A DNA stretch of 57,282 nucleotides, counting the filler, from Sphacelaria rigidula (taxonomy: Eukaryota), in assembly GCA_964200075.2 (NCBI GenBank). It is 3 parts of 3 records of this genome, joined end to end, with 100 filler letters (N's around TTAATTAATTAA, not from the genome) between each part and the next. Parts side by side here need not be neighbours in the genome. Positions count along the whole stretch, not along the records: positions 38,258 to 57,282 come from CAXNAA020000747.1; 2 more parts are not named here. One strand, given 5' to 3'. A program made the position numbers and the translations under genes. The notes under the pieces are model-generated. The model ran no database searches. It saw only the letters and a list, made by a program, of their open reading frames with translations, and was not told where the DNA came from. The number at the start of each line of letters is the position of its first letter. Within the stretch, counting starts at the first letter, position 1. This document shows positions 1 to 57,282 of this stretch, piece by piece.

Positions 1-430
1 AATAACACCCTCCTGATAAACGGGGTCTTTATCCGGTATCGCCCCCACAACACCAACCTGGGCGATTGTGATTTGAGCACGGTTTCCATGGAAAATGTTA
101 TGCAAACCCCCCCCCGAAAATAGGTCATCCGCAGAAAATGCTAGACTGAGGTCTGTGCAGTACAGTATAGGAGGGAAACACGATCTCGATCGTTATTGTG
201 AAGAATTTTATACGTATGATTTTATCTGAATATTTATGGTTTCGTCGCTGAAAAACGGGAAACTGCTTATATTGGACCAAAAACGGTCAATAACACCCTC
301 CTGATAAACGGGGTATCAAGTCCGTATCGCCCCCAAAACACCAACGTCAGCACTGTAGTTTGAGCACGGCCTACCCTTTTCCCCTGAATTTACCGGCGCC
401 AGCACTTTCAAGTAGTAATGAAGAACAGTA
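1..430 (+). repeat. Interspersed repeat with internal duplication; another copy at ~16370-16690
   Basis: AATAACACCCTCCTGAT.AACGGG occurs at 1, 289 and 16474, with shared flanks (TCTCGATCGT..TTGTGAAGAA). Confidence 0.75.
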
Positions 431-2919
431 CTCAAGAAAAACTCAGAAAAAAGGACAACTACGAATTCTGAAAACTTCTGATGCTGACTACTATATCTCG
501 AAGCATGCTTCGCCGAGTCAAGCGATGAGCAGCTCGATAGAAAGCTCTTAGCGGTGAAATGAGTTGCGCGTTTTCATAGTGCCCGAGCCTCGTCAGTCTG
601 TAGGGTTCAACAGCTCAAGATTGCCAGAAATGGTCGATCAATGCCTGAAACAGTTCAACCTCTAAAATACCCCTCCAGGCCGTACATGAGACTTTCCACG
701 CTTGGTGTAGTATATTGCTCGCCACTGTAGCCTCCTTCTACATCTGTCGAGTGGGATATCGATGAGTAGTTGTAACCAAACGACAGTGATAGTGGCAAAA
801 TGGCAAACAAAAAAAAAGGTCAAATCTGCAGAAAGCGATTCATAGTCCATTCGCATTAGCACTAGCCGCTTGATAAAGAGAAAACCCCACTGCTTGTGCT
901 TCCGATGATGTTTTTGTTCCGTGCCAGGACACGCTCACGACGGCGTGAGACATCATGCAGTAAGCTTCTATGTGAGGCCGAGATCGTCACGACCTAGTTT
1001 GATGGCGTTACAATATGTCACGTGCGATTCGACGATCATGTCCTCGGAAAAGCCGGGTGTCGTCTACCGCCCCGACTGCTATTCGACCCAACCCTTCTGC
1101 ACCATGCGGGAAGACATAACATTGCGCGGGCGCACGTCTTTCGCAATAACCGAATACGAGCTAGGCCGGCCATCAGCGATTTTGAAACGAAGAGTGGAGA
1201 TGCTTTTGGCATTTCCAAGAGTTACGGGGTAGGCGCTGAAATTCTGACACGGCATTTTGATCATCAATCTGCGCAACCCTGTGAGGGGTGCAGAGGACCA
1301 AAAAAAAAGACAGTTGGAGCGAGTTGAAGTTTCAGCAAAAACAGGAAAAATGCTATGACTTCCTCGAAAATTGACAAGAACGATCACAACTTTGCGGCAC
1401 ATACGGGCACTCGCGTCAACCACATCCCTGTATATTTTCAGCCAAACATATGTGAAATTGGGCTTCGCGTCGCACTTCTTGCGTGACACTGGTGGTCAAA
1501 CTGATACAACAGCCTCAAATGACACGGATCACGAGTTCGAATCCCGACACGACAAAAAGGTGCTTGTGTGCACACTCTCTCGCGCCTCTGGGTTGCAAAG
1601 GGTGTCAGCGTTTTGGTGATGGTCTTGCTTTTGCGGGGGGGGGGGGGGGGGGGGGGGAAAGGGTAGCTTCAAGTAGCCCTTCTCCCTCGGGCGGTGATAT
1701 ACGGCAGTTGGTTTGAAAGTGTTTTCCCATTATGGAGCTTCTGACGAGCTTGATGTCATCTTGCAGCACGACCAGGATGCTCTCGCCGAAGCACGTCAGG
1801 TGTGCGTGTGCGGCGCAGCGCTTCATTGTAGTTACACCGCATTTTGTGAAACGAAACTTCTACAGACATTCCATCGCACAAAGAATTGGAACGTACTCGG
1901 TACTCAATGCAGTACAAAAATATCATCGCCACAAGTGCACCAGTCGGGCAGCGGTGGTACCCCATGTTACCAGTTTAGTCTACAGTTCAAAGCGACATGC
2001 TCAGGTTGTGCTGATTGGGGTAACCTGAAGAGTTATGGTGACATAGGATGCTGGTTTTACTTCCGGACCAGCTCGGACAGCGATCCGTTCTATAGAGATT
2101 AATTCGTAAGTGATTTCGTGGTCGCCCCCCCCCTCTACTGTCGAAACAAAATCACTGTTGAGGCACGAAAGATAATATGTGTAGAGGAGAGATCCGCAGC
2201 AAGGCTTAGTCAAGTCAAGGGAGATACTTGCGCCACCTCGTCCCACAAAATGGCGCCTTCATCACGATATGACACGACGATCAGAGTGCGTGAAAAGGCA
2301 ACGTCCCACATGATATTTGCCACGACGATCTTCACTCGTGCGAACAACCTCTCATTGATGCCGATCTTTTTCCTCCACTTCACATTTCGTCACCTACATA
2401 CAATTTGACAAGCCAACCAAACACCAATTTTCGACACAAGCCGCTCATCTATCGCAAGCGCACGCGCATACGCACACTGCATCTACCAAGTAAAAATCAT
2501 GAAGACTAATATTAACAGACGAAAAAAAAAGTTTCAATTATATCGCGTCGGATTACGCGTCCATACGTGCTCGTCGGAAGATGCAACCGATTCGACCCGC
2601 CCAAGCCATGGTGGGTATTGTCGTTTATCTTCTTAGCCTTGGCACAACTGACACGCCTCAACATTTCCACCGCTATTTTCAGCTACTTTTGACCTCTCAG
2701 GGAGTCACACAAAACTCGCCAACGTGGGTGTCCGAAAGTAGAAAACATCCCCGCCCACACCCTCTTCCATTCATGTAACACGCGGAGGTACTGTTTCCAG
2801 TTACAGGCGCCGAATTTTGTTCCCTTTCGCATCCATGCACTGCAACATGCTACAAGCCCTCCTCCCCCTACTATTCCCCCCCCGCCCAGACGTGGCCGGC
2901 GATTGTCCTCGTGTTCCAT

Positions 2920-5900
2920 CTACTCTCCATCCCGGCCGTTTGAGTGATCGTCATGCCCACCGCCATGGCTGCCACGGTGATCAGACCCGCCGTCTCCATT
3001 GGCATGATCGTCATCACGCCCCCGGTAACTGCGGGGGGGAGAACGGGAAGGCGACCTGTCTCTGTCACGCCTGATGGAGGGGCTCCTGGAGTAGCCGCCG
3101 CGACCACCCCCCCGCGAGCGGGAGCGTGATCTGGATCGAGAGCGACTGCGGCTCCTCCGGCCTCGATCCCGGGACCAGCTGTCCCTCCGGCGAGGGGGAG
3201 ACCTGTCCGTTGGCGCGAAAAGCAACGGCAGGGGTTCATGGCACAATCTGGTTGGTGAAGAATAGGAAGCATCTCCACTTCGAGCTAATCAAAACTAAAC
3301 TACTCCACTCACAGATATGCATTTTATTTTTTGTGACATACGCGACGAACGTACAAAATCCGATCCGTGCGATTGATTCACCGACGGAACAGAGCAGCCC
3401 CTCACTCACTTCGGCATCCATCAAATGACGCCATCTCCTCACAAATTCATCACGAGCGAGGCTTGGTAAAACAACTGCGAAAATATTTTGCATGACCCAT
3501 GTGTGTGTGGAGGTGCCACTACAAAACAAACTTATTCGTTCGACCATCGTCGGTTGTGCTCCATTCCGGGCGGGCGGGCGGGGGGGGGGGGGGGGGGGGC
3601 CCATGTGTTGTTTGCCTTTTTTTTTTGACCATCCACCACCCCCCCCTTTTAAAACGACGCCCCNNNNNNNNNNGGTGGTGGGTGGTGGTGCTGGGGCGGT
3701 GGGGGTGGTCGCCCTGCTGTGCCCATGTGTTGCTTGCCTTATTCGTTTGACCATCGACCACGCATCCCTTTCGAAACGACGCACCGTTCCTCGAGCCGTG
3801 TACAGGAGAGGGATGGTTTGATCCCTTGATACCACGAACTCGTGCCGGGGGAAGGGGAGGGGTTCGAAGTGCTAAAAAAAAAACACAGAAGGGGCCGCCA
3901 AAGGGAACCGCTAGCTTCGAACCACAGGCCGAGGGTGCTGCAAGGCCGCACAGAGCGCGGCCACAAATACAGGAAAAGCAATTTCATTTCTTGGGCCAGC
4001 ACCATCACCTGAAATATACTCTTCTGAACGTACCTCGAGTATGACCTCGAGTAGCGGCGGCGAGGAGGCGAGCGAGAGCGACGGGCAGCATAGCCACCAT
4101 ATCCCCTCGAGCGCGACCTCGACCTGGAGCGGCCGTACCTCATGCGAGGCTCATCACGTTCCTTCCTCACCATGTCTTCCGGTCTCTTGCGCTTTTCCTG
4201 CCGACAGCAACGTATAATACACAAAATGCAGCGAGGGGCATCGGCAATGTTCTAGGGGGGAACATGACAGCCACATTAAATTCAGCAGGAGCAAATGCAC
4301 GCGCCTCGTGCTCCTCCGGCTGTGGACGATTCAATGGACAAGTCGGTAGAGAATAGGGGGACTGGGTGCACATGAGGCCATTCGACTACCCACCTGAAAA
4401 TCTTATATCGCGATTTTTATCCTCTCGAGGGTAAAGTGACCCTCCGGAGTAAAAAAAACACCCTCTAGAGGATATTTCAGACTCAATTTCGGTCATATAA
4501 CGAATCCTCTGTAGGGCAACTGATGCTCCAGTGACTAATGAGGTCTCAATCCCTCTAGAGTACCAAAAATTTGGTGCTCTGGAGCACGTGGTTATCGTGG
4601 ACGTCCCGTAGAGAAATAAATATGAATCATCATTCCTATGGCCTCCAGGGCATAGGAATCGACTCCGGAGGACATAGCCGTGCAGTGTCCTCCAGCGTGT
4701 ACATTTACACTCGTGTCCCAACTGCTTCCAGGGCACCTTTGGAACCCCAGAATTCTTGTGGTATGAACCATCACGCCAGATATATATTTAGATTGAACCA
4801 TGCAAACCCGACAACACTAATTCCCAGCTACCACCACAACCCTGCAGCGAAGAGCCCGGGTATAGATGCAAAATGCCGTAGTTGGGTGTGATGTAGTTCT
4901 TGTTGGTGGAAGTTTAAACTTGAGCATCTTCTTCCATGGTCGCGGACTCGCACGGCGCGGGAACCATGCAGGGTAGGGTGCGGGCAACAACCGGCGGCTT
5001 TTGGCATGCACACTCATGGGCAGTGTAGGCAGGCACAGCTGCGCACACTGTTCAAGTCCTTTTACATATAGACAGTCCTGCGCTGTCTGTATTGTACTTT
5101 GCTCGCTTCGCTTTCACGTCCTACTGGCTGTAGTTGTGCGCATGATGAAATGACAGGCGTCGCGATGTATGCTCAGTGGCTGACGGCATATAACACCCCG
5201 TGCACTTACAGGCATCCACTTTGTTCAACTAAACGTAGCGCATATGCCCTGCTAATTCTGCAGCATATTGCACCGCACGTATAAAAGCAGGATATGGTAC
5301 TGTCCTGCACGGTATTGTACAGTTCAGTACAGTACCAACCCGTGCTTACTGTTGTGATCGTCATGAACGTACAGAATAGATGGCGATCATAATTTTTCGC
5401 GTTTCAACATTCCTGGTAATATTCAACACCAGGAATGTTGAAACGCCTAACCCCATAACTTATGAAGATAAAAAAGATGGAAGGTTTGGTATTCGCACGT
5501 ATGTCCTTTACACATGTCAAGATTTCATCGAGAACGATCCAAAATTGAACGAATATGCGTCATTGCGTCAACAACCGGCCACTTTAGTATACGGAGGTGA
5601 ACCAGTCACGAATATTTCGAACGAATTTATGCTGTTCAGTTTCAAGCTGTTTTCGATGAAATTGTGACACGATGTACAGGACGTATGTGAGAATACCTAA
5701 TCTTTCCTCTTTAGTTTTCCTGGATGAATTATTGGTAATTTCGTTCCGTCGCCTCTAACTCGCGGAGTAAAAAATACACACACGGCAGGAACGAAGGAGC
5801 GCTTGCACACATGTCCTGTACATATCAAAATTTCATCGTAAACGACCGAGTATTGAGCTCGGGAATGTTGCTACAGCTTGTGCGGCACCACGCGGCGCAG

Positions 5901-8900
5901 AACTGACTGTAACCGAAAATCCAAACTCAGTTGTTTTCTCTTGGCTAATTCCGCCCCACATAGTACCCCTAATTTCATACACTTCCGCACTTGACTTCAG
6001 TTTTGTATTTCGATTGATGAGACCTTGTAGGGTCGCAGCGCTACATGAATTTGAAGACGTGCGCTGATTTGCCGATTACCACGATGTGTCCTGGTAGGCA
6101 CAACTCGCGATACATCGTCAGTTAGAACGGACTGAAGGAAAGTGAGGTTTCTTAGGCGGCCAGCTTTGCATACAGCCGAGGCTGTTGGAAGTATTCTATC
6201 CCCTTTGCCCAATTCATATATGAATTGGGGGGCCAGAAGATGAATTTTCAACAACGTCTGCTGCCTCTCGAATCTCATCGGCTGCTACGGTGCAGTATGT
6301 GGGACTTGAAGAGCAGAAGCTGCTCGCAAATGAGTTTCGCAAGGGTAGGTCGAGTTGAGTATACTCAATACTCAGTATTTTCGAAAAGTCATACTCTTAG
6401 GACTCGAAGTTTGAGTAGAGTAATCGAGGTCGTAGCAATGTTCCTTCAAAAACAATCCAGGGAATTTTGAATATTGGCACAGATCTTCGAGGGCCCCAAC
6501 ATAAAAAAGTCCTCTCGAGGATTGCGGATACCCAACATCCTCTAGCGGGGATTTCAAAACGGACGGAACCGAGGATGACGTTTGGAAATTCCTTTACAAG
6601 GTAGCCGAATGGCCGCGTACGTAGGGAAACGGGTGCGGGAATAACGGCGTGGAGGTACGGCAAATTGAATGAAAGGCAGATTACCTGTGCATACAGAACC
6701 GAAATGTTGCGGCCATCCAAGTTGTATCCGTCCAGTCGATCCTTGGCGCGACCAGCCTCACTTGGGTCGTAAAACTGCACAGATGGCAGATAGTGAAGGG
6801 AGGGAAAAAAAATAAAGCCGTTCGAATCAAGACAGACAACACGCCGTGCATCAACACCAGTAGTACGATACATCATCACTCGTCGTACTCGTCAATGCAG
6901 TAACGAGCATATGCGGGGGGTGAAACTTTGCACGTGAGTTTGGGGCAACACCAAAAAAAACAAGTGTGCCCTTGGTACCATGGTACGGGCGACGCCACGC
7001 GATTTTTTGTCGCCGACACCAACGTTTGCTTTATACACGACTTTCCATACGAATGATTACCACCCTTGAACACAGCCGCATTCCGTAAAACAAAGAGATT
7101 CGATTCGAGAGTGCAAAATGGACATTGCTCACCTCCACGAAGGCGAATCCACGAGGCTTCCTGCAACATGCACAGCAGGCACGCGCACGCAAACACAAAC
7201 ACCAACCACGATACGATGAGGAGGAGTAGATAGCGGAGACAGGCGATACGATAACAAGAAACGAGACACGAACTTGAGCAATACCAGAAAAATTGAGACA
7301 ACCAGTGGAGTACGAGCGACCACCCAACACACTTCGCTCTGCGCGCCTGAGCCCTGTACTGTATTGAGCGAGGGTTATGTTCCACTAGCTGTACTCCCCT
7401 CGACCCGCCGGGAAAACCACAAAAAAACGGGCGATAACAGGAAGGGAAATGAGCGATTTCACGGTCGATCGCCACGCACGCACCTACAGCGTGGGCTCGA
7501 CTCGACAACTCGTGACCTCCCTTGCTCATTGTGCGACGCGTGGGATATTGCATTGCGGACAGCAGGTTTGGGGGGCATTTCCACAGCCTGCTAGGGTCAA
7601 CATGTCACCGTTTCGTCCTCACTCTCCAACAGTATCAACTTATCACCATCACCTCGCATGATGGACTCTTGGGTCACCACACGGCCCCCCGCCCCGCCCG
7701 GACAGCACGCATCATGCACACAAACAACCATCCAGTGCGACACATGGCTGGTTGCTTGGCTGCTGGCCTCTGCTTGACTCTCATGACTCGACTTGGCATG
7801 CAAGGAACTTTTCTTGGCTTGACTTGACTTCACTTGACCTCATGCCGCTCGACACTTGAGACTTCGGCTTCAATTGCTTGTTGGGGCTTGACTTCATCTC
7901 ATGCACTTGACACTTCACTTGAGGTCATCATCGGCAGCAGCATCTTCAAGACACTTGAAAAATCTTGCGCCACACTCGACGCGACTTGAGCTAGGTGGGT
8001 CGTACAGTTGGTTGGCTGATCATGAGGGAACCGCCCATCAAGACTTCCCCTTCTCTCTCTCTCTTGTCTCATTGAGCCGCTTCTCTTCTCTTCACTTGTA
8101 CCCCCCTCTTAAACCCCACCTCAGCTGGCTGCATCGCGCCGTTAGAGAGCACACAACACAGCACTGGATTATTTTTCAAAACTCCGAACCGCAGCTTTGG
8201 CACACGGGACGCAAGAGGGTGGGTACACAGAAATTGTGAAACATTTCACTCGCTACTTCGTGCAAAACGTACAAAATAGCAAACAACAACGTCGGGAGGG
8301 TGGGATAATTCGTCTTCATCATTGCTTCACCAGGATTCGTTGTTTGCATCACGATAGCGCCCCATTCGCTGGGGTGGCGGAGTCCCAACGCGGCGGAGAG
8401 TAATTTGACCAGAGCACACAGCACACGCATCAAAGACGAAAACGGGTAAAAAACACCAGACGCATCGCAGCACATTTCACCAAAGGTACGCCTCTTCCAG
8501 ATACGCAACAGGGTAACACAACCTGAACGCGACATGCAGGTCACGTTTGCTTTATATGTCGCTGAATTCAACAGTGAGTATACTTCATGTGCATCGTCAG
8601 CCAAATGGTGGAAGCGCCGGCCGCGATAGTGTGGTGCTCGTGCTAGGCCGGCTGTACGAAATTCGAGGAGCAGAAACCTCACGGATCACGCAAAGAATGC
8701 ACAGGGATTGACTGCGTTGCACAAATACCTCCACCAACAAATACAGCTCACTCGGTACAAACACACGAAGTCAACGTGGCATATGTGTACGAAGCATGCA
8801 GTACGGCAGTATGAGGAAGAAGTACACTACAGATTATAGTACTCGTACTACTGTACAGACAACTGGCTGTACACAGCCGAAATGGGCCAAGCGAAGGAGC

Positions 8901-9562
8901 AGGACGCGAATCGATGAAAAATAACGTCATGTACCAGGTAACATATTGCACCCCGGACTCTCTTTGTTCTTTCGAGGATACGTATGCCTGAGGAACAAAC
9001 GCGTTTGGAGCAGGTGATGAGAAGGAAACAAGGAGGAATATGCAAGCCGAAATCTGTTCATCATATAACTCTCAAGGCAGAGCGCGGCACAATCAGTCTT
9101 TGCCCCTCCCCCCGCGCCCTTCTCGCTGTGCAAACCTAGCAGCACCACGACAAGACCCCACAAACGAAACACAAAAGCAAGAGACATGAAGGGCGCCAAC
9201 CACACAAAATCAAAACACAGTCATGGGTGTTTGCCGAACTCCAAAATGAAGCCAACAACCCAGACATGAGATCCAACACAAAGAACTCGAAAAAATAATA
9301 TGTTTGGCTGCCCGCAATCTTCTCCGGTCGTCGCCCCCACGGACATAGAGCATACTCACTGTGTGCCGAAGTCGAGGGGCAGATAAACATCCCGGATGTC
9401 TCCGAAGTCGGAGAATATCCTCTTCACGTCATCGGGTCTGGTGCGAAACGTAAGGTTGCGCACCAGGAGCGACACCCTTCCGGGGCCACCATCACGACCA
9501 CCGCCGCGGTCGCGGCTGTCGTCTCGGCCATAACCTCTACCCCTGTCACGGTCCCTGCTCAT
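2920..9562 (-). CDS. SCL: Serine/arginine-rich splicing factor, SCL/SRSF10-like (single RRM + RS domain), 5 exons, ~255 aa
   Basis: Exons 9562-9360, 7160-7133, 6774-6685, 4197-4034 and 3202-2920, all GT-AG and phase-consistent (768 nt). The spliced RRM reads SLLVRNL..DVYLPLDFGTQ|KPRGFAFVE|FYDPSEA..LDGRNISVLYAQ|EKRKRPEDM, followed by RS repeats. The short N-terminal extension and the post-RRM 'EKRKRPEDM' are typical of the SCL/SRSF10 group. Confidence 0.93.
3580..3785 (-). mobile_element. G-tract retroposon copy/copies in intron 4 of the SR gene (spans a 10-N gap)
   Basis: The core TGTTGCTTGCCTTATTCGTTTGACCATCGACCACGCATCCCTTTCGAAACG is at ~3728-3778. A low-quality duplicate follows a long G run at 3580-3663. 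Confidence 0.65.
7484..8128 (-). other. Candidate poison/alternative exon in intron 1 of the SR gene
   Basis: A CTAAC branch (8145-8141) and TGCAG| acceptor lie upstream of an in-frame TGA (8094-8092), a GA-rich tract and 10 TCAAG motifs. A possible donor is TAG|GTGCGT at 7484. Confidence 0.55.
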
Positions 9563-10101
9563 ATCTCTTCGCTGCTTTAACTATTTCTCTCTCTATCAGT
9601 TCTCCGGGTTCCGTTGATGATTGCGTTGGTGTTGTGAAAAGTGTAGTGTGGTCGTTGAGGCTGTAAAATGAGCCTTCACTTGATCTAAGAGGGCCAATAC
9701 CCAATACGACTACATTGTATTGGAAACCTGAAGGTAGTCTTAATTGGGACGTACGTATACATTTTTGGGTACGTGTCATCTTACGTCATTTTTCTGCTCT
9801 GTTTTCTACATCTCCCGTCCAGTACAGGAGAGTGAAGTATCTCTGGGTGACCGTGCTACCACTACTGTTCTGTGCTCCTTTGAGGCAATCTCACGGGCGC
9901 ATCAGAAAGCTCAAGGAGCATAAAGGGAGACGTTGTGTCCCATTCGTTTGCTTGCTGCTGTAGCAGGGGGCAGGGGGGAAAGCGGCCTAAAACGCGCACT
10001 GCGTGACGGCGAGTTTCTGCTTTTATCCAGCATCGCTCATTTACTCGCGTCCTCCGATCTAACTGCCGCAGCACAGACAGTCCAGTCGGTAGCAAGCGAA
10101 C
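9563..10101. promoter_or_regulatory. Bidirectional promoter/5'UTR region between the SR and NFU genes
   Basis: Divergent ATGs are separated by 539 bp. CCAAT occurs at 9694 and 9701, ATTGG at 9719 and 9743, and there are several ACGT cores, including TGACGT (minus, 9783-9788). Confidence 0.6.
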
Positions 10102-13100
10102 ATGAAGACCGCCTACACACCCACGACCACCACCAGCACCAGAAGAAACAGAACAAGATTGGCAGCAGCAGCTATAGCTACTCTATTTCATGCCTCCCCC
10201 GCCGGGTCATTCTGTTCCCCACGGCCAGTAACATTCCGCGCATGTTTACAAACTGCTCCATCAACATCAACAGCGACATTCTCCAGGCCCTCCTCAGAGC
10301 GTCGGTGGGCACGCAGCAGCTGGGGGGGACGCGAGAGGGGTTGGGGCGGACGCGGGGAGGGGATAAACAGGAAGCACGGCGTACTGCTACTTATGTCGTC
10401 GACGGACATTGAGTCTCCCTTTGCCACCCCTGGTGTGGCTGGTAATGAGATGGAAGAAGATGACATAGACGCGGTGCTGCCACTTACCCTGGAGAATGTG
10501 GAGAAAGTTTTGGATGAGATGAGGCCGTATCTTATGTCTGACGGGTGAGTAACGTCTACGGCTGTCATGTAGGGTGGCGGGAGCGGGATACTCGTTGCAT
10601 GTGTTGTCTGGTGGGTGGGAGAGGGTAGTGAGGAGGGGGGGCATAATTTTGGTTGCTCAAGAGATGCGTGTTGATGCGTTTGGGGGTTGCAGCAGCTCTG
10701 CTCGGTTCTGGTGTTTAAGTGTTGCCGATACCCTACTGTCATGTTACACGCATTGCGACTTGGCGACAAATACGACGCACAATCGAAACGGGGGGGACAC
10801 CGATACAACTTAGCCCGTCGCCACGCCATCATAGACAACCCGTGTGAGTCGAACTAGTTGCATGAACCCCAGATGTTACGAAAGAATCATGCGCAGATTC
10901 CCGTACTCGGGTATTTCGCCCGCAACAGTCACACCGTCTTCTCCATCCAGTTGTTGCTCTCTGGGGATCAATTTGGCTGCCCTCAAGCAATGCCTCTGTC
11001 CCTCTTTCTCCTTCGCAGCACCTGTATCTCATCGTTGTTGGAGGGATGAAATGTACATGTGCTTGTGCTCAATCCGGTGTTTCCGTGAGCTAGAGCAACT
11101 GTACGCGATGGTGTGCTACAGATGGCGCTTGAAATATATTCACACAATCACACAGACTGCCCACTCGAACATATCCCCGCCCTAGCCCGCGGAGCCCGGA
11201 AGACCTGTGATAACAATCCTACGGGCAATTTTTTTAGAGACTGCTCTGGTCTCGAAAAGGTACACCTGGTCAACCAGCACAAGCGGCGGTACCATCGGAG
11301 AAAAAATGAAGCAGGAAATGTGCTCGTCCGGTTCAGACGACGCATTTGTGATTTGGCTTGTGCTGGAGTTGGGTCCTGTCACGGAATGCAATGATGCTAC
11401 TGCAATATGTATCTTGTCTTCCCCCTGTTCCTCTTCGGTGCACAAAAGTGGTGGCCATCTTCCACTTCAACGCTGCGCTGCGATCCAAAACGCGATCGCA
11501 CAAATATGTCGCAATTCTCAACGCATGTATCACATACACGTCATGCATCCTATTTTAGCGGCTATATTTCAAGCCCAACATGGTGCTCTTGGCCACATTC
11601 GGTGTGCTTTCGCTGTTGGTGGTTTCATCCTCGCCCTTTTTGTATATTTTTATTATTTTCGCACATTAGCCCGATCTCTCGAACCAGTGGTCACAGACGT
11701 GAGCTCGTCCTTTCCAATTCCATCACAAGATTTTTTTTGTACTCCCGCTTAATTACAAGAACATACACAATTGGCTGAAATATTACCAAAATGAAAGTAT
11801 GAAGAGAGATCCCAAGAAAAACATGAAAGTAGCTTCCCCGAGTTCAAGAGATCCTATTTGTAACCTCTTCATGTGCGGCAAAGTGTATCGCCTTTGACCT
11901 TGATATACTGAGCTGGTGCGTATGTATCTCAGCTACCCGTGCACATGGCAGGTTGATTTATCTCATCACGTGCGGTGTGAAAATAGATGTATATCTCTGT
12001 GCCGCAGTGCGGGGTCTTTTCAATATTATGGGGGCGTTATTTTCGAAGCGTATGCGTCCAAAGACAGCACACCTGGCGTCCGATGATGCCGAAACTTTAG
12101 GTATGTATGGGCTTAGGTCGCAAGTTGGTGACGTCACAAAATTTCCCGCGATCCAAGGCGTTCTGTGCGCAAATTGGCTCGAAATGATGATTGTGGACAG
12201 CCAAAGTCCTTTCGGAACATTCGACCGTTCGGACAAATCATCGCCGGTTTGAAACGCCAAATCCACAATTTTTCAGGCCTGATTGCTCGACAAAGAGAAG
12301 AAAGTTGACCGGTGGTCAGAAAAATCTCGACGCAATTTTTGCACCAAACCACGTGCCTGGGCTGCGCGTACCTGGGTTGCAACGCTGAGAACAAAGCCCA
12401 AGGATTGATTCGTACGGTACTAATCAATTACGCTAAAATCAAGTAATTTCCAGACGAACCATCAACTCGTCCGACCCTTGGAACATTCTTCACCTTCTAG
12501 TGTCAATTACAGAGGGTGCAAGATGAAACCGCCGCTGAGGCACCGGCAGATCTTGCCAGTATAATCGTTTTACTCGGTCCGCCTGCTGGTCGACGCGCGC
12601 AGTAGCGTAGGCGTAGGTAACAAGCACCATTCAGGCTTGGTGATATTTTCCGGGTTGTTACCGTCCGGGTTTTTACGCCGTCTCGCGCGAGAGGTGGTCG
12701 TACAGCATAGTCAAAGACAACAGTGTCTTCTGCCAAGGGCCGCTGTGAAGCTTTACGGAAAGAGGGCAACGTCCCGCTACAGACGGTACGACAACTTCTC
12801 AGCAGGACGCCAAGGCAGACCGACCAAGAGGGGGGGGCGTACTCATTCGTTGCCTGCCTTAGTCGTTCGACCATTGACCACGCATCCCTTTCGAGACGGA
12901 GCACCATTCCTACTACTCATAGAAACACCTCTGGAGGCAGTTGGTCTTTCGCGATGCTCTCAGAATAAACCGGTGGTTCTTGTGGACGCTGGTCGCACGT
13001 GAATATCTTGAGCTTTCTTGAACATGCACCTCGCCGACCTTTTTGCAGACTTTTTTCAGCCGTTTCACTTGCTCTCATGTTACGACAGCGATCATTTCGC

Positions 13101-16100
13101 AATTTACACGGATGGATCGCGCGGATATTCCAGCCCTGCCGAGGCGTCGTACCGTACTGCCGGCTCCAAGCACGCACCGCCAACTTTGTTCTGCATATCT
13201 GCATCGATATACAATTCGTGTATGAAGCGCTTGCTCCCTCGGCAGTGACGTGAACCCTTTGCCATCGGGGAGCCTCAGCCCCGGACATCGTCTGTATCGT
13301 CATAGTTCCGTACTGATGCGCGCACCTCTCTTCCAAAGACGAGTGCCTCAACGAAAGTCAACACATGTCACGCCGCGGAGCATGGCCGTTTCAAGTGTAG
13401 CTCCCACGTCACAAATTAAAAAATATATATAGAATCGCCTCCATATTATCGAAAAGAAACCAGACTGACCGGGTCTTTTGAGCATGGAAAATACGGGTGA
13501 AACGTCCGCTAAAGGCAACATGATGACCACGGCGGTTCCGCCGCACATGGCTCCTGCTGGCGAATCCAAAGCCTCCAGGCCTCATACCACCACATGTTTG
13601 TTGTATGTGTTTGCTGTACGTTACACATGAGGTAGACATGATGTCACGGATGGAATAACTTCGGGAGCTTGAAATCTGTGTACCAGCCCTTTTTTCGTTC
13701 TTGAAAGCCTGTAAGACATCGTACAGTCAGTCAGTGTCGGATGCGGGCTGTGTTGTAAAGCTAAGTCAGGGTACGCTTCGGCGTCCCAACATGTGCGGGG
13801 GGGTACGAATTTTGCCGCCTTGCCTCATGTGCCTCATGTGCGGCATGGATGTATTCCCATCAAACCTTGTGCAATTAATTTCATACTTCGTTTATATCTT
13901 CCACGGTTTCCGACGAATCATCGCCGGTTCGAATCACCAAATCCACGATTTTTCAGGCCGGATGGCTCAACAAAGAGAAAAAAAAGTTGGCCGCTGGTCA
14001 CAAAGGTCTCCACGCATTTTTGCGCCATCCCACGTGGTGCCTGGGCTGCAACGCTGAAAACACAGCCCAAGGATTGATCCGTACCGTACGAATCGATCAC
14101 ATTAAAATCAGGTAATTCCAGACGAATCATTGATTCGTACGACCCTTGACATCTTATCTTGTTCCAGGACACTCCATGGCGCATGTGATTTATACGTATA
14201 ATGTGACGTCAGCACCTGCGACTGTGATCGAACGTAGCTGCCTAGGCCAAGTTCGTGCTGAAATCAAGTCACGTGGGATTTTGAGCCCTCTCAGTCGACA
14301 GTGCGCACGTGGTCGAACTTCATCCAAGATGTTTCCTTGTCGAGGTCTACGTACAATCGTCAAATCTCTTGTAACAGGACGCTAGTGATCCCACGGTTAT
14401 ATGCGTTGCCTTAGAGGGGTGGGAAATAGTGTCACACGAGAGCACTATGATAGTCTCTCGCAACACCAGAGAGCTCGTCCGCGCAGGTGGGGGGGTCGGG
14501 GGGGGGGGGGTGAACACCAAAGCAGCGACAAACTTTGTCCTCACTTTGCTTTGAAGTGTTGATTACACTTTGCCTTTCACATATGCGGTACATTTCAATC
14601 GTTCTCACATTCAGTTATACTTGCTGCGAGCTGAGCCGCAGCGTTGCTCTGAAAAAACGAGTGTCAAGTTTCCAGGGTCCAGACCGAAATATGTTATATC
14701 GGTCATCCTCTACGATAGTACGGAGGCCTTTACAAATACATCAAGAAAAAATGGCTACCGAAACACTGATTGACACTCCGACAATCTTGGGACAGGAAAC
14801 AGGTGAATCCGAACTCAAGCACCGCCCAGGAACATCGGCAAAATTCTATCACGTGCGAGTACCGCTGGGGATGAATGGGTTCGGGTGTTGAATCTCTACA
14901 AGCGATTCGATAGGATGGTCTCAAGCATGCTTGGTCGCCATTCGTATTTTCGTATTTTCCGACATGTGTATGGCCACTTTGTCGAGGTCCCTCCACCCAT
15001 CTGCGCGGGGTAATGAACGTTTTTGAAATACCTCACCTTCAAAGTAGGATATTTGGCCATTTTTTCGTAATCGGCGATTTTCTTGGGTTCTTTCCCTTGC
15101 CACTACTCATCTCTCTGGGAGTCCGGGGATTCTAGTATCTGCTCCACATTTCAGGAAGAAGATACAAGGTTGTGTTCTGTAAGGTACGGTTTTCTGTATA
15201 CGCGGGATATTTTTCCGGGTATGTACCGTAGACGACAGTTCCATGACTTCTGTGAGACTTTCATACCGATACCCGACAGTTCTTTAATCTCTGTAAGACT
15301 CTCATACCCTTACCCGATAGTTCTGTGAGTTCTGCACAATACATTTACCCGAACTCGAAGGGCGGGTATACCCGAAGAGAGTTACCCGATTGCCGGTACC
15401 GGTTCCCTGTAAGCCTCCCATACCGTACCCGACAAGTTCTGTAAAGTCTGTAAGACTTTCATACCGGTACCCGACGATTCAGTAAGTTCTGTACTTAACA
15501 TTTACCCGAACCCGAGGGGCGGGTACACCCGAAGAGAGTTATCCGATTGCCGGTACCGGTTCTCGGTAAGCCTCCCGTTCCGTACCCGACAAGTTCTGTA
15601 AAGTCTGTAAGACTTTCGTACCGGTACCCCACAGTTCTGTAAACTCTGTGAGACTTCCATACCGGTACCCGATATTTCTGTAAGCTCTGTAAGCTTCCTG
15701 TACCCTTACCCGGGGTTAGGGTATACCCTTGCAGATATACCCCGTTGCAGGTACGAGCACAGGTATATACCCTCTGGAAGTATGGATATAGGTTTAATCA
15801 AAACATAACCTAATGGCCCGAACATGTACCTCCCAGCTCCTACCGCCACATCCTGCCCTCTCAGTCATTTGTTTGAGCATCCCAACCAAAAAATCCAAGG
15901 TTTTGTTCTGTAAGGTACGGTTTTCTGTATACCCGGGGTATTTTCCGGGTATGTACCGTACCCGACAGTTCTGTAATCTCTGTAAGACTCTCGTACCCTT
16001 ACCCGATAGTTCTGTGAGTTCCTTACATAACATTTACCCAAACCCGAAGGGCGGATATACCCGAAGAGAGTTACCCGATTGCCGGTACCGGTTCTCTGTA

Positions 16101-18156
16101 AGCCTCCCATACGACAAGTTCTGTAAAGTGTGTAAGACTTTCATACCGGTACCCGACAGTTCTGTAAAGTCTGTGAGACTTCCATACCGGTACCCGATAT
16201 TTCTGCAAACTCTGTACGGAATCTCATACCCAACAGGACGTACCCGTACCTTACAGAACACAACCTTGAAACTATCATCTGCAGTCAATGTTGGGTGACT
16301 TACAGGCTGACCGGTCATCGGGGGTCCTGCTGTTTTTCAGCCCAGATCCTGACTCTTCGGTATTTTCGGTCGATCGAGCCTGTCTCGATCGTCTTTGTGA
16401 AGAAATGAGGAGGCTTGTGTTTCTTATGTCACCCACTCATTAAACTAGAACCAAAAAACTTTGTTTCACTGTCAATAACACCCTCCTGATGAACGGGATA
16501 TCTACTCGTTTCGCCCAATAACACCAATTGACACTAGCTTGGGCACTGTGTTTTCAGGACGATCTGTTTGTTGTGTAATACCAAAATCTACCGACGCTAG
16601 CACTTTCGAGTTCTATCGAAGAGTACTACGCGAGACAAGAACAAAACAACCTGTGCTACTTTGAACTTTGGGTACTACATATTTCGTTAGTGCGCATTAT
16701 CCTAAACTCGAACGTTGGCAACCCCTGACAGCGTTGTGCCAGCAACAAGAGGTCACTTGGTGAATCACCCCCTTCCCCCCACTCCCCCCCAAATATAATA
16801 ATCATGATCGTATTAGTAATAGTAATGAATGAATGAAAAATAACGCGGCGGAGTCAACGCACTCGGGCAAGCGAGTGATATCAAATTCAGACTACCTACT
16901 GCCTTGACTGGGAGTGTGGTCCTGTCGCCCATCGTGACGTTGATGCCATGAGGTGGGGGTCGTAAATCAATAACGTGATCCACATTCCCCATGTGGTATG
17001 TAGTGCCTGTATCCGCAATACATTTCTCTGCACCATCACCCCTACTAGATGCAGCGTATCTGCCTAGGACTGATGCTGCGATAGCCCCCCCCAGGAAAAT
17101 GACAAAAGCAGAGCGCACCGAGCAACTGGAAATTCCCACCTGGGATCATTTTCGCGAATGTAGCCCATATGAGGGGCTTCATGCAGTCTGAAAACAGTTG
17201 TCATGCGCTGTATGACCGTTTTCTCGGTGACAGTTTTCGTGCTGCTTTGGAGGGGGACTATCGCGGCGGCATCACTTGAGCATGTAATCGGCGTATGTAA
17301 GGGAACGTGTGAGTAGTGAACTTCTTCATGGCCGTTTTTCAGAGCTCGGAAATGGTTTGCTCAACCATTAACCAGTTGAATGGTTACGCGTAGCGCACTC
17401 ATTAATCAGTTAAATGGTACATGATGGTTTGGTCATCGAGCGGCGCAGCCGCGAGCGCGAGCCAGACACGTTTATACGCGATTTGGCTTCACTAGAGCTA
17501 AGAGTTACATCAAATTTGGGCCAATGTTCGAGGGCTGGATGTAGCATACGTCGCCGTTAACGGTTAATGATGATTTGAAACCACCATCCAAAATTTTCAT
17601 GTATCCATTACCATTGTTACCATTATAAAGATGATGGTCAGTTGTAGCTGGTACCATTTCCGAGCTCTACCGTTTTCAATGATCTTGTGAGTACGGCATG
17701 CAAGATCACGAGTACACCCCTCATCGTTCACCAGTGCGCTCCCTGTTCATTCATGATATCTGCCCAAATATTTGACGTGCCCTGCAACGCGGTTTTGGTG
17801 GAGCACCGTGCCGATAATCACAATGAACTCGAAATACCCTTGTTTTCATAGGAAGTAGGGTTGTAAGCCATACGACTGTAAACGCACCGATCTGTATGAG
17901 TGTATAGTCGGCCGCTCTCGGAACCCCGACGTACCTGTACACACTCGTTTCTGACGTCGTGACATGGCATAACAGAGGAAACGTCCGCGTGGTGGAAATT
18001 GATGGGCCGGTGGTGCGGTTGGAATTGGAGGGTGCTTGCGGCAGCTGCCCTAGCAGCACCATGACGATGAAGATGGGGTTGGAGAGACGATTAGTCCAGA
18101 AAATTCCGGAGATCAGCGAGGTGGTACAGTCCATCCCCGAAGGTCCCGAGCTGAAC
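10102..18156 (+). CDS. NFU: Plastid-targeted NifU-like (NFU) Fe-S cluster scaffold/carrier; 5' two exons, 3' end not in window
   Basis: Exon 1 is 10102-10544 (GG|GTGAGT) and exon 2 is 17976-18156 (AACAG|A..AAC|GTGAGT). The spliced NifU-C domain reads [66 protein letters not shown], with the CxxC motif. The N-terminal hydrophobic stretch ending AGS-F resembles a stramenopile signal + ASAF transit peptide. Intron 1 is 7.4 kb. Confidence 0.92.
12234..14148 (+). repeat. Direct repeat pair (~245 bp; 12234-12479 and 13914-14148), probable DNA-transposon end
   Basis: AATCATCGCCGGTT..CCAAATCCAC.ATTTTTCAGGCC..GCAACGCTGA..AGCCCAAGGATTGAT..CGACCCTTG is present in both. Confidence 0.75.
12830..13420 (-). 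mobile_element. Longer copy of the G-tract retroposon, possibly a decayed LINE 3' region
   Basis: The conserved core is at 12837-12903, next to a G run. Upstream minus-strand translation ([10 protein letters not shown] / KRFIHEL across a frameshift) weakly resembles RTE-type LINE ORF C-termini. The upstream extent is uncertain. Confidence 0.5.
15165..16268. mobile_element. Nested non-autonomous hAT-like elements with ~30-bp subterminal repeat arrays (TACCCGACAGTTCTGT..)
   Basis: A perfect 25-bp TIR CAAGGTTGTGTTCTGTAAGGTACGG is at 15165-15189 and 16244-16268. A second left TIR lies at 15896 with a degenerate 8-bp TSD (AAAAAATC/AAACTATC). Confidence 0.8.
16860..17070 (-). mobile_element. Ty1/Copia retrotransposon protease-region fragment
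   Basis: [35 protein letters not shown] matches the Copia W-x-x-DSGA-x-x-HM..GNG..G.G pattern. Confidence 0.7.
17070..17276. mobile_element. Short MITE-like element; related sequence at ~26350-26475 and ~48825-48990
   Basis: Inverted ends GCTGCGATAGCCCCCCCCA / TGGAGGGGGACTATCGCGGC. The internal GAGCGCACCGAGCA.CTGGAAA (shared with ~26365) and TCTGAAA..CATGCGCTGTATGACCG (shared with ~48900) recur elsewhere. Confidence 0.5.
17340..17669. mobile_element. hAT-type MITE (330 bp)
   Basis: TIR YAGAGCTCGGAAATGGT at both ends, an 8-bp TSD CCGTTTTT/CCGTTTTC (7/8), and internal CCATTA repeats. Confidence 0.85.
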
Positions 18157-19031
18157 GTGAGTATCGTTCCAACGCCTCGAGCTTTTCATTTGCTTGTTTG
18201 TTTGATTGTTTGGTTGTTCTCTCTTCCTCTGTGTGCCGTGTGCTTCGCGGACTATCAGAATCATATTCAAATGGTTTGAACGAACGTCTACAGCTTTTTT
18301 GCCCAACGCTTTTTTTTTAGTTCGAAGCGTTACCTTGCATCCCTACAAAGCCGGGACGGAGCACCCCAGGTTTTCGCCAGACCAGACTCGCAATTAATCA
18401 CACAAGCGTGAAGCGCCGTGGTGTGCTCGGCGAGTCGCATGAAGGGTGAGCTGCATCCTGCTGAGATTTTCAGGCCCGAAGCGTGTTGATCATCTCGCAT
18501 TTGGATGACAGCCTCCAGTGAGTTTCTTCATTTTCTGGTGTCGCCACTTCCAGAGACAGCCGAGGGGGGGGGGGCGGCAATAAGCGTCGGGTCCTCTCTT
18601 TACTGCTCGAATGAAGGGTGAGGTTCGGATGGGTGTTGGGGCCCCAGGAATGCGCTCGATCAGTCGGGTCGATGAGGTCTTCATGTTCACTCTCGAGTAG
18701 GATATGATACCCACTTTGCATCTCACTGGTTTGTATAAGTAAGAGTAATGCTAGTTTGTTTGTTTTCTCGTTGAGCTCTGCAGATGCCCAAAAAGTGTAA
18801 TGCGTGCAGTATGGAATCGACACTGTACGCAGTACACTTTTATGACAATGCCATCTATTGCCCAGGGTGTAGGCGATTGTCGATGGACACTTTTGCCCAG
18901 GGTGTAGTCGAACTTCCGAAGAGATGGAGATCAAAACGTGACGTTATATTCCTTCGAACACTATGAACCATTCGACCGCCACGGTGGGGGGGGGGAGGGG
19001 GGGTTACTCTCATGTGGGTTTGTTGTTCCAT

Positions 19032-19131
19032 NNNNNNNNNNNNNNNNNNNNNNNNNNNNNNNNNNNNNNNNNNNNTTAATTAATTAANNNNNNNNNNNNN
19101 NNNNNNNNNNNNNNNNNNNNNNNNNNNNNNN
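19032..19131. other. Artificial scaffolding spacer N44-TTAATTAATTAA-N44
   Basis: Exactly 100 nt, a six-frame stop linker, repeated identically at 38158-38257. Confidence 0.97.
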
Positions 19132-19379
19132 CGAACTCGTCTGCGTCGAAGAGATATCGCTTTTAGAGCTTAAATCCGTTTTTAGGCTGGCCCAGCTCGT
19201 ACAGTTCTTCTCGTGACTCAAAAACAACGGTTCTATCTGCGTAGTAATCAAGGGTTTTCTTGCACGCGCGAAGTTGGGACCATCAAATCCCCTCCCCGCC
19301 AGACTGATCGAAGCCTGATTCACTGCACCTTGTACTCATCACTCAACATCTGTCTCGCGTCTTCTACACCTGAGTAAAA

Positions 19380-21140
19380 TCGGGAAAAAAAATCACGTAC
19401 AGGCTGGTTTACGGTGATTACCAAAGATTGTGTCATCAGCAAATGCCTTCCACAATACGCATCCAATAGTCGCATATATGGTATCATACTGACCGCAATG
19501 AAGAGACGAAGAGGGTGAGATAGCCGGATTTTTGTTCAAGGCCGTAGCGGTAGTGGTATGGACGTAAATGTGTCTCAGCCAAACAGCGCCCTTCAATTTC
19601 TTCCGAGATGTAAATTACGATTACCAAGCCCAGTTTCACCCAATCACTACATGCTTCGAATTGTAGTAACCGTCATCGACACGGGAATCTCAAGAGAAAA
19701 TCATATTTTTAAAACGGTGAACGTTTACTACGGGGGTCGAATTATACCCCAAACCGTGATGTTTCGGTGACGTCGGGTGTTGGCGTCGTCTAATTTCCAC
19801 TCATGATACGCACGAAAGACTCAGGGAGCCTCGTGATGGTGTGCCCTATATCCGTCCTAGAAAAGCTCAGATCGCCCTCAAACTCGGCAGTTTCGTAGGT
19901 ACTGATGCTCAAAATGAAAAAATTGTACTCTCAACAATAGATCATGGTTTCTGCGTTCTCTACCGGCTTGCGGGGGCCCCAGCATGAAGACCCCCAGAAG
20001 GCGGTACAGAATGCCCTGAAAGAAAAGTAATGAAATTATGCGTTCCGGGAGAGTCCAAGGAGCACATGTTCGAAGTTTGGTGGAGAAACTCGAAGACATA
20101 AACAGTTTTTCCTGCCATGACGTCAAATTCACCCCAAAAGACGTTTCTATACTAAAACCAAGGAGTTAGGAGTTGCACGTTTCAAGCCTACGTCCTCCTC
20201 AAACGCGCGAACTTTCTCGCTGGCATCAGGAGTTAGATCCTGAAACTTTACATTAATATGCCATGTATCATCAAGGGACTTTCTACGGACGATGTTTTCG
20301 GGGGTCCGACGGGATCGAAGTCGTTCTTCGAAGTAGTCTCCATTCTGGGACCCCAGAAGAACGGCACGACGATGTTTTTTGGTCATTTTTCGCGAACTAT
20401 CTGCCTCCACATAACCCAAGGATGGGCTCCACCAATTTTCGTCGCAAAACTCGATCAGCTCATGCTTGAATTTTCATGTTCACGTCAAAGAAGGCCCAAA
20501 AACGCCGTTTGGGTACTTAAATCAAGTAGTTTGCGGTTTCACCGTGGTACGGTAAACCTTTTCGCACAAAGGCCACAAACTTCACGCCGTTTTAAGGAGT
20601 TAAACCCTCAAAATTTGCACAACTGTGCTTTGGCACATAATGCAACCTTGGATGGACGACATTTTTTTTTTTGTTTCGCGGGGGTCCGATCGGGTCGAGG
20701 TTCCCCGGAAAAAACTGGGAACTCGAAAAAAAGGTGAAAAAAGTAAAAAAAGTAAAAAGAAAAAACTAACCCTTCGAAAGCTGCGTAATTACCTGTAGAA
20801 CATTCGTGCAAAATTTCAGGATCCAACGCCTCAAAACGGCGTGAGGTTTTACCCATGAGTGTTTTTTGGGTGATAAACGTGAACCAGCCGGTAGTAGCAA
20901 TAGAAATAGAATTGGTCGTATCTTGGCAGTACAAAAAGGAGGGGAGTTGCTCGGCATGCGTTGGTATCTCTTGGACCACGAACTATATTTTCAGGTTCCT
21001 CCTTGAAAATTCTGGGCCGTATTATCAATTGTCGAACGGCAATGAATATCGGGATGATACACTCTCGGTTCTTGACGCCAGGGGGAAATCCTGGATTACT
21101 TCGTATGTATGGAAAAAATTGAACACGAGAACCTGACAAA
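19380..21140. repeat. Long non-coding interspersed repeat with internal foldback; second copy at ~55790-57230
   Basis: Shared blocks include GTGTCATCAGCAAATGCCTTCC..ATCCAATAGTCGCAT and AAGACGTTTCTATAC..AAGGAGT. An inverted repeat surrounds the A-rich centre at ~20740. Confidence 0.7.
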
Positions 21141-21379
21141 CGCTACTTATGCTGATTTTGCGCTACACATGTCATGCCACCCGAAGTGGTTTTTTGACAG
21201 GGACATCTTGCAGTCATGTTCCCCAGGACCTTACAGCGGGTACTGCGAGGATACAAAGCGCAGACGGGTGCGCTGACGAAAAATCTGCTCAATTGCAGCG
21301 ACAGGCATCACATGGCGCAGCACTGGCTAGTGACTCGTGAATACATCTTACATACCATTTCGGCGAGGGGTGAGAACTG

Positions 21380-24300
21380 TCACGACCTTCTGAATGGGCG
21401 TCAACTCTTGGAAACGACTCCGATGCAACCAGTGCGAAAAATGACGGACGATGAAGCAAACAGTAAAAAAACTGGGGGGAGCACGCACCTCTTGAACGCT
21501 CTGGACAGCTTCTTGTAGCTGAGCTTCGGACGGTCTAGCACGCGATCATCATGCTCCGACTCGGTGCCGCTCGACAGTCTCCGTGGCCTGGGTCAACAAA
21601 AGCAGCGCATCACGTTTGCATCGCAACGTGGGGATTTGACTCTTTGTTATTGCTCTGACCCATCAAATTGTAACCTGGTGCGATAATGAGGCCTTCGCAG
21701 CGACTAACCACAAACACTGGGTGCCCAATACATGATCAAATTACTAGCAAAATTCCACACGTCGGACAACTTATGAGCCACCTGAATGTTACTTATTACT
21801 AATATAGATTGCTGATTCGGATCATGAGCTATTGATGGCTCATTTCGCCACTTTTTCCGTATTAGCTCCCCCGACAGCGCTAGACGCCGTGCACGCAGAA
21901 TAGCGCGAAGGTAGCACTTTGGCACCTCGCACCTGTTGTATAATATGTGTTCTTGGACAGCGAATCTGAGAATTCTCTTCGAATACATGTTTGAGGTAGC
22001 TCATGAGCTGTTCGACGTATGCAAAATTCTTATGAGACGGGCGTTGGTTTCGTGAGACATGAAAAAAAAAGGTGGGAACCTCGTATCCTAGACCCGGTCG
22101 CTCCGGCGGCTCAGTTGGCCACCTGTCAACAGCGGAGATCGATGACGTAGTGGGTACACAAAGTTCGACTTTACGGTCCACGGGGGAAAGGGGTCGCCGA
22201 ACTTTTTTCCCGATAAAAAATTGAGGCGAAGAACCGTAGAAGGAAGGCGGGGTGCTACAAGAAAAACAAGTCTTTTGTGACCCCGGCTAATGCGCCCAGA
22301 TATACCGAAAGGTTCAAGTCTGGCGTCCATAATGAATGGCATGACAGCGCACATGCGCACACACCAGGCGAATACACCCACTGACACAGAACTTCAAATT
22401 TCGCATCAACTCATGAGTAGTTCCCCTCCACTTCTTTCCTGGGAGACTCCTCTCTCCCTTTTCATGGCGCAATTTACGACTTGTCAAGGTGGAAGCCAAG
22501 GCGAAATAGTCTTGGTCGGACCGGTCTGAGCCTCTTGGCCCTCTCTTGGCGAGCGCTCCACATTGACAAGAGACGGGAAGTTTGTGGACGATCAGCTGGG
22601 ACGAGCTCGGACAACTCTTTTCGAGGGTTGCTCTCTCACCTGCTGCCGAGGGCTCGTGAGGTCGTGGAGCTATAATTAGAAGCGACCGATACTCCCACCG
22701 CTACATCAGATGCGTCTCCATCAACCCTTCCGTCCGGCTGCACTCGCGGTTTTTCGTAGGTTTGGATCAACTCCTGTAGAACATGCGGGGATACGAGTGA
22801 TTCGGGCGAAGATGTTTCGTTCAGTGCTGAGTCTTGAGACTGCGTGATCAGTGGTTTGTGCTGCTAGACCTCATCCCGTGATGCCATCGGGAGAAGGTAG
22901 TCTGCACATCGTCACTTTGCGTCCCTGCCTCCCCCGTCAACCAAATTCTAGCTCGATTGAAAACATGATGTCACACGGACGCCTCCCATGTACGACAGAA
23001 TTGATCCACTAATTAGCGATTGCTCTCGCTCACTTCAATACCTAGTACACAAGGGAGGCCTGACATTCATGACACCATCAAAAATCTGTACTGGAAAAAA
23101 TGATCGTGCTCGACCCTCACCAGGCGGACGCACGGTGAGCAGTCATCTGCTCCCGACAAAAGAGGGTCTCCAGTGAGAACGCAATTGGGCGTCAAAGGAT
23201 TCGAAGGCGTCCCAGGCGATATTCGGGACACAGGAAAATACTCGCCTGTACAGCACCACTACGCACCGCAATACTTCTCCGATCTCCTGTTGAGGCGCCC
23301 TCCACCGCCGCCGCTCGCTCATCCTCCGAATCAGATGCATAACCCATGGCATTGGATCTCCCCGCACCAATTTTACCAGCACCGGAAGATGTAAACATTC
23401 GTCCAGACGTCAACCCGAACCGTGCGCTCCCGCTGGATATGAAAACCTTGGACGCGGTCATTTTCGGCTGCTTCGTCTTCCCAGCGGGGTCGCCACCACC
23501 GACAGCTGCGGCTCCACCGTCCTCCTCGACAGATCCAGTATTGACACCTCCAACGTGGTAGTCCGAGCTGCTGGTGGAAGGTATCCGGAGGCTCCAGCCC
23601 CTGCTTCCCCCAGAGGAACGTCTGTCAGGCGAGTTAGGATTGGGAGACTCTTCTTGCGCCGATGTTGATGTAGGCGCCCCTGCATAGGCGACCTTCAATA
23701 TAGGCAGAGACTCGTGCTCCTCTGAGGACGCTCTCGCGGGTTGCTGATCCTCTGACTCGGAAGCGGCTGGTTTGTCCGGATCCTCTTGCTCTTGATCTAG
23801 TTCTTCAGGCGGAGGCAATTGAGACTTACTGACGCCATCAGTGCCGTCGGCCGTAGATGCTCGCATCGCCAAAGGCATAGAGGAGTCGTAATCGCTGGAC
23901 TCTGAGGCATCATTGACTGGGGGCGGGGGCCCGGCCGCCACGTTCCATGAGGCCGCACGGGCCGGAGCCATCGGAGGCGCGGGCGTGCCCTTCGTAGTCG
24001 GGCCTGGTTTCGGCGGCGTCTGCTTCGCAGGCATCGGATGTGTGCTACGCCGCTGGGCCCTGGTGCCAGTACCGACCGCGGAGGACGGTCCGGCGGACGG
24101 ACCGGTCTTATTCGGCCTGCGCCGCACGATGCTACGCGGTCGGTTATCCGAGCTGCTCTCCCCCCCGCTGGATACCCCCTCTCCCGTCCTGCGCACGCCG
24201 TCCGTTGCGTTGCGTACTCCCACCCGCGTCGATTTACTGCTCTTATTCGGCTTGGTTGATGTCCGCTTCAGGAAAGTGGCCGCTGCTTCGGCCGTTGCGG

Positions 24301-27300
24301 TTGCGGCTGCGGCCTTTGTCTGACCACCCAGCTGCGACTCCCCCGTCAGCGAATCCGCCGAAGATCGCCGGCGTGGTTTGCGTACACTTGCCGACGATTC
24401 CTCCGCGGAAGTGCTGCCAGTTGAGGTCACACGCCGGTGTCCCACACTGTTCGACCTCTTTTTGGACGACACTTTGGGCTTGCGGGGTCCGTATGACAGC
24501 GCCTTCGTTGTCGGCTCGGGACTGCTATCCTCGTCAGCCGTCTGGGCGAACCCCCGCCTGCTTACGTCCGCGTCGCTGCCTCCGGCAAACGAGAACCTCT
24601 CCCTCCTCGCGGTCGGCCGGGTTTTGCTCGGCCGCCCTTTTGACTGCTGCGACGCAGAATCGCCATCAGGTTCCATTTGTCCTTCGTTCCTCGTCTTCCG
24701 AACCGTGATGATTGTCGACCGTTGCCTCTGCACTGGTCCTCCTCTTCGTGGCTTGGTATGGGACCCTGGTGCCGAACCACCGGTGTTGCTTTTTCGGCGC
24801 ACCTCTGCATCGCTGCCGGCTTCCGACATGGAACCGTTGTTAACGTTCCACGCGCCCGTGCCATCCTCCGCGAACATCTTCCTCACAGGATTCATTCCTG
24901 CCCCGGCGTGTCGCATGGCATGCCTGCTCAAGAGGGCGTCCGAGTGTACTCGCGCATGATGCGCATCCTTCGACCCCACCCCCAAATCCGATCTCGATCT
25001 CGGACTCCCCGTGTCCCCAATCCGCAGTCTCTCCACACCGCGAGTGGCTTTTGTCCCATGCGCCACTCTTCCGGACCCCATTCGATTCCTCTCGCTACTG
25101 ACGGTAAACGAGGACGATCTCTGCCGCTGAAGGTACCCTCGCTCGCTTCGGCTGCCGCCGTGGTGCGACTGGGAGCGGCCACTACTACTAGCGCGAGCGC
25201 CAGAAGATCCGGCCTGCGGGGGGCCACGGCTCGGGGTTGTCGAGCGACCGCGTGTCGCGCGATGCGTTTCCGAGCTGAAGGATGTGACACGATTGTGCCC
25301 TCTACTCGACTGTTGACGCTGCGCGGCGTTCAGCACGCGATCGTTCCAGAGGCCGTCTTCTGATCGGGTGCCCCCTAGGCCTCGCTCGCTTCCGTGTCCG
25401 CTTGCAGGGCCAGGTTGAGCCGCTCCGAGCATGTTTCGCCATGTGCCTGTTATGTGTGTGCATCATGCAGTGGTGGGCAAGTGATAAATTTGTACAAAAA
25501 TGATTTCACAGTGTTGTATTCTGCGGCAAAAATGCAACATTGTGGGCGCAGAGTCCACAGATAGGGGCAAGAATCATGGCTGGCACGATTTTTCGACCAA
25601 TCAGAGCCTCCCAATATACCAAAATGCGGCGACCTTTTTTCACTCAGATGAGAGAAATGAATGTGATTTGAGTGGTCGAATAGCAGGGATTGGCCCACAA
25701 TGGCTTGGGATACAGCAGCTCCGTGCTGGCTCAGTTTGTGTGCCCCAACCTGCACGCGTCCGCCTTGCGCGTCTTCTCCAATCACAGCACCCGCTTACAA
25801 CTCAAGTACCAAATAAGACGGAACAGACAGCTGCACAGTAGTCACGTAATCGTTTCAACTTTGTGTACAGCACCTTGATTCCCCCCCAGTTCTGTGCAGA
25901 CCGACACATGCATGCAGCAGCATAACTATTTGTCGTAGAGTGCTTAAATGCACAACAGCACAGCGACAACTACAGCATAGAAATGATGGATGTGGGAAGC
26001 GCCTGGTTCGTTTGACGGAAGACGAAACAGCCAACACACAACACTGTGTAGGCAGCACTGCGTGCCGACAAACATGAGTTTCCTCATTTTTTGTGAAGAC
26101 GAAGGTGGTGACAATAAGGCAGCTGACGCAATCCCAGCGAAGACCAAATCGTCTTCGCAAAAGTCCGTACACACCACAGCGTAGTGACAGCTACAGCACA
26201 TGATTGAGGGCGTGGATGTGTTTGTGCTGCAGCACGGTTCTTCAACGCCCGGACAAAATCATTCTCCTCACTTTGAGTTAGACTGATGCCGCGATATCCC
26301 CCACTCCAAAAGTGGCTGGTTTGAGGGGGCAAAATCTACACACGAATCAAAATGACGGAGAGGCTGAGCGCACCGAGCAGCTGGAAACTCTCGCATGTGG
26401 GATCGTATCTTTTTTGCCAGTAGTAGGCGCTTCGTGCCGTCTGAAACCGGCCATCGTGCGCTCGCTGTATATCAATGTTGTTCGTAACAGTGTTTGGGCA
26501 TCACTCGATACCCCCATCTGTGGGAGGTGAGCCACATAATGGCCCAAATGACACTCCGTAAACTCACCGTTTTTCCCGCCTGCCCCGCTATGATGCCCGG
26601 GCTCAGACTGAGCACTGCCTCGACTGTTGTGGATGGCCGTGAGATTATGAATAGGCTCGGGGGCCTCCAGATGTCGCTTGCACAGCGGACACACGATGTG
26701 CGTGTCACACCATTTGTGTATACAGGACTTGTGGAATACGTGCAAACAGGGAAGCATGCACAGCTCGTTGCCTTCTTGATAAGCACTGGCGGACAACGAT
26801 AGGAAGAGGGAGAGAAAGAGGAACAAACCCATGAGTTGACGTGAGCATTGTCAAGTAATACAATGTTCGCATTTAATATGTCACGGTCGACGAGGGAAAG
26901 GGACTGCTGAACCCCTCTCGCGATCAAAACAAAAAGGCAAGCACCGCAGAAGGAAGGTGGGGTATTAAAAACAAATAAAAAACAAAAAGCTCCTGTGTCG
27001 TCCTTCCTGTGTGACCCCGGCTGATGCACCCAGATATACCCAAAGGGTGTAAACTGGTGCCCAGAATAAATGGGACAACACACACATACACTGCAGAGTA
27101 CGAGCTACATGACACTTACCATATCGGTCTACAAAGAGTCCCTCACAAGCACAAATTCCAAAAGGAAGGGCATACTTTTTTTCTGGAACCCGTACCTGTG
27201 GAAGAGGATATTTTATATGCCACGAAAAGACATTCTGTATTGGCCGGTGCTTCAGCCCGCTGTAATGTACTGCATGCGGTTGCACCGACTACAGAGCAAT

Positions 27301-30300
27301 AGCAACAGAGTCGGAGTGTGGTACCATACCTTTCAAATCAACAAAACGGCTGTGCCACCAGTGCCGTCATGGATTTTTTCCCAGTGACTAAACGGGAGGA
27401 GAGTAAAAGCGAGGCAGGTTTGCCTCAGTTCGGCGCAAATAACAAACGGCTGACACATACATTCTCAGTCATTGCCAAATCGTAACGCTAGCGCTAACCC
27501 GAACAGCAACTAAGGCATACCCCGAGATCCCTCGTGCGGAGATGTTGCAAAGAGTGCCCTGGACCAAGTGTTCTTGATGTGGCTGAATAAAAAAAGGTCC
27601 AATTGCCTGTTAACAACCGGAACGTGACCGCAGTTGCTCGATACCATTAACTTCGAGCTGGGAAAAAAAGCACCACACAAGACGTGAGTTCATCCATGTA
27701 ATGAGAACTCTGCTAACAAAAAGCACTCACACGTTGCAAAGAGGGCAAGACGGGGCGGCACCGTCCATCATGAGCTCCGACCCTCGCTCCGACCCCAGAC
27801 TAACACCATCATCAGTGACTGCCGTGAACTCCATCTGCGACAGACGAAATGCGAGGACCAAGCGCACGCAGCACTCATGCACATGAACCTAAGTTTGAGA
27901 CTTGGAACCTAGCCGGGACACTTATGGCACATGTCGTATACAGAGAGGCCACGCCAGCTTTTGTAGGCAAGTGCGCACAACTTTCAACACCGCAGCAAAG
28001 GAGGGCGCTCCTCGTTGTTGCACCTTGTCCATTATCTGTACCTGTTTTATTGAAACGCAATGTTGTCAGTAAAATAACTACAGCACAGCTGTGATATCGG
28101 CGCGCTGTGCGATTCCAGGGTACTTCGGTTTTGTAGGCGAAGGTCATGAGTGGTGTTTTCGGTTTTGGGGGGTGATGCGTAAGGAACACTTTTACTGCAA
28201 GAGTATTGGTTCACCATACCCAGTCACCGAAACGTTTACAGGTGGCATTTTTCCTAGGACCAAACGGAATCTTGCATAGGCCCATGGGGTCATCCTCTGG
28301 GGACCATTGAGCGCTCAAGCCAGGTGCACAGACGGCTAGCGTATCGACGCCTTTTAGTCGGAATAAGACGTGGCCATGAACAGCACCCTCGAAACTCTGT
28401 ATGGACAACACCCACAATCCGACGATGTACCCTCACAATTCGACGATATACCCCCACAATTCGAAGGCATACCGCACGTGAGTGGATTCACTTTTCTCCT
28501 TGCAGGATTTTTCAAGTGGATTCCGGGTTCGGTTTAGAACTCAAACCCGCTAAATACGGAAAGGACTAGACTACCCCTCTCGCACAACCAATATCTCGCC
28601 TTTGTCGTATGAACCGAGGGGAGGAAAACGTCGGTGTTTTCTGAATCAGCCATGCCTATGCTACCGTCATCCTCGAGAACCTAGCGGGACTCCCAGAGCA
28701 GTGATTCTTCGAACACAACGACGCGGGCTCTCCATTAGCGAAGGAGCCGATCTCATCTAATCATTCGACCAGTTTTATTCGGCACCGTTTCAACAAGTTC
28801 GGTGGGGGGTATCCCGTGTCTAGCAAGATGAACATTAGATTTCTCATGCAGGTCTATAAGCTCGCCCGTACACCCGAGACAACCCTGACATCGTGTCTTA
28901 GCTCCAAATTTCGGGTATGTTTTTCCGGGTGAGGTCGCTCTCCTCATGGCAGACACCCCTCATGGCAGACAAAAAATGGGGGGGGAGGGGGGGGAACGGT
29001 CAACAGCCTTTTGTGGAGCTTTCACGTCGTTTTACGCCCCACACGAAATTAGTCCAGACTTCACCGGTCTCCGAGGAAAATGCAACGTTGGTTATCGGCC
29101 AAGAAAAAACTGCCACCACCGAGATGAACGCAGAGGTGTGCTGAAACCGTCCCAACAAGTACAACAAGATTCCAAGGTGTCAGAATCCGCGTGGCTCTCT
29201 TCTAGGGCGTAAATCAACGTTGAAGGTCCAAAATGTCATGATAAGGAGCGGCCTAAGAAATGAAAAACAAAATTCGTGAGCAAACCGTTGATAGGGGAAC
29301 CCGAAAAAAAACGATGTTTTTCATTCTCCTCTTTCTTGTCGCAGGGAATTCGTCGGAATGAAACAACCCATCATGACAGGTTTATATGAAATGATCACCT
29401 TTTGACCGCCGCTTCTTCTCGACCGAAAGAAAAATCTCTGAGAACTGTCCTTTTGAAGCTTTCATCATGACGGATTATTGGCGGAATACGGGCCTCGGCG
29501 GATTAGGTTTCATCAAATAGATTTGCTATATTTTTCACGAGGATTCCAGCGCGTCTGTCCGATCTCTTGTACTCTCAGTTTTACTCCTGACCGGGTTCTG
29601 GAATTTTTCAGGCGCCGCGAAAACCGTCAAGTTTTTTTCGCGTACGCCAAAATGATCCAAGCGATATATTTCAAGGGTACAGTTTTTCATGTGAAGACAA
29701 CAACAACAACAACAACAACAACAAGCGTAGGGTGGGGTACGAGCGCAGGTAGTTTCAGTAGACCTCACCACTCGGTAGTCGACAGATAGTTCTCGGAAAT
29801 TTCCGATTTGCGGATAGGTGCAGTATTGGATTCTAGTCTGAACACCGAAATGCGGATCTTTGGAGGGGGCTATGCTCCTGGCGTGCTCCTAGCGTGCGCA
29901 GAACGCGTTTTAGTCTAAATCGGCGCCTGGGGCGCCGATTTGAAGTCTGGCAACGCACACTTGGCCAATGGAACACGTTGCACCCCCCTTGCCCGAGGGT
30001 TCTTGGTATGTCTTCGTTGGGGTTGGGGTTAAGGTTAGTGTTATTCGAATTGCATCAGCACCTGCACATACGGATGCGGACATGCGGACACCGGTTAGGC
30101 CGTGCCAAGGGTACGGTGGACGCCTGCGTGTGCTGAATGGCAACCATTATTATGGCACGGCTCGAGTACAACTGTACCTGCGGCATGTGCTACAGTCACA
30201 GTAAATTTCAACCGAAAACGTGCCGTTGCTGACCCCCATGTGTGGGTGTTTTCGGCGCATGTCGGTGACGTCTGTGACGCAAACTGTTGATTCTCGTTGG

Positions 30301-33300
30301 ATTCCGAGCCAACTCGTACAGGACAAAGAACAACGCGCTCAGCTGGTCGGCAGCTATGGTTTTTACTTGAGGTCTTCTGTTCGCGGGTGCAGCGGCTCGA
30401 GGCTTCATCTGTTGTGTTGGGTCATGTGTTAACACTCTCTCACTTTGCGCATGCCCCAAAGAGTGAAAATAGTTGTTCCGCTTCGAGCATACAGATTGCC
30501 CTTTCGCGCCAACGCAATTAAAATTTGTTTTGGCGCATGAATATTAATACAGACTTCCAAGCAGAGTCTTCGGGGGGTGTTTTGCACCGACCAGCTACAG
30601 GCGATGTAAGGTACAACAGATTTTGAGCGAACGGATTCTGCCTGGATACGGTCTCGACACCTAGACGGCGCGAGAGGGTCACCCGTTGTATCGGCATCAA
30701 TGTCACTTGAGAAAAGTATTCATGATACAGATTATCCTCGTGGTGTGGGGTTGACCCTTTGACCGCGAGAGTAGGTCACTTGCTGAATCGGCATCAATTT
30801 CACTTGAAGAAGGATGCTTGGTCCAGATGGACTTGTACCCGCAACGTGGTCCAAGGGTTGACCCTTTGCCTGAGGGCATGGGTCATCTATTGAATCATGA
30901 TCAATTTCACTCAAGGATGACTGAACGGTCAGACGACCTGTCCTGGGGTGAAACCGTAAGAATATCGAGAAGAATCAGTTGTCGCAATCTTCGACTGATT
31001 ATTGCACCAGAGTAAGGCCGGAAAAACGTTTTTGAAGCGAGAGGGTGAATAGCCCTTTGACGGCGAAGGTAGGTCATCTGCGGAATCGGCATCAATTTTA
31101 CTTGAAAAATCGGTGTGACCCAGATGGACTACCGGCGTCGCGGTCCGAGGGTTAATAAATCCTCGGAAGGAGAGAGTAAGTTCTTTGTTGCATCGGCAAC
31201 AATAACAATGGTGAAAAGTGTCCATGATCCAGATGGACTGCCGTCGCAGTCCAGTTAGGGAAACCCACAAAACCATGAATTGTATCTCCCCTTACCCCGA
31301 CGAGACCAAGAGATGGGACATTTTTTCCGTGAACGATCTGCTTCTTCTGAGGCCGTATCTCATAAAAAGTCAACAACGATTCCAGAACTTCCGAGTGGGC
31401 ATTTAAGATGGTAGGCGACAGACTGCCGATTGAGTTCGCATCAGTTCCGACAGTGACGGACCATCGCAGTAACGGAACAAATGGTAGTCGACCATAATGT
31501 TGTAATCTAGTGGAAACACAGCTTTGACTTCAACTCCAGAATGAAAGCAACGGTATCATGAATCATGTCCAAGGCTGCGAGAACATCAATAATATCGGGC
31601 GCCTCATGTGTTCTCAACGTCAACTTTGATGACACCTCACACACGATGCTACGAATAACACACCACAGGTGACTCGGGCACAAACCAAAAGCGGTAGGCC
31701 TTTCGGAAACTCATCGCACATCCGCTTTCTGGAATCTTGCGTCGACTTGGCCGCCGTTCACACATGCCGTCCAAAGTGGGCCATGACTCTATGATTTTCA
31801 CTTCAAACACATGTGGGACACACATGACCCACCCCGACGATCAAAGGGAACAAGCCGTCTACTCGCTCGAGAGTTCGTCGGGCAGCACAGGATCATCACC
31901 TCAGATCCGTGTCGCGTCTTGCCTCATAGTATCCGGCTACAATATACATCCCCCATCCTTACATGACTTGATGGACTTTAACGTTGACGGTGCCAAATCT
32001 CTCTCAAACAGATAGACCTTCACAAAGTCCATCACACGGGTGCTCGTTGCGTTGGACAGCGTAGATCATCGCCGCCTACAAGAACGAAACACGTGTAAAC
32101 GTTCGGAATGTCGTGCGTACCCACGTCGAATGTTCGCACCTCTGTCTTTTCGTACTTGAAATCCGTGAACTGTGCCCTGCCTCTATCCGTGACTCCTCGT
32201 CGCGCCGTGTGATCCGGGATAGACGCGTACAGCGTAGCGATGTCCTGAGCGATGGCCGACTGATCCTGTTGCCGCTCATCCCCGTTCAAGCAATACTGTT
32301 CAGGCATCAAATTCAAGACATAGAATACAGTCAGCGTTGCAACCAAGGAATGGATAGCACGCGTGCTTTTTGTGCTCACGGGTCCACATGCGATGTTACA
32401 TACTTCCTGTGGACAACAAATGGCGCTGCCAGGATGAGGAAGCAGACGACGAGACGTGGGAATTCCTCTGGCGAGAGCGAACGGATTGCTGCAAAGGCCA
32501 ACTGTCTGTACTACCGCGTCTAAGACATCAGCGTATACTTATAACACATTCCCCATGTTCTACATCTTCAAACAAAAACCTCGGTTCGTGCTAAAGAGCA
32601 AGGTCACGGGAAATGAAGTATCTGCTCCGTGATTCCTACCGTGAAGTCAAGTGGCCTCGCCTGAACACAAGGAATGCAGGGCAAGACATAAACGGGTGGT
32701 GACATTGCGGTAGAGTGTTTTTGATGTTTCGGGACGGCGGCAACACTACAAGTGCGAGACATTTCGAAAAAGTGGCACTTCGGGCTTGGCAACTTGTCCG
32801 AAGAAGGGAAGAGGATTACGCTTTAACTTCGACTGCAGCAATACAGGCACACCTGCAATCAATACAAGGGAAAATGAGTAGAGTACGTAGCCGGGTTGCG
32901 CCCGAAATCATGCGCTTTTTTGAAAAAAAGGCGGCCACGAGCAGGGGTCGGCACCCTTACAGCCATCATCTCTCTATTATAGCACACAGCTACACTCTGT
33001 GATGTACTGTCCGTCCTGCGCTGCGCCTTGTGCTTTGGGAACAAGTACGAGTACACCGCGGGCACCATCAACATGACGTAGGATTCCGACGTTCATCTTC
33101 GGGGGTCGAATGATAAGACGGCATTGATGCATGTTGTCCCTGGCCGCAAACATGAGCTTTGGCAAGAAAGAGCCACTTCCACCCTGACCACTGATGTTGC
33201 AGTTTCAGAGGTCTTGCGGCTTTCGGAGTGATGGACGGGTGCATGTGTGTGGAATTCTTCCCGAGCCCGACTTTTGCCCCCCACCAGAGCGAGCAATCAA

Positions 33301-34966
33301 CACGTTTTTTGAAGTACCATCGTACAACAATAAAGAATTACCGCAGACTCGAATAGAGCGAGACCTCGTCAACTTCAGTCTCGAGAGCACAAGAAGCCTA
33401 GCACACAGTTGATGTTACAGATGGCCCGAGCCCTTTTCCGGCCTGTTGCAAGGAAGATGACGGCTTCTCTCGAAGGGGAGATGTGAATTGTGAGTAGACA
33501 ACATTCAAATCCCCACGTAGAACAGGTCCTCCCACATTACATGAACGGAGAATAAAGGGGATACAACATGCCTCCTCGAAAGAATGAGTCGAGGTAGACG
33601 GTGGGGTGATCAGGCATCTATCCCGCTCGACAAGGCAAACGACGAAGTTACGCATCAGGGGGACAGCGTGCACACCTGTTCCAAGATCACAGCATCCTTC
33701 TCCCTCAACGATTACAAGCACTACATCTCATCACAGAGAAAAAGTTTTGAAATACAGACCACAATCGTTGTTCGGGAGCAGGGGAGGCAGGCGCGAAACC
33801 GCAGGCACTTTCAAATCGATCAAGTTAACCACGCGCGACACACCAGAACGATCACGAAGGGTGTGAAATGGACAAAACATTATAGAAATGGGATAAAGCA
33901 GGGTGAAAGACGGAGCCTTGCAGACCCAAACGTGAACCACGAGATAAAAAAAACATCGTTCGAGAGCAAGGGACGAAATTCGAAAGTCGCGAAAAGGGAC
34001 GTATTTCAAGCTCACCTTCCACACGACCCATACAATGATGACCGTAAAGCAGATCAGGAGGACGATGAACTTCGTGTTCCCCTCAATAACAGCCCTGTAG
34101 AAAATCACCCCGTACGCTCCAAACACTCCCCCGCCCAGAACCACGAGTAGTCCAATAAGGGCTATCCTGGTTTGCAAATCCTGCTTCTTCAGGTATGCCT
34201 GGACCATTTCCATGACAGTCTTGTCCGGTGCATCCTCGAGAACGCTGGTATCAGTGGTATTGCCGTCCCCTGCCTCAATATCGCCCTTGTCCAAGCTCTT
34301 CTTAGTTCGTCGCTTCGGCGGGGGCGGGGGCACCGGTGCTAGGAGCGCAGGCACCAGCGGAGCAGGCTCCCGACCACTTGCGACTCTACTTGATTTACTT
34401 GAAGCACGCTTCACACTACTCTTGCCGGTCTCGCTGCCCTCCCGCCCCCCACTTCCTTGGGCAACGGCAGCTTTGCCAGGGCCCCGTTTGCCTTTTTGCC
34501 GAGATCTCGAAGAGCTCTGCATGGCGGACGTCGAAACCTCGTTCTTCTGCGAGCCGCGCCGCCCGGAGGTACTTGCTTTACCTCGACGTTGTTGTACTGA
34601 GCTGCCACCACCGCTTCCTGCTCTGCGCGAACTTCGCTGCCGGCTGTCTGAAGTTGTACTGGTTATGCTCATTTGGCGTGCAGGGGTCCCTGCGTTTGAC
34701 GATGTGGCTGATCCCGTTGTTGCCGAGCTGACCTGTCCGTTTCTGGGCAAGGACATATTAGAAGGAGCGGATTGTACGCTGCTAACGCTGATGTTGGAAC
34801 CGTAAAGAGGGTTCACTCCAGTTCGGACAGCTCGTACTAGACGTCCATCGCTTGTGCTCCTTTGCAAATCCCCGGGTGATGTGGGTTTTACCCCTGCTGC
34901 TAACCTTCCAAGTATCTTTTGGGAACGTGCCTTCGGAGTACTGCCGGCTTGGTGCTGCGTAGACAT
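21380..34966 (-). CDS. Two-TM, RING-H2 (C3H2C3) putative E3 ubiquitin ligase with long disordered Ser/Arg/Gly-rich regions, ~1,260 aa
   Basis: Exons 34966-34016 (two hydrophobic helices), 28680-28600, 27834-27731, 26785-26568, 25446-23246, 22773-22640 and 21587-21489, with a tentative last exon 21389-21380. All phases are compatible. The spliced RING reads CPLC-x14-CLHVFHKSC-x10-CPLC. Two donors are GC (AAG|GCGAGA and CAG|GCGAGT). The terminal exon and the exact start are uncertain. Confidence 0.8.
22090..22365 (+). mobile_element. (CA)-tailed SINE/LINE-3' family; copies also at ~26870-27090 (+) and ~56000-56280 (-)
   Basis: Shared GAAGGAAGG.GGGGT..TGTGACCCCGGCT.ATGC.CCCAGATATACC.AAAGG..AACTGG core, ending in a CA-rich tail. 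Confidence 0.7.
25480..26535. mobile_element. Second copy of the long-TIR element, filling intron 4 of the RING gene
   Basis: Inverted similarity to 51920-53120, e.g. TGCCCCAACCTGCAC..CGCCTTGCGCGTCTTC..ATCACAGCACCCG. It ends GGTGAGCCACA at 26535. Confidence 0.65.
30658..31155. mobile_element. Cluster of four degenerate copies of the 98-bp piggyBac-type MITE
   Basis: A repeated core GAATCGGCATCAATTTCACTTGA, junctions GGG-TTGA-CCCTTT, and a last copy ending GAGGG-TTAA. Confidence 0.75.
31160..33700 (-). pseudogene. Highly decayed KDZ/Zisupton-like transposase relic in intron 1 of the RING gene
   Basis: Fragments occur in the expected order across many stops: CGNSLLLYDG (CxC-type), TCGVLFVASC and WIMDTFHHCYCCRC (resembles the KDZ DxFH..H/C..C motif). 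Confidence 0.4.
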
Positions 34967-37900
34967 GCCACTTTGTTCCTGTGATCAGTTCAGTCGAAAC
35001 GTGCCTCCTGAGGAAGACAGGTCTCAACCGACTGACTGTACACTTTTGACGGTATCGTTCACTAATAACAAGTGATTCTCAACGTTTTCAGATCGAGGGG
35101 CCGCCACACCAAGAAGAAATGTATTCCGTTTTAGGACCCAAATAGTTGACCACTCGCCTGTTGTTCTGACTATCTTCGCTGTGCCCACAGGCGCGACAGA
35201 TGGGTCCTCTCCCTCCCCCAGCCCTGTAGAACAGATGAACGCGAAAGGCGTGTAATGATCTTCAAGATCTGCTACTTCGTTATACTTCTGTTACTTACAG
35301 CCATGTATGACACACGACGCTATAGTTCCTAGATCTCGAATGGTAAGTTGGGGTCCCCAGTTTCCCGAAATGCTGAGCACATGGAGATTAGTGCCTAGAA
35401 CATGACCGTTTGCTGTGATTTAGTTTCTCTGACCCGCTTGCTCTTCTTCGGGTCTACTAACGGTGTACTTGCACTTTGATAGATAATTATTGTTCAAATT
35501 CAAGAGAACTTGGAAAACAAAACTTCTTGACATGATGATGGTGATGGAAATGGGAAAACTGATGAGGCACACACACATACATACACGCGCGCATCTGATT
35601 CAATCGCAACCACTTCCGAGGGCGGTGTTGCTTCGAAACGTAAGTTTATCGTTTGCACAACGGACAGGATTGGACAGGCTGCAGATTCGAAATTTTCGAG
35701 CGAAGAATCGGGTTAGGGTTATTATATAGACCCGTATTTCCATTTTGGAATAATAAATATCTCCCGATTGACACTGGACAGGTCCGTGCAATAAAGCACA
35801 GAACAGGACAGTAGTACCGCAAGACAAAAGATGCAAGTACATAGAGCCCAGGACATAACCAGTACAGACAGTAGTGCAGAACCGGGGTAATTTGCGGGAT
35901 GAGAGGGTAGTATTGTTTGATCTTCGTTGGCAGGATACTGCTGTGATTTTAGAACATACCTTTCTTGGCTATCGCAAAAATATTTATCTCCTTCTCCCCT
36001 GTATGAAGACCAGCGCTTGTAGGCGATCTTTGGTTGTCAGGGCTAGCAGTCGCATTCAGGGAATTAAATCGAGTGAGCATGCGCATCCAATGGCCCAGTG
36101 TCCATCCGCTTCCAGGGACTCGGTCGGCGGTCGATGATGTAAAAGCAAAGGGCGTTTGCCTGTAGGATCGCCTACGCCGGTGTATCGGTGTTTGCCTACA
36201 CACTGGTGTTCAGTTTTTAGGTTTGATGATTGATGTATTGTACCCGGAATTGTCTAACGTCGATTTTCTCTCCGATCCAATATCCTTCTTGATTGCGATA
36301 CATGTATCAAAGTGGGTGAAACATATAGATTAAATAGGTTCCAGATCCTCCATGAACGACGTTCATGATTACCCTTAAGAGCAGAGCTGATGGGCCATCT
36401 GTTGAATAGGCTTATGCACAATCCGGATGGACTATACTCTCGCGGCTAAGGGGCCAGCAGCGAGTTTCGCACTTGAATCGCGGTTGGATTTCTTACATGT
36501 TACCTTTTCACCTGAAAACTCCAGAGTATTCACTCGTAGTCTCTGGTGGCGCCCGAAGACGCATCACTACACGTACTATGTAGATGGGAGACCCACCAAC
36601 GGCAGCCAACGGACCACTTTTGGTGGGGCAGATGTGAGCTCAGATTGTTCATTGTTCCACTACTCTTCCACCTATTTTGCCGCCTAGATGACGGGGGAAG
36701 GGGAAATATGGAATCAATCACAAATTTCAAATACATCTTCATCTCGTTCAACCATCCTGGATTTGCTTTTGTACCAACGCGTCACTGAACGGGTCACGAC
36801 ACACGACCAGACGACACACGACAAGACGGTATAATATGTACCGGTTGGCACCGAGCGACTGGTTTGCCGACTGGTTTACCAACAGGACCGGTCTTCCTGG
36901 TTGTTGAGATTGCTGTCACATCAAACAATTTACTGTTGTAGCTGAGCTTGTACTGCATCAAAGCCAGTGGGAGGAAGCTAAGTGTGCCAATACGCTTTGG
37001 CTAGTGGAAATACAAGTGAGTAAAACGGATCAGTGTGGCACGGTACGGTACACAGACCGTACACTGCCTAGAAACACTGGACAGATTTGCAAATATGTTT
37101 AGGGGTACACATGCGGTACTACATACGAGGACTGTAGTGCCAAGATACAAGAAGAGCGTAGCAAGTAGCAAGGCAGGCGAAAAGGCCTGGAACACAACGC
37201 ACATGGCAGGCCATATGTACAGGGCATGCGCAATATATCAAACCGCTCGAAATGATATGTCCATCAGGTAGTTTTTCGAGGCAGCATGGTCCAGGTGCCC
37301 TCGCCATGTTTGTCCACAATATGTCCAATATGTCGCTGTGCTGCGTCTTCGACTGTCGGTGCTCGGTCGTACAGCAGGTCATTTCGCTCTTCTCGCGATC
37401 CGCTCTTAATGCCTGTGCTGTCTGTGCTGTCGCGCATTCTAAAGTAATACTTTCACACAGCTGCAAGGGCAGGTTATTACCGATATTTGTTACCCAACAC
37501 TTGGGTAGAGTATCGAAGTCTTACTACGCAACTTTTGACGGAAATACGCCGTGACGCAAGGGGCCTTACAGACTGGAATACGTTACCCACCGCCCCCGAT
37601 TCCCGAAAACCTCATTCGTGGAGACGGGGGAGGGCGGAGGGTTAGTATGTACTCCCTTTTGGAGGGGTGGGTATCGCCCTGGTCAGATGGATAATGACGA
37701 TAGTAGGTACTGTACTGTGCGGTACGTGCGTGAACGGCTTTTCCAGGCTTGTGCCAGGCTCGTGTAGGGCCTGGGCCAGCCTAGACACTTATTTAAACCC
37801 TCAAAGCAATATCTAGTCGACACGGACGAGTTGGGCCATGATCCGCATATTGTATTATTTGTCTAACCAAGGTGAAGGTGTCCATCTGCTCAAAAGTTTG

Positions 37901-38157
37901 GGCCCATATTTTCTCGTTGATTGAACCCCATGTCTAGCACTTCCTATACCTAACGGAGATAGCGTCTATACTAAAATCTCAATTAAGCCCCCGACCGATG
38001 CATTCAGCAAGTGACGACGAATTTTGGTGTGGACATTCCCTGGAGCACGGGGAGACGATAGATACCCTCACCTTCACCTAATTCGTAATTTATCTCGAGA
38101 TAAGGTGCACACAAGTTTCATACTAAAATCAGTTTATTACGAGCGGAGGAACTAGAT

Positions 38158-38257
38158 NNNNNNNNNNNNNNNNNNNNNNNNNNNNNNNNNNNNNNNNNNN
38201 NTTAATTAATTAANNNNNNNNNNNNNNNNNNNNNNNNNNNNNNNNNNNNNNNNNNNN
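38158..38257. other. Artificial scaffolding spacer N44-TTAATTAATTAA-N44
   Basis: Identical in structure to the spacer at 19032-19131. Confidence 0.97.
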
Positions 38258-38272
38258 GTACCCGGTGTGGCG

Positions 38273-38395
38273 AGAGGGGGGTGGGCCGGGGGGGCGGACT
38301 CATTTGTTGCTTGCCTTAGTCGTGTGACCATTGACCACGCATCCCTTTCGAGACGGAGCAAGTGTGACCATTGACCACGCACAGAGGGGGGTGGG
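38273..38395 (-). mobile_element. Same G-tract retroposon family, 13-bp TSD
   Basis: AGAGGGGGGTGGG occurs at 38273-38285 and 38383-38395, flanking the conserved ..CTCATTTGTTGCTTGCCTTAGTC..GACCACGCATCCCTTTCGAGACGGAGC core. There is a 20-nt internal duplication at the 5' junction. Confidence 0.72.
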
Positions 38396-38399
38396 GCCC

Positions 38400-40575
38400 A
38401 GCAGTGGGATGTGACAGTGATGATGGGCGAGCTGCCGGGGGGTGCGGTGGACACAGAAACGGCGGTAGAGGCGTCGAGTGCGAGTGCTTACGGCGATTGT
38501 GTTTCGATGGGGGCCAGCGGGTGCAATTCAGCGGCAGCTGCGGCCGGCGGAGGTGTCGATTGCAGCGATCTGGGAAGGGCGCTTCCGCGGACATATCTTG
38601 AGGTGGTGACAGGCCGGGGAACAGGTGAGGCGGCGGCGGTGCCCAGGAGGGCGCCACGCGCTGGTGTCGGCGCCGACGGGGGGGTCCGGGCGACTCCACC
38701 TTCGTCTCTCGCGGCGTCATCAGAGAGCGGGAGCGTGGACACAGCGGCGGCAGCAGAACCATATTCACCACGTGCGGGGGGAGGGCACCGTTCAATTGGT
38801 GACTTGCAACCCCATCTGTTGTGGTGGCGTGATGGCAAGGGACCTGACCGAAGCATCCATAGCGCAGTTGGACCCGGCATAGGTGAGGGGGAAATGTCCG
38901 AAGTGCACTTCATCATTCACTCCGGGACGTTATTTCAGAAGCATTTGAAGAACCGGCTCGTGACTTCCACTGATACTGATCAGTGGACACTTGTCCTGTT
39001 GGCCATGTCCTGCGGGCATATCGAGCCACAAGGCTCCAACGCGGTGCAGGTAACTGTCAAACGCATTGTGAATGGAGGCCCTCAGTACATACTGGTGAAC
39101 AGGGTGTACAGCGTCATCGTGACTCTGAGGGACGGGAGCGAAAGTGCGTGACCTCCCGACGGACGGTATGATTGGCTGACGCATCCTGTAAAAGTCGTGC
39201 TGTTTGTTTTCACCTATCTATTGGCCGGCTGCGACTTCCTGCCGCGTGTATCCGGGATTCCGTTCCTCAAGATGTGGGAATTCGTTCTGAAGGCACTGAG
39301 GACGCCGAACCTGTTCACGAAGCGATAGTAGTGATCGACGGGGGTAAGGCGAGGGTGGAGGTGGACGAGGGGGTCAAGCTACTGGCCACGGTTTTGTTCT
39401 TCAGGTACGAAAACGCATTTGCGCAAGTCGCCGCGGATCCTGGACATCTCTTCACCACGACAGGGCAGAATCTGGAGACTTTCGTGAACAAGATTCGTCT
39501 GTGCATCACCACAGTACATGGGCACATACCTTCCCGGTGCTGCCCGGACTTGGACGCCTGCCAGAAGCACGTGGATAAGGCCGACGCAGTATTGGAATAC
39601 TGGGGGGGGGGGCTTTGGGGTGAGCATGCCCACAGTGAACTTCAACGGGCGTGGATGGGGCGTTGAACCAGAAAAAAAATACTCACCACAAGGGTAGGGT
39701 AAAGGCAGCGAGCAGAGGGGCGGTGAAGCTTACACAGGACAACATAGTTGTATACTTGTCAAGCCACACGTATGTCGACACATCCAGGATTGTGCGAACC
39801 CTGGGATGCGCGTGCAAGCCGGAAAGGGCGGCGCAAAGACGTCACCGGTGCCGAGATTGCAGATGTTTCGGGAATTGTACGCTGAGCTGCGGTTGCCAGG
39901 GACGCTGCTTTTTGCTGCCACCCCCTGACCCAGCGACCGACGCTACTGCTACAGGTGATTCCGCCAGAGGATATGTCGATACGTCCCGCCGACGTCGTAA
40001 GGGGAGGGGCGGATCCACGGCAAACCGTGGAAGGGGCGGCTCAGCGGCGTTGCGTGGCGGGGGGCAGGCGAATGGAGCGAGGAAGGCCCCGGGGGCAGGT
40101 GTTGATAGTAGTCGTGGTGAGGAGTGCTGCCGACGAGATGGCGAGAGGATGGCGAGGGTAGCGGCAGGGGAATCGGATCCGGGACCAGATCCTACCAGTC
40201 GCAGTTGTTGCGACGGCGGTCTAGATGGTCCCACAGAGAGCGGATCGAAGCATTCAGCCGGGATCTGGCTTTAAGATTCAGACTCCGGGTATAGCGAGTC
40301 AGAGGAAGAGGATTCGGCATCGGAAGCGGGCAAAGACCACGACGACGAATTCGCGTTTTGATCGCACCTGTAGCGAAAGTCGTAGACATGTTTCTTGCAG
40401 ATGAGTTGCGTAGGTATATAAGTGACCGTGGGAGTTATCTTCTGCAGACGGAAGTTATAACCCGTGCGTAGGGTTGATGGGGACGTTGTAGAGTGCCTGA
40501 TGCTGTGCGCCGTTGCGTGCAGACGTCTACGGCGAGTGGTCCGGCGACACCCTTGGGCGAATCGCCGGTTGTATG
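38400..40575 (+). mobile_element. Decayed AcademX-like DNA transposon fragment (XPG/FEN-like PIN nuclease + C-terminal Cys cluster), copy 1
   Basis: Read across stops and frameshifts: GIGEGE..IIH, VTSTDTD, YLLAGCDFLP..GIPF, CPDLDACQKHVDKADAVLEYW, GRGWG and GCACK..HRCRDCRCFGNCTLSCGCQGRC. No introns. Confidence 0.65.
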
Positions 40576-41359
40576 TCAAGATAGTGTGTTATACTAGTGG
40601 AACGAACGACTAATACAGCGAAAATGATGACGAAGGCGTGGTGTTGCAGAGAACCTTACGGAATACTGTGCGACACGACTATCACACGCGCGTGGACTCC
40701 AGTCGTCAGGCGGCGTTCATAGCGCTCCGCACAGCGGACGAACCGCCACGAATATTTGGTGTGATAAGAACCGATCGTGAAAATTGAGGATAACGGTTTT
40801 CATTGACGATGATATGTCGGTTTATTACAATTTTCATATGTGTGGACCATTTTTTTTAAATATGCCTGCATTCCTTCACGTACTGATAGCTATCACCAAT
40901 TTCTGCATGCCATACAAGATTGAAATCCGATAACCGAATTTCTGGGATCCAATGTGTATATGTTCTGTGGTCATGGTGGAGGGGGGGGCGGGTACGTGAT
41001 GAAGATGGAACACGCAATCCATCCTCCACGTCGCAGAACAGTGGTTCCAAGTGCTGCACGCTGGAGGAACATCAGATGATGTTTTCCGTCCCTAACCCTT
41101 CATTATTGCCCACCAAACTTCGGTCCCCATCACACCGCACAATCGATGTGACTACGTGTGCTTCGAAGCAAACCCTGAAGCAGTTTCTGTGGTATCTCTC
41201 TTTTGTTTCCGACAGCTTACAGTATCACTGACGACACAAGGAATCAGCAGACGGTGAGTGTTTCTTTTCTTTCATTTTTTTTCAGTTTTCTCCTTTTCCC
41301 CCTCTGATCACGAGCTGGAGTGTTGCAATCAGCTACCTGATGCGCCATCATCATATTTT

Positions 41360-41470
41360 TGTGTTGCTCGTGCTTGTGTTTGTGTTTGCGTATGTGTTTG
41401 TGTATGTGTTTGTCGTTACTTTGTTGTTGTTGTTGTTGTTGCTTGGTGGTGGTGGTGGTGGTGGTGTTTC
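41360..41470. repeat. Compound microsatellite (TGTGTT)n-(GTT)n-(GGT)n; others: (CAA)n 29698-29724 and (CAGTR/CAGCA)n 42704-42790
   Basis: Read directly from the sequence. Confidence 0.9.
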
Positions 41471-43367
41471 TTTGTTGTTATCGCTGCCCCCTTCCTTTCC
41501 TTTCTGAGGCCGTTGCTTCTGTCTTTTTCTGTCCCTGTCTTGCTTTTTTCTCTTTATTATTCTGTTCCATTTTTGCTGCTCCTGACCACGGGCTGGATTG
41601 TTGCAACCAGCTAATGCGAGATAATCAATCAATCAAGCGCGCGTTTACACCTTGCGCGGCGATCCCGTAAGCACGCTTCATGCGCCGCCCCAGCGACAAT
41701 GACAAGCACATGTCTGGAACGTCTTTCCCACTGGCGGACAATGTTAATTGTTGCATGTGTGCTTGCGGGAGAAGATGTTCCCCACGCTATAAACCAAATG
41801 GACGCGGCGCAATTACTACCTGCTCAATGTGGATATCACATGTGACCCGATGGAATTTCACGCCGCACCTCACCTGTTATAACACTCGTCACCGAGAGGG
41901 CAATATCTCGACGCACACGGCAGCTATCGACACAAATCGAATTGCTCTGTGTATATAAAACGCGTGCCTATCAGTTCTCCACTTCTTGGCGGCCAACACC
42001 CTTGTCTAAAAAATGGAAGTTGGGGTGAAGTGAACATCATCTACTGCATATATTGCACTGTTTCGACACTCAATGGAAGTCTGCCAGGGCTTGAACGACG
42101 GCTAGTGTGTAGTAGTACCTGCCTGTAGAGTTTTGGCTTCGTGACGTTTGTCAGTAGTGAGTAATCTTGTCAGTGTTACGCCCAGTAATTTTTTCTTTCT
42201 TTTATAGTCTTTTAGACGCCTCCTTGAAAACCGCTGGATGATGGCAAGTATCCGGATTTCGTGTGGAGGGTCTGCACCTGCTGTGCATACAGCAGCGGAC
42301 CAAACAGCATCACTCTGGCGGAAGGCGGGGACGCGAGGGCGATCGAGGTGTGTTGAACTATAGACAGGCAGTCCCTCTTGCAAGTTTTAACGGTAGCAGT
42401 AACGGAAGCAACGAGTAATCGCAGAATCCGCATGGCCGAGGGTGAACACCACCCCCCCCCCGTGAAACCTGCCCTCCGGTGTTGAGGGAGAGCACCGCGC
42501 TCGTGCTACACCATTGGCAGAAATGAGGAGAGCTGTTTCCCCATCTACAGAAAATAAGATTTCTATTGCAAAAGGATTCATTGAAATTCATCCGTGCTGG
42601 TGAATAAACGACGTAGCTTAAGTTTGAAAAGTTCAACTTTTTCTCCGCACCCGTGCACGTCTGCTCTGGAGTGCCAGATATGGTGAAAACAGAACACCTA
42701 ACTTCAGTACAGTACAGTACTGTACCTGGTACAGTGCAGTAGAGTCCAGTGCAGTGCAGTGCAGCACAGCACAGCACAGCACAGTAGAACATGGTGCTGT
42801 GTACTGCACTGCCACCAAGGGCATAGTGCAGTCCGCCAAAGATAACGGTAGTTGCTGAAGTGTATTTACGTAAGGGCCGTCGGGTCGAATCCTGTAAGAA
42901 TCAAATCCTGCGCACTACTGTGTGCGTGGATAATGTGTATATCTTTGGGTTGCGTTGTTAATCACGCACATCGCTGATACTGCTCCTGTTGGCTTCTGGA
43001 GCGTATGTTTGGAACCCCCGTCCGGATTCTAACGGCCGCAAACGTTAAGCAACACCTACGGAGTCGACACAGAGATACAAACATACTTGATGACTTGAAC
43101 GGCGCTACAGTACCACGATCGAACGCTGCAGCATCAGATACAATTATCATATGTCAAAAACCACAGCTCCGTTGGCGCAGGCCGGTACTGCACGAGTGTT
43201 CTTGAGTTCGTACTCTCGGTGCCTTCTCCGGGTTACCCCTCGCCAACGCTACCGAAGTGACCAGGGTGGGCGTGGACGTTCTGATATCTTTCCACAACTA
43301 TGAGAAAGATATTTCTTCGACTATGGGAAAGAAGAAGTGATCGCGCCGAGAATCGACCTTGAACATC

Positions 43368-43457
43368 TTTTGTTCGTCAGAACGAACTCCATCACTGAGC
43401 CACTCAGTCAGCGCTGACTGAGTGGCTCAATGGTGGAGTTCGTTCCGACGAACAAAA
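43368..43457. repeat. 90-bp spacerless palindrome
   Basis: 45-bp arms, 42/45 complementary, centred on CAGC|GCTG. Confidence 0.95.
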
Positions 43458-43694
43458 CACACGATGGAAGGCACGCTATGTCAAACGGACTGATTCTCAA
43501 CCCTCCCCCCATTCACCCACCGGTCCATTCCCTCCCTTTTGACGGTAGATGTGGAGGATTCCCAAGACTCACTCACGGGATGCAACGTCTGGATGCCTGC
43601 TTGGACGTCGGCGGGGGCAGTCCGGATGTTGTATTCGACACCAATGTCGATCCCGAGGTAAGAGCGCCACGAGTCCCAGCTCGCTGCATGGTTC

Positions 43695-45513
43695 CAAGGT
43701 TGTGTTCTGTAGGATACGGTTCTCTGTATACTGCACCCGGGGTATTTTCCCGGGTACTTACCGTCCCCAACAGTTCTGTGACTTCTGTAAGGCGTTCATA
43801 CCGACACCCGACAGTTGTGTGATTTCTCCAAGACTTTTATACCCTTACCCGATAGTTCTGTAATCTCTGTAAGCCTCCCGTGCCGTCGCTGGGGGGTACG
43901 GGTACGCTTCTGATAAGATACCCGATTGCGGGTACGGTTTTCTGTGCAACCTTCATACCCTGCCCGACAGTTTCTGTGAGTTCTGTAAGCCTCCCATACC
44001 CTTGCCCGACAGTTTTGTGAGTTTTGTACATAATGTTTACCCGCACCCAGAGCGCGGGTATGCTCTTGAAGACGAACCCCATTGTCGGCACGGTTTTTCT
44101 GTACGTCCCCCATACCATACCCGACAAGTTCTGCAATTTCTGTGGGACCTTTATCCAGTACAGGTACCCGACAGTTCTGTGAGCTCTGTGAGCCTTTCAT
44201 ACCCCTACCCGAGGTTAGGGTATACCGTTGTAGATATCTCTGATTGCAGGTACAGCACAGGTATATACGTTGGAGAGGTATGAATATAAGCTCAATCCAA
44301 TTACAACCTCATGACCTGAACATGTACCTCCCATCGAGCAACTCACCCTACTCCTTCATTCAACACTACACACCAACGAAAAATCGATGTTGGAAAGTTC
44401 TTTAGTTTATAATTTGACGGGATACAAGGTGCTGCTGAGTGGAAACACGAAACATGAGCAGCACTGCAGATCGTCTGCATGGATCACCCTCAGACTCGAG
44501 TGGGCGGGCTCACCTGCGCCACCAGGGTAGCAAGTAGCAAGACGCACGTCATCGACGTTGAGGGTGGTTGTGTCGTGGTCATCGAACCCCAAGCCGTCAT
44601 CGACATGCACAGCAGAGAATATTAGCTGCTACCGGAAGTCGTCAAGGTCGTCGACGATTCTGTCGTGCCGAAGGGCTTCCAGAGAGCGGGCAGCCGTGGA
44701 TGCTCCTTCACGTACACCGTGGGGCGGTACGTGAAGCCGATAGATGTTGACGATCCCGCGCACATGTACTACTGCGTGTGTTCGTGTAGTATTTCTCTAT
44801 CAGCCCCGTGAAGTCGTTCAGAGTTTTTGGTAACGGTTATCCGTAGTTCGCCACGGTAGTGACGAAGGTCCCACCACAGGGGTGATGATAATACCAAGGT
44901 CGTGTTTTGTAGGGTACATTTTTTATATAACTGGGGTATTTTCCCGGGTATTTACCGTATCTTACAGTTCTGTGACTTCTGTAGGACTTTTATACCGGTA
45001 CCCGACAGTTCTGTGACTTCTCTAAGGCGTTCATACCGATACCCGACGGTTGTGTGATCTCTCTAAGACTTTCATACCCTTACCCGATAGTTCTGTAATC
45101 TCGGTAAGCCTCCCGTACCGGCATCGGTGGGCGCCGGTGTGCTCTTGATAAGGTACTCGGTTGCGGGTACGGTTTTCTGTGCATCCTTCATACCCTGCCC
45201 GACAGTTTTTGTCAGTTCTGTAAGCCCCCCATACCTTCACCCGACAGTTCTGTGAGTTCTGTACATTATGTTTACCCGTACCTGGAGCGCGGGTATGCTC
45301 TTAAAGACGAACCCCATTGTCGGCACGGTTTTTCTGTACGTCTCCCGTACCGTACCCGACAAGTTCTGCAATTTCTGTAAGATTTTCAAACCGGTACCCG
45401 GCAGTTTTTGAATTTCTGTGAGACTTTCATACCGGTACCCTATATTTCTTCAAGTTCTGTAAGGAGTCTCATACCCTACATAACGTACCCGCATCCTACA
45501 GGACACAAACTGG
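43695..45513. mobile_element. Second nested pair of the same hAT-like family
   Basis: Left TIRs at 43695 and 44895, a degenerate right TIR ending at 45513, the same repeat array, and the same internal segment as 15165-15890. Confidence 0.78.
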
Positions 45514-45749
45514 TATGATTCTGCAAAGCGCACTTGCTTAACATAGCAGCATCTGGCTTCTTGGCTCATGTTTGGGATCATGGTCGTGATTTCGATCGGA
45601 ATCAATGGCCCCTATAATTGTGCTTTTCAGAGCTTGGTACGAGTATTTGACTCCGACGCTCCTAATTTACACCGACGAGATAGCTGATATATTGCATCCA
45701 TACATTGTTTTATCTCATGTCCTCCAGACAGGTGGTGAAGCAACTGTAT

Positions 45750-47893
45750 CACTCGGGCCTCCATTCCACCCAACTCGTACCACATCCATTGTTGGGAGTG
45801 GATCTCGACGGACAGACTCGGAGTGAGTCAGCCAGATGGGGCGGGGGAGGAGCGGCGACGCCGCGGACGGCGGCAACTGCGGAACGCGGAGGTTTCGACG
45901 GCAAAGGTTTTGCAGGGCCGACATAGCGGATATATCTTGGGATGGTGACAGACGGACGGACGAGCGGGGCTGCGTCGGTGCCGACGACGGTGCGAAGGGT
46001 GGGTGTTGGCACCCGCGCGGCGGTTCGGAGGAATCCACCATCGTATATTGCGGTACTGACAGGCAGCGGGGAAACAGCGGCGGCAGCAGACGAGGGTCTG
46101 CGTGGTGCGGCGCTTCCCAGGCCTTCCAGTCTTTGCTGTAGTGGCGTAATGGCAGTGGGCCTGATCAGAGTATCCACAGCGCAGCTGGACCCGGGATAGG
46201 TGAGGGTGATATATCTACAGTCCACCGCATTATCCACTCCGAGAGGTTGTTCAAGAAGCGATAGAAGAAGTGGCTGGTGACTTCGATCGATACTGATCAG
46301 TGGATTATCGTGTTGCTAGCAATGTCCTCCGGGTATATCACGCCGCAGGGCTTTGACGCAATGCAAGTCAATGTTAAACGATTGTGAGCGGTGGCCCCCG
46401 GTACATCCTCGAGGACAGGGTGTACAGCTCCACCGAGAATCTGAGGGATTGGAGTGAGAGCGCTTGGCCGCCCGCCGGACAGATACGTGATTGACGCCAT
46501 CAATGACGGTAGCATTATTTGTGTTGACCTACCGTTTGGCTGGATGCGACTTGTTACCATGTGTATCCAGGATTCCTTCCCTCAAGCTGTGGGATTTCGT
46601 GCTGAAGGCCCTGCGAACGCCGGATCTGTTAACAGCACCGATATTCACGGAAGAGGACGGCATCCCAAGAGTGGACATCGATGAGGGCGTGAAGCTGCCG
46701 GCCACCATGTTTTTTCAGGGACGAAAACGCTTCTGCGCAAATCGCCACGGATCCGGGGCTTCTCTTCGCCACGGGGGGGTGGGACTTGGGATCGTATGTC
46801 AACAAGATCCGCCTGTGTATCACCACAGTACATGGGCATATGCCTTCCCGGTGCTGCTCAGGCTCGGACGCCTGTCGGAAGCACGTGAGTGAGTCTGACG
46901 CGGTATTCGAACACTAGGGAGGGAGGCTTCAGAAGAAGATGCCCGCGGTGGACTTCAACGGCCGCGGTTGGGTTGTTGAACCCCGGAAGACTCATCACAA
47001 GCGGGGCATGAAACTGGGGAGCAGAGAGGCAGAGGCGTTCACGCGGGACAGCATCGTTGTTTATTTATCAAGCCACACCTATGATGATAGGTCCGGCGGA
47101 CCCTGAGGGACTTATGCAACCCAGCAAAGGCGCCACAAAAAGACCACCGCTGCAAAAAATGTAGGTGTCTGGGGAACTGCACGCTGAGCTGCGGTTGCCA
47201 GGGTCGCTGCTTGCTACCCCCGCCGTCCTCTGGGGCAACCGAGGCGACTTCCAGTGGTAATGCTGACAGTAGAAATGGCAGTGCACGTGAACGATCTATT
47301 TCTGCCAGGGGCGGATCCGCGGCGAACCGTGGGAGGCGCGGATCCCCAGCAAAGCGCGGGAGGGGCTGATCCACTGCGGACCGTGGAAGGGCCAAGGCGA
47401 GTGGAGCGATCAACGCGTTGAGGGCAGCAGTCAGCGTGAGGCACGGCGATGAGCCGCGCCGGTTTTGCGGCGGGAGAGTGGTGGGAGAGGGATGGGGTCT
47501 AGGAATATCCCCGAAAATCGTTATTGTCTCGACGGTGGACATGAAGACTACAACAGCGTCGGGTCAAGAAGTGCAGCCGGTATCTGGATTGGATATTCCG
47601 ATTTGGAGTGCAGCGCGTCGGAAACAGATGACCCGGCAACGGAGGCAGAGAATAAATATGATGATTTCATGTTTTGATTGCGCCTGATGGACAAGTTGTA
47701 GGTATTATTTTGGTTTGTAAAGTGGACTCTTGTATTTGCGTTACTCAAGGTTGTCTTCTCGAAGAGGTGGTCACAGAGCTCGCCTCGTGTACATTGCAAT
47801 GGTGTTCTTTTCATGGTGCAGTGCGCCCTTTGGTGCACAAGTGTGTTGAGGTTGGTGTGCTGACGCCCTTGGGCGAATCTCCGGTCGTGCGTG
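45750..47893 (+). mobile_element. Decayed AcademX-like element, copy 2
   Basis: Colinear with copy 1 at a ~7.3 kb offset: GIGEGD, VTSIDTDQW, YRLAGCDLLP and HRCKKCRCLGNCTLSCGCQGRC, with a shared 3' CCCTTGGGCGAATC. Confidence 0.65.
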
Positions 47894-49410
47894 AGTGCAG
47901 GTATTAATGAACACCAGACGAGTTCATATCAAAGATGACTGTAGGTCCAACTCTGAACCAAACCACGATCTCCAAGTTTGTCTTTTGTTATTCCTACCTG
48001 CGTCTATCTTTGCACAGTCATCGGCGCCAGTCTGTGGCTGGAATGAACGGTGGTCGGACATCGAGCGAACCGCCGGCAATCGTTGCTGTGACGAGTTGTG
48101 ATGAACGCTGGGGGGAGGGAAGTCCGAACGCGTTCTCCAATGCTTCCTCTTCAACAAGCTGAACCACTCTGCAGCGCAGCGGATGGTCGATGTGACCACC
48201 TTGCCTGCTATTCATACCACAGTTTCCCTTCGGCAATACCGCCCCCTTTTGATGCGCAGGAGTAACGGTATCACAGACGGTGGAAGCTATCGGCGCAGTA
48301 CAGGTGGCGACTTTACTTGACAAGCTCTAATCTGAGGCGAGGCTCGTTTCTTATTCTTATCGCCGAGCCAAGTTTATTTTTTAGAGCCATTTTCTTACTT
48401 TCCGCACACGTGCAATCAATGGTGAGTCTCTTGAAGGCCAATTTCTTATTTCTCTCGGACTCGTGAAAAATGATAGAATTATTGAAAACAAACGTCTTTT
48501 TATGCCTTCAAAGGTTGAGTAATGTATGAAATACTGTACAATAACTGTAGTACTATACAAAAGTATGTACTGACTCCTGTATCGAATTCGGCGACGAGGG
48601 AGGTAAAGAGGGGTGGGGCATCCTTGTGTCGAGGGGCTCATGGGTCTGCCACCAGTTACTTATTTCCCTAGGCTGCAGTGTCGATGACAGATTTCTTATT
48701 CGCCGGGCCTCTTGAATCTCTCCATTTATTATCCTTATTTTCGCCTTGATTTGAGCAAATTTCGTCATTATCGACTTCCTAGAACCTGAAAAATCTGAGC
48801 CTCGATTTCTTAGCTGGTGACTTCTGGCGCAGCTCGGAACTCCCGTGCTTGCATTATTTCCGCCAGTGTCGCTCACAGTCCACGTTTGTTGCAATCTGAA
48901 ACCAGTCATCATGCGCTGTATGACCGTATTCTTCCCGACAGCTCGCTGGGTGGTCTTGGGGGGGGGGGGCTATTGACGCATCATTCGGGCGACGACGTCC
49001 GCAATTTGAAAGCACCTGAACGCGGCGCAATTGCCGCCTGCTCATTTTGGATACCACCGACGATTTGAAGCGCTTTTACACCGCATTCCACATGTTCTAA
49101 CACCCGGCACCTAGATGACAATATCTCGACACATACTGGAGGTGCAGAGACAAATCAAATTGCTCTGTGTAGACAAAACGCATATCTATCAACGGGTCTA
49201 TGTTCCAGCGGTGCAGGTTCCTGCTCTTAAATCAAAGTTCGAGGTGAAGTGAAGGTCATCCACCGCATATTTTGCCCTATCCCGACGGTAGGTTGATACG
49301 ATCTTGGGCTTGGACGACGGCCAGTAGATAGCTGTGTCTGCCTGTAGAGTTTCGGTATACATATATCCATGCAGCGTCAGTAATCGACGAAAGCGTGTCT
49401 GAGGGGCTTG

Positions 49411-49930
49411 TTGGAAAATGACTTTTTCGGTTGTACAAATAGTAACAACTTTTTTCAGGGCTATCCGTCGCTGGTTTGTGCGTTGTATTGGATATAATTG
49501 AGTCAAACTTCGCTCAGAACATAGCTGCAGACATATACTACAGCTATGTATGAACATCATTACCGTTCCGTGCTTTGTCCACTTTGATCCCGTGGAGTCC
49601 TCATTTTTGGGGTGGTGGTGAAAAACTTGACACTAAACAGGGCGAAACACTGTTGTATCGCGTGAAGGACGGACATGTTGGAAAATGACTTTCTCGCTTG
49701 TACAAAAAAGCAGTACTTTTTTTTCATGATATCCATCGCTGGTTTGTGAGCTGTACTGTGTGGAATCAAGCCAGACTGCGACCAGAAGGTAGCTTTGGAC
49801 ATATACTACAGTTGTGTATAGCTTTCGTTGCTATGTAACCTTCTGTACACTTCTTAGATCCCATCGCGTCTTCATTTTGGGGGTGGTGGTGGGAAACGTG
49901 ACACTAACCCCCGGCGTAACACTGGACGCG
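49411..49930 (+). repeat. ~267-bp degenerate tandem duplication
   Basis: TTGGAAAATGACTTT..TTGTACAAA..TCGCTGGTTTGTG..GACATATACTACAG..GGGGTGGTGGTG..TGACACTAA occurs twice. Confidence 0.8.
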
Positions 49931-50659
49931 GGTCTGCACAAATGGCCTGATATACAAAGATAATACGTCCTGGTGTACTTACTATTTCTAGAGGTACTAT
50001 ACTGTACCGTATTAGTCGGCCATCAGTTCGACCATGCTGGAAAATGCTTTGGATTGCGTCAGTGCGTCGCTGGCGAGGATGCAACAGCGAACGCAGGAAC
50101 GCCGCGGCGGGAGAAATTTACATTCTGCACTTGTATTTCGTTGCACATTCCTTATACGCTGACCGCTACCAGGGTGGTTTCCTACGTCGCAAATCATGTA
50201 CAGGCTGGATGATGTTTTCAGACTGTGATGCCTTCCTTCACGGTCGTGGTAGAAAACCTGACGCATGTGCAAGGTGTCTTGTGCGTATACAAGGCATACC
50301 GAGAAGAACAACATCGGCATTGCACGTACCCTCAAATCGTTTCAAAAACACCCGACATGCTGGAACGTGCATCGTTTCGAACAAATAAGCTGAACCGTGC
50401 AGAGAGTAGCAGTCTGAATCTTCCCAGCCGTTCTTGGCCGTTCCCAGATTTCTGCGCCGGTCGCAGCCTGCCATCCTAAAGTTTGGTTGTTATCGACTTT
50501 TTGAATGTTTCGTCTGTCGTCTGTCGGGCATACGTATGTGTTGGCGGTCTCATGCTCACTGCTGCACCTGTAGCTTCGTGAGTCAGCGCACTCGGCAACA
50601 CTAACACGAGTATACAGTTATATTTTTCAACCATTTTTCCGACCATCTGGTAAACTGTG

Positions 50660-50867
50660 TTAACCCCTAGACAGCGAGAGTAGGTCATGCGTGGAATCGG
50701 CATCAATTTGACTTGAAAAAAGTATGCATGGTCCTGGTAGACTACCCTTGCGGTCTAAGGGTTAACCCTTAGACCGCGAGGTTAGTCTTCTGTTGAACCG
50801 GCATTAATTTCAAGTGCAAAAAAGTATGCATGATCCAGAAAGACTAATCTCGCGGTCTAAGGGTTAA
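50660..50867. mobile_element. Two tandem 98-bp piggyBac-type MITEs sharing a TTAA
   Basis: TTAA|CCC..GGG|TTAA|CCCTTAGACCGCGAG..CTCGCGGTCTAAGGG|TTAA, with units at 50664-50761 and 50766-50863. Confidence 0.85.
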
Positions 50868-51539
50868 ACACATGACGACTCTGACCTCTCAACTCAAATC
50901 GTTGTGCACATGACCCATACGTTTCACCTGCTATTGCACTCCTTGAACAACCCTGGCGTCCAAGCAAAGTCTTGTTGGTTATGCTCGACATAAACGCCTC
51001 GACTGGTGTAGTAGGTGTCGCCATATCTGTCCTAGCTAAAAAAATTGTCTTGTGTGCCTCGCATAGGTGTCGAATGAAGTGGTGTCAGCCAATGTGGACG
51101 TCGTGAGACTCCCGGTGACAGTAGGAAACGTCGACTGTGGCCGATGATTTTCCTCGTGTGATGTAGACGAGGATTGACCGTAAGTCGTGGGGTGCAGGCC
51201 ACTAGATCACTTGGGAAAGCTTGACGAGCGCGAGCGGGTTAACCAGAAGAAGTGGTCCCCAATGATTGATCGTAGTTCGCTGGACAGATCCCTGTTACCG
51301 TGGAGTCCCAGATCCGGCTGTACAGATATGGGAGTTTTTGTGCTCCCGGGAACCACCTCTGAAACAGCCGTTCACTAGGTTACACGTCTATTCTGGGATG
51401 ACAACACGTCAACACGTCATACGGGGAAATCTCTCCGCACATGCCAAAATGGCGATCTTCATATATAGGCGTAGAGTCACAGCAACTGTTGTACCCTGTC
51501 TTGTACAGGCAGTGCAGTACAGTAGTTAACGCAAGCACC

Positions 51540-51714
51540 ATGCTGCCTTTAGTGGCTTTCCTCGCTATACTTTTCCCACTAGCCATGATTTGGAAGGTGC
51601 TTGGGAATCCGTGTGCGTCAATTTTGAGGGCAGCTGGACTATTGTCGCCCCCTGCCGTCGTGCCGGACGTCGATCTTACTGGCCGCGTTGTCATCGTTAC
51701 TGGTGCAAACACAG
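51540..51714 (+). CDS. Short-chain dehydrogenase/reductase (RDH11/12-like), exon 1 only
   Basis: An N-terminal hydrophobic anchor (MLPLVAFLAILFPLAMIWKV) precedes DLTGRVVIVTGANTG, the start of the Rossmann TGxxxGxG motif. The exon ends at a phase-1 donor ACAG|GTAACC. The next exon was not found in the window. Confidence 0.85.
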
Positions 51715-51918
51715 GTAACCGCTGACTGTACATGTCTCTGATATCTGTCTCAGTCGCCCTTCCGGTTGCTCTTCTTTACCTCTCTCTACGTGTGCACGTT
51801 TGCGTATCTGCATGCATTTCTTTTCGTGGATCATGGGATTCATTGGCGTCGGCCCTGCGGCCAAGTCCGTGCCTGTCCAAGTATCGTCAGAAAGTCGCGT
51901 ATCATGTCAGGTCGATTC

Positions 51919-53299
51919 TGAGGCTCACCTCTCACCTCCCACAGTTGGGGGTAACTCAAAGTGAACTAGATATTTTTGCGCGAAGCGCGATTATGGTGAA
52001 GCGTTTGAACATCGCCACTCGGTCAAAATCGAGGACTCACCCGAAATTGGGGGGGAAACTATCGAATGGGACATCCACTGTATCACTGTGCTGCAGCACA
52101 ACCGACTCATGCTCTGTCTCGTGTGCTGTAGCTGTCGCTGCGCTGTGGCGTCTTCGGGCCTCTGTGGAGACGGTTTGGTCTCGCTGGGAATGCCTGGGCT
52201 AATTTATGTTGTCATTCCGTTCGTCTCTATGAACAATGATGTCAAGTCGGTACGCAGTGCTCTCTACACACTGTTGAAACGTTCATGGTGTGTTTGGCTG
52301 TTCCGTCTCGAGTCAAGCAAACAAGGTGCTTCCCAAACCCATCATTCCTATACTGTGGTTGTTGGCTGTGCTGTTGTGCATCTGAACACTCGACGACGAT
52401 CACGGTGCGATGTGCGCTGGAAAGTGCCTGAGTAGTTCTACTGCTGCATGCTGTGTTTCGGTCTGCACAGCATCGGGGTGGGATCAAAGGGCTCTCAAAA
52501 ACAAAGAAAGGTTGAAACAATCGTCACGTGACGGCTGTGCAGCTGTCTGTCGCATCTTCTCTGATCCCTCAATTATAATCGGGTGCTGTGATCGGGGAAG
52601 ACGCGCAAGGCGGGTGCAGGTTGGGGCAAACAAACTGAGCAAACACGGATCTGCTGTATCCTCGTTTAGTGACGGTAGCAGCTGTCTGCCTCGCAGCGGC
52701 GCAATGTGTGGGCCAATCAAAGCTGCTTTCCCCTCGTATCCCACTCGTTTTTCTCATCTTCCTTGGACCGCGAGGTTAGTCTTCTGTTGAATCGGCGTCG
52801 ATTTCAAGTGAAGAAACGTACGCATGATCCAGATAGACTAATCTCGCGGTGAAAGGGTTAAATTAAGGTCGCCGCATTTTGCTGTACTTGGGCCAACTCT
52901 AATGGGAGCGTTTGAAATTTTATTTGCAACATTTTCAGATATATATTTTTTCTGTCATCATGGTGAACGGGCACATATTACACAACTACGGCAGAGAAAA
53001 CAAAAAAGTCGTCTAAAATTATTGCAAAATGTAATTCTAAACGCTCCCCCAAGAGTTGGCCATAGAGACTGTGATTGGTCGAAAAACGTTTACACTTCTA
53101 ATTCTCGCCTCTATCTGTGGGCCCAGTACCATGCAGGACATGACATGTCCCATTCGAGCATTTTCCCCCTGATTTGGGTTGGTGAGTCGTTGATTTTGCC
53201 GAGTGGCGATTTTCAAACGCTCGACCGACCATAACGCGCTTCGCGCGAAAATGTTTTATTTCACTTTGAGTTATCCCCAACTGCAGACGGTGAGCCACA
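51919..53299. mobile_element. Non-autonomous DNA element with ~150-bp TIRs (TG.GGCTCACC...GGTGAGCCACA)
   Basis: 51919-52075 is the reverse complement of ~53143-53299. The interior is homologous, inverted, to ~25480-26535. Confidence 0.7.
52760..52861. mobile_element. 98-bp piggyBac-type MITE nested in a long-TIR element (another degenerate copy at ~36372-36452)
   Basis: CCTTGGACCGCGAGGTTAGTC..GACTAATCTCGCGGTGAAAGGG-TTAA. It is absent from the paralogous site at ~25640. Confidence 0.8.
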
Positions 53300-54004
53300 T
53301 TGAAGCCTACACTACACTACAACAGTAATGGGTACCGCTTACTCGTATCGAACTGACGAAACAGGTCAACCTCGAAGAAGTGATCTGGAGAATAAAGGTG
53401 AACGCAGTGTCACGTTCCTACGGCCGCTCCTTACAACAGACGAAAATAAATTTCAGGAAGTTCAACTCTTGGAGCTTTTACGTCATTTAGGCCCTACAAG
53501 AGAGCTACAACAGTACACAGGCTGGGCCGCCTAAAAAGCGGACTTTCCTTCAGCCGGTTCTAACTAACGATCTATCGCGAGTGGTGCCTACTATGACACA
53601 TCGTGGTAATCTGCAAATCAACGCGCGTCGTTCACTTCACGTAGCACTGCGATCTGACGAGTTCCTGTGAAACGAAATACCAAACTGCAGCCAGCTGCGA
53701 AGTGTAGAGAGTTGAGGGTGGCATGTGCAGCGGAATTAGGGGGGGTAACGGCTGAAATCGCATTTACGGTATCAGTCAGTTGTGCCGCGGCCACAAAGAA
53801 AGGGTGCTATACTACCTCCGGTTGTACAAGAAGGCATGCACTGTAGGCGCGCAGTGTCTGAGATGGCACGCAGACGAGACCTCCAGCGCGCCAAGGCGTC
53901 GCGCCTGTAGAAAACGTCAAAGTCCCGGCTGAGGTAATTGTACTCCAAAATCAAACGAACCGACTGTCGACAGAAAACGCGATTTCAATGCTCCATTTGA
54001 AGTT

Positions 54005-55730
54005 GCTTTCCATGAAATTTCGACACGATGTACATGGAGTGTATGTGGAGCCACTACCGTTTGCCCCTCTTTTTTATTTCATTTTCCTCGTATTTTATTG
54101 GTGATATAAATTTCGGAACAAATTTTCCTGGTACAAAAGCGTCGACAATTCATTGAAAACAAAAACGAAAATGTCAAGGGGGGCGTACTCATTTGTTGCT
54201 TGCCTTAGTCATTTGACCATTGACCACGCATCCCTTTCGAGACGGAGAAAATGTCAAGGGGGGGCAATAGGAACTTCACAACATACCTCATGCGCATCGT
54301 GTCGGAATTTCGTGAAAAAATACTTGAAATTAAAAAGCATAACCGCGTTTCAGTTTTCCGTGGCTGGAAATTCTCCACACGGGAACCAGTCTTAGACACG
54401 AACACGCGATTTAGCAGCTAAGTTTGAGGTGGTTTTCTAAAAACATTTGACACGATGTACAGGATGTATGTGCAAAGACGCCCCCGTTTGCCCCTTACAT
54501 TTTGGTTTTTTTCTCCGTGAGTTATCGGCGACCAAAAATTTCAGAACAGTTTTTTTACGGTCCAAAATCGTGAAAAACTCCAGGAAAAAAAAATGTACGG
54601 GGCAAATGGGGGCGTCTTTGCACGTACATCCTGAACATTGTGTCAAAATTTCATAGAAAACGACCCAACAATGACTTGCTACATCGCGTGTTCACATCCC
54701 TGTCCGCGTCTTCGGCGGCATAGCCTGTAGGGGAAGTTTGCAACCTTGGAATGACTTGCTCTACTAGTTAAGGCGGCTCCAGGATATCTTCCACTTTTCC
54801 GGTGGCCGCAGTTTATAGTTTGGCCAAACAATTTTTCTTGTCCAAGAATGGTCAAATCCAGAGAAAAATGGCGATTTTTTCTAGATTTGACTGGTTTTGA
54901 CAGTTCTTGGACAAACATTCTTGTCTGGCCGAAAAAAAAACTACGGCCACCGGCGACTAGGAAATTTTTCTGGAACCGCCTCAACGAGTGGAGCAAGTCT
55001 TTCCGAGGTATCAAACTCCGCCTAGCTCTTTTTTAGGGCGTAAAACGACGTAGAAGCCCCCGAAGGGCACTTTTCCAGATTTTCATCTATGTCTGTTTTA
55101 TGGAACGGCCTTTAGTCTGTGACGCCAGCCAGAAGAAGAACTGGTGGATCACTGCTGTTGAGGGACCCCCCAGTCTCACTGGCCTCAGTTTCAGTTGTTA
55201 GCCTTCACAACATCTCATTGTCAGGAGTGTCCTTCCAGGCACCAACCTCCTCGACACGCAGGGTATCATCTCGGCCATTATCCAGATCATCACTGCCAAC
55301 TCAACGTAACCTGGTGACGGCGTATTTTCGTCAAAAGGCGGAGTTTGACCGCTTGGAATGATTTGCTCTACTCGTTGAGGCGGGTCCAGGACATCTTGCC
55401 GTTTTCTGGTGACCGCAGTTCTCATTTTGGCCAAACAAGAACGTTTGTCCAAGCACGGTCAAGTCCAGAGGAAAATGGCGATTTTTTCTAGATTCGAGTG
55501 TTTTTGACCGTTTTTCGACAAAAAATCTTGTTCGGCCAAAATGAAGACTGCGGCCACTGGAGAACGGCAAGATGTCCTGAAACTGCGTCAACTAGTAGAG
55601 CAAGTCATCACAAGGTGTCAACCTACGCCTAGCTCTCTTTTAGGGCGTGAAACGACGTCGAAGCTAAAAAAAGGCACTTTTCATATTTTAATTCGTGTCT
55701 GTTGTAAGGAGCGGCCTAAAGTGCTTTTGT
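54005..55730. repeat. Array of palindromic units plus ~380-bp tandem duplication; related pieces at 5490-5860, 28860-29290 and 53400-53540
   Basis: 54432-54660 is a palindrome with ~80-bp arms. The motif GACACGATGTACA..GTATGTG recurs in alternating orientation. 54740-55120 is similar to 55345-55725. Confidence 0.7.
54167..54263 (-). mobile_element. 5'-truncated non-LTR retroposon 3' end (63 bp) with 17-bp TSD, inserted at a G-tract
   Basis: GAAAATGTCAAGGGGGG is duplicated at 54167-54183 and 54247-54263 around an insert shared with other copies. Confidence 0.8.
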
Positions 55731-57234
55731 ACACTCGGATCCTGTGAACAAATTTGATGTGTCGTGCAGTACTTCGTTGAAGCAGTATCTGGTCCCACTT
55801 CGTGAGACAGAAAAAAGGCCTGGAGACTGGTGGGAGAATCCAACGTCGTGTCATCAGCAAATGCCTTCCTCAACACCTATCCAATAGTCGCATGCATGGC
55901 ATTTTACTGACGGCCATCGACACCTGAAGAGGGTACCGTAGTCGGATTTTTTATTTGAGGCCATAGGTGTGGCGCCGATATAAGGGTGAAAATGTGTGTA
56001 CGCGTGTGTTGGTCATCCCATCTATTCTGGACGCCAGTTTACACCTTTCGGCACATGTGGGTGCATCAGTCGGGTTTAACCTGGAGGAAGATTAATGTGA
56101 AGGTTGTATTTTTTATTTGTATCTGAACTCTACCTTCTTCATATGCGGTGCTCGCGTTTCTTTGTATCGTGGGAAGGATCCGGCGCTCCCTTTTCCTCCT
56201 CGACGGTGAAATCGAACGGTGTGTACCCACGACATGGTGGCTCTCTAGAAAGGTACCTCGGCCAATCAGCGGCCTTTGAATCATTCTGAAATAAAAAATA
56301 TCAAGTCCAATTTTCCAGTAGGCGTTTACTTCATAGGCTTTCGCATAATTCGTATAAGTTGTGTTTTTTTTTCGGTGTTGCACACTAAACTCAAGTAATT
56401 GTAACGCCACGGCGGGGTTTCCACTTCAAAATTACGCTTTTTTTAAAAAGACGCAAAATGTTTCGGGGGAAAAACGCAGTAGAAGCACCAGCCTAATTCC
56501 CACCAGCCTAATTCCCAACCCAATTTTGACCCGATCTCCACATGCTTGACATTGTAGTAACCGCCATATTCTCGGGAAGCTAACGGAAAGAAAAAATTAG
56601 AGGACGGGGGCCGACTTATACCCAACACCGTGTTTTGTCGGTGATGTGGGGTTTCGACTTCGTCGGATTTCCGCTGATGGTGGGCACCAGAGATCAGAAA
56701 GCCTCCTGACGGTTTCCCCCATAAATGTTAAAAGCTCTGACCGCTCTCGAATTTCGCAGCTCGGCAGGTATTGAAGCTCCACTCGGAAGAAGGTAATGTT
56801 AAAAAAAAAATGAAATTTCTCCGCTCTGTACGGGCGGCCGAGGGTCTTCACGCTGGGACCCCCGGAAGCCGGTACAGAACACCGCATGCGTGCGGCATAA
56901 TTCATGGAGCATTTCCCGTGTACAAGGTTTCGATGCGTAAATCGACGACTTGGTAAATTCTTTTTTGTCCAAGTTTAAACGCACCCCAGGAAGACGTTTC
57001 TATACAAACATTAAGGAGTGAGGAGTTTGCGCCGGGCACGAGAAACTTCATCGCACAAAAGCGCAAAGCTTTACGCCATCTTGGTAGTCCCACTCTGAAA
57101 ATTTGTACACATGCACTATGGGCCATAAAAAAAGACGAGTTTCGCTTGGTTTTTACTTTTGTTCATGTTTTTCGCCCGTTTTCGGGGTTCCAGAGGGCAC
57201 AGGACGCCCGATAATCCCAAAACTCCGAGAAACA

Positions 57235-57282
57235 GGGGGGGGGGCGTACTCATTTGTTGCTTGCCTTAGTCATTTGGCCATT
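57235..57282 (-). mobile_element. G-tract retroposon copy cut by the window end
   Basis: A G10 run is followed by CGTACTCATTTGTTGCTTGCCTTAGTCATTTGGCCATT. Confidence 0.75.

Follow-up and report, generated by a model that had tools for sequence, protein, structure and literature searches.

A stop-bearing cassette exon with a UCAAG array in the RRM-splitting intron of an SC35/SRSF2-like SR protein gene of Sphacelaria rigidula

The region 8128-7653 on the minus strand of the Sphacelaria rigidula DNA analysed here, a stretch of 57,282 nt which we call the window, is a real stop-bearing cassette exon, joined in vivo to exons 1 and 2 of an SR protein gene. We give an even chance (probability about 0.5) to the reading that it is a poison cassette exon in the RRM-splitting intron, unproductive and self-regulated through its exonic motifs. 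An unproductive exon in this intron had been proposed in a preliminary description of the same DNA, and the proposal was borne out in that the stop-bearing exon is alternatively spliced and holds both a purine-rich tract and the whole of a UCAAG array. The kind of element, an SR poison cassette exon, is already known; what is new is the brown-alga instance.

Gene and intron 1

By definition, the C-terminal RS domain of an SR protein has 50 residues or more and an RS content above 40%. The gene lies on the minus strand, and in-silico translation of its spliced form gives a 255-aa SC35/SRSF2-like SR protein which carries an N-terminal RRM together with such an RS domain; 57% of the residues from 130 to 192 (63 aa) lie within RS/SR dipeptides, and residues 118-255 contain 36 of these dipeptides. 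The parts of the gene around its first intron are the following.

9360-9562, minus strand: coding part of exon 1 (ATG at 9562-9560; spliced at 9360 in all four RNA runs)
7161-9359, minus strand: intron 1, 2199 nt, GT..AG, phase 2 (joint 7160<->9360 in all four runs)
7133-7160, minus strand: exon 2, 28 nt, an RNP1-type RRM segment (joints on both sides in all four runs)

Exon 1 codes for an N-terminus rich in RD/RG, followed by the first, RNP2-side half of the RRM, to which Pfam RRM_1 matches over profile positions 1-33 of 70 with E 3.4e-6, and it ends with two bases of a codon, hence the phase-2 intron. Exons 2-3 supply the remainder of the RRM in the spliced translation. Intron 1 splits the domain after profile position 33, between its RNP2 and RNP1 parts, and when it is retained the frame meets an immediate stop (CAG TGA, read-through TQ-stop). 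The nearest solved chains to the exon-1 peptide are the RRMs of SRp46 and SRSF2 (E about 2e-7).

Public data hold 22 other short ORFs resembling exon 1, at 66-90% identity, and those that are named come only from Hapterophycus canaliculatus and Ectocarpus sp., in keeping with the stramenopile, brown-alga setting that the preliminary description had supposed. All 23 ORFs, the window's own counted, end at the end of exon 1, and the 22 orthologous ORFs show that intron 1 has a conserved position. A second search with the exon-1 protein gave distant homologues only (47-63% identity), and a metagenome scan gave a single locus, a distant homologue without an intron at the corresponding position.

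Transcript evidence for the cassette exon

The RNA data are assembled public contigs from four runs, without labels of strand, level or condition; such contigs prove presence and not absence. The normal joint 9360->7160 was observed in all four runs, with a junction-contig depth of 261-807. A second joint, 7653->7160, was likewise observed in all four runs, which come from two studies, with a depth of 47-74, and as far as contig depth, a poor measure of amount, can tell, it makes up 7-17% of the two joints into exon 2 taken together (47/712, 74/503, 55/316 and 67/874). The third joint, 9360->8128, was seen in one run of the four (X7), where its depth was 171 as compared to 261 for the constitutive joint. 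All three are GT..AG on the strand of the gene, and the joints 9360->8128 and 7653->7160 therefore define the cassette exon as 8128-7653; the two come from separate contigs, and no single contig runs across both cassette junctions. The features of the cassette are as follows.

8129-8145, minus strand: 3' splice-site region of the cassette (CTAAC at 8145-8141, then GGCGCGATGCAG, AG at 8130-8129)
7653-8128, minus strand: cassette exon and candidate poison exon, 476 nt, a length not divisible by 3 (joints 9360->8128 and 7653->7160)
8092-8094, minus strand: premature TGA in the exon-1 frame via acceptor 8128 (in-silico splicing and translation)
7651-7652, minus strand: 5' splice site GT of the cassette, GAG/GTGATG (joint 7653->7160 in all four runs)
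7161-7652, minus strand: downstream sub-intron, 492 nt, GT..AG (skipped by that joint in all four runs)

The upstream sub-intron has 1231 nt. The CTAAC branch and tandem acceptors TGCAG/CCAG/ that the preliminary description had claimed are present on the minus strand at 8145-8141, 8128 and 8124, a second AG at 8126-8125 giving the acceptor at 8124. As for the joints which it expected from 9360, the one to 8128 was found, in one of the four runs, and the one to 8124 is not listed among the contigs of the four runs. It had further placed the end of the exon at TAG/GTGCGT (7484), with a joint 7484->7160; that sequence is present, no joint from 7484 is listed in the four runs, and the exon ends at 7653 instead. 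Its other suggestion, an alternative terminal exon, has to be given up, since the cassette is joined onward to exon 2 in every run.

Either acceptor leads to an early in-frame stop, just as had been claimed: translation through 8128 reaches the TGA at 8094-8092 and gives a 79-aa product, and translation through 8124 stops immediately (CAC TGA). Whether the cassette is included or either of its flanking sub-introns is retained, the frame stops after 67-79 codons. If a premature stop is one that precedes a later exon junction by more than about 50 nt, the cassette TGA counts as premature, for it sits 439 nt upstream of the cassette/exon-2 junction, and three more junctions lie downstream.

Contigs cover the whole of intron 1 in all four runs at a depth of 65-131, and intron 2 has 3-16 in these runs; this far shallower cover of intron 2 is a weak argument that carry-over of genomic DNA cannot explain the cover of intron 1. 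In run X7 there is a separate contig of 477 nt (7652-8128) with a depth of 226 versus 98 and 74 in the flanking intron contigs, and in the other three runs one unbranched contig extends from 9388 to 7652. In those three runs the upstream sub-intron seems to remain in the transcripts spliced from 7653 to 7160, a pattern no less compatible with slow or ordered splicing than with regulated inclusion. The downstream sub-intron is spanned in every run by a 549-nt contig (7133-7681), so unspliced forms exist.

Motifs within the exon

The cassette is richer in purines (fraction 0.60) than its flanking sub-introns (0.45-0.47), and two groups of motifs, both of which had been claimed and were recovered on counting, lie within it.

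About 8044-8099, minus strand: purine-rich tract with five GAAG and one AGAAGA (sequence)
7773-7989, minus strand: UCAAG array, 10 exact copies, irregularly spaced at 5-45 nt (sequence)

Within the array six copies read GUCAAG and seven read UCAAGU, and they are interleaved with the variants CCAAG, UGAAG and UCGAG, which had also been noticed earlier and number four, five and three, respectively. The minus strand of the whole 57,282-nt window has 68 TCAAG, or 0.26 per 217 nt. Against 1.53 expected in the 476-nt exon there are 10, a count reached by none of 2000 dinucleotide-preserving shuffles. CAAG occurs 18 times in the exon, not once in the 1231-nt upstream sub-intron and twice in the 492-nt downstream one; the corresponding counts for GAAG are 11, 7 and 1, and AAG occurs 31 times in the exon versus 17.6 expected. 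When SAAG is counted per 100 nt, the three bins from 8100 to 7801 have 7-11 and all other bins from 9700 to 6701 have 0-3. Five of the six commonest hexamers of the array appear in the published set of exonic enhancers predicted for Ectocarpus, which is weak support because about 40% of all hexamers belong to that set.

The array is the densest non-homopolymer pentamer cluster of the window. Other pentamer clusters in the window reach 8-9 copies, and TRF calls tandem repeats at or next to the ones near 15.2-15.8, 29.7 and 41.3-41.6 kb; repeat-like clustering is thus not rare in the genome of Sphacelaria rigidula. The preliminary description had held that the array is not a simple tandem repeat and has no second copy in the window. 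Both statements stood: TRF at a score of at least 50 did not call the array, and blastn of the exon against the 57-kb window gave no second copy, the best non-self match being 17 nt long (E 0.27). At a score of 30 TRF called only 7813-7842 (26-30 nt, 5.2 copies of CTTGA) and 7760-7789, and 7813-7842 is a short pentamer tandem repeat that forms part of the array.

Some other candidates were tried and rejected. A structured RNA element in the exon was one of them, as the fold had a z of 0.10 and 52 of 100 shuffles folded equally well; a search of 6600-9750 against Rfam at E <= 1 gave no match, and a linear array bound by protein would be expected to lack both a special fold and an Rfam match. 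The idea that UCAAG serves as a decoy 5' splice site or mimics a branch site was rejected by eye, GUCAAG mismatching the donors of the gene (GTGAGT, GTGAGC, GTAATC, GTACGT and GTGATG) at +3, +5 and +6. With polymorphism taken as a proxy for constraint, none of the nine variants of run X4 in intron 1 falls inside the exon, a weak hint that is not significant (P = 0.11). A 115-aa ORF across the acceptor half of the exon, searched against 1.84 billion representatives, gave one weak match (E 1.5e-4, 6 matched stretches), which speaks neither for nor against a conserved or dispersed element.

Proposed regulation and alternative explanations

If the exon is a self-regulated poison exon, transcripts that include it or retain the intron would be unproductive and most likely removed by NMD, and the fraction of pre-mRNA sent along this path would set the level of the SR protein, that is, homeostatic unproductive splicing. 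Together, the GAAG tract and the (U)CAAG array, both restricted to the exon, may form a multi-site exonic enhancer, which would bring SR-type activators to a large exon with splice sites that otherwise go unused; were the gene's own product among these activators, negative feedback would follow. The motif that the protein itself reads may be the GAAG/AGAAGA known from its relatives in plants, it may be UCAAG, or it may be the two together in the form SAAG. NMD may operate in another manner in stramenopiles, since a survey of 19 of their genomes found 12 to lack SMG1 (PMC5709506).

In plants the SCL33 protein binds GAAG repeats within an intron of its own gene (available part of PMC4598772) and SCL30 binds AGAAGA (available part of PMC5362245), and in these parts of the two papers UCAAG is not reported as an SC35/SCL motif. 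By analogy, the family precedent of SCL33 and SCL30 points to the GAAG tract of the exon at least as much as to UCAAG. A literature search for UCAAG with "splicing enhancer" gave no established binder in the titles and abstracts of the matches listed. A bolder proposal, which we hold to be unlikely, is that the own RRM reads the UCAAG array directly, as a high-avidity sensor peculiar to this lineage and within a brown-alga enhancer code distinct from the GAAG code, and that the RRM-splitting intron is a site of SR homeostasis common to plants and stramenopiles, either ancestral or reached independently at nearly the same codon.

We regard it as possible, though doubtful, that the same poison exon is controlled by other factors, be it a different protein of the SR or hnRNP type or a signal from light, stress or the life cycle, with UCAAG as the site of that other protein (activator or repressor) and the own product not involved. 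There are precedents, as atRSp31 has a similarly placed long intron that is regulated by atRSZ33 and not by atRSp31 itself (available part of PMC1636356), and SRSF3 cross-regulates other SR genes (available part of PMC4379411). UCAAG is moreover unlike the GAAG/AGAAGA motifs of SC35/SCL proteins, and the presence of the exon-1-to-cassette joint in one run only implies that usage differs between samples. On the other hand, the exon also holds a GAAG/AGAAGA tract of the type bound by relatives, and autoregulation is common among SR genes, both of which count against this alternative.

Quite unlikely, in our opinion, is splicing noise, in which a decayed low-complexity or pentamer repeat in a long intron happens to be flanked by usable cryptic sites and the isoforms are by-products. 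It would suit a partly weak (CTTGA)n repeat in the array, the 8-9-copy motif clusters elsewhere in the window and the search with the ORF across the exon, which found no conserved relatives besides the one weak match. However, the joint 7653->7160 in four of four runs and two studies at 7-17%, and the upstream joint of X7 at 171 against 261, far exceed what noise typically yields; enrichment of the motifs is limited to the exon and to the transcribed strand, and regulated poison exons are the rule for this class of gene and this position of intron.

We consider it very unlikely that the exon is an aid to intron removal, subdividing the 2.2-kb intron, or the mark of a detained intron in nuclear-held transcripts which are finished later, the control being by delayed splicing and not by NMD. 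Such an explanation would accommodate the three runs of four in which the downstream sub-intron is spliced and the upstream one contiguous with the exon, and also the cover of the whole of intron 1, far deeper than that of intron 2; furthermore, the cassette ends in AG, so that the cassette/exon-2 junction could serve again as an acceptor, which is true of most exons. Against it, no 5' splice site is re-formed at CACA/CCAG, run X7 has the fully spliced exon-1-to-cassette form, and contig depth is a poor measure. Classical recursive splicing was rejected, as no GT is re-formed at this exon-1/cassette junction.

An alternative transcript with a function of its own, as a 79-aa protein with the RNP2 half of the RRM or as a non-coding sponge for a UCAAG-binding factor, is highly improbable: the inclusion isoform does have an ORF of 79 aa and Kalyna et al. 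allow an unknown activity for analogous plant transcripts (available part of PMC1636356), but half an RRM would hardly fold, there is neither an Rfam family nor a stable fold, and the cassette-encoded tail occurs in none of the 23 exon-1-like ORFs of public data, the window's own counted.

Comparison with known systems

Each of the three SR subfamilies confined to plants has its first RRM divided by a long intron that undergoes alternative splicing, and in the RS subfamily (atRSp31, atRSp40) alternative 3' and 5' sites make a stop-bearing exon (available part of PMC1636356). The plant SCL, RS and RS2Z genes (SCL33, atRSp31 and atRSZ33) thus share with the alga a long intron between RNP2 and RNP1 and, inside it, alternative 3' and 5' sites that create an additional exon carrying an early stop codon. 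Of the RRM, the predicted truncated product retains 37 residues in the alga and 35 in atRSp31 (same part of PMC1636356), and purine (GAAG) motifs in the regulated region are, as far as the plant sources go, a further likeness. The differences are also clear. The intron has 2.2 kb in the alga versus about 0.4-1.1 kb in the plant genes, by the sources at hand, and the algal exon has a dense UCAAG/CAAG array, none being described for the plant genes in the available parts of PMC1636356 and PMC4598772. The alga belongs to a different eukaryotic supergroup, and homology of the introns is a candidate only. Autoregulation has been demonstrated for the plant atRSZ33, which acts through its own long intron (available part of PMC1636356), and, in the source as available, for SCL33, whereas for the alga it is a proposal only.

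The poison cassette exons of animals (SRSF3, SRSF4/5/6, SRSF7 and TRA2B), as far as their sources describe them, resemble the algal one in being stop-bearing cassettes in SR genes, but they are ultraconserved or highly conserved, and the algal exon differs from them in gene position and sequence motifs. The poison exon of TRA2B is packed with TRA2B's own GAA-type sites. In the available part of PMC4379411 the poison isoforms of animal SR genes are, like the algal ones, expected targets of NMD, feedback through binding of the own pre-mRNA is documented for several animal SR proteins, independent origins at non-homologous positions are the rule for these exons, and animals and fungi evolved unproductive SR-gene splicing more than once.

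Mammalian SRSF2 (SC35) and SRp46 give the best sequence match to the N-terminal RRM half of the alga. The unproductive events of SRSF2 are located in the 3' untranslated region, unlike the algal event, which lies inside the RRM-coding part. The RRM of SRSF2 prefers SSNG, to which CAAG and GAAG fit partially. SRSF2 binds the pre-mRNA of its own gene and favours unproductive splicing (Sureau et al. 2001, cited in the available part of PMC4379411).

Drosophila doublesex is an analogy of mechanism only, its gene and motif being unrelated to the algal ones and its mRNA productive and sex-specific. In doublesex, copies of a short repeat element and a purine-rich element lie in a weakly recognised exon and are read by SR proteins. 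Binding of the dsx enhancers by SR proteins is reported in the available part of PMC5861446.

Significance

Searches of full texts turned up no paper in which "poison exon" occurs together with stramenopiles or brown algae, and broader literature searches listed nothing on the subject. Poison splicing of SR genes, by which they limit themselves, is documented in animals, fungi and plants. An RNA-supported case from a brown alga extends it to another lineage of independently evolved complex multicellularity, and its location within the protein domain matches that in plants. So far the enhancers of brown algae have only been predicted statistically (PMC3787667). A block of 217 nt with ten copies of one pentamer, adjoining a classical GAAG tract, is a compact test object, and the exon could reveal the binding preference of a brown-alga SR protein and the way in which exons are defined in a genome of long introns.

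The SR gene and its RRM-splitting intron

The exon 1 reading frame runs on the minus strand from an ATG at 9562 up to the GT at 9359, and its 67 codons matched the Pfam domain RRM_1 (positions 1-33 of 70, E 3.4e-6), with the RRMs of SRp46 and SRSF2 as the nearest solved structures to its peptide (E ~2e-7). In silico joining of the exons gave a spliced product of 255 aa, and RS/SR dipeptides account for 57% of its residues 130-192, which makes it an SC35/SCL-type SR protein.

Exons and intron 1 of the SR gene
9562-9360, 7160-7133, 6774-6685, 4197-4034, 3202 onward, minus strand: coding exons, joined by coordinates
9359-7161, minus strand: intron 1, 2199 nt, phase 2, with the RNP2 half of the RRM on one side and exon 2 on the other
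7160-7133, minus strand: exon 2, 28 nt, coding for an RNP1-type segment

Intron 4 holds an assembly gap (N run ~3663-3673, region 3575-3673), whose edges are long C/G and A homopolymers and whose two sides resemble near-duplicates of each other.

Among public proteins of comparable length, a search returned 22 short ORFs (P0032-P0053) with 66-90% identity to exon 1; the named ones come only from Hapterophycus canaliculatus and Ectocarpus sp., both brown algae, which places the window in a brown alga or a close relative. All 22 terminate with ...G-T/S-Q/S at one shared residue, where the 68-aa ORF of the window also stops; therefore the phase-2 intron and its read-through stop appear common to many brown-alga sequences, and the position of intron 1 is, as judged from these ORFs, conserved among brown algae. 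The stop right after exon 1 is a trivial consequence of a phase-2 intron that starts with GTRA. No cassette-encoded tail was found in any of the 22. A metagenome scan gave a single relative (L001, 6001-6300), a distant homologue with 63% identity across residues 31-67, whose gene has no intron at the intron 1 position in its RRM and instead carries one further upstream; not all relatives, therefore, have the RRM-splitting intron.

Splicing of intron 1

Assembled contigs of four public sequencing runs from two studies (X1, X4, X7 and X8), none recorded as RNA, were placed on 6600-9750, and spliced forms of the gene were present in all four.

Splice joints in the contigs (minus strand; depth is one figure per contig and serves as a rough guide only)
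9360->7160: constitutive, 4/4 runs, junction-contig depth 261-807
7133->6774: constitutive, 4/4 runs, junction-contig depth 364-1096
9360->8128: skips 1231 nt, 1/4 runs (X7), junction-contig depth 171
7653->7160: skips 492 nt, donor GAG/GTGATG, 4/4 runs, junction-contig depth 47-74

The joints 9360->8128 and 7653->7160, both GT..AG on the gene strand, together define a cassette exon of 476 nt at 8128-7653, which is almost certainly real and in use. The acceptor predicted at 8128 in the preliminary description is thus exactly the one used in X7, while the exon end proposed there at 7484 had no joint among the contigs of the four runs, the donor used being 7653. The tandem acceptor at 8124 likewise gave no joint among these contigs. 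In X7 the cassette exon formed a separate contig of depth 226, with adjoining intron contigs at 98 and 74. A single unbranched contig spans 9388-7652 in X1, X4 and X8, and molecules spliced 7653->7160 in these runs seem either to have kept the upstream sub-intron or to have an upstream joint too scarce for assembly. Intron 1 was covered throughout at a depth of 65-131 in all runs, as against 3-16 for intron 2; since DNA carry-over is expected to be equal on both, intron 1 is retained or removed slowly. In X4, a 3041-nt contig with exon 1 extends ~2.6 kb upstream of 9750, into the region of a divergently placed neighbouring ORF (10093-10548, plus strand). An ORF neighbouring the SR gene has a weak named match in Scytosiphon.

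In silico splicing and translation agreed with the early in-frame stop foreseen from either acceptor: inclusion via 8128 reaches a TGA at 8094-8092 and yields a product of 79 aa, inclusion via 8124 stops after one codon, and retained intron 1 stops immediately. The premature TGA lies 439 nt ahead of the next exon junction, with three further junctions downstream. As every non-canonical form carries an early stop, all those seen are predicted from their sequence to be unproductive. Passages of PMC5709506 describe the components of NMD as ancient in eukaryotes, and SMG1 as missing in 12 of the 19 stramenopile genomes surveyed.

Runs X4 and X8 have three differences in common, located in exon 1 and its leader (9491, 9633 and 9677); the one at 9491 is synonymous at a third codon position. 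X4 had nine more in intron 1, eight of them in the upstream sub-intron and one in the downstream one, and none fell in the cassette exon (0/9, P = 0.11, not significant). The pattern resembles strain or allele variation.

The UCAAG array and composition of the cassette exon

The sequence features of the preliminary description were all confirmed to be present. TCAAG occurs in 10 exact copies within 7773-7989 (minus strand), where the window-wide rate predicts 0.26, and none of 2000 dinucleotide shuffles of the cassette exon reached 10 (mean 1.53). The broader enriched word is (C/G)AAG: of the 100-nt bins from 9700 to 6701, the three that cover 8100-7801 hold 7-11 copies each and all others 0-3. 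CAAG was counted 18 times in the exon, never in the upstream sub-intron (1231 nt) and twice in the downstream one (492 nt), and AAG 31 times in the exon against 17.6 expected; purine content was 60% in the exon and 45-47% in the flanks. CAUGA, interspersed among the UCAAG copies, is a second over-represented word (5 vs 0.9 expected; 2/2000 shuffles reach 5), and three UGCAUG hexamers are also present. A G-run at 7685-7699 (minus strand; G3, G4 and G6 tracts in 15 nt), 33-47 nt upstream of the cassette donor, could be a G-quadruplex or a site for a G-run factor near the 5' splice site. The array 10-mer TCAAGTGAAG has four exact copies in the window, namely two in the cassette exon, one at 52804 (plus strand) and one at 9674-9683 on the gene's strand, 112 nt upstream of the ATG; the last may lie within the 5' leader, as RNA contigs of 3/4 runs cover it.

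The array is the window's densest non-homopolymer pentamer cluster. It is not a simple tandem repeat, as had been stated (no TRF call at score 50; only a 26-30-nt core tandem at score 30), and the claim that it has no second copy within the window also held. Motif clustering as such is not exotic in this genome, since other pentamer clusters of 8-9 copies occur at three places (~15.2-15.8, 29.7 and 41.3-41.6 kb), all adjoining or overlapping TRF-called tandem repeats. When an ORF across the exon's acceptor half was compared with 1.84 billion protein representatives, no meaningful match came up and thus no trace of a coding transposon remnant, though such a blank proves little. The array region had no Rfam match. 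A structured RNA element was rejected, the fold being not unusual (z 0.10), as was a 5' splice site look-alike, the array being dissimilar to the gene's own 5' splice sites.

Elsewhere in the window, a 41-nt tandem repeat family (cores like ...CCCGACAGTTCTGTAA...) forms two blocks ~28 kb apart (15233-16216 and 43759-45475) and probably represents a dispersed satellite or a portion of a mobile element. A 417-aa open frame at 33734-34984 (minus strand), with a hydrophobic C-terminal part and no Pfam domain, is matched in public assemblies by an identical protein of 411 aa and by ~20 relatives at 34-58% identity; it is a lineage-restricted gene. An exon for a RING-H2 zinc finger (zf-RING_2, E 2e-9) lies at 26350-26850 (minus strand).

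Proposed regulation and relation to known SR genes

We propose that the cassette exon regulates the gene through unproductive splicing (probability about 0.65). The exon, being large and weakly defined, would depend for its recognition on a multi-site exonic enhancer, consisting of a GAAG/AGAAGA tract, located 30-85 nt into the exon from the 3' splice site, and then the ten UCAAG and eight further CAAG. The chances that the array is such an enhancer are about even. Five of its six commonest hexamers (TCAAGT, GTCAAG, CTCAAG, AAGTCA and GAAGTC, but not CAAGTG) are among the predicted Ectocarpus enhancers in supplement file 8 of PMC3787667, an overlap that lends weak support because that list holds ~40% of all hexamers. 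Autoregulation by the gene is a tentative suggestion, somewhat short of even odds. GAAG repeats and AGAAGA are reported as binding sites of plant SC35/SCL proteins (passages of PMC4598772 and PMC5362245), and this family precedent makes the purine tract the first candidate for any feedback of the algal protein on its own exon. UCAAG, which is unlikely to be the protein's own motif, may be recognised by this RRM as a (C/G)AAG variant or by another factor.

The nearest parallel is with the plant-specific SR subfamilies RS, RS2Z and SCL, all three of which, according to passages of PMC1636356, have a long alternatively spliced intron splitting the first RRM; for the RS subfamily (atRSp31, atRSp40) those passages describe a stop-bearing exon made by the use of alternative 3' and 5' sites, with a product that has ~35 RRM residues. 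The same principle is found in animal and fungal SR genes, where it arose independently more than once and at positions that are not homologous (passages of PMC4379411). No paper in the full-text searches brought 'poison exon' together with either 'stramenopile' or 'brown alga', and broader searches listed nothing on the subject. Given these parallels, and with no published match found for brown algae, the cassette exon of S. rigidula is a further example of the poison exons known from SR genes.

What the first reader, a model, noticed from the sequence alone, without database searches (positions are those of the whole stretch)
54167..54263. Retroposon family that inserts at G-tracts and ends in a C-run rather than poly(A)
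Seen: a ~65-bp core recurs at least five times (~3728, 12837, 38295, 54184, 57245), always next to a G-run or G-rich tract on the same side. Two copies have long TSDs that themselves end in G's: 17 bp GAAAATGTCAAGGGGGG here and 13 bp AGAGGGGGGTGGG at 38273/38383. On the minus (inferred sense) strand most copies end ..AATGAGT(A/C)CG-CCCCCC. Established: variable-length TSDs, 5' truncation and a fixed 3' end indicate target-primed reverse transcription; L1 primes on T-tracts using its poly(A) tail. Inference: this is the G/C mirror image, with a C-rich RNA tail annealing to a nicked G-tract. It could both target and seed the many long G runs in this window (e.g. 1636-1657, 3580-3599), which are G-quadruplex-prone. 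I do not know whether this family has been described.
Basis: partly seen in the sequence, partly recalled or inferred. Interest (0 to 1): 0.78.

Follow-up and report, generated by a model that had tools for sequence, protein, structure and literature searches.

The report
C-tailed LINE fragments beside G-runs
The repeat is the last 64-94 bases of a long retrotransposon (a LINE, probably of a brown alga) that ends in a run of C instead of poly(A) and lands in G-rich DNA; the same kind of element is already catalogued in the brown alga Ectocarpus.

Summary
The core occurs at 3719, 12838, 38295, 54184 and 57245, plus a low-quality copy at 3600. All copies lie on the + strand. Five of the six directly follow a run of 6-20 G. 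The copy at 54184 has a perfect 17-nt target-site duplication (TSD). The copy at 38295 has a 13-nt TSD with a G7 tail inside it.

External copies show what the core is. It is the 3' end, on the minus strand, of a LINE with a single 1382-codon frame holding an APE-type endonuclease and a reverse transcriptase. The TGA stop lies 5 nt before the C-run. The window copies are extreme 5' truncations of 64-94 nt.

Named protein relatives come only from brown algae. A 2025 Ectocarpus transposon catalogue lists RTE-X LINEs as 'single EN-RT ORF; (C)n 3'' with 'C-rich' TSDs.

Annealing of the C-tail to G-rich nicked DNA fits the junctions but remains an inference. I did not find it discussed in print.

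The parts
54167..54183 (+). Left TSD copy (17 nt), ending in G6. The G6 (54178-54183) cannot be assigned between target G-run and element tail.
   Evidence: exact 17-nt direct repeat, spacing 80.
54184..54246 (-). 5'-truncated LINE 3' end. It is 63-64 nt long and 100% identical to the full-length copy L014. It encodes the last 19 codons plus the TGA stop and 5 nt of 3' UTR.
   Evidence: blastn; tblastn: P0004 residues 1342-1360, 94.7% identity.
54247..54263 (+). Right TSD copy (17 nt), followed by one more G. The target therefore held G7.
38273..38285 (+). Left TSD copy: 13 nt exact, or 16 nt if one G indel is allowed.
38286..38294 (-). CC followed by G7 on the + strand. This is the C7 tail of the element on its sense strand, and it lies inside the TSD.
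   Evidence: sequence read directly.
38295..38360 (-). 5'-truncated LINE 3' end, 66 nt, 95.5% identical to L014.
38361..38382 (-). Extra segment at the 5' junction. It repeats 20 nt of the element's own interior (38322-38341 recurs at 38362-38381), as a template jump would leave.
   Evidence: (exact 20-nt repeat, spacing 40).
38383..38395 (+). Right TSD copy.
12830..12837 (-). G8 run, which is the C8 tail on the sense strand.
12838..12938 (-). Older 5'-truncated copy. 94 nt match by blastn at 91.5%, and the alignment runs on to about 12938. No TSD was found.
3719..3791 (-). Divergent copy (87.7%) with a different extreme 3' end. It follows a G-rich tract (3674-3718) and has no pure G-run next to it. 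It may be the 3' end of a non-autonomous relative.
3580..3663 (-). G20 run followed by a low-quality copy that stops at an N10 gap. It is possibly the same locus as the 3719 copy, assembled twice.
57235..57282 (-). G10 run followed by the first 38 nt of a copy (97.4%), cut off by the window end.
18986..19031 (-). Possible seventh, divergent copy: G10-A-G7 followed by a loosely similar 28 nt, then an N gap. It was seen by eye only and not found by blastn.
   Evidence: It is not among the hits.

Best explanation
The core is the extreme 3' end of an autonomous non-LTR retrotransposon (LINE). Its sense strand is the window's minus strand.

The element has one long frame: an N-terminal region with no Pfam match, an APE-type endonuclease, a reverse transcriptase, and a C-terminal Cys/His motif (...CPCGK...H....C...). 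The frame stops 5 nt before the end of the element. The element then ends in a C-run of variable length instead of poly(A).

New copies are made by target-primed reverse transcription. The endonuclease nicks G-rich DNA. The freed 3' end, a G-run on the window's + strand, pairs with the C-run at the 3' end of the RNA and primes cDNA synthesis. Synthesis usually aborts early, which leaves 64-94-nt stumps flanked by TSDs of variable length that begin C-rich on the sense strand.

Shown here:
- the orientation, the open frame and its domains
- the fixed 3' end and the variable 5' ends
- the TSDs
- a tail lying inside one TSD
- signs of high copy number

Inferred:
- pairing of the tail with the target
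- the endonuclease's site preference
- how the tail length is maintained (carried in the RNA and possibly extended by slippage)

By its features the element belongs with the RTE-X LINEs of brown algae (RTEX-1/2_Ec32 type).
For: 1. Physical link between tail and frame. L014 is a 5259-bp contig carrying G13 followed by the core. A 1382-codon open frame runs on the opposite strand (113..4261). Pfam finds Exo_endo_phos at 193-415 and RVT_1 at 763-1012. The frame is 88% identical to the 1360-aa protein P0004.
2. External copies. In the metagenome scan, 3 of 13 loci (L002, L006, L013) are true copies. Each has a G-run (G8, G11, G7AGG) followed by the core, and their homology runs on for more than 400 nt. 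The L002 minus frame ends with TGA 5 nt before the C-run.
3. Window copies. They match only the last 19-41 residues of P0004 or P0012, at truncation points of 64, 66, 73 and 94 nt.
4. TSDs. There is an exact 17-nt TSD and an exact 13-nt TSD. In the 38295 copy the G7 run lies inside the TSD, and the 5' junction carries a 20-nt internal duplicate.
5. Contigs of four sequencing runs laid on 38258-57282. The three bins holding the element reach summed depths of 94052-186071 in X1, against 138-430 in the lowest bins. Loose ends lying before 54178 (145-154 per run in X1-X3) and before 57235 (310-691 per run in X1-X4) have G as the majority letter over the nearest 13-22 positions (agreement 0.38-0.47). 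Loose ends behind 54247 and behind 38360 (164-536 per run) continue with the LINE sequence.
6. Protein models. 12 of the 18 homologues end at or within one residue change of ...KASNK. Three more (P0008, P0009, P0020) read on past that point into proline-rich sequence, as C-runs would give.
7. Published catalogue. In PMC12477816 supplementary file 1, RTEX-1a_Ec32 is described as 'single EN-RT ORF; (C)n 3'' and RTEX-2_Ec32 as '(C)n termini/TSD'. All 6 RTE-X rows have TSD 'C-rich'. The 5 other LINE rows carry (CAA)n or (CA)n tails or no tail note.
8. Named relatives are brown algae only: Ectocarpus sp. (P0013) and Sphacelaria rigidula (P0010). Both end at the same C-terminus.
Against: - Pairing of the tail with the target was not observed. 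Only two copies have readable TSDs.
- In the 54184 copy the G6 could be all target or all tail.
- In the 38295 copy the primer end would be ...GGG or ...GCC, which is not a clean G-run, and two C's may separate it from the tail.
- Copy 3719 has no pure G-run next to it, and copy 12838 has no detectable TSD.
- The 20 nt upstream of the G-run is clearly G-rich in only about 5 of 9 copies. In L014 it is C-rich (judged by eye).
- No empty site was seen: no joint skipping the 54184 insertion is among the 15 joints listed, and 1712 more were not shown.
- RTE-X placement rests on shared features and on the paper's label for Ectocarpus elements. I ran no RT phylogeny and made no comparison with the published consensus sequences.
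- The 3' end shows no unusually stable fold, with z-scores from -0.77 to +1.61.
Confidence: 0.82

Rival explanations
1. The G-run is purely target sequence. On this view the endonuclease cuts after pre-existing G-runs, the RNA ends at ...GAGUACG with no C-tail, and no pairing is involved.
For: In the 54184 copy the whole G6 lies within the 17-nt TSD, and the undisturbed right copy shows that the target already held G7.
Against: - In the 38295 copy a G7 run lies between the left TSD and the element body, so it was brought in with the insertion.
- G-runs next to copies reach 10, 11, 13 and 20. Of the 63 runs of six or more G on both strands of the window, 45 are 6 or 7 long.
- In four runs G is the majority letter over 13-22 further positions upstream of the copy ends.
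- The published notes call it a '(C)n 3'' end of the consensus.
Confidence: 0.08
2. The C-run is not in the RNA. On this view the reverse transcriptase adds it without a template, as G's on the primer strand, before it engages the RNA. The target is G-rich only because of the endonuclease's preference.
For: - Tail length varies from 6 to 20 or more.
- Two C's may lie between the target and the G7 run in the 38295 copy.
- Untemplated addition at the start of target-primed reverse transcription is known for other LINE enzymes. This is recalled, not from a call.
Against: - The intact-frame copy L014 carries a C13 tail at the same position, so a read-through transcript would contain it.
- A strict homopolymer of one base over 10-20 nt is not what I recall for untemplated addition.
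- Related Ectocarpus LINE families keep family-specific tails, (CAA)n and (CA)n. That points to templated tails.
Confidence: 0.07
3. The feature is not a mobile element at all. It would be a conserved motif next to G-runs, or an assembly or sequencing artefact of homopolymers.
For: - Three copies lie next to assembly gaps: 3664, 19032 and 38257.
- Copy 3600-3663 is visibly degraded.
Against: - Exact TSDs flank two copies.
- The same end is joined to a 1382-codon EN-RT frame in an independent assembly.
- It occurs in three further metagenome contigs.
- It is recorded in a curated library.
Confidence: 0.02

Closest known systems
RTE-X LINEs of Ectocarpus: RTEX-1a/b_Ec32 and RTEX-2_Ec32, with non-autonomous RTEX-N1 and RTEX-N2 (PMC12477816, supplementary file 1; table rows read)
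   Same: - A single EN-RT frame and a '(C)n 3'' end.
- 'C-rich' TSDs.
- A size of about 5.5-5.9 kb. L014 holds more than 5.1 kb without reaching the 5' end.
- Thousands of mostly short copies. One search lists 1849 copies totalling 1,145,106 bp for RTEX-1a and 3007 copies totalling 1,059,065 bp for RTEX-1b.
- A shared 3' end of about 60 bp with non-autonomous relatives, which compares with the divergent 3719 copy here.
- An Ectocarpus protein model (P0013) ends at the same C-terminus.
   Different: - The window's organism is not shown to be Ectocarpus. Its best host-gene relatives are 41-57% identical, and the only named one is Scytosiphon.
- The C-terminal 149 residues are 69% identical to the Ectocarpus model.
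- The published consensus FASTA files could not be read, so identity to a named family is untested.
Human LINE-1 (L1): poly(A) tail pairing with a T-rich nicked target. The mechanism is recalled from general knowledge.
   Same: - APE-type endonuclease followed by reverse transcriptase.
- Target-primed reverse transcription, 5' truncation and variable TSDs.
- The TSD begins with the same base as the tail, so the tail/target boundary is ambiguous.
- The best match among solved structures is L1 ORF2p (E 6.6e-21 over the RT region).
   Different: - The tail is (C)n, not poly(A), and the target is G-rich, not T-rich.
- There is one frame and no separate ORF1. L014 has 4 frames of 150 aa or more, and the other three lie on the opposite strand inside the main one.
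- The 3' UTR is 5 nt.
- It is not a member of the L1 clade by its features.
RTE and CRE LINEs with simple-repeat tails: RTE-1/2_Ec32 with (CAA)n and CRE-1_Ec32 with (CA)n. More generally, LINEs with microsatellite-like tails, which I recall from general knowledge.
   Same: A non-poly(A) templated repeat tail, a very short 3' UTR, and non-autonomous partners that share only the extreme 3' end.
   Different: The tail here is a homopolymer of C, which creates long G/C runs at every insertion.

Membership tests
Non-LTR retrotransposon (LINE) with APE-type endonuclease | Reverse transcriptase domain | tested here: met
   RVT_1 with E 6.7e-32 in the L014 frame and E 9.8e-31 in P0004.
Non-LTR retrotransposon (LINE) with APE-type endonuclease | Endonuclease/exonuclease/phosphatase domain N-terminal to the RT | tested here: met
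   Exo_endo_phos at 193-415 and RVT_1 at 763-1012 in L014. P0004 and P0012 have the same order.
Non-LTR retrotransposon (LINE) with APE-type endonuclease | Fixed 3' end with variable 5' truncation | tested here: met
   Truncation at 64, 66, 73 and 94 nt in the window, more than 400 nt in L002, L006 and L013, and the whole frame in L014.
Non-LTR retrotransposon (LINE) with APE-type endonuclease | Variable-length TSDs, with no LTRs or TIRs | tested here: met
   TSDs of 17 nt and 13 nt. There were 0 inverted repeats around the 3 copies tested. Only 2 of 4 complete window copies show a TSD.
RTE-X clade | RT-domain phylogeny places the element within RTE-X | not testable with these tools
   No reference set of LINE clades was on hand. 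[quoted passage not shown]
RTE-X clade | Single EN-RT frame and very short 3' UTR | tested here: met
   One 1382-codon frame. The stop lies 5 nt before the C-run.
RTEX-1/2_Ec32-type (brown-algal, C-tailed) | (C)n 3' end and C-rich TSD | tested here: met
   9 of 10 copies have six or more G within 3 nt of the end. Both TSDs begin C-rich on the sense strand.
RTEX-1/2_Ec32-type (brown-algal, C-tailed) | Sequence similarity to the published consensus | not testable with these tools
   The supplementary FASTA files MOESM1 and MOESM2 cannot be read here. The indirect evidence is that the Ectocarpus model P0013 shares the C-terminus at 69% identity.
L1 clade | Poly(A) tail and a separate ORF1 | tested here: not met
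   No A-run on the sense strand at any of the 10 copy ends. There is a single frame in L014.
tRNA-derived or other small-RNA-derived SINE | Match to a tRNA or known RNA family | tested here: not met
   ARAGORN found 0 genes. Rfam found 0 matches at gathering score. In 12780-12960 the only match was one chance-level hit of 11.2 bits against a gathering score of 46.4.

The most novel reading that the evidence does not exclude
The C-run may be the working counterpart of L1's poly(A). Reverse transcription would then start only where the RNA's C-run pairs with a nicked G-tract.

Each insertion would lay down a new G-tract, which becomes a preferred landing site for the next. The family would feed on its own tails. 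Over time this would build head-to-tail arrays and the strand-biased, quadruplex-prone long G-runs seen here: 8 runs of ten or more G on the + strand against 1 on the minus strand.

This would be a homopolymer-C-primed form of target-primed reverse transcription. I found no discussion of it in the paper searches, nor in the main text of PMC12477816.
Probability: 0.3. Interest if true: 0.55.

Novelty: new member of a known kind. Interest (0 to 1): 0.33.

Why it matters
The finding explains a striking feature of this window. Several of the long G-runs and three assembly-gap neighbourhoods are the tails of one very abundant LINE family.

For annotators, short stumps of 60-95 bp beside G-runs in this kind of genome should be masked as LINE 3' ends. 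They should not be read as motifs or small RNA genes.

For transposon biology, the family is a natural test of how far tail-to-target pairing decides where a LINE lands, because the tail is C rather than A. It is also a test of whether a transposon can spread G-quadruplex-prone tracts.

The kind itself is already catalogued in Ectocarpus, so the surprise for a specialist is modest.

Tried and rejected
**Searches that could not run or found nothing**
- Loci L002, L006 and L013 could not be extended.
- The viral-contig scan gave 0 hits.
- Earlier findings of this scan: nothing by place or by sequence.

**Metagenome scan.** 10 of the 13 loci were chance hits in unrelated, bacterial-looking sequence. 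I dropped them.

**RNA-gene readings were rejected.** Rfam gave 0 matches, ARAGORN 0, and there was one chance-level Rfam hit.

**Plus-strand sense with cap-derived G's.** I considered a reading in which the + strand is the sense strand and the extra G's come from reverse transcription of a cap. I rejected it because the coding frame and its stop lie on the minus strand.

**A stable 3' stem-loop.** Four folds gave z-scores of -0.77, +0.79, +1.61 and -0.40. No support was found.

**Sequencing runs**
- No RNA holder was listed.
- No empty-site joint for the 54184 insertion appeared among the 15 joints shown; 1712 were not shown.

**Pfam on window frames.** There were 0 of 7 long frames with a family and 2 of 149 frames of 90 aa or more (NifU-like, RING). 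No LINE body lies in the window. tblastn found only C-terminal matches.

**Host identification.** A search with P0002 gave 23 proteins. The best non-identical relative is 41-57% identical, and the only one carrying a name is a weak Scytosiphon hit.

**Protein atlas.** It returned only generic EN-RT clusters, which are of no use for clade placement.

**Paper searches**
- 'poly C tail' with retrotransposon returned 0 papers.
- 'poly-C' with non-LTR returned 13 papers. I read passages of two, about a Blepharisma TIR and about L1 3' UTR tracts. Neither concerns a terminal C-tail.
- The other searches produced nothing on the mechanism.

**TSD for the 12838 and 3719 copies.** None was found by eye.
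Full report

Yes. The stretch 54167-54263 reads as a 17-nt sequence ending in G6, then 63 nt, then the same 17 nt followed by one more G.

A 35-nt probe from the insert finds 38295, 54184 and 57245 with at most 3 mismatches, where shuffles give 0.00. The repeat finder groups 6 copies (family D14) and 5 copies (D10), all on the + strand.

With the 3' end of a full-length relative (L014) as query, blastn delimits the copies:

| Copy | Length matched | Identity | Note |
|---|---|---|---|
| 12838-12931 | 94 nt | 91.5% | |
| 54184-54247 | 64 nt | 100% | |
| 38295-38360 | 66 nt | 95.5% | |
| 3719-3791 | 73 nt | 87.7% | |
| 57245-57282 | 38 nt | 97.4% | cut by the window end |
| 3602-3663 | 62 nt | 72.6% | cut by an N gap |

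Runs of G20, G8, G7, G6 and G10 directly precede five of the six copies. The 3719 copy has only a G-rich tract before it. Only 43 of 57282 positions on that strand follow a run of six or more G, so the association is far beyond chance.

The two TSDs are exact. They are among only 12 exact direct repeats of 13 nt or more, at 20-150 nt spacing, in the window. Most of the rest sit in tandem-repeat blocks.

One caution concerns the copy at 3600-3663. It differs from the 3719 copy at 11 positions, and each difference turns a base into its neighbour (read by eye). The sequence ends at an N10 gap. It is probably a degraded read end across the G20 run and may be the same locus assembled twice.

**2. 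What is it?**

The window holds no body of the element. tblastn with the full-length proteins finds only their last 19-41 residues, at four places. Only 2 of 149 frames of 90 aa or more carry any Pfam family, and both are host exons.

Copies from elsewhere were therefore decisive.
- **Metagenome scan.** A 19-nt invariant stretch gave 13 loci, of which 3 are true copies (L002, L006, L013). Each has a G-run, then the same start of the core. The three stay alike for more than 400 nt beyond the point where the window copies stop.
- **Coding frame.** On the opposite strand L002 carries an open frame of 149 residues. It has a Cys/His motif typical of the C-terminal part of LINE polymerases. Its TGA stop lies 5 nt before the C-run.
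- **Protein homologues.** A search for longer proteins gave 18 hits. They include P0004 (1360 aa) and P0012 (1328 aa), each with an endonuclease domain followed by a reverse transcriptase.
- **Full-length copy.** A scan of genome contigs gave one contig, L014, evidently eukaryotic DNA binned into a bacterial MAG. It has G13, the core, and on the other strand an uninterrupted 1382-codon frame. Exo_endo_phos lies at 193-415 and RVT_1 at 763-1012, and the frame is 88% identical to P0004.

This ties the C-run end physically to an autonomous LINE and fixes the minus strand as sense. The '65-bp core' encodes the last 19-20 codons, the stop and a 5-nt 3' UTR.

**3. Evidence on abundance and the tail**

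Contigs of four runs that hold this region were laid on 38258-57282.
- The three bins containing the element have summed depths of 94052-186071 in X1, against 138-430 in the lowest bins. The tool warns that this is not a copy number, but it does indicate a very abundant repeat.
- Loose ends lying before 54178 (145, 147 and 154 in X1-X3) and before 57235 (310, 691, 658 and 592 in X1-X4) have G as the majority letter over the nearest 13-22 positions. Agreement is 0.38-0.47.
- Loose ends behind 54247 and 38360 (164-536 per run) continue with the LINE sequence seen in L002 and L014.

So many other copies in that organism carry long G-runs at the same end and extend further 5'.

Three protein models (P0008, P0009, P0020) read past the stop region into proline-rich sequence, as C-runs would give. 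None of the 10 copy ends that I read has an A-run on the sense strand.

**4. How does it most likely work?**

The anatomy is that of target-primed reverse transcription:
- a fixed 3' end
- 5' truncation at many points
- TSDs of 17 nt and 13 nt (or 16 nt with one G indel)
- no inverted repeats around the three copies tested
- in the 38295 copy, a 20-nt repeat of the element's own interior at the 5' junction (38322-38341 recurs at 38362-38381), as a template jump would leave

Two junctions bear on the tail.
- **38295.** The G7 run lies between the left TSD and the body, so it came in with the insertion.
- **54184.** The G6 is part of the 17-nt duplication, and the target already held G7. The boundary between tail and target is therefore ambiguous. 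This is the same ambiguity that L1 shows with A's (recalled).

On the sense strand both TSDs begin C-rich. This is what pairing of a C-run at the RNA's 3' end with a G-rich primer strand would produce.

I take that as the best mechanism, but the pairing, the endonuclease's preference and the way tail length is kept up are all inferences. The 3' end shows no unusually stable fold. Recognition by the enzyme, if any, is therefore not visibly a strong hairpin.

**5. Comparison with what is known**

The only named relatives of the protein are from brown algae: Ectocarpus sp. and Sphacelaria rigidula. Both models end at the same C-terminus. A host frame from the window has only distant relatives, the single named one being Scytosiphon. 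One run that holds the region is labelled an algae metagenome. The organism is therefore probably a brown alga, but not one with a close named proteome.

The curated transposon table of PMC12477816 (Genome Biol 2025; supplementary file 1, rows read) describes the following:
- RTEX-1a_Ec32: 'single EN-RT ORF; (C)n 3'', 5867 bp, TSD 'C-rich'.
- RTEX-2_Ec32: '(C)n termini/TSD'.
- Non-autonomous RTEX-N1 and RTEX-N2: they share about 60-100 bp of the 3' end.
- The other LINE rows have (CAA)n or (CA)n tails or no tail note.

That matches every feature found here.

The main text names the RTE-X families as the most abundant elements. In the passages and term counts I searched it does not discuss the tail ('c-rich' occurs 0 times). 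I could not read the consensus FASTA files and had no LINE reference set. Membership in RTE-X, and identity with a named family, therefore rest on features and not on a tree or an alignment.

A Saccharina genome paper also reports a recently active RTEX-1 (passages). Searches for a terminal poly-C tail in LINEs found nothing else (passages).

**6.

Some long G-runs here are simply tails of copies: 3580-3599 and 57235-57244, and perhaps 18986-19003. For 1635-1657 and four other + strand runs of ten or more G (14498, 18564, 39602, 48958) nothing links them to the element.

The strand bias is suggestive only. There are 43 versus 20 runs of six or more G, and 8 versus 1 runs of ten or more. All copies share one orientation.

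The pair 3600/3719 could be a head-to-tail insertion into an older tail, but an assembly duplicate explains it at least as well.

**7. Verdict**

The structural interpretation is supported and now has its autonomous partner. The pairing mechanism is plausible but untested.

The kind is already catalogued in Ectocarpus, so this is a new member of a known kind. Interest is modest, and it would rise if C-run-dependent priming and self-seeding of G-tracts were shown.

Noticed in passing
window 19032-19131 and 38158-38257: There are two 100-nt scaffold linkers of the form N44, a 12-nt all-frame stop spacer, N44. Each lies within about 40 nt of a G-run or element copy (18986-19031 and 38273-38360). 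The N10 gap at 3664-3673 follows another copy. The assembly seems to break at these homopolymer tails.
   Followed up: partly
window 15228-16266 and 43763-45511: There are blocks of tandem or interspersed units of about 157 nt and 41 nt (families D1-D6, up to 18 short units). The two blocks lie 28 kb apart. They have high depth in the laid runs and many internal joints.
   Followed up: no
window 30648-31250, 50654-50868, 52756-52862: A unit of about 100 nt recurs (families D8, D15, D18, D19). The bin 50323-50957 is among the deepest in the laid runs (67387 in X1), so this is another abundant repeat family.
   Followed up: no
window 38817-39615 vs 46134-46929, and 41791-41973 vs 49009-49191: Three pairs of 74-79% identical stretches all lie about 7.2-7.3 kb apart (D11, D13, D16). 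This suggests an old tandem duplication of about 7.3 kb.
   Followed up: no
window 5631-5696, 53987-54052, 54414-54479: A 66-nt repeat (D20, 70-74% identity) brackets the 54184 insertion at about 130-230 nt on either side. The young LINE stump therefore sits inside or between copies of another repeat.
   Followed up: no
window 17908-18276 (+) and 26350-26850 (-): These are the only Pfam-recognisable host exons: a NifU-like domain (E 2.3e-17) and a RING finger (E 2e-09). The long low-complexity frames at 23192-25462 (-) and 33731-34984 (-) have no family. The second has a 100% identical protein in the collection and relatives at 41-57%.
   Followed up: partly
P0004 residues 1-~165 and the L014 frame residues 1-~190: The region of the LINE frame upstream of the endonuclease has no Pfam match and is conserved between P0004, P0012 and L014. 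It could be an RNA-binding module standing in for a separate ORF1. It was not folded or searched.
   Followed up: no
L014 1-94: In this full-length copy the flank beyond the G13 tail is C-rich on the same strand. That is the opposite of the G-rich flanks of several other copies.
   Followed up: no
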